A DNA stretch of 64,000 nucleotides from a virus (lineage: Duplodnaviria; Caudoviricetes): positions 64,001 through 128,000 of IMG/VR virus record IMGVR_UViG_3300033074_000233. The stretch is one strand, 5' to 3'. The notes under the pieces were generated by a model. The model was not told the DNA's origin. It worked only from the letters and a program-made list of their open reading frames with translations, and did not search any database. This document shows positions 1-64,000 of this stretch, in pieces. A program made the translations under genes and the position numbers. How positions within the stretch are numbered: the stretch's first letter is position 1; each line of letters opens with the position of its first letter.

Positions 1-1080
1 GCAGTTATCCAAATTGCCACCAGAACCGGATATTACATACATTGCAACGTCGATGCGGTTACCTGAGGATGTAATAAAGTTTGGAGTCTGTATGTCAAAA
101 GGAACAGTACCCGTGTATAGGGTTATGTCTGAGTTGATACCTGATATCTGCAGGAAGGACTGCATGTTTGTCAGTACGGAAACTACTCCATAAGGTTCTA
201 TTACCAACGACGTTGATATAGAACTTATAGCAAAGTAGGACCCAAAGGATATAGGCATAGCAGCGGCTGTTGGACACGTAACCCGAATGTTGCCCTGTAC
301 CGCTAGGCTACACTGGATAAACGCACCCTGCTCAAATCCAACTAGAGTCAATGGTTTGGCGGTTCCACCTAAGCCTGGAATAGCGGATAAACCTAGCGCT
401 ACGTTACTGTCTAAGAATAGGAAACAGAAGGTTGCTGACTGAGAGCCTGACTTCTGAAAAGTCCCGTAGATTGCTTTAAGGCCATACTGTGGTAGCGTGG
501 CTCCCGAATACACATACTCAATAGCACGGTTGTAGATGAAGAACGGAAGTGCATACAGGTAATACTTGTACTGAACCGTTATCGGAGTCGTAGCCACACC
601 GCTGCTAAAAAATTGCAGCGTACCATACTGCAGGTCAATCTGTACCTCAGTCGCACTGGCTGGCGCAGTAGTCACAACCGTAAAGCCCGGAACAACAACT
701 GTTCCAGGAACGATAGGATTAGTTCCAGCGGCTGTAAGTGTTACCAGAAGACCATTAGACGGGGTTACACCCTGGTTAGTAACGCCAGACTGTGCCGAAG
801 GAAACACCACGTATTTCGGCAGGGCGTCCGAGTTCACAAAACAAGTGCCGCCAGTTGCTACCCGAATCGTTAGATACGGATAGTATCCTTCAAGTTTAAT
901 TGGCTTAGACAGCACAGTGCCATTGGGTATTTCCAGAATAACGTCAGCAGACGAGGAGAAGGAGTTCTGATCTAGCCAAGTCAGAAATTCTTCTACGGTA
1001 GTTGCTGGATACCCAGAGCCCAAAATAAAAGTCATTGTGCCGCGCTTGGTATAGGGCGCGACCACAGAATAAAGTGCCAT
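1..1080 (-). CDS. Virion structural / tail-fibre-like protein, runs off the window edge (partial)
   Basis: Manually translated 360-codon open frame from ATG at 1080 (MALYSVVAPYTKRGTMTFILGSGYPATTVEEF...), RBS-like GAGGG upstream; T/V/G/P-rich; in structural operon; absent from ORF track because no stop in window. Confidence 0.65.
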   Translation of the reverse strand, partial: MALYSVVAPYTKRGTMTFILGSGYPATTVEEFLTWLDQNSFSSSADVILEIPNGTVLSKPIKLEGYYPYLTIRVATGGTCFVNSDALPKYVVFPSAQSGVTNQGVTPSNGLLVTLTAAGTNPIVPGTVVVPGFTVVTTAPASATEVQIDLQYGTLQFFSSGVATTPITVQYKYYLYALPFFIYNRAIEYVYSGATLPQYGLKAIYGTFQKSGSQSATFCFLFLDSNVALGLSAIPGLGGTAKPLTLVGFEQGAFIQCSLAVQGNIRVTCPTAAAMPISFGSYFAISSISTSLVIEPYGVVSVLTNMQSFLQISGINSDITLYTGTVPFDIQTPNFITSSGNRIDVAMYVISGSGGNLDNC

Positions 1081-1082
1081 GA

Positions 1083-1127
1083 TTAAGCCCTCTGTTGAAT
1101 CCAGAGTTGCAGGGTGCCAGTGAAGTT
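1083..1127 (-). pseudogene. Orphaned original 3' end (NFTGTLQLWIQQRA*) of the 2118..2780 gene, displaced by the endonuclease insertion
   Basis: Reads aac ttc act ggc acc ctg caa ctc tgg att caa cag agg gct taa; 13/14 aa identical to the current C-terminus NFTGTLQLWIAQRA*. Confidence 0.9.
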
Positions 1128-2139
1128 ACGCATTTCCATATCTCCTATTTTGTGCTTTTCTCATGTTATTTTTCCAAGAGTCGGAGAATACCGGACGACT
1201 CTTTCCAGTCTTGGAAGCAGAAATAGCAGCACAGTGTTCTGACGAATAAGGTCCTCTCTTTATGCCCTTCTTGGCTAAACTTAGTTTTCTCTTATGCTCC
1301 TCAGAGAGTTTCTTACCTGAGTGTGCTTTCCTTAGTTTATTTTTAGTCTTGTCAGAACAGGTTCGACCTATATTTGACTCCGATATTTTAGTTCTATGCT
1401 CAGCGGAAAGTTTTTTGCCTCTTTTCGACTCGGAAATTTTGTCTTTAATTTCCTGAGACATAGGTGCGCGTTCTTTCGCTTTCTGACTTAGTTTTCTACG
1501 ATGCTCGGAACTGAAGGTGTGACCCGTTAAACCGCCACCACCTTCTACCTTATTAAGTAACGGACCTGTACCTGATACTTTCTTTCCAATACAGGCTACA
1601 AGTTTTCTTTCTAGGCTCAAGGCTTCACGATCAGTAAGATCGCTTTGGATTATCTTGTATACTGGTGTTAGCCCTGCAGACTGTATTTTAGTTAGGAGTT
1701 TATTCAGTGGATAGTTTTCTTTCCTAGATTCATGGTGTTGCAGCCTATTTCCAGAACCTTTACCAATATAGATAGGTTTATTTGGAAATATCCAAGTTAC
1801 GTTGTCTGTATCCTTATATAGGAATGGACCTATTTTTCTCGGGTCCTGTACTATGTAGGTATAGAAGTGAGTCAACGGATACTTCTTATGCTTTATGGTT
1901 TCTAGTCTGGACGCTAGATCATCCGCGTTGTCTTCTGAGAGTAGTCCTTTAATGACTCGTATACCCAAATTTTGGTAGCCAACTTGGATGAACCTGTTCT
2001 TGGATTTTCTTACGTCCTTTAGTTTTCCAGAGAAAAACCTAAGAGGCTTGTGCTTAAGAAGGTGCTCGTCAACAGCGTATTTGCCAGGATTAGACAGGTC
2101 AACTACGCACCAAACAATTAGGCTCTTTGTGCTATCCAT
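1126..2139 (-). mobile_element. Free-standing GIY-YIG homing endonuclease with NUMOD3-type repeats
   Basis: FYTY...PIYIGKG.GNR, EALSLE, LLN.VEGG motifs; C-terminal SxEH(K/R)xK(L/I)S repeats; AT-richer than flanks. Confidence 0.9.
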
Positions 2140-2780
2140 AACTGCAAAGTTCCTGTAAAATTTTGGGAGGTAACAACGTCATTCAGGTACATGATGTACG
2201 CGCCGTTCGGATTAGGCGTACCTGCTACATCGCATATACGGAACTTCTGGCCAGCAGCATTACTCGGCGCGGTGACTTGGTCGTTGGTCAGTGCAAACAG
2301 AGCAACGTCCTCTACCTGTACTTTGGCCAGATCAGTGACCGTGTAGCCAATAGGTGCGATGCGCGATAGCATCGGGAACGTGACCAAGTGGCGTGGAATA
2401 GTGTAGTCCAAGGCATCCCCCGAGTTCGCAAGTCTGATGATTGTTACTGTGGAAGTTTTCGTTCCAGGATTATACAGAGTGAGTGATCCAACCTGTGTCG
2501 TGGTAACGAACATAGTCTGGTTGGTCATTGTCACAGGCGCGTTGGCTTCTATCTGCGTTGTAATCGTGATTGGGTATTTGCTATATAGAGCCACACCTAC
2601 TGTACCAACGATTTCGGAAACAATCATCGTGGAGTCAGGTGGAACGGAAAGAGTACGCTCGGCAATCATGCCAAGGTCTTCGGTAATGGCTGAACGAACT
2701 GCGAGCAAGTTCCTGCGTAGTTTTTCGTCCGCAGAGTATATACGCAGGTCAAGTGCCAGTGTCTTGGCGTTGGTAGTCAT
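2118..2780 (-). CDS. Putative virion structural protein
   Basis: 220 aa, T/V-rich, in head-neck operon. Confidence 0.6.
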   Translation of the reverse strand: MTTNAKTLALDLRIYSADEKLRRNLLAVRSAITEDLGMIAERTLSVPPDSTMIVSEIVGTVGVALYSKYPITITTQIEANAPVTMTNQTMFVTTTQVGSLTLYNPGTKTSTVTIIRLANSGDALDYTIPRHLVTFPMLSRIAPIGYTVTDLAKVQVEDVALFALTNDQVTAPSNAAGQKFRICDVAGTPNPNGAYIMYLNDVVTSQNFTGTLQLWIAQRA

Positions 2781-2783
2781 CTT

Positions 2784-3599
2784 CTATTCCTCTTCGGCGG
2801 AATCATCAAGGGTTTTTATCTCAAGGATAATTTTTTCCGTCTTAGTAGTCAAGTACGGATCGTCGTTTGGAATCTCAACGTAATTCGGTTCACGGCCAAG
2901 TTCCTGTTGTCTACTTATAGTCTCTCCAATGGTTTCACCCGGAGAAACAAGCACAGGACCAATTACGATGTTGCGGAAGATCGGATATTTTTCAACGTCT
3001 ACTATGGCTTTGTTCTCGGAGAAGTAACCTTTAATCTTGATGGTGCCTAGCATTTCGTAGTTGTTCGGAATATCTATCGTGTTGTCCTTTTCAGGTGTTG
3101 CCAGACTGGTATCTAGTTCAACCTGAATGGAAATAGCCACACCATCATACTTGACGTTGAAGTTCATATTCTTTCTTACTGCGGCAAACATCCAAGCATT
3201 AACGAAAGACATGGATTGCCAGAAATCGTTTGTGAGGAAAGACACCTCACACATCATGTTCACAGGAATAATTATGTGGCGATTATACGTGGTGAGGCTG
3301 TCGTTTGCCGATCCGTAAGTTCCCATACGCAGCATTGACTTGGCATTATATGAATCATTGCCCTGTGGTATTTCTACGCTGGTCATCCTCAGAAACAAAT
3401 ATGGGTACTGAAAAGTACCTGATTGTTCCTGAATCTGTTTCAGGATATGCCATTTGTCTGAGGTAGAAATGAACTTAGGTGTTATTGCGGAATTTGTACT
3501 TCCAGCATCCGTTGCCTCGGTATCAACCGTGGAACTAAATGCTTTGGCCAAATACTGTAATGCGCCTTGGAGAATTATTCTTTCGAGCGTCAAGTTCAC
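2784..3599 (-). CDS. Putative neck / tail-terminator (T4 gp15-like) protein
   Basis: YPYLFLR, PVNMMCEVSF, GTIKIKGY pattern; downstream of capsid genes. Confidence 0.5.
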   Translation of the reverse strand: MNLTLERIILQGALQYLAKAFSSTVDTEATDAGSTNSAITPKFISTSDKWHILKQIQEQSGTFQYPYLFLRMTSVEIPQGNDSYNAKSMLRMGTYGSANDSLTTYNRHIIIPVNMMCEVSFLTNDFWQSMSFVNAWMFAAVRKNMNFNVKYDGVAISIQVELDTSLATPEKDNTIDIPNNYEMLGTIKIKGYFSENKAIVDVEKYPIFRNIVIGPVLVSPGETIGETISRQQELGREPNYVEIPNDDPYLTTKTEKIILEIKTLDDSAEEE

Positions 3600-3632
3600 G
3601 GTTCACACCTCGTTTATATCAGTGCTGAAATG

Positions 3633-3639
3633 AAATTAG
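3633..3639 (-). promoter_or_regulatory. CTAATTT motif, putative late promoter
   Basis: Also at 7955-7961(-), 13616-13622(+), 25626-25632(+), 25665-25671(-), 34734-34740(+), mostly upstream of structural genes. Confidence 0.55.
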
Positions 3640-3661
3640 TGTGACCAGCGAGCCGACGACC

Positions 3662-3697
3662 AAAAAAAGGCCCGCAAGCAATTAAGCCTACGGGCCT
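3662..3697 (-). terminator. Rho-independent terminator after capsid operon
   Basis: AGGCCCGTAGGC-TTAATT-GCTTGCGGGCC followed by T7 on the minus strand. Confidence 0.85.
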
Positions 3698-3725
3698 CAA
3701 AGTCCCACTCCAGGTGGGCGCGGTA

Positions 3726-4406
3726 TTACTTCTTACCTTTCGGTTTTCCTTTCGACTTATCCTTCGAAGGCTTGGCGGCAGGTTTTGCTGCTTTGCCTTT
3801 TGCGGCAGTCTCAGTCTTACCGGAAAGGATACGAAGATTTGCTTGAGCACGAATCTTGCGGCGAGCAATCAGCGAAGCCTCTTCATCGGCTTTCTTGAAG
3901 TCTTCGGCATCAATATCACCGTCGCCATCAACATCACCTTCAAATTCGTCTTCGTCCGATGCAGATTGAGCAGCAACGGCCGCTCTGCGCTGCGCGCGTT
4001 TCGTGGCAGACGCAAGCGCCTTGGCCATTACTTCGCCGTCGTCCTCTTCAACTTCCTCGTCATCAACCGTCATTTCGAGGTCTTCCTCGTCGATTTCGTC
4101 TGTTGCTTCCTCTTCTTCGAGGTCTGCATCCAGGTCGTCATCGTCAAGTTCGTCCGCGTCGGCTTCCTCAACTTCCTCATCTTCGTCTTCCTCTTCCCAG
4201 CCTTCTGCGTTGGCTGCGTTGAGAGTTTCGATGGTGTCGTCAAAGTCGTCCTGTTCGGACGCCAGTTGCATGTGTTTGGCTGCTTCCTTGAACTTGATCG
4301 TGGCCTCTTCTGGCTTTTTCGACTGTACGAGAGCAGAACCCTCTTTGTGTCGTAGGGAAGCCATCAGAAGGTGGTCAAGCGCACGGAGAGTTACTTTAGT
4401 TCCCAT
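3726..4406 (-). CDS. Acidic (D/E-rich) head-associated protein with basic tail
   Basis: 226 aa directly after MCP; long D/E tract, K-rich C-terminus. Confidence 0.6.
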   Translation of the reverse strand: MGTKVTLRALDHLLMASLRHKEGSALVQSKKPEEATIKFKEAAKHMQLASEQDDFDDTIETLNAANAEGWEEEDEDEEVEEADADELDDDDLDADLEEEEATDEIDEEDLEMTVDDEEVEEDDGEVMAKALASATKRAQRRAAVAAQSASDEDEFEGDVDGDGDIDAEDFKKADEEASLIARRKIRAQANLRILSGKTETAAKGKAAKPAAKPSKDKSKGKPKGKK

Positions 4407-4492
4407 GGCTTAGCCCTCTGGTAGTTTTGGTTAGCAAAGTGGAGAGTGCCTTTGATATTATCGCCAGCACTCACACTTTACAATACGCCGTA

Positions 4493-5578
4493 TTAGATAC
4501 GACGCGCCTTGGCTACCGAGCGGGAGTTGGCAATGACCATCGAGATCAGCTCGGTCATCCACCAGCCCTTACCAGGAACCTGTTCAATCGAACCATCAAT
4601 CGGGGTGCTGGAAACGCCACCACGATCAGTGTAGATACCGTGGTTAACGGAATCCGAGATGATGAACATTTCGCCCTGGTTCAGGACTTTGTGCTGCGGG
4701 TGACGGAACGCGTCGGTGTAAACGGTCATGCCCAGGATCGTACCCAGTTGACCAGTCAGCAACAGTTCGTGCTTGCTAACCGGGTCGATGATGGCAGCGA
4801 ACTGCGCGTCACCAACAATGTCGCCCCAGATATCGGTAGCGATCAGGTAAGACGAGGCAGCCAGGTTCCAGCGGGTTACCAGAGTCTTGAGCGCAACAAG
4901 TGCGGACGGGTTCATCGTGCCCACGATAGTCGTGAACTCGTTGGACACGCCAACAGTGTTGGTAGCAAGACGGTACCACAGACGGTCTTCTGCAACCATC
5001 ACACCTTCTTGGGCTTCTACGAACTTCTCTTCCAGAACATCACCAACAGACTGCTGGATTTCACGCTCCTCGATGAACGGACGAGCGTTGATGTAAAACT
5101 CCGGCGGGAAGTACATATTGTCACGGACGATCTGCGAGAACGTCTTGGTCGGTGCACCAGCAACGGTTGCAACACCGTTCTTGAGGCGCATCTTGACGTA
5201 CGGACGCTGACCTTGCGACAGTTCCTGGCGAGCCAGGAAGCGACGCATGAAACCTTCACGGTTCGCAGCGATGTACAGTTCGTCGGCCAGGGTAGCACCG
5301 AGTTCCTTGTGGGCATCGCCGCTGTTGAAGGCAGCAGTCAGCATTTGCTGGTGAACCTTAGCCTTCTCTTGACGACGCTCGGCTTCGGTTTCGGTGATGA
5401 CGGACGAGGTCTCAGCGGCAGCCAGCAAACGAGTGATCTGGCCAAGCAGATCCTTGTTGCTGTTCGCGTTGACTTCGCCATTGCGACCAATGGCGCGGGA
5501 TTCACCCTTGCCTAGGCGCAGTTCAGTTGCAACTACCGGCTGTTTGAACGAAACGCCAGTCATGTTCGGCTTTTTCAT
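4493..5578 (-). CDS. Major capsid protein (HK97 fold)
   Basis: 361 aa; pattern EDRLW...GQLGTILGMTVYTD...GWWMTELISMVIANSRSV; follows scaffold and decoration genes; high-expression codon bias; GGAG RBS. Confidence 0.85.
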   Translation of the reverse strand: MKKPNMTGVSFKQPVVATELRLGKGESRAIGRNGEVNANSNKDLLGQITRLLAAAETSSVITETEAERRQEKAKVHQQMLTAAFNSGDAHKELGATLADELYIAANREGFMRRFLARQELSQGQRPYVKMRLKNGVATVAGAPTKTFSQIVRDNMYFPPEFYINARPFIEEREIQQSVGDVLEEKFVEAQEGVMVAEDRLWYRLATNTVGVSNEFTTIVGTMNPSALVALKTLVTRWNLAASSYLIATDIWGDIVGDAQFAAIIDPVSKHELLLTGQLGTILGMTVYTDAFRHPQHKVLNQGEMFIISDSVNHGIYTDRGGVSSTPIDGSIEQVPGKGWWMTELISMVIANSRSVAKARRI

Positions 5579-5606
5579 GGTTTAGACTCCTGTTATCTCA
5601 GCCGGG

Positions 5607-6314
5607 TTAGATATCAAACACGAGGGCAGGAGTGGTCGTGCTCACGCCCGGTACTTCGATGATAACTGCGTTAGGAACCGCAGTTGCACCGCCGATCGTG
5701 TACAGACCATTCGCAGTCACCGTAAGAGCACCACCAGCCGACCAGTCTACACTGGTATCGAACTCAGTGGTAGCAATGCGGCCCTTACGGATGACACCCA
5801 TGGTGCCAAGCGTCAGGTTCGCAGCGCCGCCCGGCGGAATGTCACCTTGTACCGACAGAGCCTCGACCGTGGTCGGGCTGTAGCGATACGAAAGTGCCAG
5901 GGTCTTGCCTGCGCCGTGATGAGCGTAAGCAAGCGTCAGGACGTTGCCAGTCAGGTTGTACTCGTTGGCTGCGGCCGGAACCGGAACCGAAACGGTGATG
6001 GCCTGAGCCGTGGTGTTGTCGTAGAAACGGATGTTGCCAGTCGGGGTACGAGCCAGCGTGATGCTGAACGTAGCCGGTGCCGGAGCAATGGTCGGCGAAA
6101 CAACGCTTTCCATCATCGGCAGGTACAGCAGGGTCAGTTGCTGAGCCATCGAAGCACCGTAGTACTGGCCAGCACCAACAAGGCTCGGCTTAACGCCGAA
6201 AACGCCACCGGTGTAGTCAGAAACAAGGGCTTGACCTTCAGCAGTTACCGTGAAGCCGATTTGCACCGGAACTTCAACGGACTCAACGATACGAGTCTTA
6301 TCGAATAGCAGCAT
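5607..6314 (-). CDS. Capsid decoration / cement protein
   Basis: 235 aa G/T/V/A-rich, between scaffold and MCP. Confidence 0.65.
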   Translation of the reverse strand: MLLFDKTRIVESVEVPVQIGFTVTAEGQALVSDYTGGVFGVKPSLVGAGQYYGASMAQQLTLLYLPMMESVVSPTIAPAPATFSITLARTPTGNIRFYDNTTAQAITVSVPVPAAANEYNLTGNVLTLAYAHHGAGKTLALSYRYSPTTVEALSVQGDIPPGGAANLTLGTMGVIRKGRIATTEFDTSVDWSAGGALTVTANGLYTIGGATAVPNAVIIEVPGVSTTTPALVFDI

Positions 6315-6328
6315 GATTGCTTCTCCTA

Positions 6329-7882
6329 TTAAAAGATGCGGCCGCCGTTGCGACTACGAAGGTCGACAACGGTAGAACGGATGTCCGAAACTGCCAGGCT
6401 GGAAGTCTCTTGGGTTTTGCCACCACGACGAAGGCCTGCACCTTCGAGGCGAGCCTCGGTAGGTACGGTCTCGTCCATGTCCACTTCGTCACCAGCATCT
6501 ACTACGGTGGTCGGCTGGTAGTTCATGTCGCCAATCGAAGTCGCAAGTTCATTGCGGAATTCAACGGATTTCGACAGAAGTTCCTGAGCCTTCTCGAACA
6601 GAGACTTGTGATACGGGTCATTGTACTGGGCAAAGACCTTGTCAACTACACGGGAGGCACCTTTGAAACCAGATGCAGCCAGTTCGTTTTTGAAGGCTTC
6701 TTTCAGCACATGTGGTGAACCCTTGAACCATCCTTTGTTCAAACCAGCAGCAACGATGCCAACTGCTTGGCGGAAGTCGTCGCTTACATCCTTAATCTTG
6801 GATGCAATTTCACGCTGCGCTTTTTCGACGCCAGCAGTAACACGCTCATTGACCAACTCCGGAACAGGGAACTTTACAGCAGCCAGTTGGAAATTGTAGT
6901 GAGCAAGTGCCTTTTCTGCGCCTACTTTACGAACAGTGTGCTTGATGGCGTTTGCAAACGCGGTGGTTGCGAATACGCCTTCATTTTGACCCGCATTAGC
7001 GCGAGTCAGGTGACCTACCGGAATGCCGCCTACGAAGGCAACAATACGATCACCATAGCGTTCAATCGACAGGTCACCCTGAACGATTGCCGCAAGACAG
7101 GACTCCTCGAAGTCCACTTCTTCATCTTCACCGACCGCGTCATCTGCATCGTCTTCCGCGCTTTCTGCGGATTCGTCTGCATCTTCACTGTCATCGGCCG
7201 TGGCCAGCATGATTGGTTCAGTAGCCGGCTTCGGCTCCTCAACTGCTACAACAGGTGCATCAGCAGGCTTGACGTTATCGACAGGTGCAGCCGGTGCCTT
7301 AACATCGGTTTCTGCAGCCTTAGGAGCAGCGTCGGTCGCAGCGGCTGCGGCCTCAACTTCTTCCGTTTCGTCTTCTTCGTCATTGATGGTCAGATCAACG
7401 TCGTCCATTTCCTCGTCAGTCAGATCGTCGCCATCGGCAGACAATTCAACATCTTCAAGGTTTTCTTCAACGTCTTCGCCCTCAGTCGGGGGCATGTATT
7501 CGATTTCTGTGCCACAGGTGACACAGTGCATCTTTGTACCCAAGGCAGAGGCAGTTTCGAGAGTTACGATGTTGTGCGTTCCGCAAGAGGAACACTCCAC
7601 ATTCGCAAGATTCTCGTCGTCACCAATGTCCTCAGGAGAAAGAGCACCTTCACCGTCTTCAACGTCAACCTCATCCGAGCCACAAGTGACGCAGAACGGT
7701 TGGCTACCTGCAAGGGCAGAGAATTGCGTAGTGCAACCCTCACACTTAAATGCAGACAGGACCGTATCTTTGTTCACTTCTGGTGCGGCAGCGGCAATAA
7801 CGTAGAAGCCGGCGCCTTTCTCGTCAGAAGCGGCGTTAAGAACGCTCGCCTTGACTAGATGTGCCTTCTTCGCCTTCGCCAT
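6329..7882 (-). CDS. Putative prohead scaffold/core protein with four CxxC motifs
   Basis: CEGC, CVTC, CSSC, CVTC; acidic linker; helical C-half; position upstream of MCP. Confidence 0.6.
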   Translation of the reverse strand: MAKAKKAHLVKASVLNAASDEKGAGFYVIAAAAPEVNKDTVLSAFKCEGCTTQFSALAGSQPFCVTCGSDEVDVEDGEGALSPEDIGDDENLANVECSSCGTHNIVTLETASALGTKMHCVTCGTEIEYMPPTEGEDVEENLEDVELSADGDDLTDEEMDDVDLTINDEEDETEEVEAAAAATDAAPKAAETDVKAPAAPVDNVKPADAPVVAVEEPKPATEPIMLATADDSEDADESAESAEDDADDAVGEDEEVDFEESCLAAIVQGDLSIERYGDRIVAFVGGIPVGHLTRANAGQNEGVFATTAFANAIKHTVRKVGAEKALAHYNFQLAAVKFPVPELVNERVTAGVEKAQREIASKIKDVSDDFRQAVGIVAAGLNKGWFKGSPHVLKEAFKNELAASGFKGASRVVDKVFAQYNDPYHKSLFEKAQELLSKSVEFRNELATSIGDMNYQPTTVVDAGDEVDMDETVPTEARLEGAGLRRGGKTQETSSLAVSDIRSTVVDLRSRNGGRIF

Positions 7883-8274
7883 TTGCGTCTCCGAAGTCCC
7901 AAGTTGTGAAATGTACGCCCTCAGCGACTTTCGCCGTTGTGTGCGTGCAAACTAAAATTAGTATGCACAAGATTAAATTACATTCGAGTGCCTACACAGA
8001 CCTACCGCCGGCCTATAGGACACTATTAAATGGATACCACTAGGATTAAGCCTGAGGCAGTGCGTTAGTCTCTACTTGAACTACAAAGTATCTACTTCCA
8101 TACTCTAAGTTATTGATTTAGATACAATTATCACTCGCCAGGCTATTTAATACCTAAATATGTAAATAGCAGCACTGGGAAGAGTAATGATATGTTCCAG
8201 ACGGTAGTCCTGAAAGGGTACTGCATACCAGTGCCACATTAGACTATTGGCTATACGGACACACGGAGTAACAG

Positions 8275-8499
8275 ATGGAAGTATTGAAGTTCATTGGATT
8301 GGTACTAGCCACTTGTCTGCTCTGGCTATGTATACTGGCTGTCAGTATTGGAGTGCCTATGGGTATTGTATATGTGGGCTATATACTGTTTATTGGTACT
8401 GACTCTGTTTGGGTTAAGATGGCTATTGTTGCCGGGTGTACCTTTCCATTAGTAGAGATTGTTCCTTTCATTACCTCGATCTTGTTCAAGAAGGCCTGA
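8275..8499 (+). CDS. Small hydrophobic membrane protein
   Basis: 74 aa almost wholly hydrophobic; GGAG RBS. Confidence 0.55.
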   Translation: MEVLKFIGLVLATCLLWLCILAVSIGVPMGIVYVGYILFIGTDSVWVKMAIVAGCTFPLVEIVPFITSILFKKA

Positions 8500-8508
8500 T
8501 TACACGGT

Positions 8509-9471
8509 ATGAAAAAGGTTAAGATTAAGTACCTAGAAAATGACAGCGGTGAAAAGAAGAAGATGACCATGACTGTACACACGGTAGTGCGGTCTGAATA
8601 CTCTGCAGGTAAGGGCCGGGTGTTTAAGGTTAATGACAAGATAAAGATGCGTGATGTGGCATGTGTCAGTAGTGGACGTAGGTTCATTAAACAAGGATGT
8701 GCTTTGCTGGCCGAGACTGGGAGTCAGGTTTGGTACACCACGTTTACTTACGCTAAGAAGGTTAATAGTGGACGTGTGGCCTGTGAGGACTTGAAGTGGC
8801 TTAAGGAACAAGCCTGTGTGGATAAGGGTGACAGGTTCATTGGAGTAATTGAACTAAGTGAGGATGGCGATCTGCACCTGCATTGTCTGAGCAGCAAGGA
8901 GATTGGTACTGAGGCTATTTGGAATAAAGGACTCGTGCACAGCCGGGTTCGGTACTACAACGCCGAGCGGGCTGGCAAGTACATGGCCAAGCAGTATGGC
9001 AATGGTAAGGAGTACACGGTCAGTTATAGGGGTGTGACCAAGACCTTCAAGGGAATGGAAGGGTTCAGAAAGTTGTGGAAGAATCTGCCATTTGCTATTA
9101 TGGACAGCGTGACCAATTCCTTGGTTAAGGATACAAGTAAGACCCAGAAGGCTGAGATAACCGAAGAGCAAGTAGAGATTGGTGAGGGAGAGTTGTTCGC
9201 TGTGATAAAGGCTGATCTGGCCTGTTTGGGTAAGTATGAACTTGAGGCTCTGGACGTTAAAGGGTTCAGGCTACGTTTGAATAACCTGCAACTCAATCGT
9301 GGGCGTAACGGTACGCTCTACGCCAACAACAACGCTGCCAAGAGCAGCCCGCTGGTACAGTGGATGATCCAGAACAAGAAAGACGTTCTGGTGGCCACTT
9401 TTCTTAAGGCCAAGGAGAGGCTTCTGCTCGATTACGAAAACAACCTGAATACGAAGAACAAAGTGCTCTAA
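8509..9471 (+). CDS. HUH-superfamily rolling-circle Rep-like endonuclease
   Basis: Motif I WYTTFTY, motif II IE...LHLHCL, motif III YMAK in canonical order. Confidence 0.8.
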   Translation: MKKVKIKYLENDSGEKKKMTMTVHTVVRSEYSAGKGRVFKVNDKIKMRDVACVSSGRRFIKQGCALLAETGSQVWYTTFTYAKKVNSGRVACEDLKWLKEQACVDKGDRFIGVIELSEDGDLHLHCLSSKEIGTEAIWNKGLVHSRVRYYNAERAGKYMAKQYGNGKEYTVSYRGVTKTFKGMEGFRKLWKNLPFAIMDSVTNSLVKDTSKTQKAEITEEQVEIGEGELFAVIKADLACLGKYELEALDVKGFRLRLNNLQLNRGRNGTLYANNNAAKSSPLVQWMIQNKKDVLVATFLKAKERLLLDYENNLNTKNKVL

Positions 9472-9593
9472 TGGGCTGGAAATCGTGCAGTCCTAGGCGA
9501 GTTTTAGGGCTGTCGGTGTCTCTATCACATAGACGCTCTAAAAACCCTGTTTTCCTGCATGGTTTGTCTATGTAGGTGTGGGTCGTATATAGC

Positions 9594-9606
9594 ATCAAAA
9601 GTTTGC
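9594..9606 (+). repeat. Dispersed (A)TCAAAAGTTTG(C) motif
   Basis: Copies at 9594, 9753, 13546, 18399, 23235 (+) and 10957, 19706 (-). Confidence 0.8.
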
Positions 9607-9692
9607 TATAAAGGCTAGTTTGTGAGGTGGCGTGTTTTACGACGTATTCTGAGGGTCGTGAAAATAGGCGTTTTCTCATGTAAAAACGCGCC

Positions 9693-9721
9693 TTGTGAGG
9701 GTCGTTAGAATGTGCTATAAT
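9693..9721 (+). promoter_or_regulatory. Host sigma70-type early promoter
   Basis: TTGTGA-17 bp-TATAAT with extended -10 TG. Confidence 0.75.
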
Positions 9722-9780
9722 AGCAGCGTAAGTGGGCCATGCTAGAACAGCGATCAAAAGTTTGCGTAAAGGAGCAAGAT

Positions 9781-10062
9781 ATGACGACCACGCGAGTAGA
9801 CTTCTTGGTGAACACGGTAAGCCTTGAAGGAAAAGGGACCTCAGTGTCAGGCATGCAGGGCAACGCGGAAGTGGCGCTTGAACTGTGCGCCAAGATGCAG
9901 GAGATAATGGCCAACGATGCCTTCATCGGGTTCAGTGACGAACAACTCGCCAGTCACGTTCGCCACTTGTTCAAGTACGGCCAGCACATGAATGAGCACG
10001 AGGGCCCGGTCCGCGACATTCAAGGTGAACTGGCAATTCATCACTGGTCACGCAAGTCGTAA
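9781..10062 (+). CDS. Hypothetical early protein
   Basis: GGAG RBS before ATG 9781. Confidence 0.65.
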   Translation: MTTTRVDFLVNTVSLEGKGTSVSGMQGNAEVALELCAKMQEIMANDAFIGFSDEQLASHVRHLFKYGQHMNEHEGPVRDIQGELAIHHWSRKS

Positions 10063-10096
10063 TACCAAACCAAACATTAGGCAAGGAGTAATATAC

Positions 10097-10348
10097 ATGC
10101 AAACTACCTGGACTAACGGCCGAGTGGCACTAGCGAAAGACCTGATCTTCGGTCTTTGTGTGTTCACCGAAAACGACAAGGGTGAGACGGAGTGGATTCC
10201 CGTTGACGCGCTGGAACTTGATGAAGTGGAACTGATCCATCGGATGGTTGACTACAACCCCGGCTGTATCTACCAGAACGATCTGAACGCAATCCTCGAA
10301 GCCAAGAAAAAGGAGAAGCAAGATGCGACCAATGACAAAGCGGGTTAA
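10097..10348 (+). CDS. Hypothetical early protein
   Basis: AAGGAG RBS before ATG 10097. Confidence 0.65.
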   Translation: MQTTWTNGRVALAKDLIFGLCVFTENDKGETEWIPVDALELDEVELIHRMVDYNPGCIYQNDLNAILEAKKKEKQDATNDKAG

Positions 10349-10682
10349 GGTCCTGTGCTTCATTGCACAGTTCCTTCCGTTCAATGTGATGCACGTTGAA
10401 GCCGTGCGTATCGGCAACCGAGTTACTGACGGCCTGTTTCTTTTCGGCAAGCACGTGTGGACGGAAACGAAGACAGATGAATCACAAGTTTACATCCACG
10501 ACTATTCAGAAAGTGAATTGACGTGGTGGGCATCGGAAGCAGGTGCCTTCAAGGCTGCCAACAGTGTTCACGCGATTGAAGTGCTTAACGGGTATGGTGT
10601 ACGACCTTATGCAATGGGCCCGTATGATACTCTGGAAAAGGCGGATCACTTTTCAAAGAGTCTCGGAGGTCAGAATGCTTAA
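10323..10682 (+). CDS. Hypothetical early protein
   Basis: AGGAG RBS; tiles with neighbours. Confidence 0.6.
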   Translation: MRPMTKRVKVLCFIAQFLPFNVMHVEAVRIGNRVTDGLFLFGKHVWTETKTDESQVYIHDYSESELTWWASEAGAFKAANSVHAIEVLNGYGVRPYAMGPYDTLEKADHFSKSLGGQNA

Positions 10683-10995
10683 CATGAAGTTCTACCAACT
10701 CTCGGAAAAGATTCCTACATCAGGCACCGATATCATATGGTTCGATAACCCACCTAACTCGGCAGAATTGCTGATGGACCTGAAACAAGGCATCGTCACT
10801 GATGGTGAGGGCTTTGATGACTGGGATGACAATCTCATTGAAGAAGGTGATACACCAGAAGTTGTACGGAAACAAAACCACATTGTAATTGAAGGAGACT
10901 CCCAAGCAACCACCATCAAGAAAGACTGCGCTCATTTCTTTTGGTGCGACGCGAAACAAACTTTTGACCAACTCGAAAAACTTCTCGGAGGCTGA
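10675..10995 (+). CDS. Hypothetical early protein
   Basis: GGAGG RBS; overlaps upstream stop. Confidence 0.6.
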   Translation: MLNMKFYQLSEKIPTSGTDIIWFDNPPNSAELLMDLKQGIVTDGEGFDDWDDNLIEEGDTPEVVRKQNHIVIEGDSQATTIKKDCAHFFWCDAKQTFDQLEKLLGG

Positions 10996-10996
10996 C

Positions 10997-11392
10997 ATGA
11001 AAAACAATCAACCGCTCAACGCGCAAGCCGTGAAAGACACTCGCTTTATTGATCGCGGCCTTCCACTCTGTGATACCCGTTGGCACGACAAAGATGGTCG
11101 TGTTACCCGCAAGGGTTTTCTCGACGGCTGCATCGAACGCTTCGACGTGAAAGGACGTGACGGCGTTACCGTAACAATTCGGTTGGTGCGTGACCAATTC
11201 GACAACGCAGCCAAGTATTTTTACACGGTTGAGTGTAGCGACAACTACACCCTGATGACGGGACTGTCCGTCAACGAGGTTGACTTCAATATGGACATAG
11301 GTCTGCACGTGACCTCGTCGCTCAAGGAAGCGCGCAAAGCCTGTACCTACTTCCGCAGCGGTAAGTTGAAGAAGAACGGCAAGTTCCAATAA
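10997..11392 (+). CDS. Hypothetical early protein
   Basis: GGAGG RBS. Confidence 0.65.
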   Translation: MKNNQPLNAQAVKDTRFIDRGLPLCDTRWHDKDGRVTRKGFLDGCIERFDVKGRDGVTVTIRLVRDQFDNAAKYFYTVECSDNYTLMTGLSVNEVDFNMDIGLHVTSSLKEARKACTYFRSGKLKKNGKFQ

Positions 11393-11416
11393 CCACTGGT
11401 TGTCAAGAGGACTCCA

Positions 11417-12352
11417 ATGTACAAGTTCTATTCCGCACTGCTGGACGTAAACCTGAAGAGCATGAGACTGGTTGACAAGTCTCTTGGCAAGTGGGACCAT
11501 GTGAAGGCCGCTCAGGCCTTCTTTGGTCAATTTCCGCACATGACCAACACACTGGACTTCCTCATTATGGCCGACGAGTGCGGCTATATCGAGGAAGATT
11601 TGGCCGTTTCCTACTTCGTCAAGGACGCCACATCACTTGAGGCAATCAACAGCCTGAAGATCGACAAGGTGGATTTTTCTCTCCTGCTTCAGGCAAGTGA
11701 GTTGTTTACGGTTGCCTTTCCATACCACTCGGACGTGTCACCTGTTCTGGTGATGATCTCCGACCTTGACGACTTCCAACGTCGTATCAAACGTGTGCAT
11801 CCCAGCACCTCTGGCCTCAAGGGTCAGGGTGTTGAGGACAAGTACAGTTTCCACATGGTCATGAAGTTTCCAGCCACACCAACTGTGCCTGAGTCCTACT
11901 CGCGCCTGTCTCTGCCTCTTGGCATCATCGGCAAAGCAATCCAGTGCAAAGACAATCAAGAGTTTGCTGCCTTGATTCCGCTGGACGAGCGCGTAGCCGT
12001 TGAGGGCCTCACCTTAGAAGAAACGGCGATGCAGTTCCGTGCTCTGCAATTCGTGGCCAAGTTCCTCGTGTATCGTGCAGGTGCACCTGATCGTTTTGCA
12101 GACGGCTGCCCGTCGAACGAAAAGAGTAGCAAGTTCGTTTCGGCTGCTGGCCATCGCAAGACGTTCTCGGTGCCAGCGTTGTCTGCGGCAACCGAGCACT
12201 ACCGCTGTGCCCACTTCCGCCAACTTCGTGCCGAACGCTACTACACCAAAGAGCACAAAGACAAGGCTGTTGGCAGTCGCATTGTGTTTGTCCATGATTC
12301 CGTGGTGAATGCCAAAGTAGATGACATAAAAACCGTAGAGGAGAAAACGTAA
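11417..12352 (+). CDS. Phage protein with C-terminal HxRxxH(F/W)R motif
   Basis: EHYRCAHFRQLR...IVFVHDSVV; GAGG RBS. Confidence 0.65.
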   Translation: MYKFYSALLDVNLKSMRLVDKSLGKWDHVKAAQAFFGQFPHMTNTLDFLIMADECGYIEEDLAVSYFVKDATSLEAINSLKIDKVDFSLLLQASELFTVAFPYHSDVSPVLVMISDLDDFQRRIKRVHPSTSGLKGQGVEDKYSFHMVMKFPATPTVPESYSRLSLPLGIIGKAIQCKDNQEFAALIPLDERVAVEGLTLEETAMQFRALQFVAKFLVYRAGAPDRFADGCPSNEKSSKFVSAAGHRKTFSVPALSAATEHYRCAHFRQLRAERYYTKEHKDKAVGSRIVFVHDSVVNAKVDDIKTVEEKT

Positions 12353-13494
12353 TGACCAAGAAGAAATGTGACTGTGGTCCCAACGAGGGCTGCTCCCTGT
12401 GTTGCAAGGCTCCAATGATGATATTGAAAGACCTCAAGCCTACAAAGAAGGTGAAAACCGTGAAAAAGAAAACTGATATAATCTCCGCAAAAGAGTTCGT
12501 CGCTGGTATAACGGCTCCGTTCCCCTACAAGCGTTCCGATCTGGACGTGATCGTTACGCTGGGTGTTGGCAAGTCCAAGATGGTGCCGAGGGTAACGGTG
12601 CGTCTGATAAAGAAGAACGACTACAAGAAGTGCCTCTGGGAGGGCAATTCCACTGTTGCCGAAGTCGAATCATTCAATGACGACGAAGCCTTGATGGCCT
12701 TTGTCAAAGCCAAAGTCGGCGTGGTCGTTCCGGTTGAGATTTCCTACGACTTCAAAGAGGTCAATAGCGGCCTGATAGGCCTGAACAACAAACTGAACCT
12801 TACTCTCGACACGGAAGAAAGTTACTTCACGCTTCGGATGTTCTCCAAGACAGGCAACAAGGTTGTCTGGAAGGAAAGGTTGTGTGCTGATGGCTACGAC
12901 GGTAGTGATACCGACATTAAAGACCTTGTTGAAAGACTCTGGTCTGATCCAAGCGACGGAGTTGCTAAGGCCTTCTTACGCGCGGCCTTTGACTGTGAAG
13001 AAAATGAGATACTTGCCTCAAAAGGAGGTATGGCCTCTTTGTTCAAAGCCTTGAAGAAATTCTCGGTCAAGAACAAGGACTCGGCACTTTCAGCCGTCGT
13101 ATCGGAAACTGATCCCTTGGTGATGCGCTATATTGCAGGTCGCATTATGGACCTGACTGACGGTATGGGTGACCAAATTACACTCGCCCGTACGCCACTA
13201 AGTATTGCTGTGGTTCCGTTCTTCCTCATGACCGACCTGAGTATGAGAAAGTGGCTGAATCGCGACTCTATTGTTGACCTCATACAGGTAGTCATCATGG
13301 CCTTTGGTGATCCCGCCTACACCAAGGTCGAAGTGAAGAAAAATCAGGATATCCTCGCGTTGGTTAGCAAGAAAGAGGCCGCCAATGTGTTCTTCGCGGT
13401 TGACGACCTAATCGTCATACGGGAAGTGAGTGAGGACAACCAAGTCCTCACCATGGACAGCGTGATTGAACGTGTGAATAACGGCCGCTTCTAA
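12352..13494 (+). CDS. Hypothetical protein with N-terminal Cys cluster
   Basis: 380 aa; TAATG coupling; CDC...CSLCC. Confidence 0.7.
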   Translation: MTKKKCDCGPNEGCSLCCKAPMMILKDLKPTKKVKTVKKKTDIISAKEFVAGITAPFPYKRSDLDVIVTLGVGKSKMVPRVTVRLIKKNDYKKCLWEGNSTVAEVESFNDDEALMAFVKAKVGVVVPVEISYDFKEVNSGLIGLNNKLNLTLDTEESYFTLRMFSKTGNKVVWKERLCADGYDGSDTDIKDLVERLWSDPSDGVAKAFLRAAFDCEENEILASKGGMASLFKALKKFSVKNKDSALSAVVSETDPLVMRYIAGRIMDLTDGMGDQITLARTPLSIAVVPFFLMTDLSMRKWLNRDSIVDLIQVVIMAFGDPAYTKVEVKKNQDILALVSKKEAANVFFAVDDLIVIREVSEDNQVLTMDSVIERVNNGRF

Positions 13495-13506
13495 ATACTC
13501 ACAATT

Positions 13507-13513
13507 CTGTAAA
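13507..13513 (+). promoter_or_regulatory. (ATT)CTGTAAA motif, putative middle promoter
   Basis: Also at 13601(+), 25744(-), 40786(-), 40808(+), 50053(+), upstream of DNA-metabolism genes. Confidence 0.6.
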
Positions 13514-13741
13514 GTAGTATTGTGGGAGTGACGCTAGGGGGGCTAATCAAAAGTTTGCACATATCAGGTGTTCAAGCCAATGATTATCTTCAATGCGAAA
13601 CTGTAAAGTAATTCGCTAATTTCAAGTCCCGCTAGAAATCGTGCAAACGAGGCCTAGCAACAGTATTCCAGGCAGGTTGACCCCGTTGCTGTCAGGAGTG
13701 CATCAAAAATCAATGGGACCCTTCTAGAAGAGGTAGGTAAC

Positions 13742-14509
13742 ATGGCGCGTGTAACGAAGAAAGCAACAAAGGCCGACAAAGCAGATGCGAAGGCGAAGAA
13801 ACTCGCTCTGCGTGAGAAGATGAAGGCCAAGAAGATGAAAGAGAAAGCCAAAGCGAAGAAAGGCGCGAAGGCTGAGAAGGCTCCGAAGGCCAAGCGCGGT
13901 CGTCCAGTGGGTTCGGGCAAAGCAGCCAAAGCCGAGAAAGCCCCGAAGGCAGCGAAAGTCCGTAAGGGCTCCGCAATCGAAATGGGCTTCGCAATGAACG
14001 GCAGCATTGCTGGCGTAGTTGGTGTTGCTCAAGAAGGCAGCGACATTATCCTGACGCTGGAAGACGGCGCCGTCAAGAAACTGGCCAACGCCACTTTCAC
14101 GCTGAACATCCAGGCTTCTACGGAAGCACGTTGGGAAGATGTTGGTGGCGACGCTGACGACGAGGAAGAAGACGACGAAGCCGCTGATTCCGACGAAGAC
14201 GGTGATGACGACGAGGAAGAAGCCCCTGCCAAGAAAGCAAAGAAAGGCAAGAAGGCTGCTGACTCAGACGACGACGCCGATTCCGATGATGATGGCGACG
14301 ACGAAGACGGCGATGATGAAGACGACGACGCCGATTCCGATGAGGAAGAAGCCCCCAAAGGCAAGAAAGCCAAAAAGGGCAAGAAGGCAGCCAAGTCTGA
14401 CTCCGACGAGGATGATGATGAGGAAGAAGCCGACGACTCTGACGAAGATGGCGACGACGACGACGAAGATGAGGAAGAAGATGAAGGTGGCGACGACGAG
14501 TGGAACTAA
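13742..14509 (+). CDS. Histone-H1-like DNA-binding protein with AT-hook and acidic tail
   Basis: K/A-rich N-terminus, KRGRP AT-hook, D/E tracts interleaved with KKGKK. Confidence 0.75.
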   Translation: MARVTKKATKADKADAKAKKLALREKMKAKKMKEKAKAKKGAKAEKAPKAKRGRPVGSGKAAKAEKAPKAAKVRKGSAIEMGFAMNGSIAGVVGVAQEGSDIILTLEDGAVKKLANATFTLNIQASTEARWEDVGGDADDEEEDDEAADSDEDGDDDEEEAPAKKAKKGKKAADSDDDADSDDDGDDEDGDDEDDDADSDEEEAPKGKKAKKGKKAAKSDSDEDDDEEEADDSDEDGDDDDEDEEEDEGGDDEWN

Positions 14510-14594
14510 TCCACTTTAAGTCGTAACCAAGAATCAAGGGGCGTGTGCTACTCTGCACGTCCCTATTCTTCCTAACCATTTGAGGTAATGAGTC

Positions 14595-15041
14595 ATGGCT
14601 AAAGACGGCGAAGTCGAAATCGACACCGATGAACTGGAACAGGCTGTAGCAACGGAACTTGAGGGCGTCGATACGGCTGCCAACGAGATTCTGGAAGATC
14701 AGCAACGTGGTGAAGAGCCTGAAGGAAAGAAGGATGTGATCCTGCTGTACAAGCCAAAGTGCTTGGAATGCACACACCTCTTCCCTGAGGGAGGCAAGAA
14801 GGTCTACAACGGCTGCCACTTCAAGGCTGGAAACGATGAGTGTCCTGCCAAAGGTTTGAAGATTGTTATTGCTGTACCAGCAGAGCGCGTAAGCGACCTC
14901 ATGCTTGACGCAATGCTCTCCAATGACGTGGTGCGGTTGTCGGAACTTACGGCAAAACTCAACCGAAAGGACCCGGCCGAGATCGAGCGGGTTATGAAAC
15001 GCTTTCGTGAGAAGGTTGCTGCGCACGAAACTGGCGCGTAA
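14595..15041 (+). CDS. Hypothetical protein, possible Zn-binding
   Basis: CLEC...CHF...CP; GAGG RBS. Confidence 0.65.
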   Translation: MAKDGEVEIDTDELEQAVATELEGVDTAANEILEDQQRGEEPEGKKDVILLYKPKCLECTHLFPEGGKKVYNGCHFKAGNDECPAKGLKIVIAVPAERVSDLMLDAMLSNDVVRLSELTAKLNRKDPAEIERVMKRFREKVAAHETGA

Positions 15042-15122
15042 AAGGTCGAGGACTCAAGGGAAGCCTAAACGCAACCCGCGAGTCCTCTTCGTGTTTAATC
15101 TGGCTGAAACGGGAAGACCAAA

Positions 15123-17051
15123 ATGGGTGTCAAAGTAAACAAGAAAGATAAGGTCGAGGCCAAACAAAAACAAGGTCTAGCATACGGCGCAGAACATATA
15201 CAGTGGCAGAAAGGCCTTCAAGGTATTCGTAAACGCCCGGAAATGTACATCCACTCGGTTGACTCCGATGGTGTATGGACTCTAACGCGAGAAGCAGGCG
15301 ACAACGCCGCCGACGAAAACGGTGCTGGTCGTAACTCCTTTGTACACATTTGCCAAGACACCGATGATTCCATCTGGGTGATCGACCACGGGCAAGGCAT
15401 TCCAGTAGCACCTTATATTGATCCAGAGACAAAGAAGAAAGACGGTCGGACCACATTAGAGATTATCCTCAGCGAAACACACGCTGGCGGCAAATTCGGA
15501 TCGGGTGCTTACAAGGGCTCCCGAGGTACACACGGTGTAGGCGTAAAAGCCACGAACGCACTCTCCAGCCTGTTTCAGGTATGGACCTGCTTCAAAGGCC
15601 AGTGGTGGAACATCGAGTTCTCACGGGGCAAACTCAAGAAAGCACCAACAAAGGTGTCCAAGCCGCCGAAACTCCCACACGGCGCTGCGACATTGAAGAA
15701 GGGCACGGTTGTCCGCTTCATTCCTGACGACCAAATCTTCCACAAGGGTTCCAAGTTCGAGCCTGCACGTGCGGCAGAGTGGTGCGAACTGACTGCTTAC
15801 ATGCAAGCCGGCTTCGTTGTCAAACTCACCGACAAGAAGGGCAAGACCAAAGAGTGGTGCTTCAAGAACGGTTCCAAGGAATATCTGGATCGTAAGATCA
15901 AGAAACTGGAAGCCAACCAACTAGGCAAAGACTGTCTGATTCAGGAAGGCTGCTACAACATCGCGGTTGCCTTCACAGATTACGACGGCATTGCTCTCGC
16001 TGGTTTCACCAACGGCCTGAGCAACCCTGACGGCGGTACACACATTGACACCTTCTATAAGGCTCTCGCCAAGTCTTTGGAAGCGTACAAAGGCAAATCC
16101 AAGTACAACCCCTCGGACCTTCGTGAAGGCATAATTGGATTCATCAACGTGCGCCTTGACGAACCTAAGTTTGGTTCGCAGACCAAAGAGAAACTGGTAG
16201 ACGAAACACCCACGAAGCAATATGCCGAAGTGCTCAAGGGTCTTACCAAGTTCTTCGACAACAACAAAGGCCTTGCCAAGAAACTGACGCAACGTGCTGC
16301 CGAACTCAAAGGTCTCAAGGACCAGTTCGCCGATAACAAGAAGGTACTCAAGGAACTCAGCGGTGCTGCGCGTAAAGGCAAGTCCTTCGCATCGAAGCAT
16401 GCCCGTTGTGACTGTGCACCTGAACTGCGCGAACTGTTCCTTGTTGAGGGTGAGTCTGCATCTGGTACCGCGAAGCAAGGTCGCAATCCTGCGTATCAGG
16501 AGATTCTTCCACTCAAGGGTAAGATTCTGAACGTAATGAAGGGCGGTGCCAACAAGAAGGATAAGGCGTTCGATTCCGAAGAGGTCATGAACATCCTCAT
16601 TGGTATCGGATACGATCCGTCCTCGAAAGCACCTCTGGACAATCTACGTGTGGGCAAACTGATCCTGCTTGCTGACCCAGACCCAGACGGCAGACACATC
16701 AACACGCTGGAACTGACGCTGTTTGCCAAGTACCTTGCGGGCATCTACCAGAAAGGCACGGTGTACATCATCAACCTGCCTGAGTACGTGATGGAACACG
16801 GCGGCAAAAACTACTTCGGCGATAGTCCGAAAGACGTAGAGAAGTCATTGCCGAAAGGTGTAAAGTTGAAGAACGTGCAGCACCTTAAGGGTCTTGGCGA
16901 AATGACCGCCTTGCAGTTGAGGGAACTTGCGTTCAACCCTGATACACGCAAACTATTGAAAGTCGCTGCACCAAGTAAAGAGGATATGAAGGAGTTCAGC
17001 CTCCTCATGTCGGACAACACTGACTACCGTAGAAAGTTGCTCGGAGTATAA
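15123..17051 (+). CDS. gyrB: Type IIA topoisomerase subunit B (GyrB/ParE-like)
   Basis: [59 protein letters not shown]. Confidence 0.95.
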
Positions 17052-17053
17052 CA

Positions 17054-18517
17054 ATGAAACGCTCCAAGAAATCAAGGAACAAGGTAATCGTCCGAGAAGA
17101 CCAGAACGTAAAAAGCATAGGCATGCTTGAGTATGGTCGCTATGCAATGAAGTTGTACGGCGCTGAGGTAATCGAGGAACGTGCGCTTCCTGACTTCCGT
17201 GATGGCCTCAAGCCCGTGCAGCGCCGCATCTTGTGGTCGATGTTCAAGCAAGGCCTGAAACCTAGCACGTCGCATGAGAAGTCGGCACGTACTGTTGGCG
17301 ATGTGCTTGCCAAGTATCACCCTCACGGTGACGTGTCCGTTTACGGCACGATGGTAACGATGGCGAATGCGCCAATGCCGATGGTTGATGGTAAAGGCAA
17401 CTGGGGTGGTCCGTTCGATCCGGCTGCTGCTTATCGTTATACCAACGCTCGCCTGTCACGCTACAGTTGGGAGGTGTTCTTCAACTCGCACTTCACCAAC
17501 ATCACAACTCTGGTCCCGAACTTCGATGACAAGGAGGTAGAGCCTCTTATCCTCAATTCCCTGCTGCCGAACATACTCGTTAACGGTTCGTTTGGTATTG
17601 GTGTAGCGGTTACTGCGAGCATTCCGTCGTACAAAGTAGAAGGCCTTGCGAAGGTAGTAGCGAAGGTACTCTCGGGTACTCCTTGTAACCCCAAGATGTG
17701 CGTGAAGAACCTTGAGTTCAACTCGCCCTTCGGTGGTGAAGCGCAGACCGACGAGAAGGACCTCATCGACTTCTACAAGACTGGTCAAGGCTCGGTGTCA
17801 TTCGTATCGGACATGACGTTCAATGAGGAAACCAGAGAGATTACCTTGAAGGGCATGGCTCCTGGGGTCAACGTACCCAAAGGTCTGGAGAAACTGCGTG
17901 ATAACAAATCGGTAGACCGGGTACTTGATGACACATCCATTGAGAACGGTTATCGCTGGCGCATTAAATTGGCCAAGTCTATACCACGCGTTTCGCTGAA
18001 AGAGGAAGTAGAGAAAATATGTAAAGTATTCGACAGTACGCTCAACTTCAAGATCAACATTACCGAGCGGCTGCTGAATGCGAAGGGCGATCCTGACGTT
18101 AAGTTCCGTAACACCAACGTACCTGAACTAATCAATGATTGGGTCAAGTGGCGCGTAGAGACCGAACTGAAATCGCTCCAGTACCAACGTGACCAGACGG
18201 CCAAGGAGATAGCGTACACACGGTTGCTCATCCTCGCAGCGGCAAGTCGCAAGGTTGTTATCGCAGCACTGGAGAAGGATGACCCCGCGAAATACTTGAT
18301 GAAGGCGTTGAAGATTTCCGAGCAGGACGCTAATGTCATTCTGGACCTGAAAGTCAGGATGCTGTCGAAACTCGACCAATCCAAGATGCAGGACAAACTC
18401 AAAAGTTTGCTTGCTCACGACAAAACGCTATCTGCCCACATGAAGAATCCGCAAGCCAAGATCACAACCGACTTGCAGGAAATGATTCGGGTAATCACGA
18501 AAGGAGACAAGAAATGA
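17054..18517 (+). CDS. gyrA: Type IIA topoisomerase subunit A (GyrA/ParC-like), no C-terminal pinwheel
   Basis: [42 protein letters not shown]; only 487 aa. Confidence 0.93.
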
Positions 18518-19398
18518 CCACGATATCGGATAAGACACTGGACGAAAACGTAGCGGCTGTAGATCGCGGTCTGCGCCGTGTTACCGCTTCCCTGATTATC
18601 GACCGCGATGATGCTGCCATGACCCGCGTACTCTCGATTAGGGAAACGCTGGCTACGCTGGTAGATCAGGTCAAGGCTGAACTGCCGCGCAATGCCGAGC
18701 GCAAGAATTTGCTGCTCGGTCTGTCCATCATGCACAACAACACGGCCTCAATTATCGACTTGGCAACGGAAAAAGAACTCACGACTGAGGCTGCCAACGA
18801 GTTTGTTGCCAAGAATCAAAAGCGCATTCTGAAAGTCAGTACGCTAATTTCATCACTACGAGAAGTAGCAGCCAAGAAGTCGCGGGCTTCCGAAGAAACC
18901 GAGATTGACAGTGATGGTCACACGCTTCACGAACTGGTTGTTATGCAGGATAACGCTATCCGCAAATACCAGCCTTACCGTGAGTTGCTGCCGAAGACCA
19001 ACCGTGAGGTGAACAAGCCGTTCATTATTCAGCGTGTGCCGATTCAGGCAAAGACCAAGCCGTTCATTTCGCCTGCTGACTTCCAGAGGGCTGGCTTCAA
19101 CTCCACACCGATTGATGAAGTCTACGCTGTGATCGAGAACCAGATGGTGCTTGGTCTCAACGTAAGGAAACTCCGCGAGGAGAAGAAAGACGTAAAGGAA
19201 TATCGTAAGGCAATCATCAAGATCATTTCCGCAAAACACCACACGAAGTTCATCGAACTGTCTGAAATGCGGCCCGGCCTGGGTAACACGGGCTTCGTCT
19301 ACTCCTGGATAATGGAGGAGAAGGAATACGACCGCATTCTCAAGGCCACGCATAAGCGTCTGAACATCGTCGAGTGGGGCTTTGCGTTTCGCGCATAA
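18514..19398 (+). CDS. Hypothetical protein
   Basis: 294 aa; ATGA overlap; AAGGAG RBS. Confidence 0.7.
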
Positions 19399-19415
19399 CC
19401 ACATCGGAGAAAACC

Positions 19416-19949
19416 ATGTCCCTGACAACGATACCTAACAACCACGTTGCCGTTAAGCCTCTAGACTCTGAGGTACGGATGCTGATCGAGCCATACATTC
19501 GTCAGTGTCCTTTTAGGGCCGAACGTCCTGAAGACCTCCACTGTTCAGTCGCTTACGCTCAGTCCTCGATTCCAACCTCGATGATTGATCCTAACGCTGT
19601 GTACACGGGTGTCATCATTGGAGCCCAGATTTGGTTTGACCAGTACCTGGGCATCAAGGACATGGTCATCCTGCTTGATAGTAAAGACTTGGTAGACAGG
19701 CACAACAAACTTTTGAGTGATGCGGGCGTGGCCAGCGTTTACGACGACTACGTACCTCACATTACAATCGCCTACGACATACCAAACAGCAGTTCGCGGT
19801 ATCGTTGGTGGATCAACGACGTTATTGAGAGGTTCGCTACCCGTTACAAGGGTACGGTAATTCGATTCAGCGGGGAGTACATCGAGGACTCGGCCGGCAA
19901 CGTAGCCGTTCGTGGCCAAGAGTTACTCCCCGTAAAACCCGTGCTGTAA
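19416..19949 (+). CDS. acb1: Acb1-like 2H phosphoesterase (anti-CBASS; T4 gp57B family)
   Basis: LHCSVAY and YDDYVPHITIAY 2H motifs, VILLDSKDLVDRH, GEYIE; collinear with T4 57B as recalled. Confidence 0.8.
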   Translation: MSLTTIPNNHVAVKPLDSEVRMLIEPYIRQCPFRAERPEDLHCSVAYAQSSIPTSMIDPNAVYTGVIIGAQIWFDQYLGIKDMVILLDSKDLVDRHNKLLSDAGVASVYDDYVPHITIAYDIPNSSSRYRWWINDVIERFATRYKGTVIRFSGEYIEDSAGNVAVRGQELLPVKPVL

Positions 19950-20019
19950 CGCTGATTCTGTCGGTGTTGCGCCACCAAGTGTTGTAAAAGTGCTTGCAAA
20001 TCAGTGATTTACGACGCTA

Positions 20020-20049
20020 TTTACACGCTTGAGGGTCTTCTGCTATACT
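20020..20049 (+). promoter_or_regulatory. sigma70-type promoter
   Basis: TTTACA-18 bp-TATACT with extended -10 TG. Confidence 0.6.
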
Positions 20050-20118
20050 GTCTGTGCTGAAAGCACGATATATCAGCGGTCGACTTCCCACTAAAACTTC
20101 CTACAAGGGAAACGAGAA

Positions 20119-20598
20119 ATGAAAGCCAAGAAAACCAAGGCAGACAAGGCTGAGAAGAAAGTCAAGAAGCCGAAGGCTCTGAAAGCGGTCAAGACCGTCA
20201 AAGAGAAGAAAGTCAAAAAGGTCAAGGCTGACAAACCGGCCAAGACCACCAAAGTCAAGAAGGCCAAGAAGGAAACCAAACTGAAAGAGACCAGCGTAGG
20301 CGGTATGCGCGCTGTTGTCATCAGCGGTTCCAAGAAAGCCCCGAAGGCGGACAAGTCTGACGACAAGGCTGCCAAGAAAGCCGCAAAGGCTGAGAAGGCC
20401 GCCGCGAAAGAAGCCAAAGCAGCGAAGAAAGCCGCTAAGGCCGAGAAGAAGGCCGCTAAAGCAGCCAAAGCCGAAAAGAAAGCAGCCAAAGCCGCTAAGG
20501 GCGAAAAAGCTGCCAAGAAATCGGCCAAGCCTGCCAAAGCCGCCAAGCCGGCCAAGAAAGTGAAGAAGGCCAAAAAAGCCAAGAAGTCCAAGGAGTAA
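20119..20598 (+). CDS. Histone-H1-like K/A-rich DNA-condensing protein
   Basis: KAAK / KAEKK repeats throughout. Confidence 0.8.
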   Translation: MKAKKTKADKAEKKVKKPKALKAVKTVKEKKVKKVKADKPAKTTKVKKAKKETKLKETSVGGMRAVVISGSKKAPKADKSDDKAAKKAAKAEKAAAKEAKAAKKAAKAEKKAAKAAKAEKKAAKAAKGEKAAKKSAKPAKAAKPAKKVKKAKKAKKSKE

Positions 20599-20603
20599 CA
20601 GCC

Positions 20604-21038
20604 ATGGTCAAGGCCATTATGTCCTCTATTGTCCTTGACCGCTGTTGGCTATGTGATGCTCCTAAGTCTGATACAAAGACCGAGGAGCATCACCTGGTTC
20701 CTCGTTGCTACGGAGGTCAAAACGGACCCACTGTTACTCTTTGCAGCAGTTGCCATACGCGGGTACACGAAGCCGCTGATGGACTGTACAAAGGCAATCC
20801 CATCGTTCCTTACGCCTCGCAAGCCGAAAGAGAACGCTGCCTATATCTGGCTACGGTAATCGTCAATTCACGGATCGCTATAGAAAGGGCAAATGACCCA
20901 AACAAGCGTACGGTATTCACGATGTGGCTGGACGGGGATTCACACGACACGTTAGTTCGCTTAACCAAACACCTAAACATTAGTCAAAAGAAGGTCATCC
21001 TTTTCGCGCTTAAAGAACTCGCCAAGAAACATCTCTGA
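20604..21038 (+). CDS. HNH-fold protein with possible C-terminal ribbon-helix-helix
   Basis: CWLC...EEHHLVP...GG...LCSSCH..VH; FTMWLD...L......NISQKKVI..AL. Confidence 0.65.
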   Translation: MVKAIMSSIVLDRCWLCDAPKSDTKTEEHHLVPRCYGGQNGPTVTLCSSCHTRVHEAADGLYKGNPIVPYASQAERERCLYLATVIVNSRIAIERANDPNKRTVFTMWLDGDSHDTLVRLTKHLNISQKKVILFALKELAKKHL

Positions 21039-21081
21039 TCCAAGGTGAACGTCGTTCCAATAACTCTACAGGAACAAAACA

Positions 21082-21888
21082 ATGTTGAAGAAGACCTCAA
21101 CGGACAAGGTCAGCCTGGGAATGCGCTGCGGGGACTGTATCCACTTCCAACGTGGTCCCGCCAAGTTTGAGAAAACGTGCAACAAAATGGGGGTAGATGG
21201 TAAGTCCAAAGCCCCTGACTGCTTTTCACCTGATGTTTTTCGGCTCAACTCTGGAACCAGTCCTGAACTTCTAGGCCAGATTGGCCGGTTGATCAAAGAC
21301 TTGGCGCCAGCCCAAAGTCGTATCTTGTCCCACATCCTTGCCAAGAATGGAAACTCCATACACAAGCACGGCTTCAAGTTCGGCCAGCCGGTGTACTTCA
21401 CTCTCGGCGATGAGTTCCTGTCCCACTACTTCAAAGGCTACGTTATCGGTGCTTGCGACGACTACGTTTACGTTGCGTCCAAACTGAACAAGGCCAGAAG
21501 CAATACCTCTGTTACGTTTATGCCGCAGTCACTTCTTTCCTACAAGCAGTACAAGGAGAAGGAAAAGCGGTTGTTGAAGTCCAAGAAAATCTTTATGTCC
21601 GAGCGTGACAAAGCCCTTGTCAAGAAACTGCCCCTGGCAGAGCACATCGACAAGCATGGCTGCGTGAAACTCCCAGAACAGGTTGAATTGGAATACGAGC
21701 CGCCTACGCTCGATACGGCACCTGCTGCATGGTTCAATATCTACGAGAGCACGATGCAGACCAAACTCCGCAAGAAAAAGCCTAAGGGCAAGAAGGCGAA
21801 GTTGGGCGACATTAAGTTCAAGGGAGACGATACCTATACCAGCGTTGGAGGCCTTAAGTCCCGTGTAATCCGTGCGAAGAAGTCCTGA
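21082..21888 (+). CDS. Hypothetical protein, Cys-rich N-terminus
   Basis: CGDC..C..C; AGGA RBS. Confidence 0.7.
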   Translation: MLKKTSTDKVSLGMRCGDCIHFQRGPAKFEKTCNKMGVDGKSKAPDCFSPDVFRLNSGTSPELLGQIGRLIKDLAPAQSRILSHILAKNGNSIHKHGFKFGQPVYFTLGDEFLSHYFKGYVIGACDDYVYVASKLNKARSNTSVTFMPQSLLSYKQYKEKEKRLLKSKKIFMSERDKALVKKLPLAEHIDKHGCVKLPEQVELEYEPPTLDTAPAAWFNIYESTMQTKLRKKKPKGKKAKLGDIKFKGDDTYTSVGGLKSRVIRAKKS

Positions 21889-21897
21889 GGCTCGCGC

Positions 21898-22983
21898 ATG
21901 ATAACCGGAGACTTCGGTAACTCCATCGAACGGCACATAGCCAAGCACTACAAGAATTTTCGTAGACTTCCCAAGACGAAGCGCAGGATTCTTGTCGATG
22001 CTACAATACGTTATGCTTTTCGCACCATAAACGCAAAGGACTACGAGGCCACTTTTCGCGCAGTAACGGAACACAAGATCAGGCTCATCGAACTCCGACG
22101 GTCCCTTTTGTCGGATGGGTACGTGATGAAGAACCTCAAGATGTATCTGTACTACGCACACACCAACAGGCGCACGGACCTGAAAGATGTGGAGAAGGCT
22201 TTTCGAGTTAAACTGCGTGATCGCCACTTGTACAAGACCCTGCTTCCTGAAACTCGCCGTCAACTGGACGAGTTCAAGCGTAAGGGTTTCAAGGCAATGA
22301 CCTTGTATGGCTTTGATGAATCCTGTGTACTTGCGTTGAAGAAAGTGAAAAACTTTACCCGGAAGTTCGTCAACCGGAAGATGAAGTTCATCATGACCTC
22401 CGACTCACAAGAGACCCACGACATTGCGGCCCATCTGGAAATGAATGGCTTGCAGGCCCTGATGCTTTACTATCCGGCCTTCGAGACAATGGAACACCTC
22501 ATCAACATAATGAAGCGTACCATCCACAACACCGGCATCAACTACATCGAAAAGCACACGTCGGCTAAACGGGGTAAATTGAGTCGGGACTCGGCTGGTG
22601 TTTTTACTGCGAAGGTTGTTCCGCTTCACAGTGTTGCAGTAGAGAAGGAATTGTCCACGATAGAAAATGGTACGCTAATAGATGGAAGCCGAGAGGACAC
22701 CTTCTCATTGCGTATTACGGTAGAGAAACTGCTTGCGAAGTTTAGCGACAAACGACAGCAGTTCCTTCAACTGATGATGGGACATTACAGCGAGGAATTT
22801 AGCCGCTACCTTAGAGAGGCGGGTCTGTCCACCTTGGACAACGACCTCCTTTGGGAACGTGCTCAAGACCTTGAAGACTATATCCAACACACCCTGGACT
22901 TTCTTGGGGTCAGTTATTCTACAGGCGATAAGTTCGTTAGTCACCTGCGTAAGGTATTGGCTGATTTCCACGAGGTAGCATGA
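21898..22983 (+). CDS. Divergent sigma-factor-like transcription protein
   Basis: Region-2-like IMKRTIHNTGINYIEKH; region-4-like VEKLLAKFSDKRQQFLQL. Confidence 0.45.
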   Translation: MITGDFGNSIERHIAKHYKNFRRLPKTKRRILVDATIRYAFRTINAKDYEATFRAVTEHKIRLIELRRSLLSDGYVMKNLKMYLYYAHTNRRTDLKDVEKAFRVKLRDRHLYKTLLPETRRQLDEFKRKGFKAMTLYGFDESCVLALKKVKNFTRKFVNRKMKFIMTSDSQETHDIAAHLEMNGLQALMLYYPAFETMEHLINIMKRTIHNTGINYIEKHTSAKRGKLSRDSAGVFTAKVVPLHSVAVEKELSTIENGTLIDGSREDTFSLRITVEKLLAKFSDKRQQFLQLMMGHYSEEFSRYLREAGLSTLDNDLLWERAQDLEDYIQHTLDFLGVSYSTGDKFVSHLRKVLADFHEVA

Positions 22984-22990
22984 GGTAGTT

Positions 22991-23233
22991 ATGGCTACAA
23001 AACTTTTCCTGTTTGCAGAGACACAAAAGCAAGCCTTAGACTATGCGAGGAAGAACAAGTTTGGTATGGGGACTTTCGATGTGCTTTCACGGGTCGATGG
23101 ACTCTTGGCATACGAGCCACCTATCAACGTGTTGCTTATTGGCAGGGTCGAGAAGAGGGCAGACTATGAAGACCTGCAGGCGATCTTACTGGAGGTGAAA
23201 GCCACAGTGAATCGCATATCAGTGTCAGTCTAG
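22991..23233 (+). CDS. Hypothetical protein
   Basis: GAGG RBS, 80 aa. Confidence 0.6.
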   Translation: MATKLFLFAETQKQALDYARKNKFGMGTFDVLSRVDGLLAYEPPINVLLIGRVEKRADYEDLQAILLEVKATVNRISVSV

Positions 23234-23259
23234 AATCAAAAGTTTGCTGCGGAAATGAG

Positions 23260-23286
23260 AAAGGGGCCCTTGCAGGCCCCTTTTTT
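23260..23286. terminator. Terminator between convergent operons
   Basis: AAAGGGGCC-CTTGCA-GGCCCCTTTTTT. Confidence 0.85.
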
Positions 23287-23303
23287 ATTGCTCAAAAAAC
23301 GTC

Positions 23304-23786
23304 TTAAAAGCCTTCTACTGCGTCCTTGTGCTCGTCACAAAAGTACGCGGTGTTACCCATTACACCGAGCAGAATCAACTTTGACATTGACGGCTTATTG
23401 TTGCAACCGTCAATAGCACAGACTTTTGGATTACTCATCCTAAGTCTAGTCTCTTCCAATACAGGCACATGGAACTGTGGCTTGTTGTCTTCACCCTCAG
23501 ATAGGGCAATACCAACGAATGCCTCAGGTTCGTCATCTTCCAAAGCCTCGGCCTGAATCTCAACTCGATCATCCTCCTTAAATTCAAGAGTATTGACTAC
23601 GACCTTATCTGTTACGTCAACCTTAACGCCGTCTCTTGTTACAACAATGGCGCCGAGTGGATCGTTTTTGGCTGTCTGAAAAAGGGTTACCAACTGCTGT
23701 AACTCATCGGGCGACGGCGTCCAATCAGGCGATCCTGCTTGAATGTGCAGAACCTTTCTGGTACCTACGTCTGCAAGTGTCTTCAT
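23304..23786 (-). CDS. Hypothetical protein; N-terminus possibly portal-like, C-terminal CxxxxC..CxxH Zn finger
   Basis: VLHIQAGSPDWTPSPDELQQLVTLF...DPLGAIVVTR; CAIDGC...FCDEH. Confidence 0.6.
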   Translation of the reverse strand: MKTLADVGTRKVLHIQAGSPDWTPSPDELQQLVTLFQTAKNDPLGAIVVTRDGVKVDVTDKVVVNTLEFKEDDRVEIQAEALEDDEPEAFVGIALSEGEDNKPQFHVPVLEETRLRMSNPKVCAIDGCNNKPSMSKLILLGVMGNTAYFCDEHKDAVEGF

Positions 23787-24470
23787 TTAGTTCGCGCTCC
23801 CAACCTTGCCAGTGATACGCTGGATGTTGCGGCTGCAGAAACTACGCAACTGGGTGAACTCCTTGGGAGAGTTACGCAGCACATAACGATAGTCCTCTTC
23901 GGTCAGTTCACCGAGAGTACGCAGCGTATTGATCGCAGCCATTTCTTCCTTGTCTTCTTCCAGCGAGGAAACTACCTGGAGAACGGCCGGAGTGATGCGA
24001 ACATCTTCCTCGTTCATATCACCGCTTGCAACCTCAGAACGACCCGCCTGATTGCGTTGCAGTGAGGCCAGAGCAGGATCGACCACGTTGTCCTGGTTGC
24101 CATCCATGATATTGTCCAGCGACTGGACCGTATTCATGTAGGCCTGCTGTACGTTGTACAGCCGGTCGTTTTCTTCCTTGGCACCCTCTTGTCCCATCAG
24201 GCGAGAGTATTCCTCTTCCGAGATAATCTCCACGCGGCGCGAGTTTACGCACTTGCGGAACTCACTCGATTCCAGCAACTGCTTACGGCTCACTTGCTCG
24301 GTCAGGTCAATCGGAATGAATGTGCCTGGAATAATCACGGCGTCAGAACCCATGCCGTTTGCTTTTGGCACTGGAAACACGATACGGCCTTTCTCGATGC
24401 CTACCGTTTTGTTCAGTACGAAAATGCCACCTTTGTCACTTTTCTCAAGATCACGAATGGTAAGAGCCAT
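23787..24470 (-). CDS. Hypothetical phage protein
   Basis: 227 aa; GAGG RBS; strong codon bias. Confidence 0.75.
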   Translation of the reverse strand: MALTIRDLEKSDKGGIFVLNKTVGIEKGRIVFPVPKANGMGSDAVIIPGTFIPIDLTEQVSRKQLLESSEFRKCVNSRRVEIISEEEYSRLMGQEGAKEENDRLYNVQQAYMNTVQSLDNIMDGNQDNVVDPALASLQRNQAGRSEVASGDMNEEDVRITPAVLQVVSSLEEDKEEMAAINTLRTLGELTEEDYRYVLRNSPKEFTQLRSFCSRNIQRITGKVGSAN

Positions 24471-24473
24471 TGG

Positions 24474-25088
24474 TTAGTACCTCTTTGGCGTTTGATTTAT
24501 GACTACCGCTATGGGTTTTTTCTTGCGGTTGAACGACTTGTTGCGATTAGACACCTTCTTGAGTACAGCCTCCCTCAAACCTAAAATACTGGACAACTTG
24601 AATTTGCCTACTGCCTTGTTCTCTTTAACGAAGGCCTTGTAGTTCTTCTTACGGCAGAGTTCCACAAATAGTGTCAGACTCATGCCGAACAAATCATTCC
24701 ACGCGAAGCCTACGTCTCTTAGTGACTTAAGGAAGGGATCGGCTTCCACTTCCTCATGCAACTTCCTGCCCCTCTTCGCCTTTACGAACTCGACATAACG
24801 GTCGAGGATCAGTATCTTCTGTATGGCCGACTTTGATCTGCGTACTTCCAACGCGGCGGCCTCCAAACTCATACCTCGTCTAACTGCTACATCCGTGTCG
24901 TCTGCCTTATCGCTGTAGGAACAATTACCTGATGCCTTAGTACAATGCCACATACACATGGTGTTAGGGCATTCGTGCATCTTTATTTCCGAGAGCGGGC
25001 ACGTGACCGTTTTAATCCTTTCTTGGCTTTTACCTTTGGCTTTGTTATTCTCTTGCGCTTGGGTTTTTTGAGCGGGCTTAACGTGCAT
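24474..25088 (-). CDS. Hypothetical Cys-rich basic protein
   Basis: CP...CP..CMWHC..C; start at ATG 25088 is a guess. Confidence 0.6.
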   Translation of the reverse strand: MHVKPAQKTQAQENNKAKGKSQERIKTVTCPLSEIKMHECPNTMCMWHCTKASGNCSYSDKADDTDVAVRRGMSLEAAALEVRRSKSAIQKILILDRYVEFVKAKRGRKLHEEVEADPFLKSLRDVGFAWNDLFGMSLTLFVELCRKKNYKAFVKENKAVGKFKLSSILGLREAVLKKVSNRNKSFNRKKKPIAVVINQTPKRY

Positions 25089-25609
25089 TCCTCGATCCTC
25101 TCCTTCAAGCGTCTTAGTTCTTTTGGTTTTGCAAAGCGATCCAGAATGTCCACATTCCAAATCTTCTCTGCGGTGTAGAACGCCATAAACGTCGCGTCCA
25201 CCTCGTGAGCCTCTACTCTTATCTCCTTGTAGAATTCCTTAAGGTCGAAAAACTTGTTTGCTCTATTCTTCCAAACCGCCGCAGGCATTATCTGAATTGG
25301 CTGCTTATATGTAACGTGCATGCCACCAAGCATCATGTTCACCGATTCTACAAGCGGTCCTTTTATTCCGCGAGTCATATAACGCTCGGCTACAACGTGC
25401 GTAATCTTGTGTCCTTTAGTGTGGCGCTTTAATTCCTTTAAATACAAACCCAGTTCCTTCTGCATTGCTTTATTCTTTATGTCTGCCGTGCTGACTAATT
25501 TACCTGTCTTGTGCAGACAGTATTTAATCTTGGTACCTTCCTTTTTTAATGACATTACGGCAAAACCGTAATTTTTGGTCCCAGGATCATTGGCCAGCAC
25601 AGTTATCAC
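24983..25609 (-). CDS. ruvC: RuvC-like Holliday junction resolvase
   Basis: LANDPGTKNYGFA, VAERY, HEVDA. Confidence 0.8.
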   Translation of the reverse strand: MITVLANDPGTKNYGFAVMSLKKEGTKIKYCLHKTGKLVSTADIKNKAMQKELGLYLKELKRHTKGHKITHVVAERYMTRGIKGPLVESVNMMLGGMHVTYKQPIQIMPAAVWKNRANKFFDLKEFYKEIRVEAHEVDATFMAFYTAEKIWNVDILDRFAKPKELRRLKERIEECTLSPLKKPKRKRITKPKVKAKKGLKRSRARSRK

Positions 25610-25766
25610 TATTGACCTCGGCTCACTAATTTAATTCATGCTCGATATAATGCGCTACAGAATTAAATTAGAATCTGCGTATGCGGGTTTGCATTCATTC
25701 TTTTCCGATTTTTCCTTCGGTAAAGTCCTGGTTACAATGGCACTTTACAGAATTAGGAGGTAGGCC

Positions 25767-26972
25767 GTGCCGGTCAACTATTCATCCAACCGAACTCTAC
25801 ATGCCCGAAATACCAAATCGGTACCCGTGGCGCAGAAAAGACTTGATCAGGTTGCCGACCTAGCCCAGGAACAATACAATAATGCCTTGTCCGTAAATGG
25901 ATATGATGCGTTGGTGTATGGAAGATTAACTACAGGCCGTCGTTGCACTTGCAGCACTGTATTTAATCACAACACAGAACAAATCCTGGACGAAAAAGGA
26001 AATGCAACTGAGGAACATATTCAGTCTCTCCTCACTGGCAGTGATTTCTCCATTGAGGATTATGCCACAACTGGAAACACGTCCAGTCCGGGTTCCGTAA
26101 TTAAGGGCATGCGTGTAATTACTCCTACAGGTTCTGTGGAGAAGAAAGCACCTTACAAGCCTTCGATTTCGGAAGACGATCCGTTTGCTACCGACATGAA
26201 CTCTGTGCAGACCATTGATGACGCCTTTGCTGAGGTTAATCTTGGATCGGTCTCGGCCAACAAGTGCTCACTCTGCTACGGCAGTGGTTATGTTGGTGGA
26301 TACTCGCTGCATAATGGAAACCGTTTTGTTCTGGACTCCACGTACGCGGATAAAGTCTGCTACGGCTATGCAATCATGCAGGAGCAATACCCTAACCTGT
26401 TTGATATGGCCGATGCTTCTGGCGAGGTTCGTTTCACAGTAACCTTGCCTATTGGCATATTGTCTGTGGATCGGATACAGGTTTGGAATAACAATGTCCC
26501 GGTTAAGGGTGCTGTCGTAAGAATCGGTACCAGTCTCGCTAATTTGATTCCGCTAGATGATGCGACTTTACTGACCTACGCAACTGGTACTCCATGCTTG
26601 ATTGTGGTATCGGAAGCGGATAAGTTTTCGCATCTGGAATTGCAGTTCAATTTGTCCTCGATCCATACCTACATTGAATATCCGAGACTCACCAAAACAG
26701 GTGACCTCAGTGTTCTGGAGGCGATAGACGCGGTACAAATAATCGTGAGTCCTCTTGTCCTGAACGTGCAGCCTTGGGACATCGTTGTTGACAACGTGTT
26801 CAAGAAATCTTGGCGTGTTACCTCAAGCAATTGGTTTAACGATAGAAAAATGAACATACACGGATGGGATTGCCAAGCCCGCTTGGTTCAGCCTTACGAG
26901 GTGTTCGTAAATATGGCAGGCAGATTCAACAATGGTACGCAGTATGTATCAACTAGATTGCCGCGCTTTTAA
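25767..26972 (+). CDS. Putative head-closure/neck structural protein
   Basis: GRRCTC...CSLCYGSGYVGGY motif seen in myovirus neck proteins; AGGAGG RBS; CTAATTT upstream. Confidence 0.55.
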   Translation: MPVNYSSNRTLHARNTKSVPVAQKRLDQVADLAQEQYNNALSVNGYDALVYGRLTTGRRCTCSTVFNHNTEQILDEKGNATEEHIQSLLTGSDFSIEDYATTGNTSSPGSVIKGMRVITPTGSVEKKAPYKPSISEDDPFATDMNSVQTIDDAFAEVNLGSVSANKCSLCYGSGYVGGYSLHNGNRFVLDSTYADKVCYGYAIMQEQYPNLFDMADASGEVRFTVTLPIGILSVDRIQVWNNNVPVKGAVVRIGTSLANLIPLDDATLLTYATGTPCLIVVSEADKFSHLELQFNLSSIHTYIEYPRLTKTGDLSVLEAIDAVQIIVSPLVLNVQPWDIVVDNVFKKSWRVTSSNWFNDRKMNIHGWDCQARLVQPYEVFVNMAGRFNNGTQYVSTRLPRF

Positions 26973-26995
26973 ATAAAATAAACTCGGAGAAAACC

Positions 26996-27430
26996 ATGGC
27001 TGATGATATTCCGAGTGGTGAGATAGGGACGTTGGTGGACCACTTGTTTACGGGCGGAGCGTCCGATGCAGTAATAGCGATCCTCATGCTTGTTGTTGTG
27101 GCTCTTGGATTTTCAATAGTGCAACTGTACAAACGGTTGCTAGAAGCCGAGAAGGAAAGAGTTGCACAGAATGTGCAGCATCAGGATGACCTGAGGTCTC
27201 TGAATAAGGAATACCAGCAAGTAGTAAAAGACATTACCACTGAGTACAAGGATACGCTCAAACAACTGAACGCAGACAACCAAGCATTTGTAAAAGGCGT
27301 TATAAACGAGAACAATGAAAGTGCCGATGAGATTGCCCGGGCACTACAGTCAGTTCAAGTTACGATTGCCGAAATGAAAGCGGTTGTTTCTTTCACCAGC
27401 GCTCGAGGACAGAAACATGGCACGCCTTAA
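26996..27430 (+). CDS. Single-TM + coiled-coil membrane protein (BhlA/UviB-holin-like architecture)
   Basis: TM AVIAILMLVVVALGFSIV then EKER..coiled coil..IAEMK. Confidence 0.55.
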   Translation: MADDIPSGEIGTLVDHLFTGGASDAVIAILMLVVVALGFSIVQLYKRLLEAEKERVAQNVQHQDDLRSLNKEYQQVVKDITTEYKDTLKQLNADNQAFVKGVINENNESADEIARALQSVQVTIAEMKAVVSFTSARGQKHGTP

Positions 27431-28313
27431 AGTCAGTGACCTTATCAAGTCGGAGAAAGCACCGACTGATAAAACTGGTATGTATATGTCACTCTCTTTG
27501 CCATCAAGAGTCAACCTCAAGAACGTAGCCCGTTCCTTACAGGTTGACGCTGAGGAAATGCGTGAAACCATTAACACCTGGAAACAGGACTCAGCCGTCC
27601 TTAACCAGTTGTGTGAGGTTCTTTCCGACGCCGTTATTCGAGTCGATGGCAATGGCCTAATATTTGAGTTCAACGAAGCGGCATGCGCGTTGTTTCATTC
27701 CACTCCAGCCTATATGCTTGGAAAGAATATCTCGGTCATTCTATATACGGACTGGACATCTTTCCTAGATAACTTCGACGATCACCAATCGTTCGAGCAC
27801 ATGATTACAAGGTTAGACGGTTCTTCGCTGCTGGTTTCTACAGCCTTAACCCGTGTTGGTAGTAATGACGGAGAATACATACTGGTTATTCGTGACATTA
27901 CCCAGCGTGTTAAATCCGAGCAGGATATTCTGATACTGTCGGCCGCATTAAATCAGGCTTCCGACGTTATCATCATTACCAATAGCCTTAACAAAATAAT
28001 CTTCGTCAACAATGCCTTTGTAAAGCACACGGGCTATACAGAACAAGAGGCTATAGGTCAAGACCCAAAGTTCCTGAAGTCAGGTGAGACCCCACGCATT
28101 ACTTATGATGCCATGTGGGGTCTTTTGCGTGAGAAGCGCACTTGGGAAGGTGTAGTGATAAACAAGTGCAAGGACGGTAGGTTAGTTGAGGACTACATGA
28201 TTGTGACTCCTGTCATGAACGGTGATCCAGTAAGACCAGCCTTCTACATTTCCGTTAAGCGGACAGAGTGGTGCAAACCGTATGAAACAGATCAAAGTAA
28301 CCTCAAGGGTTGA
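27417..28313 (+). CDS. Tandem PAS-PAS sensor protein without output domain
   Basis: PAS1 DAVIRVDGNGLIFEFNEAACALF...RLDGS...IRDITQR; PAS2 IIFVNNAFVKHTGY...IGQDPKFLKSG...W....WEG..INKCKDG...TPV. Confidence 0.9.
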   Translation: MARLKVSDLIKSEKAPTDKTGMYMSLSLPSRVNLKNVARSLQVDAEEMRETINTWKQDSAVLNQLCEVLSDAVIRVDGNGLIFEFNEAACALFHSTPAYMLGKNISVILYTDWTSFLDNFDDHQSFEHMITRLDGSSLLVSTALTRVGSNDGEYILVIRDITQRVKSEQDILILSAALNQASDVIIITNSLNKIIFVNNAFVKHTGYTEQEAIGQDPKFLKSGETPRITYDAMWGLLREKRTWEGVVINKCKDGRLVEDYMIVTPVMNGDPVRPAFYISVKRTEWCKPYETDQSNLKG

Positions 28314-28602
28314 GGAAGGCGTTGACACAGACGCCTTGCAAAAGCGTTTGCAGTCTGCTTTCAACAGGTACCGCGCTACGATAACCGTTAAGGATACACG
28401 TTCAGGTATAAACGTGCGTGTTGGCCTTGTACCTAATACTCGCCTTGAACTGTCGCAGATAAAGGAAATGTACACCAAAGTAGATAGAATCATCGACGGC
28501 ACATATTCGGATATTTTCGAGGCGCGTGCCAGCTGGATAGAAACAAATGCTACTAAGGGCCTTGACCTCGTAGTCGATTATGTATTCGAGGGAGAAGGCT
28601 AA
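28282..28602 (+). CDS. Hypothetical protein
   Basis: 106 aa, tiles with neighbours. Confidence 0.6.
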   Translation: MKQIKVTSRVEEGVDTDALQKRLQSAFNRYRATITVKDTRSGINVRVGLVPNTRLELSQIKEMYTKVDRIIDGTYSDIFEARASWIETNATKGLDLVVDYVFEGEG

Positions 28603-28970
28603 TGAAGCGCATTGAACAACAGGTCTTGGCCAGACTAGAAACGGCCGGAGGCTTTAGGTCCCCAGCACAAATGCGTGATCTCAAAATCATCCGCAAGAAG
28701 TTTGGCGTAGTCTATTTCGTCGATCCAAAAGATGCAATGGTATTCGCCAAAGGTAAGGGCTTCAAGGTAATAAACCACGGTGGTGCCGACGCCGAGAATG
28801 GCCAAGATGAAAGTGACATGGAGTTCCTCTATGAGGTCACTGATAAGTCCGGCAACACAGTAGGTCTTATCAGCGGCACAGGCCACGAAGGTGAAGGATA
28901 TATCTGTCCTTCAGCCCAGCATTACAAGAAGTGGGAAGCCTACCAACATTCACAACCGCAACGCTCTTAA
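28602..28970 (+). CDS. MKxIE..RL-leader protein
   Basis: Starts MKRIEQQVLARLETA. Confidence 0.7.
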   Translation: MKRIEQQVLARLETAGGFRSPAQMRDLKIIRKKFGVVYFVDPKDAMVFAKGKGFKVINHGGADAENGQDESDMEFLYEVTDKSGNTVGLISGTGHEGEGYICPSAQHYKKWEAYQHSQPQRS

Positions 28971-28987
28971 TTCAACGGAGAAAAGCC

Positions 28988-29335
28988 ATGAAAGAGATAA
29001 CCTTGTCTTACCTGATGAAAATGCTTGCTGTAGCCAAGGCTACAGCGCAGCGCGAAGCCAAGCGTTTGCTTCCTCTTATTGCCCTTTTGGGCATTTTCCT
29101 TTATGTGGACTACGATGGCACCTATGCCATTATCTACATGCTTGGCCTGATGACGTTGATTGCCCTGTTCAGCCACGTTGCACGTCGCCTCATGTTTCCT
29201 TATCTGGACATGAAGGTAATTGCAGATAAGGCCGATGAATCACCTATGAGTTCGGCGATTGTATTTGCCTCTATCGCATTTATCATCGGCTGTTTGATTC
29301 TGACTGTGGGCGGCATGCTGAAAGGCGGAGGCTGA
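28988..29335 (+). CDS. Putative holin (3 TM)
   Basis: Three hydrophobic segments, SHVARRLMFPYLD motif; GGAG RBS; lysis region. Confidence 0.6.
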   Translation: MKEITLSYLMKMLAVAKATAQREAKRLLPLIALLGIFLYVDYDGTYAIIYMLGLMTLIALFSHVARRLMFPYLDMKVIADKADESPMSSAIVFASIAFIIGCLILTVGGMLKGGG

Positions 29336-29336
29336 T

Positions 29337-30530
29337 ATGAAGGCTTTGGCTAGAAAGAAAGCCACAACAGAAGTAGCCTCTGACGGATATAAACCGTGTC
29401 CTGAATGCGGCTCTACTTCCGTAATGCGTGAGCGTTGTCGTGGTTGCAATACTCATTGCAGAGACTGTGGCTATACCTGTTCCAGTGCTCAATGGGATGA
29501 TATTAAAGCCTCAGTTGAGGTTGCTTTCCAGATTCCAGATTGGTTCAAAGAGTTACCCAAAGCAGGTCAGGACAAGTACCTTGAGGAGCATCCGAATTCC
29601 AAGTTGGCCAAGACGTTCAAGGCGAAGCAGAACAAGCCTGCTGATACCTCGAAGTCGCCCACCAACTTCAAAGGTCCAGCAAACAAGAAGACCGCAATGG
29701 GTGATGATCCACGTAAGGAACGCAACATCGTTTCTATGATGGACAAACTCGCCAAGATGGCTGCTGATGCAAAGGCTCAAGGTACTGCTGCACCGAACTA
29801 CGACCTGTGCAAGATTTCTATTCCTGGTACCAACCTGTTCTGCCAAAGCAACAAGGGCATTCCACGCAAGGATATGCCGCAGTTGAAAGGCAAGCCTACG
29901 GCGGGCTCCTGGGCTGATAAGAACCTTGAGAAGGATAAGAACGGTGAAGTAGATGGGGAAGACGCTTTCAAGGCCTTCCTTAAGCAGTCGAACGTGAAAC
30001 TTGACAACAAGCGAATTGACGTTGCCAAGTTGAAGGCCACGCAGACTGAACTGGTTGGTCCTAAAGTTGCTGGCATGCTACAGGCCTTGAAAAAGGACCC
30101 TAAGCATCCAGGTATCACTGCACCGATATTCGTCAGCAAAGACGGCTACATCCTTGATGGTCATCACCGCTGGGCTGCTATGGTTGGCCTGAACATGGCC
30201 GACGGTAAAGTTGATCCAGTAGAAATGGACATCATTGAAGTTGACATGGGCATTGAAGACCTGGTGAAACAGACCAACGACTTTGCCAGCAAGATAGGCG
30301 TAGCACAGAAGGCTGCCAAGACTACGAAAGAAGGCGCGAGTGCGAGATTCTCCTCCGGAGACAAGGTTTACATTTACTGGTTAGCCACGGACAAGTGGGA
30401 AGCGGTCAACTACCGAGGCCCTCTAGGGAGTGATAAGGCTGTAGTAGTGAAAGATGGTATGCAGTTTACTGTAAACGCCGCTGATCTTCGGGATAAACCT
30501 GAGAAGGCTTACACTGGTTGCTGCGGCTGA
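29337..30530 (+). CDS. Multidomain protein: Zn ribbon + HPxSK module + ParB/Srx-like domain
   Basis: CPECG..CRDCG; WFKELPKAGQDKYLEEHPNSK; LKATQ..PIFVSKDGYILDGHHRWAA. Confidence 0.75.
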   Translation: MKALARKKATTEVASDGYKPCPECGSTSVMRERCRGCNTHCRDCGYTCSSAQWDDIKASVEVAFQIPDWFKELPKAGQDKYLEEHPNSKLAKTFKAKQNKPADTSKSPTNFKGPANKKTAMGDDPRKERNIVSMMDKLAKMAADAKAQGTAAPNYDLCKISIPGTNLFCQSNKGIPRKDMPQLKGKPTAGSWADKNLEKDKNGEVDGEDAFKAFLKQSNVKLDNKRIDVAKLKATQTELVGPKVAGMLQALKKDPKHPGITAPIFVSKDGYILDGHHRWAAMVGLNMADGKVDPVEMDIIEVDMGIEDLVKQTNDFASKIGVAQKAAKTTKEGASARFSSGDKVYIYWLATDKWEAVNYRGPLGSDKAVVVKDGMQFTVNAADLRDKPEKAYTGCCG

Positions 30531-30531
30531 G

Positions 30532-31554
30532 GTGATTATGAAACGATTAGTAGTCCTCGCTTTCACGGAAAAGGATTTCCTGATGTGGGATAAAGCAACC
30601 CAACGTCAGTGGATGAAGGATCATCCTGATTCCAAGTTCGGTGAAGCCCTAAAGAAGGCTAAGGGTAAAGGTGCTACTCTCGTTCCAAAGAAGCCTGAGA
30701 AGACTCCAAAACTCAGTCCTGAAGAAAAGAAGGCTGCAGCCGACCGTAAGTTTGCAGAGGACATGAAGTCCAAAGCACCGGAAGATCGCAAGCACTTTGA
30801 AGCGGCTTTGAAGGATAACATCCGTATTCCACCCGCTTGGAACGGTGTTACCTATTTCGGTGCTAGTCCCGAAGACGGTATTATTGCTAAAGGCACAGAC
30901 GAAAAGGGTCGTAGCCAGAGACTGGAACTCGCAGAATACCGTGAGAAAAAGATCGCCGAGAAGCACAAGCGTATTCAGGACGACCTTGAACCTAAGTTTG
31001 ATGACGCTGTAAATAGCCTAAGAGAAAAAGCGGCAAAGGGTTCACCAGAAGCACAGGTCCTGTACGTTATCACACAACTAGGTTTCCGTATTGGTGGCAG
31101 AGGCGACGGTCGAGCCAAGACTAAGGCCTACGGTGCAAGTAACCTAGAAGCACGCCACGTTAAAGTGAAAGGCGATAACGTAGCATTCGATTTCATTGGC
31201 AAAGAGGGTCGTAGGCAGCAACACGCTATCGAAGACCCCGTTATGGCCAAGTTCATTAGGTCCCGCCTGCGTGGTAAGACTAATACGGACAAACTCTTTC
31301 CTACGGACGAGGAAAAGATTCGCAAGGTATGGAAGCCTGTTGGTAGTGAGAAGGTCCATGATATCCGTTCTGTCTTGGCCACACGTATTGCCAAGAAGAT
31401 AGTGGATTCCGCTGACGTACCGAAGACCAAGAAAGAACTGCACACGCTTATGACTACCTGTGCTAAGGCTGCCTCTGAACGTCTTGGCAATAACCCGTCA
31501 GAAGCATTGAACACCTATATTGACGCTCGCGTCTTTCCAGGAGTAGGCGAATGA
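30532..31554 (+). CDS. DNA topoisomerase IB with N-terminal HPxSK module
   Basis: IPPAW, GTDEKGRSQ, GFRIG, YGASNL..RHV, FIGKEG, HDIRS, LGNNP....NTYI (catalytic Tyr). Confidence 0.9.
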   Translation: MIMKRLVVLAFTEKDFLMWDKATQRQWMKDHPDSKFGEALKKAKGKGATLVPKKPEKTPKLSPEEKKAAADRKFAEDMKSKAPEDRKHFEAALKDNIRIPPAWNGVTYFGASPEDGIIAKGTDEKGRSQRLELAEYREKKIAEKHKRIQDDLEPKFDDAVNSLREKAAKGSPEAQVLYVITQLGFRIGGRGDGRAKTKAYGASNLEARHVKVKGDNVAFDFIGKEGRRQQHAIEDPVMAKFIRSRLRGKTNTDKLFPTDEEKIRKVWKPVGSEKVHDIRSVLATRIAKKIVDSADVPKTKKELHTLMTTCAKAASERLGNNPSEALNTYIDARVFPGVGE

Positions 31555-31934
31555 AAGCCCTAGTGACTCAATTCGACCGCGATGCAAAAGAATACGTTGA
31601 GGTTCTGCCTAAGGACGAAGGCAAGGCCATGAACTACGTCCTCAACAAACTCACAGGTAAAAAGGAGACGGCCAAAGTATCCAGGACCTTGATGACAGTC
31701 GCTAAGGCAGAGTCCTTATTCGATGACGAGTACCCGAAAAAGAAAAAGGGTAAAGGTCTGAAAGGCAGCAACACGCCGGAAGAATCACAAGACTTTGTAC
31801 AGGGTCTAGGGATAGATAGCGGTCCTGATGGAGGCAACATACCTTCAGGTGGTGGATACGGTGAAGGTGCAAGCATTAAAAGGCTTGAGGCGAGTATATC
31901 AAAAAGGCTGCGTAAGTCTAAAGGTGGCGTATGA
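31551..31934 (+). CDS. Hypothetical protein
   Basis: ATGA overlap, AGGAG RBS. Confidence 0.6.
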   Translation: MKALVTQFDRDAKEYVEVLPKDEGKAMNYVLNKLTGKKETAKVSRTLMTVAKAESLFDDEYPKKKKGKGLKGSNTPEESQDFVQGLGIDSGPDGGNIPSGGGYGEGASIKRLEASISKRLRKSKGGV

Positions 31935-32236
31935 AAAAGATTGAGACCAAAAAGGTCCGCGTTAAGAAGTCACTGGAAGTAAAGGCTGCGTCAAGGATAA
32001 CCAAGGTATCCAAGACCTTAGCGGCTCCAGCCACAGATAAGCAGCGCAAACTACTCCAACTTCGGAAGAAGAAAGAACAGTTGCGCGAAAAGAAGAATGA
32101 CATGGCCACACGTATGGCTCATGAGTTGCATGGCATTAATGGCGAGATTCTCAAGATTAAGCACGGCAATAAGCCTAAGCCTAAAAAGAGAAAGCCTGCA
32201 AAGGACAAGCCAAAGTCCTATATAGGAGCAAAATAA
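31931..32236 (+). CDS. Lys-rich hypothetical protein
   Basis: MKKIET start; ATGA overlap. Confidence 0.6.
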   Translation: MKKIETKKVRVKKSLEVKAASRITKVSKTLAAPATDKQRKLLQLRKKKEQLREKKNDMATRMAHELHGINGEILKIKHGNKPKPKKRKPAKDKPKSYIGAK

Positions 32237-32237
32237 C

Positions 32238-33206
32238 ATGAAACACATTGAGACCGCTGTCACGAAACGCCTGTCTAGCGCCAAGAAAAAGGAACTAGAA
32301 ACCCTGAACGAACAGCTGGACACGCTGATGGAGGCGTCTCGGCGTGTTACTTCAATGCCGAAGAAAGCCGAGATGAAGGCCCAAATCCAGAGCCTTAAGG
32401 ATCGAATGCGGCACCTGAAAGAGCAGTCTGCCGTAGGTCCAGCTAAGTTTTACCCAAGTCCGAGTAAAAAAATGTCTGATAGGCTAAACGCTCTATTAGG
32501 AGAACTCAAGGAATTAGAGTCGAAGAAATCCCTCCTCAATAAGGCCAGGGCCAAAGCCAAAAGTAAGTCTGACAAGAAGTCTCTATTAGAAGAAAGCGAT
32601 GACCTATACGACAAGATTCTCTTAAAAAAGAACGAAATAAATAAACTGAATAGGAAACTTTCAGGTGAGGAGGTATTTCGGGGTGGACAGCTCCACGTAC
32701 AAATAAAGGAACTGAGGCGTGGTGCTAAGGCTTCCGTACAGACAGCCGGCGCTTGGCCGAAGGATTTCTTCACGGCTCTGTGCAAAGCCTCCAAGACCGC
32801 TGAGGATGATGACGGCTCATTCACTGAAAAGAAAGCCTCAGCATCAACGCGTGGCCACTATGATGGTGCGGCTGTAGATCAGGGTACGTTTGCCACTCGT
32901 TGGCTTCCTATACTCAAGACAAATCGTAACCTGATTAAGCACGATATATCGGTTGAGGTTCTTCACCCAACAAAGCCAGACAAATCGTTTGGTGACATTG
33001 ATCGCCAGACCGAGCACGTACACCTGATTCACGGTTTCTGCCTCAAGGCTTGCAAGCCGTTAAAGATCAAGGTAGCGAAGACCTCAAAGGAATTTCTTGC
33101 ACTAGCAAAGCAACAAAAGCCTGTAATAATTGTCATTCCTCATCCGCACCACGGATTCGAGATTCTAATGTCGCAAGAGGCTGACAAACAAGCATGGACT
33201 AAATAG
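32238..33206 (+). CDS. MKHIE-leader coiled-coil protein
   Basis: MKHIETAVTKRLSSA; AGGAG RBS. Confidence 0.7.
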   Translation: MKHIETAVTKRLSSAKKKELETLNEQLDTLMEASRRVTSMPKKAEMKAQIQSLKDRMRHLKEQSAVGPAKFYPSPSKKMSDRLNALLGELKELESKKSLLNKARAKAKSKSDKKSLLEESDDLYDKILLKKNEINKLNRKLSGEEVFRGGQLHVQIKELRRGAKASVQTAGAWPKDFFTALCKASKTAEDDDGSFTEKKASASTRGHYDGAAVDQGTFATRWLPILKTNRNLIKHDISVEVLHPTKPDKSFGDIDRQTEHVHLIHGFCLKACKPLKIKVAKTSKEFLALAKQQKPVIIVIPHPHHGFEILMSQEADKQAWTK

Positions 33207-33240
33207 AAAGTCCATTGCGAAATCTACTAAGGAGAACGCC

Positions 33241-34026
33241 ATGGTCAGGAAGAAAATTGAGCCCGACATAGAAAGGAGACCAGTATCCTCTGTCAAAGAT
33301 AAACTGATAGAGGCCTTTCTTCTGGTTACCTTTATTGGGCTAATAGTAACTGTGATACTGTTCCTTACGGTGTCTAACGTCCGTGCCTCAGAATTACCTT
33401 TCATTCCAGATAGAGCCAAGCAGTACCTGCCGAGCGTCATTAAGGCTATTGACGTAATGAAGTTCCCTAAGGAATATCACGAATCAATAGCAGGTCAGAT
33501 AGAACAGGAAACCTGCTACAGTCTCAAGCATAAGAAGTGCTGGAATCCCAACACGGAGTTGAAGACCTCACGTGAATATGGCTTCGGTCTTGGTCAGTTA
33601 ACCATTACGTCCAAGTTCAATGGCTTTCAGGAAGTAACCCAGTACAAAGAACTAAAAGAATGGAAGTGGGAAGATCGCTATAATCCTGAATTGCAGATAC
33701 GTGCCATTCTTCTTAAGGACCGTATTGCCTACAACGCAATTAAATGGCCTGTAGTAAACGAGTACGAAAAACTAGCCATGGCCTATGCAGCCTATAATGG
33801 TGGCGTTGGTGGACTGCTTTCGGATCGTAAACTTACCCAGTTGAACAACGGCGACACAAGTAAATGGTTTGGCGGTATCGAGTTGTACAGCAAGAAGTCC
33901 AAGGTACCTCATCCTGAGTATAAGGTATCCTTCTTCGACATTAACCGTTCCTATCCAAAGAACATCCTAACGGTCAGGATGATGAAGTACAAGCCTTGGA
34001 TGGAGAAAATTCGTGAAACACATTGA
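33241..34026 (+). CDS. Endolysin, soluble lytic transglycosylase with N-terminal hydrophobic segment
   Basis: GQIEQET, EYGFGLGQLT, AYNGG. Confidence 0.85.
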   Translation: MVRKKIEPDIERRPVSSVKDKLIEAFLLVTFIGLIVTVILFLTVSNVRASELPFIPDRAKQYLPSVIKAIDVMKFPKEYHESIAGQIEQETCYSLKHKKCWNPNTELKTSREYGFGLGQLTITSKFNGFQEVTQYKELKEWKWEDRYNPELQIRAILLKDRIAYNAIKWPVVNEYEKLAMAYAAYNGGVGGLLSDRKLTQLNNGDTSKWFGGIELYSKKSKVPHPEYKVSFFDINRSYPKNILTVRMMKYKPWMEKIRETH

Positions 34027-34495
34027 GCAGGCGGCCTTATCCAGAATAGCCGCAAAGAAACTCGTAGATCGCCTCAATAATCTGGCTGCAGCCGCACGTA
34101 AAAAGAAAGGTAAGCGTATCCTTTCCTACGGCGACTGTGGCCAGTTTGCGTATGCGCTGTGCAAATATCTCAAGGACCCGAAAGCCAAACTGGGTCTTAT
34201 TTGCAGCATAACGGACGCTGAGGATATTCGGGAACTAGACGACTACGAGCCGTCAGTGTATCACATCTACGTTGAATATGAGGGCATGCTGTTTGATGGC
34301 AACGGCCTCACCGACATGGATGAGATATATGGCTTAATGGAAGGATCAGGTGTCGAGGACGACATTCAGGAATGGGAAGATATTGAAGTAGATGAGAAGG
34401 CCCGTCAACTTATATCTGGTTCAACCAATTGGAAAAACGAATGGACTGTTTACTACAAAATCTTCGAGGCTGCAGAAAAGGTAAAGAAGAAATGA
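34013..34495 (+). CDS. MKHIE-leader protein with papain/transglutaminase-like C-H-D motif
   Basis: MKHIEQAALSRI; GDCGQFAYAL...YHIYVEYEGMLFDGNG. Confidence 0.65.
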   Translation: MKHIEQAALSRIAAKKLVDRLNNLAAAARKKKGKRILSYGDCGQFAYALCKYLKDPKAKLGLICSITDAEDIRELDDYEPSVYHIYVEYEGMLFDGNGLTDMDEIYGLMEGSGVEDDIQEWEDIEVDEKARQLISGSTNWKNEWTVYYKIFEAAEKVKKK

Positions 34496-34737
34496 AGAAC
34501 CTAACTTCTACTAAAATGGTTCACCCTGCAGACCACATGGAAATGCAGCAACTTCTAGGTAAGGTGTTACACGGAGTTGACGCGGAAACGGAAGTATTGC
34601 GCGATATTCTAGTTGCGCTTAGTAGAACACCTCCAAAGGTAGATATTGCAAAATCGCTGATTGACCAGTCCATCAGTTCCCTAACGGGTCTAACGTACAA
34701 GGCTAAAATAGCGAAGAAACAAATCGAATCTCGCTAA
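34492..34737 (+). CDS. Hypothetical protein
   Basis: ATGA overlap. Confidence 0.55.
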   Translation: MKNLTSTKMVHPADHMEMQQLLGKVLHGVDAETEVLRDILVALSRTPPKVDIAKSLIDQSISSLTGLTYKAKIAKKQIESR

Positions 34738-34780
34738 TTTAATCTCGTGCAGGGCCCTGCACATAATCAGGAGAAATACC

Positions 34781-35146
34781 ATGTCGTTCACTGTAAGAAA
34801 CCTCACTGCAAATGCTGTTGCTGTTGGCAAATTGACCATTCCGGGTAACCAGTCTGCAACCGTTGATTTCATCGACGCTGCAATCGTTGCTGGTGTTAGT
34901 GGTGGCTACCTGTCGGTTACTGGTCAAAGTGCCACTTCGCTGGCTGGTACCAACGTCGCACTCGTTGACAGCACCACAGGTGTAGCCTCTGTTACGAACA
35001 CTCTGGTTGACGTTACGGTTGCTCCCACACAGGCTACCATCAACGCTAACTTTGCTACGCTGGCTGCGCTGATTAACCAACTTAGCGTTCAGGTAAACAA
35101 CAGCAATGCTCTTGTTGCTGCACTGAATGCCCGCATCAACGAGTAA
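34781..35146 (+). CDS. Small virion fibre/decoration protein
   Basis: A/T/V/N-rich, NFATLAALIN coiled end; CTAATTT and AGGAG upstream. Confidence 0.6.
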   Translation: MSFTVRNLTANAVAVGKLTIPGNQSATVDFIDAAIVAGVSGGYLSVTGQSATSLAGTNVALVDSTTGVASVTNTLVDVTVAPTQATINANFATLAALINQLSVQVNNSNALVAALNARINE

Positions 35147-35202
35147 TTAACCAGTGACTGGGGATTAAGGATGATCCCTTTTCACCTAACAGGAGAATCA
35201 AA

Positions 35203-36483
35203 ATGTCTAGGTATGTTGTATTCAACAACACGCGCGAAGTATTTATATCCGATAATTTTCGTATTCCTCCGGGTAACTACCTAACCTTTGAGGTTCTACC
35301 TGCTTCTATAGAAAGAACCAATCTTCTTTCGGTGACTCATTTAGTCACCAATCCAATTCTGTCCGCTATACTGGCAGCAGATGGCGTTACTCTAACGATA
35401 ACTTTTCAGCGTCCTATTACTTCTGTGGTCGATGCTGCCAGCGGATTCTCATATTCAGGCGGAACTATAGCCAGCGGAGTTCTGGATACTGGGACCATAG
35501 TGCTTACAGTACCTCTTACTTACGAAAATATTCCAGTAAGCATTGAATACAGTGGCGATACCGGAAGTTTGTATTCGAGCCTCGGTGCAGTAGACAGCAC
35601 AGGCTATTTTGTCATTGACAACCAGTCCGCAGTACCTGCTCCTCCAGTACTGGTATCTGCAATTATTCCTGTTGATGGCGATACCTTAGAGTTAACCTTC
35701 ACAGAGGATCTAACTGGTACCGCTGATCTTGGATTCGTTACCGACGTAGTGAACATAACTGGCGGTTCCATACTTAACAATGTTCTAACCCTAACTATAG
35801 ATACGGTATATCAAGATGATGCTGTTGGGGTCATTTCTTATGACTCCATCGTGGGCGATCTAACCGGCCTTGGTGGCGTAGTAGAATCTTTCTCGGACAT
35901 TGCAATTTCTAACCAATCAACACGCGGTCCTGGCGTGTTCGCGGTATGGAATGTCCTAGACTCCAACGATGGCATAGATGTCTCTGGTGGTGGTCTTACC
36001 GCATCTTTCAATAGAGTAGCCGGATGGGCAGCAATTCGGGCTAATGGCAGTGTAGCACCTACAGAGAAGAAATACTACAACGTCATTACAAGTCATGCAT
36101 CGGGTACCATTGTTGGTATCGGTACAGCCGCGGCCTCTATTGCGTACAACGGATTTGTAGGATCAGACACAGAGGGATTCGGTTGGTTTATAGCGGCTCC
36201 TTCTACTATATACACTGGTGGGGGTGGTTCAGCCTACGGGATTGCGGTAACTCCAGGACAGACGATCGGCGTGGCTATAAATAAAGTCGATGATGAACTT
36301 GAATTTTTCATCGACGGAGTAGGTCAAGGTACTATTGATATTTCAAGTCTTACCGCTGATAACATTTTCCCAATGATTTCACTTGAGGGAACAGGCCGAA
36401 CACTAACGGCCAACTTTGGTGGCTCTGCTTGGGGTACTTATCCTCCGCCCGTTGGCTTTACTGGAGTAACTGAAAATGCCTAA
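35203..36483 (+). CDS. Virion adhesin-like protein: two beta-rich repeats + C-terminal SPRY/B30.2-like domain
   Basis: Repeats PILSAILAADGVTLTITF / PVLVSAIIPVDGDTLELTF; KKYY, VGIGT, GQTIGVAI, LEFFIDG, IFPMISL, ANFG. Confidence 0.7.
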   Translation: MSRYVVFNNTREVFISDNFRIPPGNYLTFEVLPASIERTNLLSVTHLVTNPILSAILAADGVTLTITFQRPITSVVDAASGFSYSGGTIASGVLDTGTIVLTVPLTYENIPVSIEYSGDTGSLYSSLGAVDSTGYFVIDNQSAVPAPPVLVSAIIPVDGDTLELTFTEDLTGTADLGFVTDVVNITGGSILNNVLTLTIDTVYQDDAVGVISYDSIVGDLTGLGGVVESFSDIAISNQSTRGPGVFAVWNVLDSNDGIDVSGGGLTASFNRVAGWAAIRANGSVAPTEKKYYNVITSHASGTIVGIGTAAASIAYNGFVGSDTEGFGWFIAAPSTIYTGGGGSAYGIAVTPGQTIGVAINKVDDELEFFIDGVGQGTIDISSLTADNIFPMISLEGTGRTLTANFGGSAWGTYPPPVGFTGVTENA

Positions 36484-36712
36484 GGTAACCATGAAGTTTA
36501 ATGTTTTAGGTCCCACTGTAACTCAATCCGTAAAGTCAGGTGACGTTGTTACCTATGAACTTACTGAAGGTGTGCTCCTTAAAAAGGCTACCCTCAACGG
36601 AAGTCCGGTAACTGTTAATACGGCCTCGCCTATAACGCACTCAGGTGCAGTATGTAGGTACTGGCTTGAGAGAGTTGCTGAAGGCCCAGGCGAGTCTTGG
36701 TTTTCCGTGTAG
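36476..36712 (+). CDS. Hypothetical protein
   Basis: GGAG RBS; overlap. Confidence 0.55.
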   Translation: MPKVTMKFNVLGPTVTQSVKSGDVVTYELTEGVLLKKATLNGSPVTVNTASPITHSGAVCRYWLERVAEGPGESWFSV

Positions 36713-36732
36713 TTAGACTAAGGACACTAGGT

Positions 36733-37059
36733 ATGAAAGAGTGGGCGATCAAAAATGCTATTCCTATTGCCTGTGTCCTTGTGCTACTACTTGCAGGATA
36801 TTGGGCAATAGGAAAAGTCGATTCCATGCTGGAAACCCGTAACTCCGAATTACGGGGTCAGCTCAAGGCTGATATGGGCGAAGCGCAGGAAGCACTTAAA
36901 ACAGCCGTAGCGGATGCTGAGAAACATATCAAGGAAGCGAAAGCCGCAGAGAACAACGCGAACACTAATGCCGCGAACGGCAAGGGTAAGACTGATGCCG
37001 CAGCGAAAAAGAAACTGGCCGATATGGTCAACGAATGGAACACAGGAGCGACACCATGA
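36733..37059 (+). CDS. i-spanin (Rz-like)
   Basis: N-terminal TM + Ala-rich coiled coil. Confidence 0.6.
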   Translation: MKEWAIKNAIPIACVLVLLLAGYWAIGKVDSMLETRNSELRGQLKADMGEAQEALKTAVADAEKHIKEAKAAENNANTNAANGKGKTDAAAKKKLADMVNEWNTGATP

Positions 37060-37379
37060 AACACATTGAAACGGCAATAGCAAAGCGTTTGGAAAAGGCA
37101 ACCCCAAAGAGGTCACGAGTACAAGTAATACTTACCAACGGCGTGTCCTTTGAGAACGCGGTTGAAAAAGCTTTATCCTCTGTTCTTATTAGTAAGAACT
37201 ACGAAAAGATTATGGGGCATCGGGTCGTTACTTATTACTTGGACAAGACGCTTTCTGAAAAGAAACTAGAAACTCTAGCCTCGAAAATATCCTCCAAGAT
37301 AGGGGCAAACCACAAGAGCCAACATAGTCTTACAGCCGAGACCGCTGATCGTGTAGTTTTCAATTCGGCCTCGTTGTAA
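37056..37379 (+). CDS. MKHIE-leader protein
   Basis: MKHIETAIAKRLEKA; AGGAG RBS. Confidence 0.7.
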   Translation: MKHIETAIAKRLEKATPKRSRVQVILTNGVSFENAVEKALSSVLISKNYEKIMGHRVVTYYLDKTLSEKKLETLASKISSKIGANHKSQHSLTAETADRVVFNSASL

Positions 37380-37412
37380 TTAAACAAGGTCCCAAGTAAG
37401 CAGAGGTTATCC

Positions 37413-37904
37413 ATGAGGTATTTACTGCTAGCCTCACTCGTTCTCCTGACAGGCTGCTCTACGTTCCAGTTTCCTAAGTTAGCCGATCCGAGTTTCGATA
37501 CGTCGGACTTACTTGCCAAGCAGCAGCCGTTAGAAGCGTACACCGTACCTGAGCCTGCTACGTTGTCTTCCTATCCAAAGGTCAAGGTAATAGAGGGCCA
37601 GACGAAAGTGTACGCCTGCTTCGAGGAGGAAGGCTTCCGTGACATTGTACGCATTCGTGGCTACAACGAAACGAACGTGCAGGAGGTGAAAGACCTGCAG
37701 GCTGTAATTGACGCGCGTACAAACGTCGCCAATGACTGGCTCAAAGCAGCCCAAGCCTCCGAGAGAGAGGCGAACGGTTTGAAGCAACTGAAGGCCGTAG
37801 ACGCCTCGGATGCAGCAAGAGAAAAACGCGAACTGACCAAAACATTGTGGCGTGATCGCATCATAGGTGCGGCCGCTATTGTCCTACTGATTCTGGCCCC
37901 GTAA
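37413..37904 (+). CDS. Lipoprotein spanin with hydrophobic C-terminus
   Basis: Lipobox LLTGC; coiled coil; C-terminal IIGAAAIVLLILAP. Confidence 0.7.
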   Translation: MRYLLLASLVLLTGCSTFQFPKLADPSFDTSDLLAKQQPLEAYTVPEPATLSSYPKVKVIEGQTKVYACFEEEGFRDIVRIRGYNETNVQEVKDLQAVIDARTNVANDWLKAAQASEREANGLKQLKAVDASDAAREKRELTKTLWRDRIIGAAAIVLLILAP

Positions 37905-37914
37905 GGAGATAGTC

Positions 37915-38643
37915 ATGTCCAAGGTACTTACCCGCACATCACTCGGTTTTACCCATAACTATGCACTGGACATCGTGAACGCTGTTCCTGAGTATTTCAC
38001 GGGCAACTTCGATGGCGTCGCTTATACGACAGGTATCACGGGTCAAATTGATGGCACGATTCCGACTGCTGTTGTGAACGGAGCCTACTACATTTGCACC
38101 CGCGCAGGCTCTACGCCTTTGGTTAGCCCAGTTGTATTCCAACTCGGCCATATCTACAAGGGCAATGGAGGTGAATGGGTAGATCAAGGTATTGCCGATC
38201 AAACCCGCATGGTTCCTACGCTAGCACTTACTGGCAAAGACATTGCCTTTGAAAGTGGCATCGAATACACCTATACGAAAGAAGCGGGTGACAAGTTCCA
38301 CACGATGCAAAACGTCGTGTATAACTACGGCAAAGGTACTTGGAGAATTTCTGGCTCAAGCACTGCTGCTACGCCGACCTCTTACCAAGAGGCCTCAAGT
38401 TCTCCAATGCGCTACGGCGTAGGCACGTACAACGCACAGGCCACACGCGCTGCCGGCACCATCACACTGTCTTACACGGTTGACAGCGTAGAGCAATTCC
38501 GTCAGGACCCAAGAACAGTTACTTGGAAGGCCCTCACTGCACTTAACGGTGGTGATGTTGCTACTCTTTCTTCGCCTGTTACAGCATTCCGAACCGTATT
38601 TAGTGACACTACTCCCGGTCTTCTCGCAATCGTATTGAACTGA
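37915..38643 (+). CDS. Putative virion structural protein
   Basis: T/G/Y-rich 242 aa; AAGGAG RBS. Confidence 0.65.
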   Translation: MSKVLTRTSLGFTHNYALDIVNAVPEYFTGNFDGVAYTTGITGQIDGTIPTAVVNGAYYICTRAGSTPLVSPVVFQLGHIYKGNGGEWVDQGIADQTRMVPTLALTGKDIAFESGIEYTYTKEAGDKFHTMQNVVYNYGKGTWRISGSSTAATPTSYQEASSSPMRYGVGTYNAQATRAAGTITLSYTVDSVEQFRQDPRTVTWKALTALNGGDVATLSSPVTAFRTVFSDTTPGLLAIVLN

Positions 38644-38651
38644 GGTTGCCA

Positions 38652-39764
38652 ATGAAGCACATTGAGACTGCGGTGCTTGCGAGGCTTGAAGTCGCGTTTG
38701 CACCCGCAAAGAAAGCGGATAAGCCAAAGCCTAAGTATGGCTCAGATAAGTGGTGGAAGTCTCTGAGCAAGAATGAACAGAAGCAGTATCTCAAGGAGCA
38801 CCCGAAGTCAAAGTATAACCCAGCCAATAAGTTGAAGAAATCCAAGAACAAACTGGTTAAGAAGAAAAAGCCTCTTATTCCAGGTGTTGTTCCAGGTAAA
38901 GGCAAGCCACACACTGAGCATCAAATCCGAATGGATGAAAAGCGGAAGATGCGTCAGGCCCAATTACGCAAGGACAAAGAGCGTAAGAAGAAAGAAGCGA
39001 AGAAGAAAGACGAACTCCGCAAGAAGGCTGAGAAACGTGCTCAGGATGAGAAGAAGGCAAAGAAGAAAGAGAAACAGCCTAAGTTGACTGAGGCCCAGAA
39101 GAAGGCTAAACAGGAAGAAGAACGCTTGGCTGAGCAGTACAAGAATACCAAGAAGCCTGAGGACTTTGAGGCCCTTGAGGAACATAAGACAGCCTCACGT
39201 ACTGCCAAGTTTATTGATTGGTATGAGGAAACCGTCAACAAGGCTGTTGACAAGATAAAGCGTGGTACCCTTGAACGCATCGGCAACGTGATTGGCGCTG
39301 ACCTGGAAGACATGCTGGTGGCCAAAGATAGTCATAGGCCTCCCTCCGTTAGGCTGTACGAAGCCCTTAATAAGGCAATCGAGCGTAACGAAGCTGAACT
39401 CGACCAGATCAATGAGAAAATTGCTAAGGCTAAGGATCAACTCAAAATTGCTAAGGGCAAGAAGGATAAGGCAAAGAATCCAGATAGCATAGATGGATGG
39501 AATCAGAAGATTGTAAGCACCAAAGAACTTCTTGGCCGCTTGGGTGTGCAGCGTAAGATATTGATGAAAAAAGTAGAGGAGGGTCACAAGCAGCGCGATC
39601 CACTTAAGGCACGTGCTGATCGTTACCACATCAAGGAAGGTGAGGAAAGAGAGAAGGTTCGTGATCTTAGGTCACTTGGTATAAAGACAGGCCGGGCCAA
39701 GAAGGGTGGGAAAACAAAACCCACCAAGCCTAAGTTGCACAAACTGAAACGCGCTAAACGCTAA
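38652..39764 (+). CDS. MKHIE-leader, HPxSK-module, Lys-rich coiled-coil protein
   Basis: MKHIETAVLARLEVA; WWKSLSKNEQKQYLKEHPKSKY. Confidence 0.75.
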   Translation: MKHIETAVLARLEVAFAPAKKADKPKPKYGSDKWWKSLSKNEQKQYLKEHPKSKYNPANKLKKSKNKLVKKKKPLIPGVVPGKGKPHTEHQIRMDEKRKMRQAQLRKDKERKKKEAKKKDELRKKAEKRAQDEKKAKKKEKQPKLTEAQKKAKQEEERLAEQYKNTKKPEDFEALEEHKTASRTAKFIDWYEETVNKAVDKIKRGTLERIGNVIGADLEDMLVAKDSHRPPSVRLYEALNKAIERNEAELDQINEKIAKAKDQLKIAKGKKDKAKNPDSIDGWNQKIVSTKELLGRLGVQRKILMKKVEEGHKQRDPLKARADRYHIKEGEEREKVRDLRSLGIKTGRAKKGGKTKPTKPKLHKLKRAKR

Positions 39765-40759
39765 AACGATTTGGCTAGTTCTTTAAGGATGTGAGAAGGG
39801 CAGTTTCCTGGGTCGAGATTCTCGTCCAGGGGACCGCCCTTTTTCTTTTCCATCTGACGTTGGATTTCAAGCAACTTAACCAGTTGCCTAGTGATGCGAC
39901 CTTTAAGGTCCTTCATGATCTTGTTACTTGCACTAATACCTGCTTTATCCGCATCCATCATAACGACTACCTTGTCCACAGGCAGAGACAGAACGAGGTT
40001 GCGCTTGTTTACACTCCAGTTACCTGTACCAAGAATGGCTAACGCTGGGATTCCCTTGCGTATCAGACGCAGTGCGTCACGCTGTCCCTCAACAAGGACA
40101 ACGTACTTCAAGCCTCTACGGCGTATCATACGCTCAACGAGGTCATACGGAAACAAACCCTTTTCCTTGATCCATTCACCTTTAAGGTTAGTGTATGACA
40201 GAACCTTCTTGGACGTTGGCTTTGTCCACGTGGCCTTAACTGCACCGACAATCTCATGCTCTACGATGATCGGGATAATCAGGCACTTGTTGTCGAAACG
40301 GTCTACGGCAACAGTGCATCCAATCTTGCGTAACAGTTTGCCTGGCACACTACGCCACGTTTCGTCCTCATCAATCGGCAGAGAGAGCAGAACGTCAAAC
40401 TCCCGCTCAATATCTTCCATGCTTATAGAGCCTGTTCCCAACAACTGGGTTTTCAGTTGCTTGTTCAACGGGTACATGCGCTCTTGCACAGCCGTACCAT
40501 CAGTAGCGCGCACGGCTATCTTGCCGAGGCCTAGTTTCTCGGCAATCTCATTCCAACTGGCATTCTTCTTGGGACACGTTTCACTAAAGCAGTGACCGAA
40601 CCCAATCGGAACGCGCCGATTAGTCTCGTCGATGTTGACGTAGAAACTCGGCGATTTCTCTTGGTGGAAAGGACAGCAAATTGCAATGCTGCTGGCCATG
40701 ACCCTTTTTAATGACAGCCTCATCAATTCGGCTACAACAAAATCTTTGGTGCTGCTCAT
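39761..40759 (-). CDS. dnaG: DNA primase (CHC2 Zn finger + TOPRIM)
   Basis: CPFHQEKSPS...HCF..C; VLVEGQRDA; MDADKAG. Confidence 0.9.
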   Translation of the reverse strand: MSSTKDFVVAELMRLSLKRVMASSIAICCPFHQEKSPSFYVNIDETNRRVPIGFGHCFSETCPKKNASWNEIAEKLGLGKIAVRATDGTAVQERMYPLNKQLKTQLLGTGSISMEDIEREFDVLLSLPIDEDETWRSVPGKLLRKIGCTVAVDRFDNKCLIIPIIVEHEIVGAVKATWTKPTSKKVLSYTNLKGEWIKEKGLFPYDLVERMIRRRGLKYVVLVEGQRDALRLIRKGIPALAILGTGNWSVNKRNLVLSLPVDKVVVMMDADKAGISASNKIMKDLKGRITRQLVKLLEIQRQMEKKKGGPLDENLDPGNCPSHILKELAKSF

Positions 40760-40785
40760 ACGATAAATCTCCGCTGTACCCTCTA

Positions 40786-40814
40786 TTTACAGAATCACAA
40801 ATCAATTCTGTAAA
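40786..40814. promoter_or_regulatory. Back-to-back ATTCTGTAAA motifs (divergent promoters)
   Basis: TTTACAGAAT (40786-40795) / ATTCTGTAAA (40805-40814) between divergent genes. Confidence 0.7.
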
Positions 40815-40841
40815 GTGACTCGTTACCACAAAGGTGCACAA

Positions 40842-41891
40842 ATGGCAACGTCCAGCAAAACAAAAACCGTGACTAAATCATCCAAGTCCAAGGCAGCGCA
40901 TTCTTTCAAGGCGAAGGGAAAGGCTAAACATGCCGAGCGCATGGCCAAGTCTGATCCTATGGACTTCATTATCTCGGACCTGCGGTATTACATCGACCAG
41001 CAGACCAAGATCATCTACACGGACAAAGACCCAAACGAGAAGCCTTCGACACGGGAATCCGAACTGCACCCATCCTCATATCCGTACTGCGGACTACGGC
41101 ATGCCTATCGCCTTCTGTCTGGCATAAAGAAAGAGCCGTTAGACTTCTACGGTGAATACTACACCAGCCTCGGTACCATGAAGCATGAACTCATGCAGAA
41201 GTATCTAGGCCGAGGTAAGAAGATTCTAGGTGACTGGAAGTGCCTTGATTGTTCGCATCGCCTCAAACTCACGACGTATAAGAAGTGCCCCAAGTGCCAC
41301 TCCGTACGGGTCATGTACGAGGAAATTGGTATCAAGTTTGGTAAGTACACACACGGCCATATTGACGGTGTTGTGCAGATCAATGGCAAGTGGTATGTCA
41401 TTGACTACAAGACCACGTCCTCCAAGAAGAATGACCTGCACCGTAAGACAGGCAATGTGTACCCATACGGATACAACGTCGCTCAGATTTCCAGTTACGT
41501 GCCTTACCTCGAGGAATGCTACGACATAGAAATTGCAGGCTGGATTCTTATATACGTTACCCGTGACAGTTCCTTCCGTGACTACGTTATGGTCGGTGCT
41601 GAGATGGATAAGAAAGCCAAGAAAGCCAAACTGGAACAACTGATTCGCTATGATGAGCACTTTGGCAAGGTGATGAAACTGAAGGCCGATCTGCAACTCA
41701 AGTATTTCAAGCGTCTTGTACTGGAAAAGCCGTGCGAGTCCTTGGCACAGTACAAGAAGGAAATGCACAATTACGACTGGTGCGAGTTGGCTAAATCTGG
41801 TGCCTGCTTCGACGAAAGCAAGTTACGCATCGTTTTGGGCAATCTTGTAAATAAGGCGACAGGGAAACCTACCCTAATTGCCGAACTCTAA
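40842..41891 (+). CDS. Cas4-like / PD-(D/E)xK exonuclease
   Basis: HPSS..YC, GTMKH, GHIDG...IDYKT, QISSY, Cys clusters. Confidence 0.85.
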   Translation: MATSSKTKTVTKSSKSKAAHSFKAKGKAKHAERMAKSDPMDFIISDLRYYIDQQTKIIYTDKDPNEKPSTRESELHPSSYPYCGLRHAYRLLSGIKKEPLDFYGEYYTSLGTMKHELMQKYLGRGKKILGDWKCLDCSHRLKLTTYKKCPKCHSVRVMYEEIGIKFGKYTHGHIDGVVQINGKWYVIDYKTTSSKKNDLHRKTGNVYPYGYNVAQISSYVPYLEECYDIEIAGWILIYVTRDSSFRDYVMVGAEMDKKAKKAKLEQLIRYDEHFGKVMKLKADLQLKYFKRLVLEKPCESLAQYKKEMHNYDWCELAKSGACFDESKLRIVLGNLVNKATGKPTLIAEL

Positions 41892-41903
41892 AAGGAGAAA
41901 ACC

Positions 41904-42857
41904 ATGAGTGTTACCTTTCAAGTAGAAGATTACATCCTGATTCAACAGGATAACAAGAAGCACCTAATACAAGTGGATAAGTCCACAGGCAAAACGGGTC
42001 GTGGTATCAAGCAAGACAAGTTCCCGTACGAGGAGAACGAAATCAAGTTTGAGGCCGATGAAGTAGTAGCCAACTATGGCAAGTATCCGAAGTCCTTTAT
42101 TCACGAGGCCTTCTATAAGGACTTCACTCATCCTGCTTTCGGCTCGGTCAACTTCTTTATGAAGGTGAACAAAGAGGCCAAAGAGGAGATCGAAAAGAAA
42201 CTCACCAAGTGCGCCAAGAAACTCAAGGAACACAACCTTGACGGCTTCCTTCCTGTAAACGTCGAGATACGTCCGTCGAAAGGAAAGATGCTTGGCCACT
42301 ACAAAACCTTCAAGCAAGAAGGTGAACTTGACGTTATGGCATTGCGTCCTTCAACAGACCATCCGCTTGAAGAAACTATCTATCACGAATGTGGTCACGG
42401 CATCTGGAAGCGACTGATTCACCACCGCAAGGCCAAAGCCGCGTGGATTCGTGAGTACAGTCACCATCTGGAAGTGCAACACCTCACCAGCAAGGACCTC
42501 AAGTCGCTGTTGAACGAATTGCTCTCGGCATCACAGACAGTATCAGACTTCAAGAAAGGCCTGAGCGAAAACGACCAGATGATCCTCAGGGAAATCCTGT
42601 CCTATATCAAGAAGTTCCATCGCCTCACAGTGATCGACCTCAACATGCTGCTGGAAAGCGGTGATGAGGATACAGTCACAGAGGTTTGGCCGTGTGATAC
42701 AATCGCACTGTCGAAGATCAAGGCAAACAACATTTCCAACTACAGCCTCAAGAGTGTAGAGGAATACTTCTCCGAGTGCTTGGCGTTCTACCTCAACGGT
42801 GGTAAACTGCCCAAGCATACCGCGAAACTGATGACTAAAACAATCGAATCTCTTTGA
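41904..42857 (+). CDS. Zincin-like metallopeptidase-motif protein
   Basis: YHECGH plus distal EEYFSE. Confidence 0.6.
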   Translation: MSVTFQVEDYILIQQDNKKHLIQVDKSTGKTGRGIKQDKFPYEENEIKFEADEVVANYGKYPKSFIHEAFYKDFTHPAFGSVNFFMKVNKEAKEEIEKKLTKCAKKLKEHNLDGFLPVNVEIRPSKGKMLGHYKTFKQEGELDVMALRPSTDHPLEETIYHECGHGIWKRLIHHRKAKAAWIREYSHHLEVQHLTSKDLKSLLNELLSASQTVSDFKKGLSENDQMILREILSYIKKFHRLTVIDLNMLLESGDEDTVTEVWPCDTIALSKIKANNISNYSLKSVEEYFSECLAFYLNGGKLPKHTAKLMTKTIESL

Positions 42858-42865
42858 GGTGAAAC

Positions 42866-43498
42866 ATGGCTAAGGAACTTGAAGTAAAAGACCTTAAGGA
42901 AGCCGATTACAATCCACGATGGATCAACGACAAACGGTTGAAGGCCCTGCAGAAGTCCATTGAGACCTTTGGTGATCTGTCGGGTGTTGTGTTTAACAGA
43001 CGTACCAAGCGCCTTGTTTCTGGTCACCAGCGACTCAAGACGGTACGTGACAAGAAGACTCGCATCGTTACCAAGCCATATAGCGACAAGTACGGTACCG
43101 TTGCTATTGGTCACATCGAGGTCAAGGATAAGAAAGGCGTCATCCAGATTCCATACCGTGAAGTAGACTGGGACGACAAGAAGATGGAGATGGCTGCCAA
43201 CATTGCAGCCAATGCTCAAGGTGGTCAGTTTGACAACAAGAAACTCGGCAAGGTTCTCGCCAAGTTGTCCAACGCTACCTTCGATGTTGAACTCGTAGGC
43301 CTTGATGACGTTACTGTCAAGACCCTTGTAAACGACTTTGAGAAGGCCTCAGGTGTTGTAGACGCAAAGGGTAAGCCAGTTGCTTCTGGCAAAGACAAGG
43401 GTAAGAGCAGCAAGTCCGAAGGCTTCCAGAAGATCAGTCCTGAGGACATGGAAGAAGACTTCGAGCACGAATGCCCGAAATGTAATTACAAGTGGTAG
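42866..43498 (+). CDS. ParB-like N-terminal domain protein with C-terminal Zn knuckle
   Basis: YNPR, SIETFG, VSGHQR; HECPKC. Confidence 0.85.
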   Translation: MAKELEVKDLKEADYNPRWINDKRLKALQKSIETFGDLSGVVFNRRTKRLVSGHQRLKTVRDKKTRIVTKPYSDKYGTVAIGHIEVKDKKGVIQIPYREVDWDDKKMEMAANIAANAQGGQFDNKKLGKVLAKLSNATFDVELVGLDDVTVKTLVNDFEKASGVVDAKGKPVASGKDKGKSSKSEGFQKISPEDMEEDFEHECPKCNYKW

Positions 43499-43506
43499 GT
43501 AACCGT

Positions 43507-44484
43507 ATGAAGTTTACTATGGCGAATGTCAACGCCAAGAAAAAGAAGTACACAGCCGTATCTACTTTCAGTGGCTGCGGTGGTTCGTCGCTTGGCTACA
43601 AGATGGCTGGCTTCAAGATGCTGTGGGCTAACGAGTTCATTCCAGCAGCACAGGATACCTATGAAGCCAATCACATAGGTACCTATCTGGACAAGCGCGA
43701 CATTCGCAAAGTAAAGCCAGAAGAAATCCTCAAGAAAATCGGCCTAAAGAAAGGCGAACTCGACCTGTTCGACGGTTCCCCACCATGCTCGGCCTTCAGT
43801 ACAGCAGGTGCGCGTGACAAAGGCTGGGGTACTGTAAAGAAGTATTCAGACTCCAAGCAGCGTGTGGATGACTTGTTCTATGAGTACATCCGCATTCTCA
43901 AGGGTCTACAGCCCAAAGTATTCGTAGCCGAGAACGTACCAGGTCTTGCGTCTGGTAAAGCCAAGGGGTATTTCGTAGAGATATTCCGTCTTCTCCAGGG
44001 TGCAGGTTACGTTGTAGAGGCCCGCATTCTGGATGCGTCACAACTGGGTGTACCGCAGGCGCGTAAGCGTCTGATCTTCGTTGGGGTACGCAAAGACCTG
44101 AAAATGAAGCCAGTGTTTCCGCAGCCCTTGTCCCGAGTAATTTCGGTCAATGACGTATGCCCAAACATCGCCTACATTAAGACCAAGAAAGACGGTCAGA
44201 TGAAGTACGTGCCTGCGAACATTCCTTCCCCTACCATTACGGCGAGCGATAGCACCAACTCGGAGACAGCCCAGTTCTCCTGCGGTGGCTTTATCGAAAC
44301 CCAAGATGGAGAGCAGCGCAAGTACAAGATCAGCGAACTCAAGAAGATTTTTACCTTCCCACCTGACTTTGAACTCACTGGTAAGTTTGAGCAGAAGTGG
44401 GAACGTCTAGGTAGATCAGTTCCGCCCATGTTCATGTATCATGTGGCCAAGACAATCGGCAAAGAAATTCTGGATAAACTATAA
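43507..44484 (+). CDS. C5-cytosine DNA methyltransferase fold, predicted carboxymethyltransferase
   Basis: FSGCGG, GSPPC, ENV, QARKR; motif X reads GRSVPP instead of GN(S/A)V. Confidence 0.9.
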   Translation: MKFTMANVNAKKKKYTAVSTFSGCGGSSLGYKMAGFKMLWANEFIPAAQDTYEANHIGTYLDKRDIRKVKPEEILKKIGLKKGELDLFDGSPPCSAFSTAGARDKGWGTVKKYSDSKQRVDDLFYEYIRILKGLQPKVFVAENVPGLASGKAKGYFVEIFRLLQGAGYVVEARILDASQLGVPQARKRLIFVGVRKDLKMKPVFPQPLSRVISVNDVCPNIAYIKTKKDGQMKYVPANIPSPTITASDSTNSETAQFSCGGFIETQDGEQRKYKISELKKIFTFPPDFELTGKFEQKWERLGRSVPPMFMYHVAKTIGKEILDKL

Positions 44485-44494
44485 GGAGAACTCC

Positions 44495-45547
44495 ATGAAC
44501 ATTAAGCGTCCGTTCCTCATGTACGTCGGCAACACCTCAGTTCTAGTAGAAATCAAAACGGCTGCTGGTGTTATTGAGTGGTGTCCAGAAGACGTTGTTG
44601 GTGTGTACACAACAGGTCCTGACGCGCTTACGTTTGGTAAGCCTGTTATCAATGACTTCAATGCCGCAGTGGCTGCTGGCGCCAAGACCTTTGTGGTTGG
44701 CTCTTCACCTACGAGTGGTATGATCGACGACTCGTGGATTCAGATGTTCTTCAATGCAATGGACGCTGGTCTGGACATTGCCTGTGGTCTACATGAAAAA
44801 CTCAACGACATTTCCTTCTTGGTAGACTATGCTAGAAAGGCAGGCGTAGTTATGCACGACTTCCGTCACCGTGAGGACGTGTACCCGAAAGGCACAGGCA
44901 TGAAGCGCCCTGGTATGCGTCTACTCACGGTAGGTACGGACTGTGCTTGCGGTAAGAAGTTCACTGCCATATCCATTGCGCGTGAGTGCAAGAAGCGTGG
45001 GCTTGCAGCCGACTTCCGTAGTACAGGACAAACTGGCTACCTGATTTCGTCTAGCGGCATTAACAACGACACGATTCCTGCTGACTTCCTTTCGGGTGCT
45101 GCTGAGTGGCTGTCGCCTGCGAACGCACCTGATCACTGGGATGTTATCGAGGGGCAAGGCGCTCTTTTTCATCCAGCCTATGCTGGAGGCAGTCTGTCCC
45201 TGCTTATGGGCAGTCAGCCCGACCTCATCGTTCTCTGCCATGATCCTGCGCGTGAGAAAGTACGTGGCCCAAAAGGCATGGACTTCAAGTTGATGTCCCT
45301 GGAAGAGGAGATCGAAGGCAATCTCCTCATGGGTAGTCGCACTAATCCAAAGATTCGACTTGGTGCTATCTCCATAAACGGTCGCTACGCTTTTCCTGAG
45401 GGCAATACGACTGCTTATCTGGATTACAAGAATGGGTTGATGGAACGCTTCGGCGTTCCTGTGTTTGACCCCCTTGTAGATGGCGTGTCATCCATAGTTG
45501 ACGTTATGGAATGTAAGAGCATGACGGTAAACAATGAAAAAGCCTAA
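44495..45547 (+). CDS. DUF1611 / DgcN-family P-loop protein
   Basis: GTDCACGKKFT, TGQTG, DFLSGAAE, IEGQGALFHPAY. Confidence 0.9.
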   Translation: MNIKRPFLMYVGNTSVLVEIKTAAGVIEWCPEDVVGVYTTGPDALTFGKPVINDFNAAVAAGAKTFVVGSSPTSGMIDDSWIQMFFNAMDAGLDIACGLHEKLNDISFLVDYARKAGVVMHDFRHREDVYPKGTGMKRPGMRLLTVGTDCACGKKFTAISIARECKKRGLAADFRSTGQTGYLISSSGINNDTIPADFLSGAAEWLSPANAPDHWDVIEGQGALFHPAYAGGSLSLLMGSQPDLIVLCHDPAREKVRGPKGMDFKLMSLEEEIEGNLLMGSRTNPKIRLGAISINGRYAFPEGNTTAYLDYKNGLMERFGVPVFDPLVDGVSSIVDVMECKSMTVNNEKA

Positions 45548-46397
45548 GAACGTACCCAAACCACCAGCGAACGTACACGATGCCTTGCTGGATGAGTTGC
45601 GCTTTGTGCGTGACTCTGGTAAGCGCGCGGCTGTATTCCTCAGCGGTGGCGTAGATAGCCACTCGGTCTTGTTTGCACTGATAGAACTGGGCGTTCCTGT
45701 TACCGCGTATTCATTTACGCTGGACACCCACGAGAGTCGTGACTTCAAGATTGCCAAGAAGACCTGTGAGACAATGCACGTTCCATTTGTGCCAATAGTC
45801 CTTTCGACCGACGTAGCCAAGTTGAAGAAGTACGTTATCTACGTCGTGAAGAAACTGGGTGCGTACAAGAAGGTGGACATTGAATGCCTGTGGCCTATGC
45901 TGTCTACGTTGAAGCAGGTCGAGGAGGAATTTGTCATTACGGCTACCAGTGCTGACAGTCACTTTGCTTTGTCCAAGAAAGCCTGTATGCACTACAAGGA
46001 CAAGGTGGACTACTACAGGACAATCGTTTTCAAGAAGGCGAATACGGGACAGCGCCTTCATATGAAAAGTGAGTGTGCGAAACTGGGTAAGACCTATTTC
46101 ACGCCTTACGATACCACCCGCATGTGCTCGGAGTTGTACGGATATACATGGGACGAATTAAATAAGCCCAAGCAGAAGAATCCTATTCGCATTGCCTTTC
46201 CTGATCAGTTTGAACGCTGTAAAGTGACTCAGCACACCAACCTGCAATTAGGCGATAGCGGCATTGCCAAACACTTCGAGAAGTTGCTTGAAACCGACTT
46301 AAACACCCGGAAATATAAGTCGGTTATCGGCGTTTATAACGAGTTGGCGCGCAAGTATCTTAAAGTGACAGAAACAGAGGAAAACGACGATGACTGA
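45534..46397 (+). CDS. Asparagine-synthetase-like PP-loop ATP-dependent amide ligase (no glutaminase domain)
   Basis: VFLSGGVDS; SADSHF at the usual GADELF position; 287 aa. Confidence 0.8.
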   Translation: MKKPKNVPKPPANVHDALLDELRFVRDSGKRAAVFLSGGVDSHSVLFALIELGVPVTAYSFTLDTHESRDFKIAKKTCETMHVPFVPIVLSTDVAKLKKYVIYVVKKLGAYKKVDIECLWPMLSTLKQVEEEFVITATSADSHFALSKKACMHYKDKVDYYRTIVFKKANTGQRLHMKSECAKLGKTYFTPYDTTRMCSELYGYTWDELNKPKQKNPIRIAFPDQFERCKVTQHTNLQLGDSGIAKHFEKLLETDLNTRKYKSVIGVYNELARKYLKVTETEENDDD

Positions 46398-47109
46398 CGA
46401 CAAAGATAGTGTTGTACCAGGAAATAAGTGGGAATTTGATGCAAGCGTTGCGGCCTGTTTCGATGACATGCTTTCACGCAGCATTCCTTCATACAAGATG
46501 ATGCGTCAGACCACATATGCCCTTGGTACCAACATCATCGGAAATATGACGGCCCCTAAAGTTGTTGACTTGGGTGCTTCGCGTGGTGAGGCTATTTGGG
46601 AGTTCGCCGCACGTTATCCGAGAGGTGATTTCTATGCCCTGGAGATTTCCGATCCAATGCTGGACGTAATGCGAAATCGCTTTCAAGGTCAGACCAACCT
46701 GCATGTATGGCGTGAAGACCTTCGCGTCTGCAACGTCCTGCGTGAGATCAAAAACACCACGGTCGTTCTGTCGATTCTGACTCTCCAGTTTATTCCTATC
46801 GAGTACCGTCAGGCCCTTGTGCAGACCGTATTCGACAACTTGGACAAGGGCGGCGCCTTCATCCTTGTAGAGAAGGTTCTTGGCAATACGCCTTCAATCA
46901 ACTCCAAGTTCGTAGAGGAATACTACGAGTTCAAGCGTTCCAATGGATATTCCTACGAGGATATCGAGCGCAAGAAGGCTTCTCTGGAAGGCGTGTTGGT
47001 TCCGATCACTGCGAAGTGGAACGAGGACATGCTTTACTCAGTGGGCTTCCGTCAAATTGACTGTTTCTATCGCCACCTGAACTTTGCTGGCTGGATCGCA
47101 ATCAAATGA
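46390..47109 (+). CDS. cmoA: CmoA-like carboxy-SAM synthase
   Basis: WEFDASVA..FDDMLSRSIPSY, DLGASRG, LTLQF, LVEK, LEGVL, LNFAG. Confidence 0.85.
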   Translation: MTDDKDSVVPGNKWEFDASVAACFDDMLSRSIPSYKMMRQTTYALGTNIIGNMTAPKVVDLGASRGEAIWEFAARYPRGDFYALEISDPMLDVMRNRFQGQTNLHVWREDLRVCNVLREIKNTTVVLSILTLQFIPIEYRQALVQTVFDNLDKGGAFILVEKVLGNTPSINSKFVEEYYEFKRSNGYSYEDIERKKASLEGVLVPITAKWNEDMLYSVGFRQIDCFYRHLNFAGWIAIK

Positions 47110-47549
47110 TGAATCCATACAAACACCTCCTTACCAAGATGAAGTATCTGGTAAATGAGGACAAACGAGTAGACGACGCCGAGAAGGCAGACTTTCAATG
47201 GAGTATGGTCTTCACCAGAGGACCAGTGAAGTTCATGATAGGCAAAGGTGGTGTCAATACCATCTTCTACATCATGGGAGACAAGCGTGAGGTTTGCTTC
47301 CCTGATGATGCCTTGAAACTCCTTGAAAAGAAGTCGCTCGACAAGTACATTGCCTATGCGATCTATTCCAAGAAAAAGGAATTGGTTGCTGGGCCTTTCT
47401 TGTTTCACGATGATGCGATGGCACTACGCGCAGGTAAAGGCCAGTTCTTTATTGGCATTAAGGCAAGTGGGAAACTTGTTCCACTCTATGCTGCGAAGCC
47501 TAACCTGTTCGACAAACTATCTTGGTCTCCTGTAGTAGAAAAGAAATAA
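47106..47549 (+). CDS. Hypothetical protein
   Basis: ATGA overlap. Confidence 0.6.
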   Translation: MMNPYKHLLTKMKYLVNEDKRVDDAEKADFQWSMVFTRGPVKFMIGKGGVNTIFYIMGDKREVCFPDDALKLLEKKSLDKYIAYAIYSKKKELVAGPFLFHDDAMALRAGKGQFFIGIKASGKLVPLYAAKPNLFDKLSWSPVVEKK

Positions 47550-47560
47550 CGAGGTGAAAC

Positions 47561-49036
47561 ATGCCTGCTCAACGCATTACATACCTAACAAGCAAACCGT
47601 TTACGCTTAGCCAACTGATGGCCAAGACTCCGCGTAACATCCAGTACAACGCGGATGACACTCGCATTAAGCAGGCACGCAAGATCATTGACAAGGATAC
47701 CAACCAGCCAGCAGTAGTAGCCGTTGTTTACTCGACGCACGATGCTGATGGTAATCCAACACGCAATCCAATTATGCACAAGTGCTACATCCTGAGCCTT
47801 GATGCAAACAGGAAGCCGATTAACCAGTGCCACGTTCACCTTTCCTGCGACTGCTTTACGGGAGACACGCGGGTTCTTACGCCGTCTGGTTGGAAAACTA
47901 TATACGAACTAGCCGAACCCCTAGAACTAGGTAAGTTCGAGACTGACTATATCGTCAACGGAAAAGTAGTAAAAGGTTCTGCACCCTTTTATAAGGGTAA
48001 GTCAAAGGTATGGGAAATAGCCTTAGATACAGGATTAAAGATTAAGGCCACGAAAAATCAGAAATTCCTAGTAACACGAAAAGATGGAATTCGTAAATGG
48101 AGAACTGTTAAGAATCTTTCTGTTGGTGACTGGCTTGTTCCTAATTCAACAGAAAACATACCAGAAGTAGATGTAACCAGTAAAGTCTATCAGGATGCAC
48201 ACCTAATAGGCGTGATAATGGGCGACGGAACTGTTTTCTCTAGTGGCTCTCCTGATTTACAACTGTATGGAGATAAACAAACTGAAATTTGGAGTCTCAT
48301 ACAAAAACATCCAGCCGTTAAGGGTAAAAAGGTTGTCCAGCGAGACGGAATACGGGTAGAATTTAATCATACTGGTATGGAGCTTTTCAGTAAATTTAAG
48401 TACGAAAACAAGAAGAATGTACTGTTGTCTTCTCCAGAGTCTATCTTTGGATTCTTGTCAGGTCTAACTAACGCAGATGGAAACTGCGGACGGAATGGTA
48501 TTGTAATTGACGGAGATCTATCTTACCTTAAAATTCTGTTAGACGAACTACTTGCTCTTGGGCTTGTTGGTCCTAAACTGTCCTTATCCGATACAAATCG
48601 TAAGGGCACTCTGACAAATTACGGTGAGAGAACAAAGGATATGTATACACTTGTTATACCTGTTCCGACTATAAGACTAATAAAAAAGAACTTGCTACTG
48701 ACAGAAAAACACCAGAAGAACCTAGAAAAACAAGAAAAAAAGAGGCCACAAAATCGCGTGCCTAAGACTAAAATTACAGGTATTACTTGTGTAGGTAAAA
48801 AGCATGTGTATGATATAACTGTACCTGAAGGCACCAGATTTGTGGCTGAGGGAGTTATAGTCCATAATTGCGCCTACTTCATGTACACGCTGGAGTATGC
48901 TCTTAACAAACGTGGCAATGCAGACATTATCTTCTCCAACGGAAAGCCTGCTGTGGTTCGTAATCCAAGCAACAAAGGCTTTCTGTGCAAGCACCTCTAC
49001 CATCTGGCTGAATCGCTTGTCTCCAGAGGTATGTGA
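47561..49036 (+). CDS. SWIM Zn-finger protein interrupted by an intein
   Basis: Exteins ..LSCD|CAYF...CKHL give CxC-n-CxH; about 152 aa after splicing. Confidence 0.85.
   Translation: MPAQRITYLTSKPFTLSQLMAKTPRNIQYNADDTRIKQARKIIDKDTNQPAVVAVVYSTHDADGNPTRNPIMHKCYILSLDANRKPINQCHVHLSCDCFTGDTRVLTPSGWKTIYELAEPLELGKFETDYIVNGKVVKGSAPFYKGKSKVWEIALDTGLKIKATKNQKFLVTRKDGIRKWRTVKNLSVGDWLVPNSTENIPEVDVTSKVYQDAHLIGVIMGDGTVFSSGSPDLQLYGDKQTEIWSLIQKHPAVKGKKVVQRDGIRVEFNHTGMELFSKFKYENKKNVLLSSPESIFGFLSGLTNADGNCGRNGIVIDGDLSYLKILLDELLALGLVGPKLSLSDTNRKGTLTNYGERTKDMYTLVIPVPTIRLIKKNLLLTEKHQKNLEKQEKKRPQNRVPKTKITGITCVGKKHVYDITVPEGTRFVAEGVIVHNCAYFMYTLEYALNKRGNADIIFSNGKPAVVRNPSNKGFLCKHLYHLAESLVSRGM
47852..48868 (+). mobile_element. 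Intein with LAGLIDADG endonuclease (339 aa)
   Basis: CFTGDT start, IVHN/C end, LIGVIMGDG and LSGLTNADG. Confidence 0.92.
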
Positions 49037-49042
49037 CGAATC

Positions 49043-50050
49043 ATGGCGCGCATTTATCGCCACTCACACCTAATGGCCAAACTGAAGGCCATCGACGAAC
49101 AGATACAGGACAACTATTCAAGCGCGCAGTATGTGGAAGTCTGGGATACCCTACTCTACAATGCGCTTGAACCAATAGTGACCTGTACCAAAGTAGCCGA
49201 TCTAATTCTCGCGGACGTTCTCCACTTCTACGTGGAGAATCATCGCCGCAAACTTTCCTCGCTTCCAAAAGACCTAGTAATGTCTTCTTTGGTTCGCTTT
49301 CTCATAGCAGAACCCAAGGACAGACTTAAACGCCTGCGTAAGTGCAGGCTGGAGCGCAATGTACTACGCCTAATCATTACAACCTTTCTGGATTCGTCTG
49401 AGGAGTATCGAGCACTCACCCTAAAGAAGATTCACACTAAAGAGGGCACAGCCCATCAAGCCCACATAGATCATAGTCTGTCACACATAGAGACACGCCT
49501 AGGATACAATGGACGCTTGGACTTGTTCTCCGCTATGAGCACGGTAGTGTTCTGGCACGATCAGGCCAATAAGTTCAAGAATATGCTCATGGAAAAGTAC
49601 CTGCGCCTTATCGTGACTCAGGCTCAGATGTACTACAAGTCCAACAACTCAAACATGGACTTGGACGATATTATCCAAAACCTAATCGTATTCACCTCGA
49701 AGGCTTTGGATAAGTACGACGTTCGCAAGGGAACGATAGTCAGTTACATACAGACTTGGTTGCAACACGCCAAGAATGTAACCGTAGTTCAGGAGGATGG
49801 AATAGCATTCCTGCTACCAGTTGCCAAGCGCAGCGAAGTGGCGAATATGTCAGTAGCGATTGATAATGAGGAGGTACTGGAAGTAGAGTATGAGTGCGGA
49901 GAAAACGTGGAACTAGAGTCCACGCGACGCCGTGTTCAATTACTCGCCAAGTTGGTAGACCCTACAGGACTTGGTCGTTTGTCGTTAGGAATTTCGGAGG
50001 TATTAAGTCGGGAAGAATTGGCATTACAGCGCAGACACGCCGTAGGTTGA
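49043..50050 (+). CDS. Phage sigma70-family factor
   Basis: Region 2: YLRLIV..A..Y...DLDDIIQ......KALDKYD..KG..SY...W. Confidence 0.75.
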   Translation: MARIYRHSHLMAKLKAIDEQIQDNYSSAQYVEVWDTLLYNALEPIVTCTKVADLILADVLHFYVENHRRKLSSLPKDLVMSSLVRFLIAEPKDRLKRLRKCRLERNVLRLIITTFLDSSEEYRALTLKKIHTKEGTAHQAHIDHSLSHIETRLGYNGRLDLFSAMSTVVFWHDQANKFKNMLMEKYLRLIVTQAQMYYKSNNSNMDLDDIIQNLIVFTSKALDKYDVRKGTIVSYIQTWLQHAKNVTVVQEDGIAFLLPVAKRSEVANMSVAIDNEEVLEVEYECGENVELESTRRRVQLLAKLVDPTGLGRLSLGISEVLSREELALQRRHAVG

Positions 50051-50098
50051 TTCTGTAAATTGAGTTCGCTTCACTTCACACCCATCTGGGAGATTGTT

Positions 50099-51613
50099 AT
50101 GACACGCGCAAAGTTCAATACGAAAAAGACGTTTCAAGATTCCAAACCGCGCACAGGCGGTGATGACAACAAGAAACTGGAAGATTTGGTAGACACTATC
50201 AAAATGCCAGAGAAGGAATACGTTTCGATGCGCCTTATTGGCCCAGCGATTCCGTATGCACAACACTGGATCGAGTTCCACTCGTCCAAAGGCAAGGACG
50301 TAAACATCCCGAAAATCTGTCTTGCGTTCGATCCTGATACGGAAGACTTTGATTCGTCCAAGAAGTGCCCGTATTGCGACAACGGCAACAAGGCTAGCGT
50401 AGCCTACCTGACCAACGCAATCATTCGTGATATTCAGGAGAATGAGCCTGCTAAGAAAGGCAAGATGACTGACAGTGAGAAGAAGACTGGCTTCAAGGAG
50501 AAATCCTCGAAGACTTGGACCCCTGTCAAAGTCGTGCGTATCACTTCGACGGTTGCGAGCAAGTTCCAGAACCTGTCCAACGCCAACAAGGTCAAGGACA
50601 AGAAGTCTGGCGAGACTGTTGCCAAGCCTCTCTCGGACGAGAAGTACGGTCGTGATATCCAGATGCTGTACGATTCCAAGGCAGCAGGCTCGGCCAAGTA
50701 CGACGTACAGAAGGGCGATGAGCGTACTCCTCTGACCGAAGAGGAGAGTGAATACCTTGTATGGAATATCGAAGGTCTGTTCGAGCCAGAAGACCTGTCG
50801 CGCGCCAAGCAAGAGGCTGCCAAGTTCTTCGGCAAAGGCGGCAAGAAAGGCGAAGACGCTGACTACGACGAAGAAGATGACACGCCAAAAGGCAAGAAAG
50901 GCAAGAAGGCGAAAGATGAGTACCTAGATAGCGATGAGGACGACGAGCCGAAAGCCAAGAAGGGCAAAAAGAGTAAGAAGCCTGTCGATAGCGACGAGGA
51001 CGATGCGGACTCGGACGATGACGCGGCTGATTCTGACGACGATGCAGATTCGGATGAAGACGAACCGAAGTCCAAGAAGAAGCCTGCGAAGAAAGGTAAG
51101 CCCGGCCTGAGCGCGAAAGATTCGGACGACGACGGTTTCAGCGATGAAGACGACGCTGATGACGAAGACGAAGACTCGGACGAAGACGAACCGAAGAGCA
51201 AGAAAGGCAAGAAGCCTGCAGCCAAGAAGGGTAAGAAAGCAGCAGACTCGGACGAAGACGAAGACGAAGACTCCGATGAAGACGCTGATGATTCGGATGA
51301 GGATGAAGACTCTGATGAAGATGAGCCGAAGTCCAAGAAGAAACCTGCGAAGAAAGGCAAGAAGGCCGCTGACTCTGACGAAGATGAAGATGAAGACTCC
51401 GATGAGGATGATCCCAGGGCAAAGAAAGGCAAGAAGCCAGCAAAGAAGGGTAAAAAGGCCGCTGACTCTGATGAGGACGACGTAGACCTCGACGATCTCG
51501 ATGAAGACGAAGAAGAGGACGAGCCGAAGTTCAAGAAAGGCAAGAAGGACAAGAAAGCCAAAGGTAAAAAGTCCAAGAAGGACGAAGACTCGGACGACGA
51601 TGTGCCTTTTTGA
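50099..51613 (+). CDS. Single-stranded DNA-binding protein (gp32-like) with very long D/E-K tail
   Basis: HWIEF, ICL, CPYC, YLTNAII, GRDI; tail ends DDDVPF. Confidence 0.75.
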   Translation: MTRAKFNTKKTFQDSKPRTGGDDNKKLEDLVDTIKMPEKEYVSMRLIGPAIPYAQHWIEFHSSKGKDVNIPKICLAFDPDTEDFDSSKKCPYCDNGNKASVAYLTNAIIRDIQENEPAKKGKMTDSEKKTGFKEKSSKTWTPVKVVRITSTVASKFQNLSNANKVKDKKSGETVAKPLSDEKYGRDIQMLYDSKAAGSAKYDVQKGDERTPLTEEESEYLVWNIEGLFEPEDLSRAKQEAAKFFGKGGKKGEDADYDEEDDTPKGKKGKKAKDEYLDSDEDDEPKAKKGKKSKKPVDSDEDDADSDDDAADSDDDADSDEDEPKSKKKPAKKGKPGLSAKDSDDDGFSDEDDADDEDEDSDEDEPKSKKGKKPAAKKGKKAADSDEDEDEDSDEDADDSDEDEDSDEDEPKSKKKPAKKGKKAADSDEDEDEDSDEDDPRAKKGKKPAKKGKKAADSDEDDVDLDDLDEDEEEDEPKFKKGKKDKKAKGKKSKKDEDSDDDVPF

Positions 51614-52029
51614 TAATCCTTAAGGGTAAAGAAAAGTGGCGTAAAGTTCCATCTATGCCTAATTTGGAAGCCTCTAATTACGGTAGGATTCGTGTTATTC
51701 CCTACCAGAAACAGATGCCGAATGGTGGCCTTAGGTGGTACGGAGGATTTCCTACTAAAGGACAGTGGGGAGGCTCTCGGTATATTTACGTCATAAAGCA
51801 GCACACCTACAAAGTAGCGCGCTTAGTGTGCGAAGCCTTCAATGGAAAGAGTCCGAAAGGCTATGTGTGTATGCACTTGGACGAGAACGTGAGAAACAAT
51901 AAGCCTAGTAACCTGCGCTGGGGAACTCAAAAAGAGAACCTCAATGCTCCTGGGTTTATTGCGTATTGCAAGTCTCGAACAGGCGAGAATAGCCCTCTTA
52001 TAAAGGGAATGCGAAAGCGTAATAAGTAG
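51610..52029 (+). mobile_element. NUMOD4-HNH homing endonuclease
   Basis: EKWRKVP...EASNYGRIR, VARLV.EAF, HLDEN..NN...NLRWGT..EN. Confidence 0.85.
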
Positions 52030-52095
52030 TTTCTCCCGTGCGCGTATTTGGAGAGTGGCCTGAACACCCACTCTCCTTCTTTTCACGAGGTACAC

Positions 52096-54699
52096 ATGGC
52101 AATTAAGAAAGGTAAGGACGTAAAAGAGAAGAAGGTCAAGAAGACCAAGGAAAAGCCAGAGAAGAAAGGCAAGAAGGCGAAAGCCGAGAAAGAACCCAAG
52201 GTCAAGAAAGGCAAGAAAGGCCGAGTGATTGATGGTGACACTGGCGAGGTCCTGGATGACGATGACGGCATTGCGCTTCGTGCTCACGCTGCGTCCGAAG
52301 ACATGGATGCGATGCTTGACGCAATCGAGAAGGACGTTGGTATTGTTGCCGTTACCGCAGGTAGTCGTAACACAACCAGCACTGGCCTGCTTTCGCTTGA
52401 CCTGATGCTTTGTGGTGGCCTTGTCTCTGGTGGCTGGTATACCTTCTTCGGCGGTGAGCAATCGTCTAAGTCCACGCTGGCGATGACACAGATCGCACGT
52501 GCGGCTATGCAAGGCAAGATTCCGATCCTGTTGTACTTCGACTTCGAGGGTTCACTCTCCGAGTCGCTGGACTACATGCTGAGTATTGCACGGGCACAAG
52601 GTTTCAAGGGTAACTTGCAAGACCTCTTTGGCATTCAAGACCCGAAGACGGGCAAGTACGTCAAGAAGCCGTTGATTCGTCGGTATCAGGAAAGCGTTGC
52701 CGAGCGTTTCTTCGACCTCGTTGCCAAGCTGGAGCGTAGTCTGCCGGACAAACTCTATCGCAACGAAAAGTGGTGGTACGTTTACGAACATACCAAGGTC
52801 AATATCTCCAAGTACAGCGCCATCTCGGATAAGCAGTTGTACAAGCAGACTGGCAAACTCTGGGTTGAGACTGACAACGGCCACCCACAGGCTATGATAG
52901 TGGTTGACTCCTATCCGGCAATGCTTCCAGAGCGTCTGGATGAGGATGATGCTGGTGCGGGTATGGCTGCACAGGCCCGTATGTTCTCGGACAACATTAA
53001 GCGCGTCAAAGGCAAAATGTCGTCCAAGCGCATTGTAATCATGGGCGTGAACCAGTTGCGTAAAGCACCTATGGTTAAGTACGGCTGTCTACACGGAGAT
53101 ACCCAGATTCCGTTCGTAGATGGTACGTCGCACAGCATTAAGTCTATCGTGGAGCAAAAGATTGAAGGTGAGGTCTGGTCTCTAAACGAGGACACGGACA
53201 AGATAGAGCCTGCAAAGATTACAGGCTGGTTTAACAACGGAGAGGTAGACAAAAAATCGGACTGGATTACGATTACTACCACTAACGTAGTAGAGACACC
53301 CAATGGTGTTGCCTCTGTTACGGTTACGCCTGACCACAAAATCCTTACCCGACGTGGATGGAAAGCCGCGCGTAAGTTGAAAGTTGGCGATAAAGTCCTG
53401 AGTAAGTACGCATCTATCTACGAGGGAGAAATGCGCTCGGTGCTTGCTGGTGTCCTAGCTGGGGACTCTTGTATTGTTGGTGATTGCAGGAATAGTCACC
53501 TTAGACTTCAAGACTCGCAGAATGCCGAGTACGTTGCTTGGAAGCGCGACCTGTTGAAGGACGTTCTATCCTTCAACTTGCGCGGAACTAAGAAGCAAAC
53601 TTGGATTTCCAACAGGTATTACCAGTTGTCCAAGTTGAAAGAAAAACTCGGAGAGCGTGACCCAACTAAGTTCGCTAACGTGTTTGATGCCCGCAGCCTT
53701 GCTATTTTCTACATGGATGACGGTCATTTCAGGTCTGAGAGGAACACAAGTAGTATTTGTATCGGTCGTTTTAAAGGTAAAGAAAAACTTGAGCAGGTAG
53801 CAGAAATGTTGTCTGAAAAGTTCTGTGTGTCTCCAGTAGTTCGCGGCAAAAACCTTATGTTTTCTGCCGAGGATACGCGAGTTATGCACAGTCTAATTGC
53901 CAAGTATGTGCCAGAGCCTATGCAGTACAAACTTCTTCCTGAGTACAGGGGCAAGTATAAGGCGCATAAACTCAAGGCAAAAATCTCTACCAAGAACATC
54001 TGGTGTGAGATAAGTTCCATAGACAAAGGCTCAGACAGGAAGTTCAGGTCTAGGACGAAATACGACATTGAAGTGGCTAGCCATAGTAACTATATGGCGG
54101 GTAACGTAGCCAACGGATTCATTGTCCATAATTCGCCGGAATATGAGCCCGGAGGGGAGGCTGTCAAGTTCTTCTCGGACGTTCGTATCCGTATGGCCTC
54201 GCGTTCAGTTCTGGGTGGCACAGGTCAGATCGAGGAAGAACCGTCAGTAGAGAAACCGGGTGGCAAGGACGTGTACCGTTACGTCAACATGCGCGCAGCC
54301 AAGAACAAGTTGTCTGTACCGAACCTTGAAGGCTGGGCCCGTATCTGGGTGCGTGATGCCTACGGTAAAGCGCGTGGCTACGATCCGGTGTTCGATACCT
54401 TCACCTTCCTCAAGGAACTGAAACTGATTTCGGGTACCAAGAAAAACCTCGTTATCAAGTTGAAGGAGTTTGAAGGCAGCAAAGGCCTGACGTGGGCACA
54501 GTTCAAGATGCTGTGCATTGGCGAAAAGAAAATGGTGTTGCAGGTATTCAAGGACGCCAAGATCAAAGCCAAGCCGTTCAAACTGCGTGAGCGCCTGTTC
54601 AAGATGGTGTCTACGGGTAAGGCGACTGAGACCTACTTTGCTGCGCTTGCTGATGGCAGTGGCAAAGACAAGGACGATGAGGCACCGAGCGATGAATGA
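52096..54699 (+). CDS. recA: RecA/UvsX-like recombinase with intein
   Basis: STGLLSLD..L.GG, GGEQSSKST, DFEG, VVDS, QARMFS, NQLR, PGGEAVKFFSDVR, KNK. Confidence 0.92.
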   Translation: MAIKKGKDVKEKKVKKTKEKPEKKGKKAKAEKEPKVKKGKKGRVIDGDTGEVLDDDDGIALRAHAASEDMDAMLDAIEKDVGIVAVTAGSRNTTSTGLLSLDLMLCGGLVSGGWYTFFGGEQSSKSTLAMTQIARAAMQGKIPILLYFDFEGSLSESLDYMLSIARAQGFKGNLQDLFGIQDPKTGKYVKKPLIRRYQESVAERFFDLVAKLERSLPDKLYRNEKWWYVYEHTKVNISKYSAISDKQLYKQTGKLWVETDNGHPQAMIVVDSYPAMLPERLDEDDAGAGMAAQARMFSDNIKRVKGKMSSKRIVIMGVNQLRKAPMVKYGCLHGDTQIPFVDGTSHSIKSIVEQKIEGEVWSLNEDTDKIEPAKITGWFNNGEVDKKSDWITITTTNVVETPNGVASVTVTPDHKILTRRGWKAARKLKVGDKVLSKYASIYEGEMRSVLAGVLAGDSCIVGDCRNSHLRLQDSQNAEYVAWKRDLLKDVLSFNLRGTKKQTWISNRYYQLSKLKEKLGERDPTKFANVFDARSLAIFYMDDGHFRSERNTSSICIGRFKGKEKLEQVAEMLSEKFCVSPVVRGKNLMFSAEDTRVMHSLIAKYVPEPMQYKLLPEYRGKYKAHKLKAKISTKNIWCEISSIDKGSDRKFRSRTKYDIEVASHSNYMAGNVANGFIVHNSPEYEPGGEAVKFFSDVRIRMASRSVLGGTGQIEEEPSVEKPGGKDVYRYVNMRAAKNKLSVPNLEGWARIWVRDAYGKARGYDPVFDTFTFLKELKLISGTKKNLVIKLKEFEGSKGLTWAQFKMLCIGEKKMVLQVFKDAKIKAKPFKLRERLFKMVSTGKATETYFAALADGSGKDKDDEAPSDE
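53086..54132 (+). mobile_element. Intein with LAGLIDADG endonuclease (349 aa) in RecA loop L2
   Basis: KYG|CLHGDT...TPDH...IVHN|SPE; LAGVLAGD, FYMDDG. Confidence 0.92.
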
Positions 54700-55051
54700 C
54701 CTACCGGGAAACACCTACGCAGGTGTGATTGAGCCATTTACGCCTGCGGTTTTTGAGCACTTTCGTACTGAGCATTTCCTCAAGCACAACCTTGCTGTCG
54801 ATAGGATTACGGTGTCTCCCAATGTAGTCGTCTACCTTAAGACAAGCCACCACTGGCCCACGCTCATCGACTTTGCCAACAACTTGAGAGAGATTGAGCG
54901 TGGTCAAAAGGGCCGTCTTCTTGGAATGGAACTCTATGAGGACACGGAACTAAAGACCATAGAAGGCCTTGGTATCCTGAAGATGCAAAACTGGCGCATG
55001 GACAGAACGCTGACAATAGCAATCATGCAAGGAGTAGAACGCAATGACTGA
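54692..55051 (+). CDS. Stand-alone major-capsid-protein fragment (A-domain-like)
   Basis: NLA...ID...GQKGRLLGMELYED aligns with MCP NLA...ID...GQLGTILGMTVYTD. Confidence 0.65.
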   Translation: MNDLPGNTYAGVIEPFTPAVFEHFRTEHFLKHNLAVDRITVSPNVVVYLKTSHHWPTLIDFANNLREIERGQKGRLLGMELYEDTELKTIEGLGILKMQNWRMDRTLTIAIMQGVERND

Positions 55052-55388
55052 TCCCATAAGTTCATTGTTGCAGAAGCAGCGGAAGTTGGAACACTACCAA
55101 GTTTCAACTCACCTCCATATGATGTGGGCCATCGTAGCACAGGATACGTTAGCGGAGCCTTCGGATTCCACAACCCGTACTCTGCACGTTGCCCGCTTCA
55201 ATGAAATCCTTACGGGCTACAAGATGGCTCGCGCTTTGGGGGACTTCAAGGTTGTTTGCGACGATTCCAACAACACACCTGAGTACATTGACTCCAAGAA
55301 CTACTGTAAAGTGGATATATGGATTCAGTGGGACAAGTCGTCGGCGAACATGGAACACTTTGAGTTTCCGCCTGAAGGGTTTAGATAA
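55044..55388 (+). CDS. Stand-alone tail-sheath C-terminal domain
   Basis: EPSDSTTR...DFKVVCDDSNNTPEYID...VDIWI; AAGGAG RBS. Confidence 0.75.
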   Translation: MTDPISSLLQKQRKLEHYQVSTHLHMMWAIVAQDTLAEPSDSTTRTLHVARFNEILTGYKMARALGDFKVVCDDSNNTPEYIDSKNYCKVDIWIQWDKSSANMEHFEFPPEGFR

Positions 55389-55400
55389 CAGGAGTAGGTA

Positions 55401-56429
55401 ATGGCCCTCGATTTTCTCGCGGTTGGAGACCTACACACAGACAAACTATCCAACTTGTTCCCCGAAAATCACTTGCAACTGCAGGCGTTTGAATGGGACA
55501 AGGTTTGTCAGTATGCCATTAGGGAGAGCATCACAACGCTCATTTTCCTTGGTGACATATGCGAGAATGCAAGAATGACCAGCGACGCCGAAGAGGTGTT
55601 CGCTCGGTTTCTGGCTAAGTGGGACGGCAAGTTGAACCTGTACTTCATATTGGGTAATCACGATTGGGACGAGGTTGGTGTTCACAGCCTTCGTCCCTTC
55701 GTGACCAACTATGAACTGGGCTACTACAAAACCGTTCACATCATTGCAAAACCTGAGGTAAGGAAGATCGACGGCGTGAAGGTAAACTTCCAGCCGTACC
55801 CGGGTACAACTTCATACCGCGACCATGTCAACATAGGTCACTTCCAAGTGAGTGGCTCTACGAATGACAATGGTCGTAAGGTAAAGAAAGCACATGAGGT
55901 TGTCAAGGGGCACCTATGGATTATGGGTCATCTGCACACGCCACACAGCGTCGGCGACGTGCATTATCCAGGTACGTTATATCAGTTGAACTTCGGCGAA
56001 TCCTTGCCGAAAGGATTTATGCGCGTCCAAGCAAAAATGAAAGATGGACGTTTGAGGTACAAGACGGATCGTCTAAAGAACGAGCCGAGATTCAAGTTGT
56101 TCAACCTGAAGGTCGAGTCCAAGAGAGACCTGAAGGCGATTGATCCGAACCCTCTGTACAAGTACAAGGTGTTCCTCCAGTCAGACTACGCGCCTCCAGA
56201 AGATATGCTGGAGCGTTGGCCAAACATAGTAAAAGTTGAAGGCTTCAAGACTACGGAGGAATATGAGGCTGCTGTCCAAGAGGCCTTCATCGAGATAAGC
56301 AAGCAGACGTTACAACTGCCACCAATGGAAAAGATGCTGACCAAGTTTCTTAGGCGCAGAGGTTTCACGCCGGAACAGGTCAAGCGTGGAAGGCAACTAC
56401 TAGAAAAGGTTACGCCAAGAGCCAAATGA
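55401..56429 (+). CDS. Mre11/SbcD-like nuclease
   Basis: GDLH, LGD, GNHD, GH, GHLH, YPG. Confidence 0.9.
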   Translation: MALDFLAVGDLHTDKLSNLFPENHLQLQAFEWDKVCQYAIRESITTLIFLGDICENARMTSDAEEVFARFLAKWDGKLNLYFILGNHDWDEVGVHSLRPFVTNYELGYYKTVHIIAKPEVRKIDGVKVNFQPYPGTTSYRDHVNIGHFQVSGSTNDNGRKVKKAHEVVKGHLWIMGHLHTPHSVGDVHYPGTLYQLNFGESLPKGFMRVQAKMKDGRLRYKTDRLKNEPRFKLFNLKVESKRDLKAIDPNPLYKYKVFLQSDYAPPEDMLERWPNIVKVEGFKTTEEYEAAVQEAFIEISKQTLQLPPMEKMLTKFLRRRGFTPEQVKRGRQLLEKVTPRAK

Positions 56430-56974
56430 ATAGCCAAGTATTAGGGCACCGGGTGTATGCCGCAGAAGCCCGGGCTCATTTAACAACCGAGACAGAAAAG
56501 AAGTTGCTGACTGTGATTGACGCAGTAACCGCGTCCAAGCAGGCTCTGTGTGATTACTTACGCGCTAATCCAGAAGCAACGATGCGCGCGGCCAATGCCT
56601 TTATTTCAGGTGAGTGCTCGGCTATCTCCGCCGTGAACGACCACTTCGTTATTGGCATTCCGATGAACTCATTTAGATTCACACTTCGGGCTGCCGCCTA
56701 TCACTACTTCAACACGATTGTTCCTGAGGTAGCGCACGTACCTTTTAGATGCGGAGCGTTCCAAAGATTCATTAGAGAGCACGAGGAAGTTTTGCTAGTG
56801 TTCCCTGAGGTTAACGGTCTGGACCTAACTGTAGGCGACCTGAAGTTTTCTGTAAATAGACTGAATGCGACGCCAACTTTCGTCCAGTTTGTTCTAAAGG
56901 ACCTGAGTAGCGTCCGTCTATTTTATACGCTGGAAAAGTCCAGCATAGCCCGTCTATCGGAGTATGTATCATGA
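56426..56974 (+). CDS. Hypothetical protein
   Basis: ATGA overlaps at both ends. Confidence 0.6.
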   Translation: MNSQVLGHRVYAAEARAHLTTETEKKLLTVIDAVTASKQALCDYLRANPEATMRAANAFISGECSAISAVNDHFVIGIPMNSFRFTLRAAAYHYFNTIVPEVAHVPFRCGAFQRFIREHEEVLLVFPEVNGLDLTVGDLKFSVNRLNATPTFVQFVLKDLSSVRLFYTLEKSSIARLSEYVS

Positions 56975-58125
56975 CGATCCACACCTCACTCGCCGTCAAG
57001 TATCGCCCGCACAAGTGGGAGGACGTTGTTGGTCACAGTGCTGCCGTATCTCGCCTACGAGGCATTGTCAAGACAGGCAAAGTACCACAAGCCATCATGT
57101 TCTCAGGTCCGTCAGGCACTGGTAAGACAACGCTCGGCCGTATGCTTGCGCTGTACCTCAACTGCGACAAGAAAACGGCTTGTGGCGAATGTAACAACTG
57201 CAAACTTGGCGACAAGCATCCTGACGTTAAGGAGATCAACGCAGCCGAAGCGCGTGGTATCGACGACGTTCGGAAGATCATTAGCGAAGCCCGTTACAAG
57301 CCGCAGTTTGGCAAGTACCGTTTCGTTATCGTAGACGAAGCCCAACAGTTGACTCCACAAGCAGCCCAAGCCCTGCTCAAGCCGCTCGAGGAGCCACCCG
57401 CGAATACCATCTATCTGATTTGTACGATGGAGCCGGACAAGATTCTGCCTGCGATTCGCGGTCGCTGCAACAAGTTCGAGTTGAACCGAATCGGCAAAGA
57501 CGACATTACTTCGCGTCTCCAAGTGATCGCCAAGAAAGAGAAGGCTTCCTTCATTAGCGAGAAGGCTGCCGGCCTAATCGCAGAGGCTTCTGGTGGTCAG
57601 GTGCGCGATGCCGTTACGATTCTGGAAAGCGTGATCCAGTTCGTTGAAGGCCAAGACGTTAAGGTAGACAAACTCTCCGACGAGAAACTGGAGAAGTTGC
57701 TGTCGAAGGCAATGTCCTCGCTGCTGGAAGTAACGGACGACATGGTAGCAGCCAAAGTCTTGCTGTCTGTATACAAGGGCTCGGTGAAGTCTTTGCATGC
57801 CGCGATTCTAGATGCGAATGATTACAACTCGTTAATTTCAAAGATGGCGTATTTGAGCCTATACCTTTTGGACGCTAGGAACGCACCCGACAACAAAGGT
57901 GTCTGGCACACGGCCAACAATCGCAAGTTCCTGGCGATCTGCAAAGAGAAGGTCGAAGGCTTCGATGATTCCTCGTTCGACACGCTACTGCTTTCCGTGC
58001 TAGACCGCTTGAACGAAATCAAGGTAACGATGGGCACGTTCCTCGCGAACGACCGCGCTATCTTCACAGCAAAATTCGGCCTGCTTGCAACGCAGGTAAA
58101 AGCCAAACAGAAAAAGGAGAAGTGA
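56971..58125 (+). CDS. dnaX: Clamp loader, DNA Pol III gamma/tau-like
   Basis: KYRP, GPSGTGKTT, Zn Cys cluster, DEAQQL, LLKPLEEP, RGRC, RDA. Confidence 0.92.
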   Translation: MTIHTSLAVKYRPHKWEDVVGHSAAVSRLRGIVKTGKVPQAIMFSGPSGTGKTTLGRMLALYLNCDKKTACGECNNCKLGDKHPDVKEINAAEARGIDDVRKIISEARYKPQFGKYRFVIVDEAQQLTPQAAQALLKPLEEPPANTIYLICTMEPDKILPAIRGRCNKFELNRIGKDDITSRLQVIAKKEKASFISEKAAGLIAEASGGQVRDAVTILESVIQFVEGQDVKVDKLSDEKLEKLLSKAMSSLLEVTDDMVAAKVLLSVYKGSVKSLHAAILDANDYNSLISKMAYLSLYLLDARNAPDNKGVWHTANNRKFLAICKEKVEGFDDSSFDTLLLSVLDRLNEIKVTMGTFLANDRAIFTAKFGLLATQVKAKQKKEK

Positions 58126-58126
58126 T

Positions 58127-58546
58127 ATGGAAATGCAACCGCCAGATGTTCCAGTTCAGGAAGAGCCTGTAGACTCAGGTAACGACACAGCTCTTAACGA
58201 GCACCTGCACAAAATGGAAATTGCCCATAGTGGCATGATGATCGGGTGCGATAAAGCAGACAATCCACCTTATCAGCAAGGTTATGTAAAAGGCTACGGC
58301 GATGCCCTGAAAAGCATGAAGGAGTTCTCTGATAACTGTGGAACTACGCCCGCGTCCGAGGCTGTCCACATTCTTATCGCAGCCCTGAGAGCAGACCCGG
58401 ACTGGGCCTGGTCTTACCACTGCAACATTGCAATGGCGTTCCAAGATGAGGGTGGCGACTACAAAACTGCCAACCGTGCCGCAGCCCGCTTTATGAAAAA
58501 CTGGGCCGATGTAGATACAACGAAGTCTCCGCACTACTTTGAGTAA
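58127..58546 (+). CDS. Phage hypothetical protein (HCNIAM motif)
   Basis: DPDWAWSYHCNIAMAFQDEG...AAARFM; AGGAG RBS. Confidence 0.65.
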   Translation: MEMQPPDVPVQEEPVDSGNDTALNEHLHKMEIAHSGMMIGCDKADNPPYQQGYVKGYGDALKSMKEFSDNCGTTPASEAVHILIAALRADPDWAWSYHCNIAMAFQDEGGDYKTANRAAARFMKNWADVDTTKSPHYFE

Positions 58547-58549
58547 GCC

Positions 58550-60961
58550 ATGAAAGAAGCCCTGGACATAACACTACATAACATCGTCCTCGTAAAGGAT
58601 GCTGTTCTTCCGCTAGACCGAAAGGGCGTCACGGTTATCCATGGGCACAACAAGGATGCCTCAGTTGGTAGTGCGCGTGACGTAAACGCCGCAGGCAAGA
58701 CCTTGATGGTTAAGGGATTTCCTGAACTTGTATTCGCCACTAACCCACTGACGCACGGAACGAAGACCAAGTCCAAGAAGGACCTGTTCACCAAGAAGGA
58801 CTCCTCTATTTCCATGCGCTTCCGTGAGCGCAACCACATCTATCGTTTCGAGAAGAAGGCCAAAGGTAAGTCCTTTGAGTACAAGATAGAAAAGGACGAA
58901 GTAGACATCGGTGTCAGAACCATCAAGTATCCAGACCAAAAAATCCGTTCGTTCTTCGGCATGTCGGAGGACGAGTTCTTTACTCTGTACTACATTGATA
59001 GCGGAAAGCCTTCTGCTCTCCAGTTTGGTTCTCCCACGAAGCGTTTGGAGTTCTTTACCAACCTGTTTCGTCTCAATAACTACGACGCTGTTCGGAAGTT
59101 GTTCAATGGACTGATGCGTGAGGCCAAGGACAGCAATGTGGCTCTCAAGGAAATCATGTCGCAGTTGGATATGATTCAGCGCGACTTGCCCAAGGAATCC
59201 GTTGAGGACCTAGACACTCAAATAGAGAGCCTGACGTGCAAAGCGGACAAGTATTCGCGTGAGTACGGAGAACTCCAGAACAAGGAGGCTCGCCTTCTGT
59301 TCGTAGTAGAGAACCAAGAAAACTACCAGCGTCTAATGAAGATCGTCAGCGATCTGGAGTTGGAAGTAGAAAACGGTGCTGACCTCGCGCACACGATCAA
59401 ATGGGCCAAAGCAAAACTTACACGCTACAAGGGCTCCGAGAAGGCAGCAGCGCAGCACAACGCATACAAAGCCGAACTGGAACGCTATGAGTCCAAGCGC
59501 ATAAAAATCATAGACGACCTGCGCGCTGCAGGTTGGAGCATAAAGCCACAGGCCACTATTGCCTATGCTGACTCTTTGAGCAAGTATCGGAAGCGGGGCC
59601 AGGAACTTCAGGCCAGACTGGAGGAGTTGACTGAACAAGTCAAGGACCTGCCGAAGAAGCCTAAGATAGATGACTACCTGTACACACAGGGTCAGGTTAT
59701 TCTCAAGCGTCTCAAACTGAATCCAGAAGACGCCATTGAAAAACTGGCCTCCGAGAAGTCCAAGATCGTAACCAAGCGGGAAGAACTGGATGAGCAGATC
59801 AATGTCCTTAAGAAACTGAAGGACTGCGCTGAATGTCCTACGTGCCGTCAGGGCCTCAGTAAGAAGGCTACAAAGGCTTTGATAGAAGAACTGGCTGCTA
59901 CCTACGATACCCTTGGTCAGCACATTGACAAGGCTACCCATGAACTGAAGGCAGCAAAGTATTACTCCAACAACGAGCCTGACGTTACAGCCTATGGTCA
60001 GACAGTAGACAAGGACTACAAACTCGGCAACAAGATAGCCCAAGTTCATGGAGACATACGCGACCACGAAGGCCGTGCCGAGAAGTACAAAAAGATAGAA
60101 GCCTTCTTAAACAAGTTCAACCTGCTTACCACAATGGAGCGTCCTGAAAAGCCGGACGTTGAGATTGGTGACTATGATCCAGATCGCGTTGAGAAACTGA
60201 CGCAGTTCATTTCCGTAGCGGAGATCATGTCGTCAGGCTTTGACCGTATCCATGAGGTAGATTTTAAGGCAGCCAAGGTGGAATTGAAAGAGGTAAGACG
60301 TACCCGTGAGGAGTACGTTTCCAAGATCAACAAGTACACGACCAAGATTCCGTCGCTGGTAGCCAAGAGAGAACTTGCAACGAAACTAACTCAGCAGCGT
60401 AAGCACCTGCTGGAGAAGCATAAGAACCTCAAGGAAACGGTAGACGACATTCCGATCATCGAAATGTTGATCGAGGCCTACTCCAACAAGGGAATCAAAC
60501 TGCTCCTGATCAAACAGATTGCGGCTATCATCGAGCGCAACATGAACCAGTATGTTCCGTTGCTCTACACGGAGCCTACCAAGTTTTACTTCGAGGTAAT
60601 TGATGAACGGAACTTCAACATCCTCATCGAACGCAAGCAGCAAGGTCAAAAAACTGTTGCGGACGTTAGGACGTTATCAGGTGCAGAGCGCAGGGCGTTT
60701 ACGTTCCTACTTCCTCTGGCTGTGATGCCTTTGATACCACACGAACGTCGCTTGAACGTGATGATACTGGACGAGCCAACGGTTAACATGGGCAAGAATC
60801 GTGTTGACCTGTTTACACGCAGTTTCATTCCGAAGTTGAACACTGTGATACCGCACATTGTGATCGTTACGCCGCAGATGGAGCACTATGCGAATGCGGT
60901 TACTTACCTAGTAACCAAGCACAAAGGAGTGGCGACACTAACCAAGACAGGAGAACACTAA
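58550..60961 (+). CDS. Rad50/SbcC-like ATPase
   Basis: AAGKT, coiled coil, CPTC hook, LSGAE, ILDEP. Confidence 0.92.
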   Translation: MKEALDITLHNIVLVKDAVLPLDRKGVTVIHGHNKDASVGSARDVNAAGKTLMVKGFPELVFATNPLTHGTKTKSKKDLFTKKDSSISMRFRERNHIYRFEKKAKGKSFEYKIEKDEVDIGVRTIKYPDQKIRSFFGMSEDEFFTLYYIDSGKPSALQFGSPTKRLEFFTNLFRLNNYDAVRKLFNGLMREAKDSNVALKEIMSQLDMIQRDLPKESVEDLDTQIESLTCKADKYSREYGELQNKEARLLFVVENQENYQRLMKIVSDLELEVENGADLAHTIKWAKAKLTRYKGSEKAAAQHNAYKAELERYESKRIKIIDDLRAAGWSIKPQATIAYADSLSKYRKRGQELQARLEELTEQVKDLPKKPKIDDYLYTQGQVILKRLKLNPEDAIEKLASEKSKIVTKREELDEQINVLKKLKDCAECPTCRQGLSKKATKALIEELAATYDTLGQHIDKATHELKAAKYYSNNEPDVTAYGQTVDKDYKLGNKIAQVHGDIRDHEGRAEKYKKIEAFLNKFNLLTTMERPEKPDVEIGDYDPDRVEKLTQFISVAEIMSSGFDRIHEVDFKAAKVELKEVRRTREEYVSKINKYTTKIPSLVAKRELATKLTQQRKHLLEKHKNLKETVDDIPIIEMLIEAYSNKGIKLLLIKQIAAIIERNMNQYVPLLYTEPTKFYFEVIDERNFNILIERKQQGQKTVADVRTLSGAERRAFTFLLPLAVMPLIPHERRLNVMILDEPTVNMGKNRVDLFTRSFIPKLNTVIPHIVIVTPQMEHYANAVTYLVTKHKGVATLTKTGEH

Positions 60962-61770
60962 TGCGGGCCCTGTATGGACTCGGTAATCACAGCATTTTCC
61001 ACGTCCAGAGAACATTGAAAGCCCATAGTAAGGAACTGCGTTTGCAGACGTTGGGAATCAGCGCAAGCGTAAAACCTAACGCGGAAGTGATCCTGGTTCC
61101 TACTGTGAGTAATTTCATTCGCAAGCGTAAGGACCTGTTGTCTTCTGACGCTATTGTGATCGTGTTTGATACACCCGTGCTCATGGCCACTCTGGAGCCA
61201 CTTGAGATACTGGATGCAAAGAAACTAGGACCTTTAAGGTACTCATTCACTACCCTGTCAAAGGAGACTTTGCTCGCAAAAATACAAACAACAGGTAGCG
61301 TAGATGTGGTTAGATCAGAGGTGGACGTTATCTCAAGCCTTCTGGATTCGACCGCGCCTTCGATTATGAAACCGATACTGTCGTTTCTATATTCAATACC
61401 AAACGCTGAGAAGCGAATTGACTATAGATTTCAACTACTTAGGTACTTGACCAATCCGAAACTTTCACGCAAGGACCTAAGAAAGAGTCTAATTGCATTA
61501 TCACGCCAGAAGGGCTCGTCCTCCAGCGTGGACGACCTCCTAGAGTTTTTTGCTACCGATCAGGTAATCAATACTCGCACAGTTCTAGGCCTTATTCGTA
61601 AGGCTAAGAAATCGGGTAAAGCGCCAAAAGTGGACCGACTGTGTGAGAAGCAAAAGGTCAGTGCTTTCGATGTTAAGTACATCCAGAAGGCATATGCCAG
61701 TGATAAAAAACACGTCGTTGTATGTGAGGAAGAACGCTCTACCGAACGGACGAAAAAGTCACGTTCCTAA
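60961..61770 (+). CDS. Hypothetical protein
   Basis: TAATG coupling, AGGAG RBS. Confidence 0.65.
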   Translation: MRALYGLGNHSIFHVQRTLKAHSKELRLQTLGISASVKPNAEVILVPTVSNFIRKRKDLLSSDAIVIVFDTPVLMATLEPLEILDAKKLGPLRYSFTTLSKETLLAKIQTTGSVDVVRSEVDVISSLLDSTAPSIMKPILSFLYSIPNAEKRIDYRFQLLRYLTNPKLSRKDLRKSLIALSRQKGSSSSVDDLLEFFATDQVINTRTVLGLIRKAKKSGKAPKVDRLCEKQKVSAFDVKYIQKAYASDKKHVVVCEEERSTERTKKSRS

Positions 61771-61815
61771 TTCGGCCTAACAGGCAGTAATACAACCAAC
61801 AGAGAGAGAAGTAAA

Positions 61816-64000
61816 ATGTCACTTGACCAGTATCAGAGTTACATTCATATTTCCCGTTATGCCAGATGGGACGAAGACAAAGGCCGCCGTGAAACTTGGG
61901 GCGAGACCGTTGACCGTTGGTGCACGTTCTTCGACAACCGCTTTGAGAAGGCGCATTCCGATTACATCTGGAACGTGATCCGTCCAGCAATCTTCAATCT
62001 TGAAGTGATGCCGTCGATGCGAGCCTTGATGACAGCAGGTCCTGCGCTGGAGCGTGAGAACCTTGCTGGTTACAACTGCGCCTACTTGGCCGTTAACAAC
62101 AAGCGTTCGTTCAGCGAAACCTTGTATGTACTCATGTGTGGCACAGGTGTAGGCTTCTCCTGTGAGCGTCAGGAAGTGAACAAACTGCCTGAAGTCCCTG
62201 AGAAGTTCTCGCCAAGCGATGACACCATCGTGGTAGAAGACTCGAAAGAAGGTTGGGCTAAAGCCTACCGCAAATTAGTATCGTCTTTGTACGAAGGCGA
62301 TATTCCTAACATCGACTACAGCAAGGTACGTCCTGCTGGTGCTCGCCTCAAAACCTTCGGTGGTCGTGCCTCTGGCCCGGAGCCGTTGAAGCGTCTGTTC
62401 ACGTTCACGACCAATGTGTTCCGCAAGGCTGCTGGCCGTAAACTGCAATCCATCGAAGTGCATGACATTATGTGCATGATCGGTGACGTTGTTGTAGTTG
62501 GTGGTGTACGCCGCAGTGCTCTTATCTCCTTGTCCAACCTATCTGACATGCGTATGCGTGATGCCAAGTCGGGTGACTGGAGACAAGTAACACCGTGGCG
62601 CGAACTCTCCAACAACTCGGCTACGTACACGGAGAAGCCATCTGCGTCAGTGTTCCTTGAGGAGTGGGTATCGCTGATTAAGTCCTACTCTGGTGAACGT
62701 GGTATCTTCAACCGTGAAGCCGCGCAGAAGCAGGCATCACGTTGGGGTCGTCGTAGTGCAGACCTGTCATACGGCTGCAATCCCTGCTGCTTTACAGGGG
62801 AAACTAAGGTATCAGTACCAGGTGACGAACACGCTATTACAATTAAGGACTTGGCAGAATATAGCGGGGGCGTAAAAAAGTTCCTTGTTTATTCTGCTGC
62901 TTTTACAGAACAGGGTTATTGGACGCCTCAAGTAAAATCTGCTATTGCTAGAGATACTGGGGAAAAGCTCGTTCACGAGGTAGTTCTATCTGACGGTAGC
63001 ACGTTTAGATCCACGGACGATCACTTACTTGCTAAAAAGGCTGGTGGTTACGTGATGGTTAAGGACTCTATTGGAGTTAGTCTTCAGGCTATTATGCCAG
63101 GTAGTGACGTAAGTGTTGTGTCTGTTACGGAACTTGGAATAGAAAAGATTTATGATCTACAGGTAGAGGATAACGAAAACTTCTACATTGTCACTAAGTC
63201 TTCTAAAGCCCCAAGAGAAACATCCCTTGGCATCCTCGTCCACAACAGCGAAATCATCCTGCGCGACAAGCAACTGTGCAACCTGTCTGAGGTAATCATC
63301 CGTCAGCACGATACGCTGGATGACCTGAAGCGCAAGATCGAAATTGCAACTGTGATCGGTACCTTCCAAGCAACGCTGACCAACTTCAAGTTCGTTAGTG
63401 ATTCGTGGAAGAAGAACACCGAAGAAGAGCGTCTGCTTGGCGTTTCGCTGACCGGCATCTTCGACAACCGCCTTACGTCCGGCCTTGAAGGTGTAACCGT
63501 ACTGCGTAACGCACTCAAGGAACTGCGTGACCATGCTCGCGTTGTAAACAAGGAGTGGGCTGACAAACTGGACATACCTGAGTCGGCTGCTATCACCTGT
63601 GTTAAGCCAAGTGGTACTGTTTCGCAACTGTGTGACACGGCCTCTGGCATTCACCCACGCTGGAGTCGTTTCTACATTCGCACGTGCCGTCTGGACAAGA
63701 AGGACCCTGTCTATCGACTCATGAAGGATCGTGGCTTCTACATGGAAGACGCCATGATGAAAGAGGAGACGACAGCAGTAGGTTACTTCCCGACTGAGGC
63801 TCCTGCGTTTGGCGTCACCCGTGAGAAACTGACGGCTCTTGAGCACTTGAAGATGTGGCTTATCTACCAGCAAGACTGGTGTGAGCACAAGCCATCAGTT
63901 ACCATCAACGTGAAGGAGAGTGAGTGGCCTGAAGTTGCTGGCTGGGTGTACAACCACTTCGATGAGATCAGCGGCATTGCGTTCCTGCCGTATGACGATC
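61816..64000 (+). CDS. nrdJ: Class II (B12-dependent) ribonucleotide reductase with intein, partial
   Basis: Manual translation: SRYARW..RRETW, MPSMR, YNCA, GTGVGFS, GGVRRSA, NPC|SE, CNL, TCVKPSGT, WCEHKPS. Confidence 0.9.
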   Translation, partial: MSLDQYQSYIHISRYARWDEDKGRRETWGETVDRWCTFFDNRFEKAHSDYIWNVIRPAIFNLEVMPSMRALMTAGPALERENLAGYNCAYLAVNNKRSFSETLYVLMCGTGVGFSCERQEVNKLPEVPEKFSPSDDTIVVEDSKEGWAKAYRKLVSSLYEGDIPNIDYSKVRPAGARLKTFGGRASGPEPLKRLFTFTTNVFRKAAGRKLQSIEVHDIMCMIGDVVVVGGVRRSALISLSNLSDMRMRDAKSGDWRQVTPWRELSNNSATYTEKPSASVFLEEWVSLIKSYSGERGIFNREAAQKQASRWGRRSADLSYGCNPCCFTGETKVSVPGDEHAITIKDLAEYSGGVKKFLVYSAAFTEQGYWTPQVKSAIARDTGEKLVHEVVLSDGSTFRSTDDHLLAKKAGGYVMVKDSIGVSLQAIMPGSDVSVVSVTELGIEKIYDLQVEDNENFYIVTKSSKAPRETSLGILVHNSEIILRDKQLCNLSEVIIRQHDTLDDLKRKIEIATVIGTFQATLTNFKFVSDSWKKNTEEERLLGVSLTGIFDNRLTSGLEGVTVLRNALKELRDHARVVNKEWADKLDIPESAAITCVKPSGTVSQLCDTASGIHPRWSRFYIRTCRLDKKDPVYRLMKDRGFYMEDAMMKEETTAVGYFPTEAPAFGVTREKLTALEHLKMWLIYQQDWCEHKPSVTINVKESEWPEVAGWVYNHFDEISGIAFLPYDD
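62788..63246 (+). mobile_element. Mini-intein (153 aa, no endonuclease) at RNR active site
   Basis: NPC|CFTGET...TDDH...IYDLQV...LVHN|SEI. Confidence 0.9.

Follow-up and report, generated by a model that had tools for sequence, protein, structure and literature searches.

A free-standing homing endonuclease gene lies between two copies of the end of a conserved phage gene, within the first 2,780 nt of the window that was analysed (64,000 nt, positions 64,001 to 128,000 of the IMG/VR record IMGVR_UViG_3300033074_000233). The conserved gene is here termed gene A and its downstream neighbour gene B. All parts of the locus, i.e., gene A, the endonuclease, the second tail copy and gene B, are encoded on the minus strand, and its features are as follows.

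2780..2118, minus strand: gene A, an open reading frame of 220 aa that hosts the element and is located downstream of the major capsid gene
2118..2168, minus strand: putative element-borne replacement gene end, codons 205-220 of gene A plus stop (S-Q-NFTGTLQLWIAQRA and stop)
2139..1126, minus strand: free-standing homing endonuclease gene, an open reading frame of 337 aa (GIY-YIG/NUMOD3)
1870..2139, minus strand: N-terminal extension of the endonuclease, 90 aa, missing from most homologues
1540..1869, minus strand: predicted GIY-YIG catalytic core, residues 91-200
1150..1521 (approximate), minus strand: about seven NUMOD3-like helices (S-x-E-H-R/K-x-K-I/L-S), from Pfam, visible repeats and AF2 residues 211-333
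1083..1133, minus strand: possible mini-ORF of 16 codons in the frame of the remnant, MRNFTGTLQLWIQQRA and stop, read from sequence only
1127..1083, minus strand: putative stranded native gene end, codons 207-220 plus stop (NFTGTLQLWIQQRA and stop), detached from gene A
1088..1093, minus strand: Shine-Dalgarno sequence of gene B, AGAGGG (GAGGG at 1092-1088), inside the stranded tail and 7 nt before the ATG, as read from the sequence
1..1080, minus strand: gene B, the downstream neighbour, an open reading frame that runs off the window, with its ATG at 1080

Gene A ends in NFTGTLQLWIAQRA and a stop codon (a longer excerpt of its C-terminus reads VVTSQNFTGTLQLWIAQRA), and the ATG of the endonuclease arises from TTA-TGG, which are codons 214-215 of gene A. 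The first seven codons of the endonuclease overlap the last seven codons and the stop region of gene A in another frame. At the other end, the TAA of the endonuclease (1128-1126) shares 2 nt with the AAC that opens the second copy. The stop of this copy lies 2 nt before the ATG of gene B, with TAATCATG in between, as in L003, an endonuclease-free metagenome contig described below. The initial annotation had proposed this order of gene end, GIY-YIG gene and second end copy, with the endonuclease start overlapping the new copy, its stop overlapping the old one, and the old copy carrying the ribosome-binding site of the next gene. The sequence and the open reading frames agree with each of these statements, and the Shine-Dalgarno sequence inside the stranded tail recurs in L003 with the same motif and spacing. 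An AGGAG (1146-1142) is located 8 nt 5' of the ATG of the possible mini-ORF, within the last codons of the endonuclease. Scans for promoters and terminators returned signals at background level.

Gene A encodes a conserved, beta-rich protein that has no match in Pfam, PHROG or the PDB sequence profile. Its AF2 model (pLDDT 71) predicts a beta-sandwich similar to that of uncharacterised proteins from jumbo phages phiRSL1 and BcepSaruman, and no function was returned by Pfam, PHROGs, the PDB sequence profile, Foldseek (PDB, BFVD) or the ESM Atlas. That gene A may be a structural gene, as first proposed, is suggested only by its position beside the capsid genes; no family or functional match was found. 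Homologues of gene A are 217-224 aa long in twelve cases, with one additional fragment of 148 aa; because of the length of these 12 homologues, gene A with its fused tail is considered to be full length.

Comparison of the two tails revealed that 13 of 14 residues but only 30 of 45 bases are identical, and that the longest exact run common to both is 5 nt. All 12 shared degenerate codons differ, in agreement with the complete synonymous recoding that had been claimed. The GC content at third codon positions is 0.29 in the fused tail, 0.64 in the downstream tail, 0.37 in the endonuclease and 0.54 in the host genes and the body of gene A; the fused tail and the endonuclease are thus AT-richer than the host genes. 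In a genome-wide scan of 904 ORF tails, at least 12 identities out of 14 were found only at this locus and in one cluster of tandem paralogues, and therefore the tail duplication is not due to chance. Two other candidates were discarded as false positives: a scan match at window positions 15921-16478 lies in an antisense frame inside a gene of 642 aa, and a common N-terminal motif at genome positions 101,056 and 102,646 has no endonuclease between its copies. Under independent draws from the codon usage of the genome, the probability that 12 of 12 codons differ is 0.0035-0.0076, and it is 0.026 when only the seven codons outside the endonuclease overlap are counted. These values are suggestive only, because the case was chosen for being striking.

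Both tails were compared with L003, whose gene A protein is 93% identical to that of the window and which has no endonuclease, i.e., an empty allele. Its tail is identical to the downstream copy at 40 of 45 nt and to the fused copy at 30 of 45 nt, and adjoins gene B exactly as the stranded copy does in the window. L003 runs on into the same gene B, with approximately 77-81% nucleotide identity, and is colinear across the site. The possibility, raised at the outset, that relatives without the endonuclease carry the AT-rich version is not what is seen, since the tail joined to the gene body in L003 is GC-richer and downstream-like. Two more distant relatives, L002 and L004, likewise lack the endonuclease. 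Other searches added little: neither megablast with the locus nor tblastn with gene A found a match among 50,697 phage records, the IMG/VR scan gave no match with gene A alone and only the distant L002 with the alignment, and the GTDB genome scan gave no match.

The alignment with L003 also defines the extent of the divergent tract. Between the window and L003, 1 of 24 nt differs in codons 197-204, compared with 18 of 48 nt in codons 205-220. At position 205, all four tail-bearing alleles have TCC (Ser), whereas each relative that lacks the endonuclease has CAA (Gln). The divergent tract of the initial annotation is real and begins two codons further upstream than supposed, at codon 205. The predicted empty allele exists, as L003, with a sequence that departs from the prediction at codon 205 (caa, not tcc).

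These observations bear on two other explanations. The same 14 codons occur twice about 1 kb apart, as would be expected if the gene end had been duplicated in tandem, with synonymous drift in place and later insertion of an endonuclease between the copies. Drift, however, predicts the opposite of what is found: the aberrant copy (GC3 0.29, 30/45 nt to L003) is the one that is translated, whereas the untranslated copy has stayed native-like (GC3 0.64, 40/45 nt) with its frame open. In addition, 12 of 12 synonymous differences exceed the expectation at saturation (P = 0.004-0.008), and the duplicated segment does not include codon 205, where the divergence begins. We therefore regard a local duplication as very improbable. 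An even smaller probability is given to an endonuclease residing in a group I intron or an intein, with the downstream copy as the true last exon or extein, an arrangement suggested by the many phage GIY-YIG endonucleases that are intron-encoded (PMC2988022). No Rfam family was detected at E <= 1 between positions 800 and 2500, the cassette sequence outside the endonuclease ORF amounts to 23 nt on the upstream side and 0 nt on the downstream side, and gene A is already closed by a full tail and stop codon of its own where the element is inserted. Furthermore, the reading frame of the endonuclease differs from that of gene A, and a Hint domain was not found. The element thus occupies the 3' end of the gene with neither intron nor intein, as had been proposed.

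The reading we favour, and hold to be likely from comparison of these sequences, is that the locus represents an end-replacement homing cassette, consisting of a GIY-YIG/NUMOD3 gene and a divergent version of the final 16 codons of the gene that it occupies. During co-infection, the enzyme would cut endonuclease-free alleles near codons 205-207, and the break would be repaired off the occupied genome, homology being provided on the left by the upstream gene body and on the right by the stranded native tail together with gene B. The recipient would then possess an intact gene A, composed of its own body and the donor's tail, followed by the endonuclease and, on the 3' side, a native-type tail. 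In such a scheme the replacement tail would keep gene A whole without splicing and would supply the ATG of the endonuclease (TTA-TGG) and possibly its Shine-Dalgarno sequence (ACA-GGA). With a longest shared run of 5 nt, it may be too unlike the remnant for recombination to remove the element, and it probably no longer fits the target of the enzyme. The remnant, in turn, would preserve the ribosome-binding site of gene B.

Several lines of evidence indicate that the enzyme belongs to a homing family. NUMOD3 (PF07460) was detected at 34.4 bits against a cutoff of 20.4, and phrog_314, annotated as 'homing endonuclease', matched with E = 3e-18. The single sequence reaches 18.8 bits with PF22945, for which the cutoff is 27, and does not match PF01541; its homologues carry PF22945. 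Across 25 homologues, Y93 and Y95 (YTY), Y124 and G126 (YIGKG), R132, E177 and N196 are invariant or nearly so, and the family profile matches the PDB GIY-YIG protein 9u75 (E = 1e-8) and UvrC (1e-3). In the AF2 model the core has a pLDDT of approximately 90, and its top Foldseek matches are the GIY-YIG nucleases 9u75 and 9u7u, with an rmsd of 3.0 Å over 105 columns at a weak E value of 2.4e-3. Based on these profile and model comparisons, the endonuclease is assigned a predicted GIY-YIG fold and NUMOD3 modules, similar to I-TevI and the Seg enzymes, and the NUMOD3 helix array is presumed to be the DNA-binding region. The consensus of the 25 homologues begins at the GIY motif, i.e., after the N-terminal extension. 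The extension is free of indels in four close alleles, is modelled by AF2 at low confidence in the order beta-beta-alpha-beta-alpha, and has no similarity to the catalytic core by BLASTP. Two distant relatives of the endonuclease (L005 and L006, 31-32% identical) lie directly 3' of a gene of 709 aa. The tail of this gene in L005 has no downstream duplicate, its score being below that of shuffled controls, and consequently the end-replacement layout is not a property of the whole enzyme family.

The replacement tail, recognised by S205 and AQRA, is present in four alleles (that of the window and P0134, P0135 and P0136), all in one cluster at 90% identity in which two further members have the native tail. 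Two of the tail-bearing alleles pair with endonuclease alleles of 337 aa on contigs of equal size (11,949 nt for P0134 and P0014, 2,551 nt for P0136 and P0140), and P0135 comes from a contig of 4,406 nt; outside the window, the linkage of tail and endonuclease rests on these equal contig sizes and on the protein sequences. The three 337-aa endonuclease alleles (P0014, P0139 and P0140) are 82-84% identical. Presence of the endonuclease is polymorphic among gene A alleles that are at least 92% identical. When tail-bearing and tail-less alleles were compared, fixed differences accounted for 0 of 15 polymorphic sites within residues 1-130 and for 8 of 11 within residues 131-220 (Fisher P = 1e-4, six alleles, protein level only). 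With the tail left out, 4 of 7 sites in residues 131-204 are fixed (P = 0.005). This pattern looks like co-conversion, with the 5' and 3' parts of gene A apparently evolving discordantly. Among the occupied alleles, the endonuclease has diverged by 16-18% and gene A by approximately 4%, and therefore the insertion is not recent.

The same data could be viewed as a fossil, in which a single illegitimate insertion that carried along a piece of a foreign allele has been vertically inherited and no longer homes, the duplication being a functionless scar. All tail-bearing alleles fall in one 90%-identity cluster, as a single old insertion with ordinary upstream recombination would produce; the endonuclease alleles are 16-18% diverged, and no copy of the endonuclease clade was found in other gene contexts. 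We nevertheless consider a fossil unlikely, since all four endonuclease alleles keep the 337-codon frame with no indels and with every catalytic residue, the element is polymorphic among closely related alleles, and only the half of gene A that adjoins it contains fixed differences. The end-replacement cassette may still be mobile.

Escape from self-cleavage, the role for which the recoding was first invoked, is one candidate among others, which include protection against deletion, simple inheritance of the donor's allele, and dual-coding constraints. The last is an alternative because the tail carries the endonuclease ATG and the possible Shine-Dalgarno sequence. It is possible, though we incline against it, that recoding serves mainly to prevent repeat-mediated deletion and to provide the start signals of the endonuclease, with the insertion itself splitting the target. 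The short run common to the copies is compatible with this, and the sequence of the empty site is recreated at neither junction. Moreover, TTA accounts for only 5% of Leu codons, and it is this rare codon, followed by TGG, that makes the ATG; ACA-GGA makes the AGGA of the possible Shine-Dalgarno sequence; and seven codons of the replacement tail are dual-coding. On the other hand, the Q205S change is nonsynonymous, lies just 5' of the duplicated segment, is fixed in the occupied alleles and is absent elsewhere, and it resembles the resistance substitutions in the targets of the yeast WHO elements (bioRxiv 10.64898/2026.08.13.744650). In GIY-YIG enzymes such as I-TevI, moreover, the positions of binding and cutting are separate (PMC2988022), and therefore insertion alone need not abolish recognition.

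The arrangement has precedents outside phages. In fungal mitochondria, mORF 'gene hybrids' with carboxy-terminal duplication have been described for atp6, atp9, cox2 and nad3 of Glomus (Beaudet et al. 2013, PMC3630166). The fungal atp6 precedent named in the initial annotation is real; it is the mORF gene hybrid of Allomyces macrogynus atp6, for which the mechanism has experimental support (Paquin et al. 1994, as cited in PMC3630166). The fungal mORFs share with our locus the order of gene body, foreign C-terminus, endonuclease ORF and native C-terminus, as well as a protein sequence that is nearly unchanged, and the Glomus atp9 case also involves a GIY-YIG enzyme. Nucleotide identity to an endonuclease-free relative is 91-98% for the native and 64-81% for the inserted copy in Glomus, compared with 89% (40/45) and 67% (30/45) here. 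In contrast to the mORFs, the host here is a jumbo phage instead of an organelle, the duplication spans no more than 14-16 codons, the endonuclease start codon lies in the replacement tail in another frame, and the remnant carries the ribosome-binding site of the next gene.

A second precedent is found in the WHO elements at the yeast aldolase gene FBA1 (Coughlan et al. 2020, PMC7282813; Osborne et al. 2026, bioRxiv 10.64898/2026.08.13.744650), for which a homing mechanism is experimentally supported (PMC7282813). In both systems homing swaps, or would swap, the 3' end of an essential or conserved gene for a resistant variant, with the old end as the downstream homology arm. In both, the 5' part of the host gene evolves discordantly from its 3' part, and substitutions at the target confer, or may confer, resistance. 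WHO enzymes are LAGLIDADG, intein-derived zinc-finger proteins of the eukaryotic nucleus that act in meiosis, whereas ours is a phage GIY-YIG/NUMOD3 gene that is not homologous to WHO, HO or VDE and is WHO-like in its way of working only. Clusters of several WHO genes accumulate, compared with one GIY-YIG gene and one remnant here; and cleavage and allele specificity of WHO were shown experimentally, whereas here they are predicted from sequence comparison.

Among phages, the closest counterparts are found in T4-like phages, whose free-standing endonucleases of the Seg (GIY-YIG) and Mob (HNH) types perform 'intronless homing' (Edgell, Gibb and Belfort 2010, PMC2988022). Their spread involves a double-strand break, with flanking markers being co-converted (PMC2988022), and, like the endonuclease described here, they overlap or embed the expression signals of their neighbours. 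They differ in lying between genes or in splitting a gene into two polypeptides (mobE in Aeh1 nrdA, mobA in gene 60). Replacement of a gene end is not described in the review, in which the word 'duplicat' does not occur (PMC2988022). We found no description of the end-replacement layout in the phage literature; it is known from fungal mitochondria and yeast. The 2026 WHO preprint treats end replacement as a third category of homing, 'considerably more rare' than the intron and intein categories, and describes it only in yeast (bioRxiv 10.64898/2026.08.13.744650).

The present locus provides a clean phage example, for which an empty allele, several occupied ones and a signature resembling co-conversion are available, and its compact GIY-YIG/NUMOD3 enzyme beside a short, defined presumed target makes it directly testable. 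An endonuclease of the HNH type elsewhere in this genome shows the duplicated-end layout as well, and together the two cases suggest that the strategy is perhaps common in large phages. More speculatively, and with considerable doubt on our part, end replacement might be a regular third route of phage endonucleases into coding genes beside introns and inteins. The cassette might then be built for this purpose, with the start codon and Shine-Dalgarno sequence placed in the tail, Q205S and respelling serving immunity and preventing deletion, and the remnant kept as a translated mini-ORF that preserves the coupling of gene B. Annotation can easily mistake stranded gene ends for small ORFs or intergenic DNA, and, because the ends of host genes can be chimeric, phylogenies based on such genes may be misled.

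The window spans positions 64,001-128,000 of an IMG/VR record of a jumbo phage (215,992 bases, completeness estimate 84%). A late-gene block on its minus strand encodes gene A, gene B as the next host gene downstream, and the endonuclease between them. Past the major head protein, the gene order is an acidic protein, a 271-aa protein, gene A, the endonuclease and gene B.

Features of the gene A region (window coordinates)
6314..5607, minus strand: virion structural protein (phrog_16710)
5578..4493, minus strand: major head protein (phrog_2522, E = 1e-78)
2780..2118, minus strand: gene A, 220 aa, ending in ...VVTSQNFTGTLQLWIAQRA and stop
2139..1126, minus strand: endonuclease ORF, 337 aa, its ATG made by gene A codons 214-215 (TTA-TGG)
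1870-2139, minus strand: N-terminal extension of the endonuclease, 90 residues, without counterpart in most GIY-YIG/NUMOD3 homologues
1127..1083, minus strand: second tail copy, NFTGTLQLWIQQRA and stop, first codon AAC
1083-1146, minus strand: candidate 16-codon ORF, MRNFTGTLQLWIQQRA and stop, with upstream AGGAG, in the frame of the second tail copy; its stop lies 2 nt before gene B's ATG

Full-length homologues of gene A are all 217-224 aa, so the fused gene A is complete. Its predicted fold (2118-2780, minus strand) is a beta-sandwich. At TM-scores of 0.66-0.70 on the target, it best resembles uncharacterised proteins from two jumbo phages, Ralstonia phiRSL1 and Burkholderia BcepSaruman; this model-based match hints at the wider kinship of the phage.

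The initial annotation had described a duplicated, differently spelled gene end, and our analysis confirmed it. The fused tail, with which gene A now ends, and the downstream copy are identical at 13/14 residues and 30/45 bases; all 12 of the 12 shared degenerate codons are spelled differently, and the longest exact run common to both is 5 nt. The endonuclease stop, TAA (1128-1126), shares two bases with the AAC at the start of the downstream copy, which contains a GAGGG and whose stop is followed, two bases on, by the gene B ATG (1080). Host genes had a GC3 of 0.54, compared with 0.37 in the endonuclease, 0.29 in the fused tail and 0.64 in the downstream copy. A genome-wide scan of 904 ORF tails revealed comparable matches elsewhere in only one set of tandem paralogues. 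Under independent draws from the codon usage of the genome, the probability that all 12 codons differ was 0.0035-0.0076, and 0.026 for the seven codons without an endonuclease-frame reading; these values are only suggestive, because the case was picked for being striking.

An allele without the endonuclease was found in L003, a JGI metagenome contig of 1,058 nt, whose gene A protein is 93% identical to that of the window and whose gene A end joins gene B directly (...gtg acc caa caa aac ttc aca ggt acg ctg caa gtc tgg gtt caa cag agg gct TAA tc ATG gca...). The initial annotation's expectation that an empty allele would carry the downstream-like tail was supported, since the L003 tail is identical to the downstream copy at 40/45 nt and to the fused copy at 30/45. 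In comparison with L003, codons 197-204 differ at 1/24 nt and codons 205-220 at 18/48 nt, a sharp boundary. Codon 205 is TCC (Ser) in the window and CAA (Gln) in every endonuclease-free homologue; therefore, the imported tract begins two codons upstream of the duplicated segment, and its right boundary falls exactly before AAC. In the more distant relatives L002 (44%) and L004 (35%), gene A likewise runs straight into the next gene. The two copies contradict duplication in place followed by drift: it is the translated one that deviates, whereas the untranslated one resembles the native tail. An Rfam search of 800-2500 found no intron or other RNA family, no Hint domain was found, and the endonuclease and gene A are read in different frames. 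The cassette contains almost no sequence beyond the endonuclease ORF. The architecture of the element is well supported.

Variation among gene A alleles was analyzed in its 90%-identity cluster (n = 6). S205 and the AQRA tail occur in 4/6 members (the window's protein, P0134, P0135 and P0136), and the native QQ...VWVQQRA tail in 2/6 (P0137 and P0001), the C-terminal residues of P0137 matching the L003 translation. The longest contigs of P0134 and P0136 (11,949 and 2,551 nt) are the same size as those of the endonuclease alleles P0014 and P0140, each 337 aa long, with 82-84% identity to the enzyme of the window. Polymorphic sites separating tail-bearing from tail-less alleles numbered 0/15 in residues 1-130, 4/7 in residues 131-204 (V133I, A163N, A/S175V, I196L) and 4/4 in the tail. 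By Fisher's test, P was 1e-4 over residues 131-220 and 0.005 once the tail was excluded, in a small sample of six alleles and at the protein level only. The clustering indicates that a stretch of ~90 codons beside the element moves along with it, whereas the distant half of the gene is shuffled; at this sample size and level, it is the pattern of co-conversion, as reported beside endonucleases in T4 (PMC2988022) and in FBA1 beside WHO elements (PMC7282813).

PHROGs assigned the ORF as 'homing endonuclease', and Pfam detected NUMOD3 (34.4 bits, cutoff 20.4) with a sub-threshold LEM-3-like GIY-YIG match. Among 25 homologues, conservation covers the tyrosines and glycine of the GIY and YIG motifs as well as R132, E177 and N196. 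The family profile matches the UvrC GIY-YIG domain and, at E = 1e-8, 9u75, a GIY-YIG protein of solved structure. In the AF2 model, the core (residues 91-200, pLDDT ~90) had 9u75 and 9u7u as top Foldseek matches and is followed by about seven NUMOD3-like helices. The N-terminal extension is kept without indels in the four close alleles, and was modeled at low confidence as beta-beta-alpha-beta-alpha, the same order as in a GIY-YIG core; BLASTP against the catalytic core found no similarity. Based on this model, the extension could represent a second nuclease domain that has degenerated. The final 19 residues of the endonuclease are invariant in 4/4 alleles.

We infer cleavage, immunity and present mobility as follows. 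The endonuclease would cut empty alleles near codons 205-207, and repair would be templated by an occupied genome, with homology arms supplied on the left by the body of gene A and on the right by the remnant together with gene B. The product would be a donor-tailed gene A followed by the endonuclease and then by a remnant of native type. At the first insertion, the right end would necessarily have been joined illegitimately, for example copied from a donor whose endonuclease overlapped the gene end; ordinary homology would suffice for subsequent spread. The data do not discriminate between at least four roles that the respelled tail may play. It may confer immunity, by analogy with the WHO6 recognition site, where 33% of synonymous changes gave resistance (bioRxiv 10.64898/2026.08.13.744650); it may block deletion between direct repeats, given the short common run; it may carry endonuclease expression signals, namely the ATG and, 11 nt before it, an AGGA; or it may simply be a foreign allele. 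In nucleotide sequence, the fused tail has more in common with that of L002, an AT-richer relative (34/45 nt), than with the tail of its own lineage. The AGGAG of the mini-ORF lies within the last endonuclease codons (AAT AGG AGA TAT GGA AAT GCG), eight nt upstream of its ATG, and judging from this sequence the mini-ORF could keep gene B translationally coupled, as gene A does in the empty allele.

A second end replacement, of HNH type, was found in the same genome, 31 kb upstream and outside the window.

Features of the HNH locus, L008 (genome 30800-33400; locus coordinates)
2228..1782, minus strand: 148-aa gene
1687..746, minus strand: 313-aa HNH endonuclease, between the 148-aa gene and the relic
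774..625, minus strand: 49-codon relic that agrees with the tail of the 148-aa gene at 15/31 residues (YSRL..ME.E.KGE...EFA)

The relic's stop overlaps the start of the next gene; unlike the GIY-YIG gene, the HNH gene starts 94 nt past the preceding stop, without overlap. Locus L009 holds, on the plus strand, a gene pair with a common N-terminal motif.

Gene pair of L009 (window coordinates)
37036-37380 (L009 336-680), plus strand: gene with motif MKHIETAIAKRLEKA
38646-39764 (L009 1947-3065), plus strand: gene with motif MKHIETAVLARLEVA

The pair is 1.5 kb apart, separated by a lipoprotein-like gene and a 242-aa gene with no endonuclease between, and may represent paralogous N-termini or an old gene-start duplication. 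Outside the window, at genome 201494-204851 (plus strand), three tandem ORFs have common 45-residue C-terminal stretches, 75-82% identical (…PVP.PVTLPVRV.V). Because a long ORF on the minus strand (203726-205597) overlaps the three, some could be antisense readings of repeated genes resembling those for tail fibres.

The same layout is known from fungal mitochondrial 'gene hybrids' created by mobile endonuclease ORFs (Glomus atp6, atp9, cox2 and nad3; Allomyces atp6), in which native C-termini are 91-98% and inserted ones 64-81% identical to an endonuclease-free relative (PMC3630166); the counterpart figures for the phage element are 89% and 67%. The layout also matches that of the WHO elements of yeast; work on those established that cleavage is allele-specific and how the stranded fragment acts as a homology arm (PMC7282813). 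The phage enzyme is unrelated to WHO proteins, so the likeness is in the way of working and not in the family. A review of T4 mobile DNA describes introns, intergenic free-standing genes and split genes, with no replaced gene end (PMC2988022), nor is one described in an ICP1 survey; a full-text literature search, of incomplete coverage and hence no proof of absence, found no phage report of this layout. With its endonuclease-free allele, the phage element offers a clean instance of this known kind of system.

Follow-up and report, generated by a model that had tools for sequence, protein, structure and literature searches.

What can a phage do with a sensory protein that has no output domain, and why should its gene overlap that of a small membrane protein? 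This question is raised by two genes in the window, by which we mean the whole stretch of 64,000 nucleotides of Caudoviricetes DNA that was analysed. An earlier note on this DNA had read them as a "holin-like" protein and a redox sensor in the "late/lysis region", and had suggested that they control the timing of lysis or that the sensor is a decoy for host PAS proteins. The ORFs confirm the gene structure on which these ideas were built: the gene of a protein with a single transmembrane (TM) helix and a coiled coil overlaps by 14 bp the gene of a PAS-PAS protein (Table 1). The length of the latter, 298 aa, is counted from an ATG common to all homologues, and GAGGA is located 7 nt 5' of this start. 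Scans of the module region for sigma-70-type promoters and terminators returned background levels. The two-gene module, composed of a 1-TM protein and a PAS-PAS sensor, is real and intact.

Table 1. Positions in the window of the gene pair, the two PAS domains and the neighbouring genes considered in the text.
Feature	Position	Strand	Description
401-aa gene	25767-26972	+	heads the co-directional operon; phrog_21298, 1.9e-20
144-aa membrane protein gene	26996-27430	+	ORF; one TM helix and coiled coil
298-aa PAS-PAS protein gene	27417-28313	+	ORF; N-terminal helix and two PAS domains
PAS1	27588-27911	+	generic PAS matches
PAS2	27912-28262	+	NifL/MmoS-type putative FAD-binding domain
106-aa soluble protein gene	28282-28602	+	overlaps the PAS gene by 32 bp
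122-aa protein gene	28602-28970	+	MKRIE-type N-terminal leader, common to several downstream genes
115-aa protein gene, weak holin candidate	28988-29335	+	2-3 TM segments; phrog_8226, E 1e-3 over the whole length
261-aa SLT-like protein gene	33241-34026	+	N-terminal TM; phrog_669 "endolysin", 9.9e-21
108-aa protein gene, weak i-spanin or holin-type candidate	36733-37059	+	TM and coiled coil; phrog_89 Rz-like spanin, E 0.0089
163-aa lipoprotein gene	37413-37904	+	lipobox LLTGC, C-terminal TM; phrog_23384 "lipoprotein", 3.9e-11

The PAS protein comprises a variable N-terminal region with a long helix (residues 1-68), PAS1 (~70-160), PAS2 (~168-281) and a tail of 16 aa. Two Pfam families match it well above their cut-offs (PF00989 in two stretches, 7e-22, 78 bits vs 22.6; PF13426, 1.3e-18, 67.6 bits vs 27), and both domains were also recovered by a genome scan. 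The AlphaFold model (mean pLDDT 69, with 74-88 in the PAS cores) contains two PAS folds, i.e. five-stranded antiparallel sheets flanked by helices, which Foldseek matches to DosP, MmoS, PpsR and NifL. The description of this sensor as output-less is borne out, since searches of Pfam, NCBIfam, PHROGs and PADLOC revealed no kinase, GGDEF, HTH or other family; HisKA and HATPase_c in particular are absent according to Pfam and NCBIfam, and the short tail is all that follows PAS2. An HTH within the N-terminal 57 residues was weighed and discarded, as there is no family match and this region forms one long helix in the model as well as in the distant clade. PAS1 has only generic PAS matches (3bwl, E 4.5e-4; the N-terminal half of FixL), and its identity across the family varies between 13 and 92%. 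A heme or other cofactor in PAS1 was rejected for want of conserved His or Cys residues and of specific matches, and this domain, devoid of a cofactor signature, probably serves in dimerisation or as a transducer.

Conservation along the protein is highest in PAS2, and this domain does contain the motif on which its earlier assignment to the FAD redox domains of the NifL/Aer kind was based (VNNAFVKHTGYTEQEAIGQDPKFLKSGETPRITYDAMW). Profile searches of the PDB match PAS2 with MmoS (3ewk, 1.8e-32), with PAS1 of NifL (2gj3, 8e-23) and with Aer and LOV domains (1e-9 to 1e-16), and Foldseek superimposes its model on 2gj3_B with a TM-score of 0.86, an rmsd of 1.7 A and 34% identity. The whole protein is not a NifL equivalog: TIGR02938 aligns with PAS2 over model positions 6-113 only, at 75.2 bits vs a cut-off of 242.45, and its H and GHKL domains are left unmatched. 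The contacts of NifL with FAD include Thr41, Tyr83, Trp87, Leu90 and Asn102, and Asn102 touches the isoalloxazine ring (PMC8063818). All five are kept in each of the 18 family members, with Thr or Ser at the first position and Leu or Met at the fourth; Tyr83, Trp87 and Asn102 correspond to Y230, W234 and N249 of the phage protein. The Trp of F-alpha has been described as the primary determinant of FAD binding, and Trp together with Asn as the signature of the NifL/MmoS cluster ("cluster 4", PMC10468136). The profile matches, the superposition and this flavin-type residue signature bear out the earlier assignment, and they support the placement of PAS2 in the NifL/MmoS/Aer flavin type.

The predicted pocket also shows substitutions. 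The position of Glu70 of NifL, which is also the position of the LOV Cys, is occupied by Pro217 in 18/18 family members, Ala45 is replaced by an Asn that is equally invariant (18/18), and Arg80, which contacts the phosphate, is kept in four members and lost in 14, so that PAS2 may differ in its ligand or in its signalling chemistry. The same substitutions could mean that PAS2 no longer binds flavin or binds some other small molecule, and acts as a ligand sensor or as a plain dimeric adaptor; PAS2 gives a good alignment with PAS-B of MmoS, where Pro likewise occupies the position of Glu70. This PAS-B domain is not known to carry a cofactor. However, it lacks the Tyr and Trp that are invariant in the phage family, and we regard a loss of flavin binding as quite unlikely in view of the published FAD signature of Trp and Asn (PMC10468136) and the conservation of PAS2 relative to the rest of the protein. 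Still less probable, to a degree that makes it far-fetched, is a blue-light sensor that would operate by photoreduction of the flavin, like cysteine-less LOV domains. LOV domains are indeed among the PDB matches, and the LOV motif GxNCRFLQG has a parallel in the phage sequence G-x-[DN]-P-x-F-x-x-S-G; yet the position of the adduct-forming Cys is the one taken by the invariant Pro, the F-alpha Trp is a mark of FAD redox sensors and not of LOV domains (PMC10468136), and the closest solved relatives of PAS2 are NifL and MmoS.

At least 18 full-length relatives of the PAS protein were found in metagenomes; 13 + 4 metagenomic relatives of 283-333 aa have an unchanged architecture, and length and architecture are kept down to ~30% identity. 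The PAS gene is under purifying selection (pN/pS 0.05). Most members of the family are encoded on Logan and ENA contigs (170,373, 49,359, 16,524, 14,826, 13,633, 11,843 and 9,749 bp). In eight assemblies the membrane gene and the PAS gene share contigs, as judged from the equal contig sizes in both sets of homologues (5239, 6303, 9749, 13633 and 170373). Moreover, a 114-kb IMG/VR phage (L010) keeps the order RuvC, 401-aa gene, TM gene, PAS gene, with identities of 44, 42, 36 and 44%, respectively; the counterpart of the 401-aa gene lies at 6354-7547 of that genome, in an unchanged position, and the homologue of the 144-aa protein at 7563-7934 (E 3e-26). The shared contigs and this synteny establish the linkage between the PAS gene and the 1-TM gene as conserved. 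It was only the alignment of 18 sequences that led to L010 in IMG/VR: scans with the single PAS protein, with alignment A1 and with the relatives P0045, P0055 and P0080 found nothing there, and a scan with the PAS protein of L010 retrieved only L010 itself. The scan of JGI metagenomes returned a near-identical contig of 1.15 kb (L002) and one unrelated weak PAS match, and that of GTDB genomes no member of the family. Among cultured phages there was no relative by DNA similarity search and no full-length relative of the protein, the matches being confined to inserts of the Aer/MCP type (P1, SJ46) and short Listeria records.

These data speak against two readings in which the sensor would be derived from, or directed at, a host protein. 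The first, which takes up a caveat of the earlier note, sees in the gene the truncated and decaying remnant of a sensor kinase of the host. The output domains are missing, as such a fragment would have it, but the persistence of the same length and architecture in the relatives, the low pN/pS, the position conserved in two diverged phage genomes and a G+C content of 0.46, close to the 0.46-0.48 of the adjoining stretches, refute it, and we give it virtually no chance. The second is the dominant-negative decoy, which would heterodimerise with host PAS sensor kinases and blunt host signalling. PAS domains do dimerise, and PAS proteins that lack an output could in principle poison host dimers; however, the nearest cellular proteins share only 27-45% identity with the phage protein, over 31-54% of its length, and the PAS family has diverged in step with the backbone genes of the two phages compared (the window genome and L010), which does not fit with mimicry of one host protein. 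In addition, a decoy would have no need of the phage membrane protein that is the conserved partner, and PAS1 and the N-terminus, the likely interfaces, are the fastest-evolving parts. The decoy is therefore an improbable explanation, and the relatedness data run against this part of the earlier proposal.

The other half of the pair is harder to classify. The conserved motif FTGxASDAV lies in the acidic N-tail (24 aa) of the 144-aa protein; a single strong TM segment follows (residues 26-44, Kyte-Doolittle 2.81), and then an invariant KR and a coiled coil of ~95 aa. The alignment (A2) has seven seq­uences of 51-97% identity. The label "holin-like" finds no backing in homology, since neither Pfam nor PHROGs nor NCBIfam has a holin or antiholin family that matches, and cultured phages contain no relative. 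As expected of holins, the protein is small, has a TM helix and carries charges in its C-terminal part, and these traits are not specific. The Atlas look-alikes are unnamed viral proteins, the C-terminal part has solely coiled-coil-type matches in family searches, and the weak matches of the protein to Rz-like proteins, SieB and the tail of ZorA are of the composition-level kind seen with coiled-coil families (the PHROG Rz-like matches have E 1.7e-3 for the 144-aa protein and 3e-5 for its homologue in L010). We also considered an i-spanin and rejected it, because no embedded or adjoining lipoprotein ORF was found and L010 has a separate spanin pair besides its homologue. The acidic N-tail and the KR that follows the TM favour the N-out/C-in topology, that is, a cytoplasmic C-terminus, while the weak Rz-like matches would point to the reverse.

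Whether the module has anything to do with lysis must be judged from its surroundings. It lies between genes of DNA metabolism and a block with ParB and topoisomerase IB, so "late/lysis region" was an overstatement. Upstream, the 401-aa gene is widely conserved in jumbo phages, with tblastn matches in 57 phage records, among them phiRSL1 ORF115 and BcepSauron gp095; these two phages are too remote for a comparison of gene order, and their copies have other neighbours. Downstream, the 106-aa gene (pN/pS 0.08 vs L002) accompanies the pair in the close clade only, with homologues of 59-95% identity on contigs that carry PAS homologues and none found in L010; its product has no family or Atlas match, its model has a pLDDT of 55, and no fold match reached E 0.28. 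In L002 a longer homologue of the 122-aa protein comes after the 106-aa gene. The 3-TM holin that had been placed about 0.7 kb downstream corresponds to the 115-aa protein, whose gene begins 675 bp past the PAS stop; it has two strong hydrophobic segments and a weaker one, but it resembles a holin PHROG weakly, and there is no match in cultured phages. An SLT-like gene and spanin-like genes do follow on the same strand, as had been stated, but loosely, 5-9 kb 3' of the module and behind ParB-like, topoisomerase IB and small basic proteins. The SLT-like protein matches MltF weakly (1.9e-4) and has neither a Pfam SLT match nor a PDB sequence match, and the 163-aa lipoprotein has the architecture of a unimolecular spanin. 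Another membrane-anchored SLT protein is encoded elsewhere in the same genome.

The situation in L010 is different: there, the TM gene and the PAS gene are followed by a 102-aa gene, an i-spanin and an o-spanin, with the lipoprotein gene overlapping the i-spanin-like gene. There is no homology between the spanin genes of L010 and those in the window. The position of the pair in these two genomes, and above all the spanins that come after it in L010, weakly supports the proposed control of lysis timing. Against it stands the possibility that a flavin redox sensor pair controls something other than lysis, e.g. superinfection exclusion, DNA ejection or packaged proteins, or the protection of the energised membrane late in infection. 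The genes immediately downstream in the window, namely small basic proteins with a common leader, a ParB-like protein and topoisomerase IB, include no lysis enzymes, and the 144-aa protein resembles SieB (PF14163, E 1.1e-3); however, this match is below the cut-off and spans just the TM and the coiled coil, and the next recognisable genes in L010 are the spanins. We consider a function outside lysis unlikely.

We tentatively propose, as the best joint explanation of these observations, though with somewhat less than even confidence in all its parts taken together, that the pair is a vertically inherited module of an uncultured jumbo phage clade, in which a flavin PAS sensor and a membrane protein are translationally coupled and modulate a late membrane event. 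The single-pass membrane protein and the cytoplasmic PAS-PAS protein would be made as a coupled pair, the latter would dimerise, and its PAS2 would bind a flavin, most likely FAD, like PAS1 of NifL and PAS-A of MmoS. A PAS sensor with neither enzymatic nor DNA-binding output must signal by protein-protein contact, and the likeliest partner would be the co-conserved membrane protein, contacted via the coiled coil if this is cytoplasmic or, with the opposite topology, via the conserved N-tail. Redox or energy changes in the infected cell would be tracked by the flavin, as they are in Aer and NifL, and late in infection the complex would modulate an event at the membrane, most plausibly the moment of permeabilisation or lysis. 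A more specific version, in which the flavin sensor of a lytic jumbo phage docks on a new single-pass protein of the holin/antiholin type, so that the respiratory or energy state of the host gates lysis, is doubtful.

Very few systems are known in which virulent phages tie the timing of lysis to host physiology, and the main one is the lysis inhibition of T4, where a single-pass membrane protein, the holin T, is set by small partners, soluble or anchored, namely the antiholins RI and RIII, upon a signal (PMC11413866). There is no sequence relationship with the proteins described here, and the signal of T4 is superinfection sensed in the periplasm rather than a cytoplasmic cofactor; lysis gated by the phage sensor, if real, would be the intracellular, cofactor-based counterpart of the T4 mechanism. 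An output-less flavin-type sensor, whose gene is passed on with the phage backbone and stays beside that of a membrane protein, offers a concrete candidate for such a link that can be expressed in the laboratory. VqmA of vibriophage VP882 (PMC8284805) is likewise a phage-encoded PAS receptor that reads a small-molecule cue for a lysis decision, but it responds to the autoinducer DPO, acts through DNA binding and serves the lysis-lysogeny switch of a temperate phage, whereas our protein has no HTH and has a flavin-type pocket.

Among cellular proteins, the short effector-less LOV/PAS proteins, such as the "sensory box" proteins of Pseudomonas (3SW1, 7R5N), are likewise stand-alone PAS proteins of the flavin type with flanking helices only, but they have a single PAS domain, a photoactive Cys and FMN, in contrast to the two PAS domains, the FAD-type Trp and the missing Cys of the phage protein. 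The module would provide the old puzzle posed by effector-less PAS/LOV proteins with a case in which there is an obvious candidate partner. Aer of E. coli (8DIK; PMC9668731) resembles the proposed system as an FAD-PAS protein at the inner membrane, which monitors respiration or redox state and signals via contact with a helical membrane-proximal module. It unites in one polypeptide the PAS domain, a membrane hairpin, a HAMP domain and a kinase-control module, while in the phage a separate 1-TM protein would be the anchor, and HAMP and MCP are lacking; moreover, Aer has a His where the phage family has Pro. The closest parallels remain PAS1 of NifL (2GJ3) and PAS-A/PAS-B of MmoS (3EWK), with which the phage protein shares the fold, the F-alpha Trp, the Asn and Tyr that contact the isoalloxazine and the tandem layout of PAS domains; as in NifL, its output would be by protein-protein contact. 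Unlike NifL and MmoS, it has no H/GHKL or kinase part, its cofactor-type PAS domain comes second, i.e. in reversed order, and its gene is paired with that of a membrane protein. Even if the link with lysis should fail, the phage sequences would still represent a new, phage-specific family of NifL/MmoS-type PAS domains.

The module lies in a tightly packed plus-strand operon that begins at 25767, downstream of a 157-bp divergent intergenic region, in the genome of a jumbo phage (IMG/VR source record of 215,992 bp, ~84% complete, of which the window covers bases 64001-128000). Its two central genes, those of the 144-aa TM protein and the 298-aa PAS-PAS protein, overlap as the earlier note described. 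The ATG at 27417, with GAGGA upstream, is the start of the PAS-PAS gene in all homologues. According to both Pfam and NCBIfam the protein consists of two PAS domains (PAS1 and PAS2) and contains no domain other than PAS, which bears out the view of it as a protein devoid of an output domain. The AlphaFold model reveals two PAS folds and a long N-terminal helix (residues 34-68), the latter with low confidence. Membership of NifL, the LOV photoreceptors or the histidine kinases was also considered for this protein and rejected on the criteria of each group.

Genes of the operon and candidate lysis genes further downstream
Product	Coordinates	Strand	Remark
401-aa protein, common to jumbo phages	25767-26972	+	first in operon
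144-aa protein, one strong TM segment	26996-27430	+	23-nt gap after 401-aa gene
298-aa PAS-PAS protein	27417-28313	+	14-bp overlap with 144-aa gene
106-aa protein	28282-28602	+	32-bp overlap with 298-aa gene
122-aa protein	28602-28970	+	
115-aa protein, weak 3-TM holin candidate	28988-29335	+	
ParB-like protein with zinc ribbon	29337-30530	+	
Topoisomerase IB-like protein	30532-31554	+	further genes after
Anchored SLT-like protein	33241-34026	+	5-9 kb downstream, with spanin-like genes
TM + coiled-coil protein, spanin-like	36733-37059	+	
Lipoprotein with C-terminal TM	37413-37904	+	unimolecular-spanin type

A profile built from 14 family members and compared with solved structures identified MmoS (3EWK, 1.8e-32) and NifL PAS1 (2GJ3, 8e-23) as the best relatives of PAS2, with LOV domains and Aer ranking below them. 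The modelled PAS2 superimposes on 2GJ3 with a TM score of 0.86 and an rmsd of 1.7 A over 111 columns (34% identity), and the alignment with NifL is gapless, so that the FAD-contacting residues of NifL (PMC8063818) can be mapped onto 18 family members. Tyr83, Trp87 and Asn102 are identical in all 18, the position of Thr41 is invariably Thr or Ser and that of Leu90 Leu or Met; Arg80 is retained in four of the 18, and the positions of Glu70 and Ala45 are occupied throughout by Pro and Asn, respectively. In a published survey, the F-alpha Trp was the primary determinant of FAD binding, and Trp together with Asn the signature of the NifL/MmoS cluster (PMC10468136). PAS2 carries the residues that define this cluster, its bound cofactor being putative, and the profile matches, the superposition and the invariant Trp, Asn and Tyr uphold its earlier assignment to the NifL-like FAD type. 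We consider it likely that PAS2 binds flavin; a pocket that has lost flavin or takes another ligand, of which the exchanged positions might make one think, seems improbable.

The position of the LOV Cys and the Aer His is an invariant Pro in the phage PAS2 family. This excludes a LOV photocycle, which makes a light sensor a very improbable reading of the PAS-PAS protein, and it implies that the relay of the flavin N5 signal must differ from that in NifL. The short effector-less LOV proteins are a functional analogy to the output-less PAS-PAS protein. Conservation is highest in PAS2, which shares 38-97% identity with the window protein, compared with 13-92% for PAS1, in which no cofactor signature was found, and 8-86% for the N-terminal 57 residues.

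The PAS-PAS proteins are a real family and not a relic. A word-indexed search recovered 13 relatives of 285-333 aa, each composed of PAS-PAS only, and an exhaustive profile search added four stand-alone members (283-319 aa) among very many multi-PAS kinases; all lack an assigned name, and one is located on a 170-kb and another on a 49-kb contig. Against L002, a near-identical metagenome contig of 1.15 kb, pN/pS is 0.05 for the PAS C-terminus and 0.08 for the 106-aa gene. Even the best cellular proteins align with no more than one third to one half of the 298-aa protein, at 27-45% identity. A decaying, truncated host gene, which the earlier note had allowed for, is contradicted by these data, and the probability of decay is negligible. 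That the protein is a decoy for the host appears quite improbable. No family members were detected by a pattern scan of 185,579 species genomes, nor in 50,697 cultured-phage records. PAS annotations in other viruses include short stand-alone proteins from uncultured phages and histidine kinases in the Agrobacterium jumbo phage Atu_ph07; our literature searches turned up no publication describing a flavin-type PAS sensor from a phage.

Homologues of the 144-aa protein (51-97% identity) occur on contigs of 6303, 13633 and 170373 bp, where co-location with the PAS homologues was judged by exactly matching contig sizes. Cluster look-ups placed the TM, PAS and 106-aa proteins together on contigs of 5239 and 9749 bp, and the PAS and 106-aa proteins on contigs of 2541 and 4156 bp. 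L010, a locus on a 114-kb IMG/VR contig and the sole distant relative compared at the DNA level, preserves the gene order RuvC (minus strand), 401-aa gene, TM gene and PAS-PAS gene, at identities of 44%, 42%, 36% (E 3e-26) and 44%, respectively. The linkage is thus conserved, and divergence of the pair in step with the backbone genes points to vertical inheritance. No homologue of the 106-aa gene could be detected in L010, and therefore the constant core comprises the TM protein and the PAS-PAS protein, which very probably form a functional pair. As a variant of a known sensor type the module is genuine, conserved and specific to phages, and its candidate partner is an obvious one. P0179, the counterpart of the 106-aa protein on the 170,373-bp contig, has 186 aa, including an 80-residue C-terminal extension absent from other members.

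Conservation in the TM protein is strongest in an N-tail motif ending in FTGxASDAV, in the KR right after the TM segment and in a C-terminal helix ALxSVQ..IAE.K. The N-tail contains 0-1 basic and 4-5 acidic residues, which by the positive-inside rule favours an N-out/C-in topology; the coiled coil would then be cytoplasmic, within reach of a cytoplasmic PAS dimer. The reverse topology, exemplified by the T4 holin T (PMC11413866), would put the conserved N-tail in the cytoplasm. The 144-aa protein showed no homology to holins, and the o-spanin gene expected beside an i-spanin was not found with it.

In L010 the pair is followed by a 102-aa gene and then directly by a TM + coiled-coil gene (weak Rz-like match, E 3.5e-4), overlapped by a gene for an 89-aa lipoprotein (LPGC lipobox); judged by sequence, these two are built like an i-spanin/o-spanin pair. 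The corresponding stretch of the window encodes the weak holin candidate, separated by ~4 kb of ParB-like, topoisomerase IB and basic proteins from the SLT-like and spanin-like genes. These genes, which had been said to follow, are present, at a distance of 5-9 kb. Between the two phages, the candidate spanins show no sequence relationship. Pfam SLT domains proper are found elsewhere in the genome, so that the lysis cassette of the window phage has a candidate location only. The tie of the module to lysis is plausible as a positional association and nothing more.

The spanin-like lipoprotein (163 aa) combines an N-terminal lipobox LLTGC with a C-terminal TM helix, a layout typical of unimolecular spanins of the T1 gp11 type; PHROGs labels it only "lipoprotein" (phrog_23384, 3.9e-11). 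A further lytic transglycosylase with a membrane anchor (221 aa; N-terminal TM, coiled coil, Pfam SLT domain, 4.2e-11) is encoded at G000:C1:145288-145953, in another locus of the same genome (L006 1192-1857), with a 113-aa TM protein two genes downstream; this region is a possible alternative lysis locus.

From what is directly established (coupled genes, PAS folds, flavin-type pocket signature, selection, pairing and synteny), a mechanism may be sketched. By analogy with the NifL, MmoS and Aer families, PAS2 would hold FAD non-covalently, the protein would dimerise through its N-terminal helices, and the flavin redox state would drive a conformational change following host respiratory or NADH status. 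Gene linkage suggests that the signal would pass by contact with the 144-aa protein, and the neighbourhood that the controlled event would be membrane permeabilisation or lysis timing. We put this composite forward tentatively, at somewhat less than an even chance; that the same flavin sensor governs another late or membrane function is rather unlikely. Of the proposed redox control of lysis timing, the redox part is well founded and the lysis part plausible from position. Besides the short effector-less LOV proteins, the nearest functional analogies are Aer, a membrane-held FAD-PAS protein (PMC9668731), T4 lysis inhibition (PMC11413866) and VqmA of phage VP882, a PAS-HTH receptor (PMC8284805).

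The window also encodes topoisomerase II subunits, a RuvC-like resolvase, SSB, SbcC, ribonucleotide reductase and a UvsX-like recombinase (883 aa, 52048-54699, plus strand), whose internal LAGLIDADG homing-endonuclease segment (residues 462-629) is probably an intein. The 401-aa protein, with Cys-rich motifs, has homologues in at least 57 jumbo-phage records, including phiRSL1 (ORF115), BcepSauron (gp095), PaBG, Lu11 and Erwinia and Pseudomonas jumbo phages, labelled "hypothetical protein" in all those listed; its closest cultured relatives, from phiRSL1, BcepSauron, Motura and other Proteobacteria jumbo phages, share at most ~30% identity. The divergent promoter region (25610-25766) contains a perfect 12-nt inverted repeat (25626-25637 / 25660-25671) flanking TATAAT. 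The word CACTTTACAG immediately precedes the 401-aa gene, a placement kept in L010 (6309-6318), and TTTACAGAAT-like words occupy intergenic sites including 13502, 25653, 25743, 40785, 40803 and 50048 (7 observed, 2.2 expected). Several mostly basic, otherwise unrelated proteins (window 28602-39764; gene starts at 28602, 32238, 34013, 37056 and 38652) share the leader MK(H/R)IE..(V/A)..R(L/I).

Follow-up and report, generated by a model that had tools for sequence, protein, structure and literature searches.

We find that a 64,000-nucleotide stretch of phage DNA (the window) almost certainly encodes, to judge by its predicted proteins, the core of a pathway to 5-carboxymethylcytosine (5cxmC) and an amide of it, and that a DUF1611 gene stands beside this core, tied to its own version of the amide ligase. 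The core CmoA/CmoX/CmoY pathway is already known, having been published in December 2025 (Yang et al., 2025; PMC12783734), whereas the tie between DUF1611 and a particular ligase is new. We consider it quite likely that DUF1611 participates in the base chemistry, and we lean towards the view that DUF1611 works with its dedicated CmoY as a two-part ligation module, by which jumbo-phage DNA would acquire a hypermodified cytosine not yet described, possibly N-acylated or containing a D-amino acid; with the racemase and glycosyltransferase options of Erwinia phages, this slot would serve for combinatorial assembly on the carboxymethyl handle. As a whole, the locus is best explained as an operon with which a PaBG/Y3-like jumbo phage hypermodifies its DNA after replication.

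Five tightly packed ORFs lie between positions 42866 and 47109 in the order ParB-like, C5-MTase, DUF1611, AsnB-like ligase and CmoA, an arrangement given in the initial annotation and borne out by ORF coordinates and family calls; a further gene follows.
42866–43498, + strand: ParB-N-like protein, 210 aa (PHROG 620, E 6e-33; Pfam match weak)
43507–44484, + strand: CmoX, predicted DNA cytosine C5-carboxymethyltransferase, 325 aa (PF00145, E 6e-54)
44413–44415, + strand: AGA codon for CmoX Arg303 (counted from the ATG) in place of the motif X Asn, aligned with SpCmoX Arg350
44495–45547, + strand: phage-clade DUF1611/DgcN-like protein, 350 aa (PF07755, E 6e-55; PF17396, E 5e-16)
45534–46397, + strand: CmoY-type glutaminase-less amide ligase, 287 aa (PF00733, E 7e-7; no glutaminase domain)
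46390–47109, + strand: CmoA, predicted carboxy-SAM synthase, 239 aa (TIGR00740, E 5e-40, below cut-off)
47106–47549, + strand: 147-aa companion gene, overlapping the cmoA stop as ATGA (PHROG 23597)

Gaps of 8 nt (ParB-like/cmoX) and 10 nt (cmoX/DUF1611) are followed by overlaps of 14 nt (DUF1611/ligase) and 8 nt (ligase/cmoA). The cmoX start is the ATG at 43507, with an in-frame GTG at 43492, and the ATG of DUF1611 follows a GGAG. All frames are intact in the source genome (216 kb, 84% complete) and 96-99% conserved in a second assembly; promoter and terminator scans gave matches at the level of shuffled sequence. The ParB-N-like protein is the usual companion of cmoX: its gene is 49% identical to the ParB-like gene upstream of cmoX in PaBG, and an association of ParBc with cmo systems has been reported (PMC12783734). 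A peptidase-like gene upstream (41904-42857) also occurs in jumbo phages without the companion gene and was kept out of the module. The 147-aa gene, overlooked in the initial annotation, is a sixth, co-inherited member of the module. It is 26% identical to the gene that separates cmoA from cmoY in PaBG (E 2e-12), and its homologue in Dickeya phage AD1 matches 53 GenBank records, all from jumbo phages with cmoA/cmoY. The protein had no Pfam, PDB or Atlas match, and its kinesin matches (E 0.05 or worse) were dismissed.

In Synechococcus phage S-B43 the products are 5cxmC and 5-glycylcarboxymethylcytosine, the CmoA, CmoX and CmoY steps were demonstrated for the homologues there, the structure of SpCmoX is available (PDB 8YF3), and further amines were left for identification by the pathway's authors (PMC12783734). 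The initial annotation had pointed to a phage route of this kind to 5cxmC and an amide, and had proposed that a glutaminase-less ligase amidates 5cxmC; the work published on homologues upholds this core reading. We infer the same steps for this phage because the catalytic residues are conserved. CmoA would convert SAM and prephenate to carboxy-SAM (Cx-SAM), CmoX would make 5cxmC by moving the carboxymethyl group onto C5 of a cytosine within a short motif, and CmoY would adenylate the carboxylate and then form an amide. Chorismate mutase was not found in this genome.

The window's CmoX has its catalytic Cys94 within SPPC and, as the initial annotation noted, Arg for the motif X Asn, in the column of SpCmoX Arg350, whose role is to bind the carboxylate of Cx-SAM (PMC12783734). 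Its best PDB match is 8YF3 (E 1e-67), it is 58% identical to the PaBG protein and 44% to SpCmoX, and it is the sole C5-MTase in the 84%-complete genome. The same Arg is present in every cmoX read from phages with DUF1611. The genome avoids AGCT and many six-base palindromes, and word counts of the genome revealed no CmoX target motif. An ordinary or inactive MTase, leaving the DNA with 5mC or unmodified, would accord with this continued avoidance and with a CmoA that scores under its family cut-off and has Lys for Arg199. We regard this as extremely improbable, given that CmoX candidates are defined by SPPC and Arg350, both found here, that wild-type SpCmoX takes Cx-SAM only (PMC12783734), and that the conserved operon frames are intact. 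CmoA itself has YecO/CmoA as its PDB matches. The Lys at the E. coli Arg199 position, suspected earlier, is indeed there (Lys196) and probably matters little, because the sequence alignment puts Glu at this position in SpCmoA, which is active, so that Arg199 would not be a defining residue, Lys is shared by other cmo loci, and Cx-SAM can come from host CmoA (PMC12783734).

The ligase, CmoY, carries the PP-loop SGGVDS, matches AsnB and beta-lactam synthetase in fold, retains all catalytic residues and is 31% identical to SpCmoY, from which its active-site loop differs at three positions and its branch is separate. It belongs to a subfamily of 44 clusters (52-99%) with the loop SAT[SA]ADSH, in which Ala or Thr-Ala replaces, in 43 of the 44 clusters, a Gly that all 76 homologues outside the subfamily have. 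The longest contig matched one with a phage DUF1611 in size for 25 of the 44 subfamily clusters, against 0 of the 76 outside homologues; two unmatched subfamily members were inspected blind, and in both of them DUF1611 lay upstream. One DUF1611 branch pairs with two separate CmoY lineages. A complex prediction for DUF1611 and CmoY scored 0.00 and was weighed neither for nor against.

The DUF1611 protein has the DUF1611_N and DUF1611_C fold, with a CoA-binding Rossmann domain (1-125) and a SIMIBI P-loop domain (134-345), and over its full length it matches the structure of DgcN (PDB 7XRJ; Z 40.9, 38% identity), reportedly described by Yu et al. in 2023 as part of a DgcN-DgcA pathway. The N-domain resembles the domain that binds CoA in succinyl-CoA synthetase alpha (Z 10.7, rmsd 3.2, 114 residues), a relationship reached by structure alone and not by sequence profile. 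DgcN is given as EC 2.3.1.312, D-glutamate N-acetyltransferase, in PMC11747546. The phage copies branch separately from bacterial DgcN and score 355.7 bits (window) and 281.8 bits (AD1) against the NCBIfam NF041892 equivalog cut-off of 480. They retain the invariant residues of DgcN, have phage-specific changes beside the core Asp192, and in most members have lost a Gly-Gly and Trp that are invariant in the bacterial CoA domain, of which the window's copy keeps one Gly and the Trp.

The initial annotation saw a BioD-like P-loop in this protein, and the fold is there: the domain resembles BioD (Z 12), ParA/MinD (Z 13-14), cobyrinate diamide synthase, CTP synthase and cyclic 2,3-diphosphoglycerate synthetase (Z 10-14 for BioD and the last three), and its Gly-Lys and EGQG are invariant. 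The ATP-using route drawn from it, in which DUF1611 would couple another amine or amino acid to the carboxylate that remains free after CmoY has acted (Gly followed by D-Ala or D-Glu, for instance), fares less well and seems to us decidedly improbable. Lys takes the place of the Walker A Ser/Thr (Gly153-Lys154-Lys155) in more than 90% of phage and bacterial homologues, the sole characterised member is an acetyl-CoA transferase, the N-domain is CoA-binding, and a plain downstream extension would need no change in the CmoY pocket. Because of the CoA-binding domain and the Walker A without Ser/Thr, acyl-CoA-dependent N-acylation of an amino-acid arm fits better than an ATP ligase, and DUF1611 is a predicted acyl-CoA-dependent N-acyltransferase. 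Its solitary state, also noted earlier, was confirmed: the 216-kb, 84%-complete genome has no DgcA-type (PF13378) or alanine-racemase (PF01168) gene, and no DgcA-type gene adjoins any phage DUF1611 copy read.

A search for DUF1611 near phage cmo genes, proposed in the initial annotation, found the pairing: in all phage loci read, DUF1611 precedes cmoY, directly so (-32 to +5 nt) in the 14 loci measured, and with a racemase gene between the two in SNUABM_23-like phages. Among GenBank phages, DUF1611 and the divergent ligase occur in the same 34 records (24 genomes) and DUF1611 in none of the 24 remaining cmoY records, co-occurrences that represent only two phylogenetically independent pairings. 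The CmoA proteins of AD1 and Y3 are 86% identical and yet the phages differ in DUF1611 status, which argues that DUF1611 and the ligase are swapped as a unit. As controls, DUF1611 was in 0 of 87 IMG/VR cmoY loci and cmo genes were in 0 of 160 bacterial DUF1611 loci, where the commonest neighbour was DgcA-like (69/160). IMG/VR scans for phage DUF1611 returned the Alexandravirus copy only, scans of metagenomes and genomes yielded only bacterial DgcN (used as controls), and a profile search of all representatives gave two or three further NNDT-type proteins. A part for DUF1611 in base chemistry is thus strongly supported by synteny, co-segregation and ligase co-divergence, with the BioD-like route as the weaker option. 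It is possible instead that the operon makes the 5cxmC amide while DUF1611, alone or with CmoY, serves auxiliary D-amino-acid or acyl-CoA metabolism or a non-DNA target, as might fit two 220-kb phages (L189, L283) that have DUF1611-cmoY without cmoX or cmoA within 7-8 kb, and a Y3-type ligase cassette without either nearby in the annotated region. We think this quite unlikely in view of the exact co-replacement with the ligase, the co-divergence of the ligase loop and the missing DgcA partner; moreover, cmoX lies about 18 kb away with its Arg intact in AD1, Y3 and the SNUABM phages, so such distance is normal.

Tentatively, at a little under an even chance, we propose that the window's CmoY accepts an amine other than glycine and that DUF1611 N-acylates the spare amino group of this arm, most simply by acetylation from an acyl-CoA, acting either before ligation, on the free amino acid, or afterwards, on the DNA. 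The change of acceptor must be assumed because the free D-Glu acceptor of DgcN has no second amine. Since the arm needs two amines, the product would likely be a 5cxmC amide of N-acyl-lysine, -ornithine or -diaminobutyrate, possibly in the D configuration, and its purpose would presumably be to block host nucleases. The loss of Gly-Gly and Trp from most phage CoA domains could mean a different donor. No diamine-making gene lies nearby (no arginase, no racemase), and arginase was not found in this genome. Alternatively, DUF1611 would share the acceptor preference of DgcN, and the DNA-bound carboxymethyl group would be the acyl donor, activated by CmoY as the adenylate and perhaps passed to CoA. 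DUF1611 would then deliver D-Ala, D-Ser or D-Glu, and the resulting D-aminoacyl amide of 5cxmC would carry no acetyl group. DgcN does acylate a D-amino acid, the ligase loop is altered, and phage DUF1611 has a changed CoA-domain loop and has gained conserved basic residues (R126, K132, R282); 12 Erwinia records (8 genomes) have a gene of alanine-racemase fold separating DUF1611 from cmoY, and in locus L191 the operon is followed by a gene of the D-cysteine desulfhydrase family. D-Ala and D-Glu are host metabolites, which under this scheme would explain the lack of a racemase in this genome. We nevertheless find it unlikely, as we know of no precedent for a DNA-linked acyl-CoA, and the racemase is equally compatible with D-Lys or D-Orn in the N-acylation reading. 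In addition, the window's CmoY is catalytically complete, and the S-B43 CmoY finishes the amide unaided (PMC12783734).

For a pathway with one described product, the locus points to one particular tailoring gene, one ligase subfamily and phages available in culture. If our reading is true, DUF1611, a poorly understood family, gains a new function and its first role in nucleic-acid chemistry, and there would be new DNA bases, possibly with D-amino acids, and enzymes to attach chosen groups to DNA. It would also bear on the nuclease resistance of jumbo phages that are under consideration as biocontrol agents against bacterial plant pathogens. We found no literature linking DUF1611 to DNA modification in a search that covered few of the subscription journals.

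Compared with the S-B43 system, the locus shares the three enzymes, the SPPC Cys, the motif X Arg, the glutaminase-less AsnB-type ligase and a ParB-like neighbour (30-44% identity), but adds a cmoY-coupled DUF1611, a distinct ligase subfamily with an altered loop and the 147-aa companion; the main text and searched supplements of PMC12783734 do not mention DUF1611, PF07755 or a racemase. The phage DUF1611 protein has the same full-length two-domain fold and invariant residues as DgcN, but is a separate branch below the NCBIfam cut-off, without DgcA, coupled to cmoY and altered near the core Asp and in the CoA loop. The PaBG module has the order ParB-cmoX-cmoA-companion-cmoY, and PaBG and Erwinia phage Y3 have the closest cultured CmoX (58%) and CmoY (39%), but both modules are without DUF1611 and that of Y3 carries an oxygenase after the ligase. 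In the Alexandravirus phages (Dickeya AD1, Erwinia Alexandra and the pEa_SNUABM series), cmoA, DUF1611, cmoY and a 150-aa gene occur together and CmoX has the Arg, but the ligase belongs to a different lineage, 26% identical to that of the window, and cmoX is about 18 kb distant and intein-sized. AD1_017 is listed as a DUF1611 protein with no function given (Day et al., 2018), and the literature searched held no chemical study of these cassettes. Unlike the window, some of these phages have extra glycosyltransferase-like and racemase-like genes in the DUF1611/cmoY slot, and cultured phages provide a natural series: cmoA-DUF1611-cmoY (AD1, Alexandra), then plus a glycosyltransferase (SNUABM_13), plus a racemase (SNUABM_23), beside relatives without DUF1611 (Y3, Yoloswag).

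The window comes from a linear 216-kb virus record with an estimated completeness of 84%, and its genes are most like those of the jumbo-phage group of PaBG, Lu11 and Y3. The five-gene operon proposed in the initial annotation (ParB-like, cmoX, DUF1611, cmoY, cmoA) is indeed present, all on the + strand; its first two junctions are gaps of 8 and 10 nt, and its last two are overlaps of 14 and 8 nt. It is joined by a sixth gene:

47106-47549, gene for a 147-aa protein, its start overlapping the cmoA stop

A homologue of the 147-aa gene sits in the cmo neighbourhood of PaBG, the Dickeya phage AD1, Y3 and most DUF1611 loci, and the AD1 copy has matches in 53 GenBank records, all of them jumbo phages with cmoA and cmoY. 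Further downstream, genes for a SWIM-type zinc-finger protein (47561-49036) and RecA (52048-54699) contain inteins, and the product of 50060-51613 is probably a single-strand-binding protein, whose long, low-complexity tail alternates between Asp/Glu/Ser and Lys-rich repeats.

The pathway to 5-carboxymethylcytosine (5cxmC) and an amide derivative named in the initial annotation is published for Synechococcus phage S-B43 (Yang et al., 2025; PMC12783734): CmoA makes carboxy-SAM, CmoX relies on Arg350 to form 5cxmC at GC sites, and CmoY uses ATP to ligate glycine. The authors tabulate 5,615 CmoX candidates on the basis of SPPC and the Arg, note ParBc genes as their neighbours, and allow that other ligase clusters might use other amines. 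The closest solved structure to the window methyltransferase is S-B43 CmoX (8YF3, E 1e-67); its catalytic SPPC is intact, and codon 44413-44415 (AGA) encodes Arg303 in the Arg350 column, as claimed for motif X. Both published CmoX features are thus present, and it is very improbable that the methylase is an ordinary one. The suspected Lys in the E. coli CmoA Arg199 column is real (Lys196). It is a small worry, since S-B43 CmoA, 10-fold faster than the E. coli enzyme, has Glu there by sequence alignment, the same Lys occurs in the CmoA proteins of two other phage loci (L014 and L190), and E. coli CmoA can supply CmoX in vivo (PMC12783734). Judged by sequence, the window operon is a genuine CmoA/CmoX/CmoY system.

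A chorismate mutase lies directly upstream of cmoA in L014 (36-317), where it likely supplies prephenate for carboxy-SAM. Three DUF1611 operons encode a divergent CmoA type, 21-25% identical to that of the window (L009:5683-6354, L015:10440-11138, L016:10400-11074), followed by a HAD/PNKP-family gene. In Alcaligenes phage Afa-NA1 (L280, a partial record), a cmoA homologue (45%) lies next to a portal gene, and neither cmoY nor cmoX is among its neighbours in the stretch read. In two marine phages (L181, L182), cmoX occurs as two tandem paralogues that each have the Arg, alongside a single cmoY and a single cmoA, and cmoX is interrupted next to the catalytic motif in L017 (5123-7423, intein annotated) and in AD1, Y3 and SNUABM phages (L193-L196).

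DUF1611 belongs to the cmo module. Homologue searches gave 55-59 phage-type DUF1611 clusters with an NNDT signature, and a branch with 98% SH-aLRT support sets them apart from 67 bacterial DgcN-like rows. Each phage copy whose contig was read lies upstream of cmoY; these copies come from a near twin of the window, from eleven independent loci in metagenomes and from Alexandraviruses in culture. The junction measures -32 to +5 nt at 14 loci. Among GenBank phages, the records with DUF1611 and those with a divergent ligase are the same 34, and the 24 remaining cmoY records have no DUF1611. As controls, DUF1611 occurred in 0 of 87 IMG/VR cmoY loci, some of them short or redundant, and cmo genes in 0 of 160 bacterial DUF1611 loci, where the commonest neighbour is DgcA-like (69 of 160). 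AD1 and Y3 have CmoA proteins that are 86% identical but ligases that are only 21% identical, and so the ligase was replaced along with DUF1611. Since the Alexandravirus ligase falls in a different lineage from the window ligase in our tree, these represent two independent pairings, not dozens.

The window ligase belongs to a subfamily of 44 clusters (52-99%) that is monophyletic in our tree and has a sharp boundary, the next dropping to 48%. The subfamily loop reads SAT[SA]ADSH; position 137 is Gly in 76 of 76 outside homologues and in S-B43 CmoY. As an indirect measure, the length of the longest contig coincides with that of a phage DUF1611 for 25 of the 44, but for 0 of the 76 outside homologues. 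Because the measure is indirect, two members without such a match were looked up, and both have DUF1611 directly upstream.

The likeliest of the mechanisms considered is that CmoA and CmoX would generate 5cxmC, that the variant CmoY would link a non-glycine amine to it, and that DUF1611 might N-acylate a second amine of this arm, before or after ligation. The scheme as a whole is quite possible, if short of probable. A role for DUF1611 outside the base, which we consider rather unlikely, could be argued from two 220-kb phages (contigs of 222 and 230 kb) with DUF1611-cmoY pairs (L189:8001-9892 and L283:6000-7819) that have neither cmoX nor cmoA within 7-8 kb of them; however, the Erwinia phages too hold an Arg-bearing cmoX 18 kb away.

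Other genes occupy the same slot. Eight Erwinia genomes have an alanine-racemase-fold gene that keeps the PLP lysine between DUF1611 and cmoY, and 16 genomes have a 420-aa glycosyltransferase-like gene between cmoA and DUF1611 (a weak match, E 1e-7 to annotated glycosyltransferases). Both, annotated as hypothetical, are found in the cmoA-DUF1611-cmoY cassette of Erwinia phage pEa_SNUABM_23 (L004):

L004:4718-5980, glycosyltransferase-like gene
L004:7008-7943, alanine-racemase-like gene

In another phage locus, a six-gene operon with the window's gene order is directly followed by the gene for a D-cysteine desulfhydrase-family PLP enzyme (L191:11058-12035). Such extra genes would suit a tailoring slot of variable content, and they hint that D-amino acids or acylated diamino acids are involved. 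The glycosyltransferase-like and racemase-like genes suggest that the base has glycosylated or D-amino-acid forms. That the carboxylate on the DNA, once activated by CmoY, instead receives a D-amino acid from DUF1611 is unlikely. The window's 84%-complete genome has no match to a racemase, DgcA or arginase, in keeping with the initial annotation of DUF1611 as lacking its DgcA partner.

Across the whole genome, window included, avoidance of AGCT is very strong: 1450 copies are expected and 122 occur, a ratio of 0.08. The ratio is also down to 0.06-0.15 for many six-base palindromes, while GGCC, GCGC and CGCG show no avoidance. AGCT avoidance is not present in related DUF1611 phages and therefore reflects the host restriction history of the window phage. 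Evidently, the DNA modification leaves some sites unprotected.

Along its full length, the predicted DUF1611 model (pLDDT 92) aligns with DgcN (7XRJ; Z 40.9). In residues 1-125 it resembles the succinyl-CoA synthetase alpha CoA-binding domain (Z 10.7, rmsd 3.2, 114 residues), and in residues 134-345 it resembles ParA, MinD and BioD (Z 12-14). The BioD-like fold noted earlier thus holds, but the Walker A is Gly-Lys-Lys, without Ser/Thr; ATP-driven chain extension by DUF1611 seems quite improbable. DgcN is classed as a D-glutamate N-acetyltransferase (EC 2.3.1.312; PMC11747546), and a role as N-succinylglutamate synthase has been proposed for a remote relative. The chemistry shown for the family is therefore transfer from acyl-CoA to an amino-acid amine. 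In the phage branch, both domains retain their invariant residues, but there are changes at Asn190, Asn191 and Thr193 beside Asp192 and at Gly232 and Ser235; the branch has gained the basic residues Arg126, Lys132 and Arg282 and has mostly lost a Gly-Gly and a Trp of the CoA domain. These phage-specific residues may reflect a changed acceptor, and perhaps contact with DNA.

We did not find the DUF1611-CmoY pairing in the literature searched, and DUF1611 is absent from the accessible portions of the text and supplements of PMC12783734. The pairing predicts an undescribed DNA base, testable in cultured phages. Below the family cut-off and without DgcA, the window DUF1611 is not DgcN proper, but it probably works like DgcN.

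Follow-up and report, generated by a model that had tools for sequence, protein, structure and literature searches.

Free single domains of the capsid and tail-sheath proteins encoded in the recombination operon of a jumbo phage: candidate decoys for virion-protein sensors

In this study, we found that isolated domains of two virion proteins, the capsid protein and the contractile tail sheath, are kept as small, selected and frequently swapped genes inside the DNA-repair operon of a 216-kb jumbo phage of the RSL1/Motura/PaBG-like group. The two genes, ORF A and ORF B, are listed with their surroundings in Table 1, where positions are those of the window (the whole stretch of 64,000 nucleotides that was analysed). 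The best-fitting reading, to which we assign a probability of roughly 45%, is that their products are candidate non-activating decoys for host sensors of virion proteins.

Table 1. Features of the window that are relevant to ORFs A and B
Feature	Position	Strand	Description
Real major capsid protein (MCP)	4493..5578	-	phrog_2522 (E 1e-78); residues 213-290 (4709-4942) homologous to ORF A
CTGTAAAT promoter-like motif	50053..50060	+	before the SSB gene; putative, motif match alone
recA/uvsX-like gene with intein	52096..54699	+	left neighbour of ORF A
ORF A	54692..55051	+	119 aa, intact; free HK97-fold capsid A (axial) domain
ORF B Shine-Dalgarno site	55029..55034	+	within the 3' end of ORF A; from sequence
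ORF B	55044..55388	+	114 aa, intact; free contractile-sheath domain IV
mre11/sbcD-like nuclease	55401..56429	+	phrog_100 (E 1e-28); right border of the variable slot

Genomic context

The preliminary description had reported two intact ORFs of ~115-120 aa between recA and mre11, and the re-checked coordinates match. The recA stop overlaps the ORF A start by 8 nt and the ORF A stop overlaps the ORF B start by another 8 nt, with AAGGAG as the ribosome site of ORF B, 9 nt 5' of its ATG. An overlap between the recA stop and the start of the cassette gene was seen in all same-lineage relatives in which this junction is visible. Complete capsid and sheath genes and a separate gp25 gene are all present in the genome: the head operon is ~49 kb distant from ORFs A and B, the full-length sheath gene (876 aa) is paired with the tube gene elsewhere, away from ORF B, and gp25 is located in the tail module (G000 44632-44820; PF04965, E 6e-15).

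ORF A is a free capsid A-domain

The near-gapless alignment between ORF A and the MCP of the same phage that had been noticed earlier is real, with 16 of 79 positions identical over MCP residues 213-290 (~20%), one gap and a pairwise E-value of 5e-4. Taken alone, the sequence match falls short of genome-wide significance (phmmer E 0.84), and searches of Pfam, PHROG, PDB sequences and tblastn returned nothing useful for ORF A. The kinship is nevertheless solid because it is supported by profile and structure evidence and not by the pairwise match alone. The 10-member A family matched the A-domain of the clade MCPs in HHalign with a probability of 90% (E 1.9e-6), whereas the tube and sheath controls stayed below 1% and MCP residues 1-207 reached 0.2%. 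The AF2 model of ORF A had a pLDDT of 85 and a pTM of 0.78 (an earlier model from 5 close sequences only had a pLDDT of 46) and superposed on the lambda capsid protein (7sj5) with a Z-score of 9.8 and an rmsd of 3.7 over 105 aligned residues. Among the matches listed for this model, 49 of 50 VIA rows were HK97-fold shells, and a TM-score of 0.73 also supported the A-domain fold; Foldseek against the PDB gave no match at E <= 0.001, although its best rows were capsids. The comparison with the HK97 A-domain that the preliminary description had proposed thus found the similarity, and the identification of ORF A as a free HK97 capsid A-domain is confirmed.

ORF A shares the A-domain fold and a motif around MCP residues 262-290 with HK97-fold MCPs (lambda 7sj5, LME-1 9eg4 and the clade phrog_2522), but it consists of the A-domain alone, lacking the N-arm, E-loop, spine helix and P-domain, and would be unable to build a shell; unlike these proteins it is also accessory, swapped and encoded outside the head operon. 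When the P-domain hairpin was cut from the MCP profile, the alignment of ORF A extended to the last strand (100 columns) and the score was not raised, so that an exact excision of this hairpin, judged from structural ranges, is only suggested. Second copies of capsid genes with altered roles are known from T4 gp24 and from SaPIbov5 Ccm, which disturbs assembly of the helper phage. However, in both of them the HK97 fold is almost complete and the proteins become part of shells, whereas ORFs A and B are single domains.

ORF B is a free sheath domain IV

A T4 gp18-type sheath C-terminal signature had been noted in the overlapping second gene, and the best PHROG matches of ORF B are indeed tail sheaths (phrog_10581, E 3e-9; phrog_23, E 7e-9). 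ORF B and the full-length sheath of the same phage share 29% identity over sheath residues 754-845, and the proposed structure check gave a TM-score of 0.79 to sheath C-terminal domain clusters in the Atlas. With T4 gp18-type sheath domain IV (PF17482, phrog_23) it shares two helices and the VVCDxxNNTP hairpin (VVCDxSNNTP in ORF B), but sheath domains I-III, including the domain III core, and the N-arm are absent, the C-terminal arm is shortened and altered, with Trp replacing the conserved Pro of sheaths, and the gene does not lie beside the tube gene. It is confirmed that ORF B is a free sheath domain IV.

These features bear on the possibility that the two proteins are dominant-negative assembly poisons or caps whose targets are satellites, tailocins, T6SS or phages that co-infect or superinfect; the free A-domain would join capsomers, and the free domain IV would take up the handshake arms of the sheath and terminate the polymer. 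The domains for subunit contact are kept in both fragments while the remainder is gone, and phage-phage conflict is equally compatible with the swapping of alleles described below. ORF B also appears nearer to T4-like and cyanophage sheaths: it scored 58.6 bits with a profile of T4-like and other sheaths and 40.8 bits with own-clade sheaths, although the former profile was built from the best matches of ORF B itself and is biased toward it, and its local identity to cyanophage sheaths is 38-43% as compared with 29% for the own sheath. However, the ORF B tree, which has long branches, favours neither a T4-like nor an own-clade donor, the B allele of a relative (L012) has no preference for T4-like sheaths, and the altered C-terminal arm would speak against normal handshaking. 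We regard such poisons as unlikely, even though they come next after the decoy reading; if they exist, they would be a weapon of lytic phages against competitors.

ORF B is similar in size to the gp25/TssE initiators, whose fold is that of sheath domain IV. A role in the phage's own morphogenesis, as minor virion protein, assembly chaperone or gp25-like sheath initiator, was considered for this reason, and paralogues of virion proteins are known, such as T4 gp24 and the two PaBG sheaths (PMC7412058). On the other hand, the genome already has a gp25 in its tail module, and ORF B neither matches PF04965 nor lies in the baseplate module. A is missing from the slot in two relatives (L001 and L005), B-type genes were undetected in RSL1, BCSR5, Aura and PhiXhv-15, both genes are far from the head operon and have no virion-type motif upstream, and a structural partner would hardly be expected to undergo allele replacement between operons that are almost the same in other respects. 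None of the 14 virion bands of PaBG corresponds to such proteins, although a gel of this kind misses small proteins. Morphogenesis is thus quite improbable.

Selection and turnover of the recA-mre11 slot

Purifying selection acts on both genes. The dN/dS values across relatives, which had been suggested as a check, were 0.08-0.37 for A and 0.09-0.30 for B (about 0.2); close pairs of recA and of mre11 gave 0.04-0.07. All 10 A homologues and all 6 B homologues were free of stop codons and frameshifts, and their lengths were steady at 112-128 aa. The view that the genes are neutral debris of old duplications could draw on their low identity to the parents; however, it is refuted by dN/dS values well below 1, and open frames, constant length, confident fold and translational coupling all speak against it, which leaves it a negligible probability.

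A and B behave as a gain/loss cassette of the recA-mre11-rad50 operon. In relatives, the slot was occupied by A+B, B alone, A plus a 147-aa gene plus B, B plus a 128-aa gene, or a second A paralogue. Between two sister phages (L015 and L155), the A genes are only 30% identical while mre11 and the downstream gene are 100% and 97% identical, and DNA homology ends at the borders of the A gene, which implies allele replacement. Similarly, identities between the window and L012 are 39% for A and 35% for B as compared with 90% for recA and 71% for mre11. At 56426-56974, a neighbouring gene with a non-structural product likewise shares just 42% identity with the L012 version, so rapid change is not peculiar to A and B.

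The anti-Thoeris gene tad3 occupies the slot in three sister-lineage contigs, which are mutually related and worth roughly one event, and the A gene is there located 3' of mre11. Thus, A and B are accessory and fast-changing, and their closeness to an anti-defence gene is seen in the sister lineage and not in the operon of the source genome, whose own tad3 is at another locus. A 157/176-aa gene beside tad3 was considered as a tail-tube mimic and was unsupported (HHalign 0.7%), and P0011, a candidate for a further free sheath domain, is actually a contig-edge piece of an ordinary sheath gene.

Possible function as decoys

The CTGTAAAT motif is the closest of its kind upstream of ORFs A and B, and its core is the same as that of the annotated putative middle/late promoter of Lu11. 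The motif that precedes the virion operons is not present in the recA-mre11 operon, and a scan for sigma-70 promoters was near background. From these promoter-like motifs, the sole basis here, we infer that A and B may be expressed ahead of the structural proteins.

Lit and CapRel had been cited earlier as sensors of capsid. For Lit, the Gol peptide is situated in the N-terminal region of gp23, a part with no counterpart in ORF A. CapRel contacts mainly the P-domain, together with loops of the A-domain (PMC9712102). Avs7/8/10 bind exactly the capsid A-domain (PMC13581612), i.e. ORF A resembles a known trigger surface. Avs7 activation requires two lobes to clamp around the A-domain, P-domain and E-loop, and therefore a ligand reduced to the A-domain could bind and leave the lobes unclamped. 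Binding that does not lead to activation has precedents in Thoeris, with a mutant capsid (PMC12578639), and in DSR2, with DSAD1 of phage SPbeta (PMC10973363). DSAD1, a small protein proposed there to fill the tail-tube pocket of the sensor without activation, is our working model; compared by description, it is presented in the available account as a mimic and not as a cut-out tube domain, and its target and activity are proven, whereas ORFs A and B are known here from genes and models alone. For the sheath, Lee et al. (2026) named it merely as a possible target and found no sensor, and none was found in the literature that we searched.

In the mechanism that we propose, A and B would have arisen as accessory conflict genes by copying of single virion-protein domains. 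They would be made alongside replication genes, ahead of the real capsid and sheath monomers; ORF A would occupy STAND NTPases of the Avs7/8/10 type or similar sensors, and ORF B a sheath sensor not yet identified, in both cases without triggering, so that the real monomers could escape detection, and allele swapping may track the sensors of different hosts. Thus, the earlier idea of immune decoys holds in part, in that the domains are folded, free of the segments required for polymerisation, intact, selected, accessory and swapped, while the decoy role itself is what we infer. In its favour are the A-domain as target of Avs7/8/10, the swapped alleles, tad3 in the sister-lineage operon and the lack of a virion-type motif upstream. 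On the other hand, ~20% identity to the own MCP is far for a faithful decoy, and isolated core folds are often enough to activate Avs sensors, and therefore a free A-domain could itself be a trigger.

Escape from sensors of capsid and tail proteins is considered difficult, since the proteins that they target are essential. If the decoy reading is true, a dispensable duplicate of the sensed domain, built from the trigger itself, would offer a general route of evasion. A generalisation, which we hold a little more tentatively than the decoy reading, is that jumbo phages produce immune decoys from recognisable domains of their own virions, by duplication and trimming, and trade them as allelic cassettes; free A-domains might then form a general family against Avs and other capsid sensors, and free domain IV genes might point to undiscovered sheath-sensing defences.

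Homologues in cultured phages

Iterated profiles with reversed-sequence controls detected similar free domains in cultured relatives, both types in Motura and mostly the sheath type in Lu11, AD1, GR7B and PaBG, whereas a search of five cultured genomes with profile A3 gave no match. The small proteins include Motura QDH83390.1 (116 aa; paired with A0A514CSE5 on length) and QDH83656.1, Y3 A0A2H4IBH4 and A0A2H4IAS8, PaBG S5VZG9 and Noxifer A0A1Y0SV83, the A-like rows from Y3, PaBG and Noxifer being weak Foldseek matches (E 0.006-0.08). All are hypothetical proteins at different loci, and their likeness to ORFs A and B is one of domain type that does not imply orthology. The free A-domain of Motura matches only capsids of the RSL1/Motura/PaBG-like clade and is therefore a copy of the clade's own trigger; for an assembly poison, the same restriction would carry a risk of self-harm. 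In the literature searched, which covered few subscription papers, there was no account of phage genes for a free A-domain or sheath domain IV.

These cores recur in fused forms: Lu11_0114 is a sheath hairpin fused to an HTH_37 domain, Lu11_0105 consists of two A-domain cores in tandem, and proteins of 284-314 aa retain chiefly the A-domain motif. Such reuse, together with the wide distance to the parents (about 20-29% identity), is compatible with exapted binding modules whose job is unrelated to the parent surfaces, such as host take-over or titration of a host factor or chaperone that binds capsid or sheath. A cellular stand-alone protein with this fold also exists, the uncharacterised PF0899 of Pyrococcus furiosus (PDB 2pk8; Z 6.5 over 76 residues), although with 12% identity the likeness to the A family is one of fold and does not imply kinship. 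However, the same conserved motifs have been retained repeatedly, and the two virion-derived genes stay paired in tandem across 35-39% divergence, which suggests selection for virion likeness itself, and we consider exaptation slightly less probable than assembly poisons, if somewhat more so than morphogenesis.

Cheap experiments are possible with proteins of 110-130 aa, the homologues of cultured phages (Motura, Lu11, AD1, GR7B and PaBG) and the published Avs7/8/10 panels, and ORF B could serve as bait in a search for sheath sensors, the open question named by Lee et al. (2026). For annotation, small matches to 'capsid' or 'sheath' need not be gene fragments or assembly errors.

Stand-alone capsid and tail-sheath domains in the recombination operon

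ORF A had previously been described as aligning with the major capsid protein (MCP) of this phage. This alignment exists, though it is weak (20% identity across 79 residues, pairwise E 5e-4; E 0.84 when all genome ORFs were searched). The proposed relationship was upheld by profile and structure comparison, which both led to the HK97 A-domain. HHalign of the ORF A family against the clade MCP A-domain gave a probability of 90% and E 1.9e-6 (controls <1%), and an AlphaFold2 model built with homologues (pLDDT 85, pTM 0.78), compared by VIA-align with 48,161 solved chains, had the lambda capsid protein as top match (Z 9.8, 105 residues). HK97-fold shells occupied 49 of the 50 best rows, the remaining one being stand-alone PF0899, and Atlas matches (TM 0.73-0.74) were consistent with this result. 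ORF A encodes a capsid A-domain that stands free of the rest of the protein; the homologues found, four close (80-97%) and five distant (22-38%), are all 117-128 aa long. The structural alignment reaches the C-terminus in several capsid proteins, which suggests that a short turn may have replaced the P-domain excursion; removing the P-domain hairpin from the MCP profile extended the match to 100 columns with no gain in score.

ORF B encodes sheath domain IV on its own. It matched two sheath PHROGs (E 3e-9 and 7e-9) and, in the PDB, T4-type sheaths; within the true sheath of this phage, residues 754-845 are 29% identical to it. In ORF B the two helices are retained together with the VVCDxSNNTP hairpin, domains I-III and the N-arm are absent, and the C-terminal arm is short, with Trp replacing a Pro conserved in full sheaths. 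Because defining parts are missing, ORF A and ORF B lie outside the capsid, sheath and gp25 families. ORF B is not the gp25 initiator, for which the genome has a separate gene. Cyanophage sheaths were the top matches of ORF B, but the sheath tree did not place its donor, and the T4-like profile was biased by member choice. Atlas also held several viral clusters of sheath-domain proteins (108-148 aa), some members of which may be contig-edge pieces; P0011 was rejected as a free sheath domain, being such a piece of a sheath gene.

Features of the recA-mre11 region, virion genes and free virion domains (genome coordinates refer to the virus record of 215,992 bases, of which the window is bases 64001-128000; L numbers are related contigs, L006 and L019 being pieces of this genome)
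Feature	Location	Strand	Evidence or remark
ORF A, 119 aa	window 54692-55051	+	
ORF B, 114 aa	window 55044-55388	+	
MCP	window 4493-5578	-	phrog_2522 E 1e-78
True sheath gene, 876 aa	genome 55495-58125		beyond window
Tube gene	genome 54976-55479		beyond window
gp25 gene	genome about 44515-44892		beyond window
Sigma-like factor	window 49043-50050		
NUMOD4-HNH gene	window 51610-52029		missing in L001
recA	window 52096-54699		LAGLIDADG intein, missing in L004 and the L155/L156 lineage
182-aa gene	window 56426-56974		
139-aa gene	window 58127-58546		conserved C-terminal module, in L015 located in the recA slot
Clamp-loader gene	L156:7562-10384		interrupted by intein and two antisense ORFs
Slot after recA: A+B	window, L003, L012/L013		
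Slot after recA: B + 128-aa gene	L001, L002		128-aa gene L001:10513-10899
Slot after recA: B alone	L005		
Slot after recA: A + 147-aa gene + B	L009		147-aa gene L009:760-1203
Tad3 homologue	genome 160224-160811 (L019:12224-12811)		PF25185 E 7e-33
157-aa gene directly ahead of tad3	genome 159773-160246 (L019:11773-12246)		
Additional 184-aa gene for a stand-alone sheath domain IV	genome 155454-156008 (L019:7454-8008)	+	HHalign 93%
Degenerate MCP paralogue, 307 aa	genome 195881-196804 (L006:3882-4805)	+	E 8e-11
Lu11_0114, sheath hairpin and HTH_37 fusion	L099:8412-8912		
Lu11_0105, tandem double capsid A-domain core	JQ768459.1 77477-78340		

Operon context, selection and allele replacement

Both genes are housed in a long + strand operon with the order sigma-like factor, SSB, HNH, intein-bearing recA, ORF A, ORF B, mre11, 182-aa gene, clamp loader, 139-aa gene and rad50. 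Two motifs were enriched upstream of genes. CTAATTT (window 7962, 3640, 25625 and 34733) lies upstream of head and tail operons and is not present in the recA-mre11 operon; CTGTAAAT (window 50053, 40792 and 56850) lies upstream of SSB (50053), a primase-like gene, one of the split DNA polymerase genes and the clamp loader. Its sequence agrees with the core of a putative middle/late promoter annotated in Lu11. They are candidates for two phage promoter classes, for virion operons and replication genes, respectively. Since CTGTAAAT precedes replication genes and CTAATTT is not in the operon, ORF A and ORF B are likely expressed alongside replication genes.

Across relatives, the dN/dS comparison foreseen in the preliminary description (Nei-Gojobori) gave 0.08-0.37 for ORF A and 0.09-0.30 for ORF B (versus 0.04-0.07 between closely related copies of recA and of mre11). 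Both genes are selected, accessory and swapped, and an origin as products of neutral decay is excluded. All A homologues with context examined are within the recA-mre11-rad50 operon, one relative having a second A paralogue upstream of rad50. In a sister lineage the A gene follows mre11, and tad3 occupies the recA-mre11 slot. Two of its members share mre11 at 100% and the following gene at 97%, with A genes 30% identical and DNA homology that breaks and resumes at the A gene boundaries, which indicates allele replacement. The 182-aa neighbour is also fast-diverging (42% vs L012), so the speed of divergence alone is not specific to ORF A or ORF B.

The 128-aa and 147-aa genes that also occupy the slot gave no convincing family matches, and are candidates for additional anti-defence genes. 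The 157-aa gene beside tad3 has a homologue immediately upstream of tad3 in L015 and L155; comparison gave no support for it as a tail-tube look-alike.

Possible functions

In the literature searched, we found no account of phage gene families of free A-domains or free sheath domains IV. The pair is real and undescribed there, and its function is putative. The preliminary description proposed immune decoys or assembly poisons. By analogy, ORF A may be a non-activating competitor of virion-protein sensors (probability roughly 0.45): a small A-domain, made ahead of time and allele-swapped, would compete for capsid sensors without activating them. The A-domain is the part of the capsid protein bound by Avs7, Avs8 and Avs10 (PMC13581612). 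Avs7 is activated when two lobes clamp the A-domain, P-domain and E-loop. For CapRel, the contacts are with the P-domain and with loops of the A-domain (PMC9712102). A mutant capsid binds the Thoeris sensor ThsB1 without activation; this binding depends on the E-loop (PMC12578639), whereas ORF A has none. DSAD1 inhibits DSR2 by filling the pocket that receives the tail tube (PMC10973363), and ORF A and ORF B may work in a similar mode.

On the other hand, Avs proteins are often activated by isolated core folds, ORF A has diverged far from the MCP of this phage (20% over 79 residues), and the literature searched yielded no sensor of sheath proteins. That the pair poisons competing phages or contractile machines of the host is unlikely, exaptation for an unrelated role slightly more so, and a part in the phage's own morphogenesis less likely still.

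Free virion domains in relatives and elsewhere in the genome

The MCP shares 44-48% identity with its counterparts in GR7B, BCSR5, BcepSauron, RSL1, Motura and the PhiXhv phages; for PaBG, Lu11 and the P. putida Aura group the figure is 37-41%. Ten genomes were searched with profiles seeded on true capsids or sheaths only (best reversed-sequence control E 0.4-3.6). Free or nearly free sheath domains were detected in Motura (QDH83656.1), AD1, GR7B, PaBG and Lu11, the last having two such genes directly upstream of mre11, the HTH fusion Lu11_0114 and the weak Lu11_0112. A clear free A-domain occurs in Motura (QDH83390.1, E 3e-11), with weaker ones in AD1 and GR7B; Lu11_0105 carries two A-domain cores in tandem. 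The profile search detected neither domain in free form in RSL1, BCSR5, Aura and PhiXhv-15. Free virion domains thus appear to be a clade-wide habit. The Motura A-domain matches only capsids of the RSL1/Motura/PaBG-like clade, indicating a self-derived copy.

In this genome, the 184-aa sheath-domain gene differs from ORF B and carries a central insertion; look-alikes occur in PaBG (27524-28084) and, weakly, as Lu11_0112. The 307-aa MCP paralogue lies in a small-gene region; L015, L155 and L156 have similar genes of 284-314 aa, positioned after their A gene. BFVD also gave weak matches to A-domain-like proteins of about 138 aa in Noxifer (A0A1Y0SV83) and Phabio (A0A1Y0SYJ5), phiKZ-like Pseudomonas jumbo phages outside this clade.
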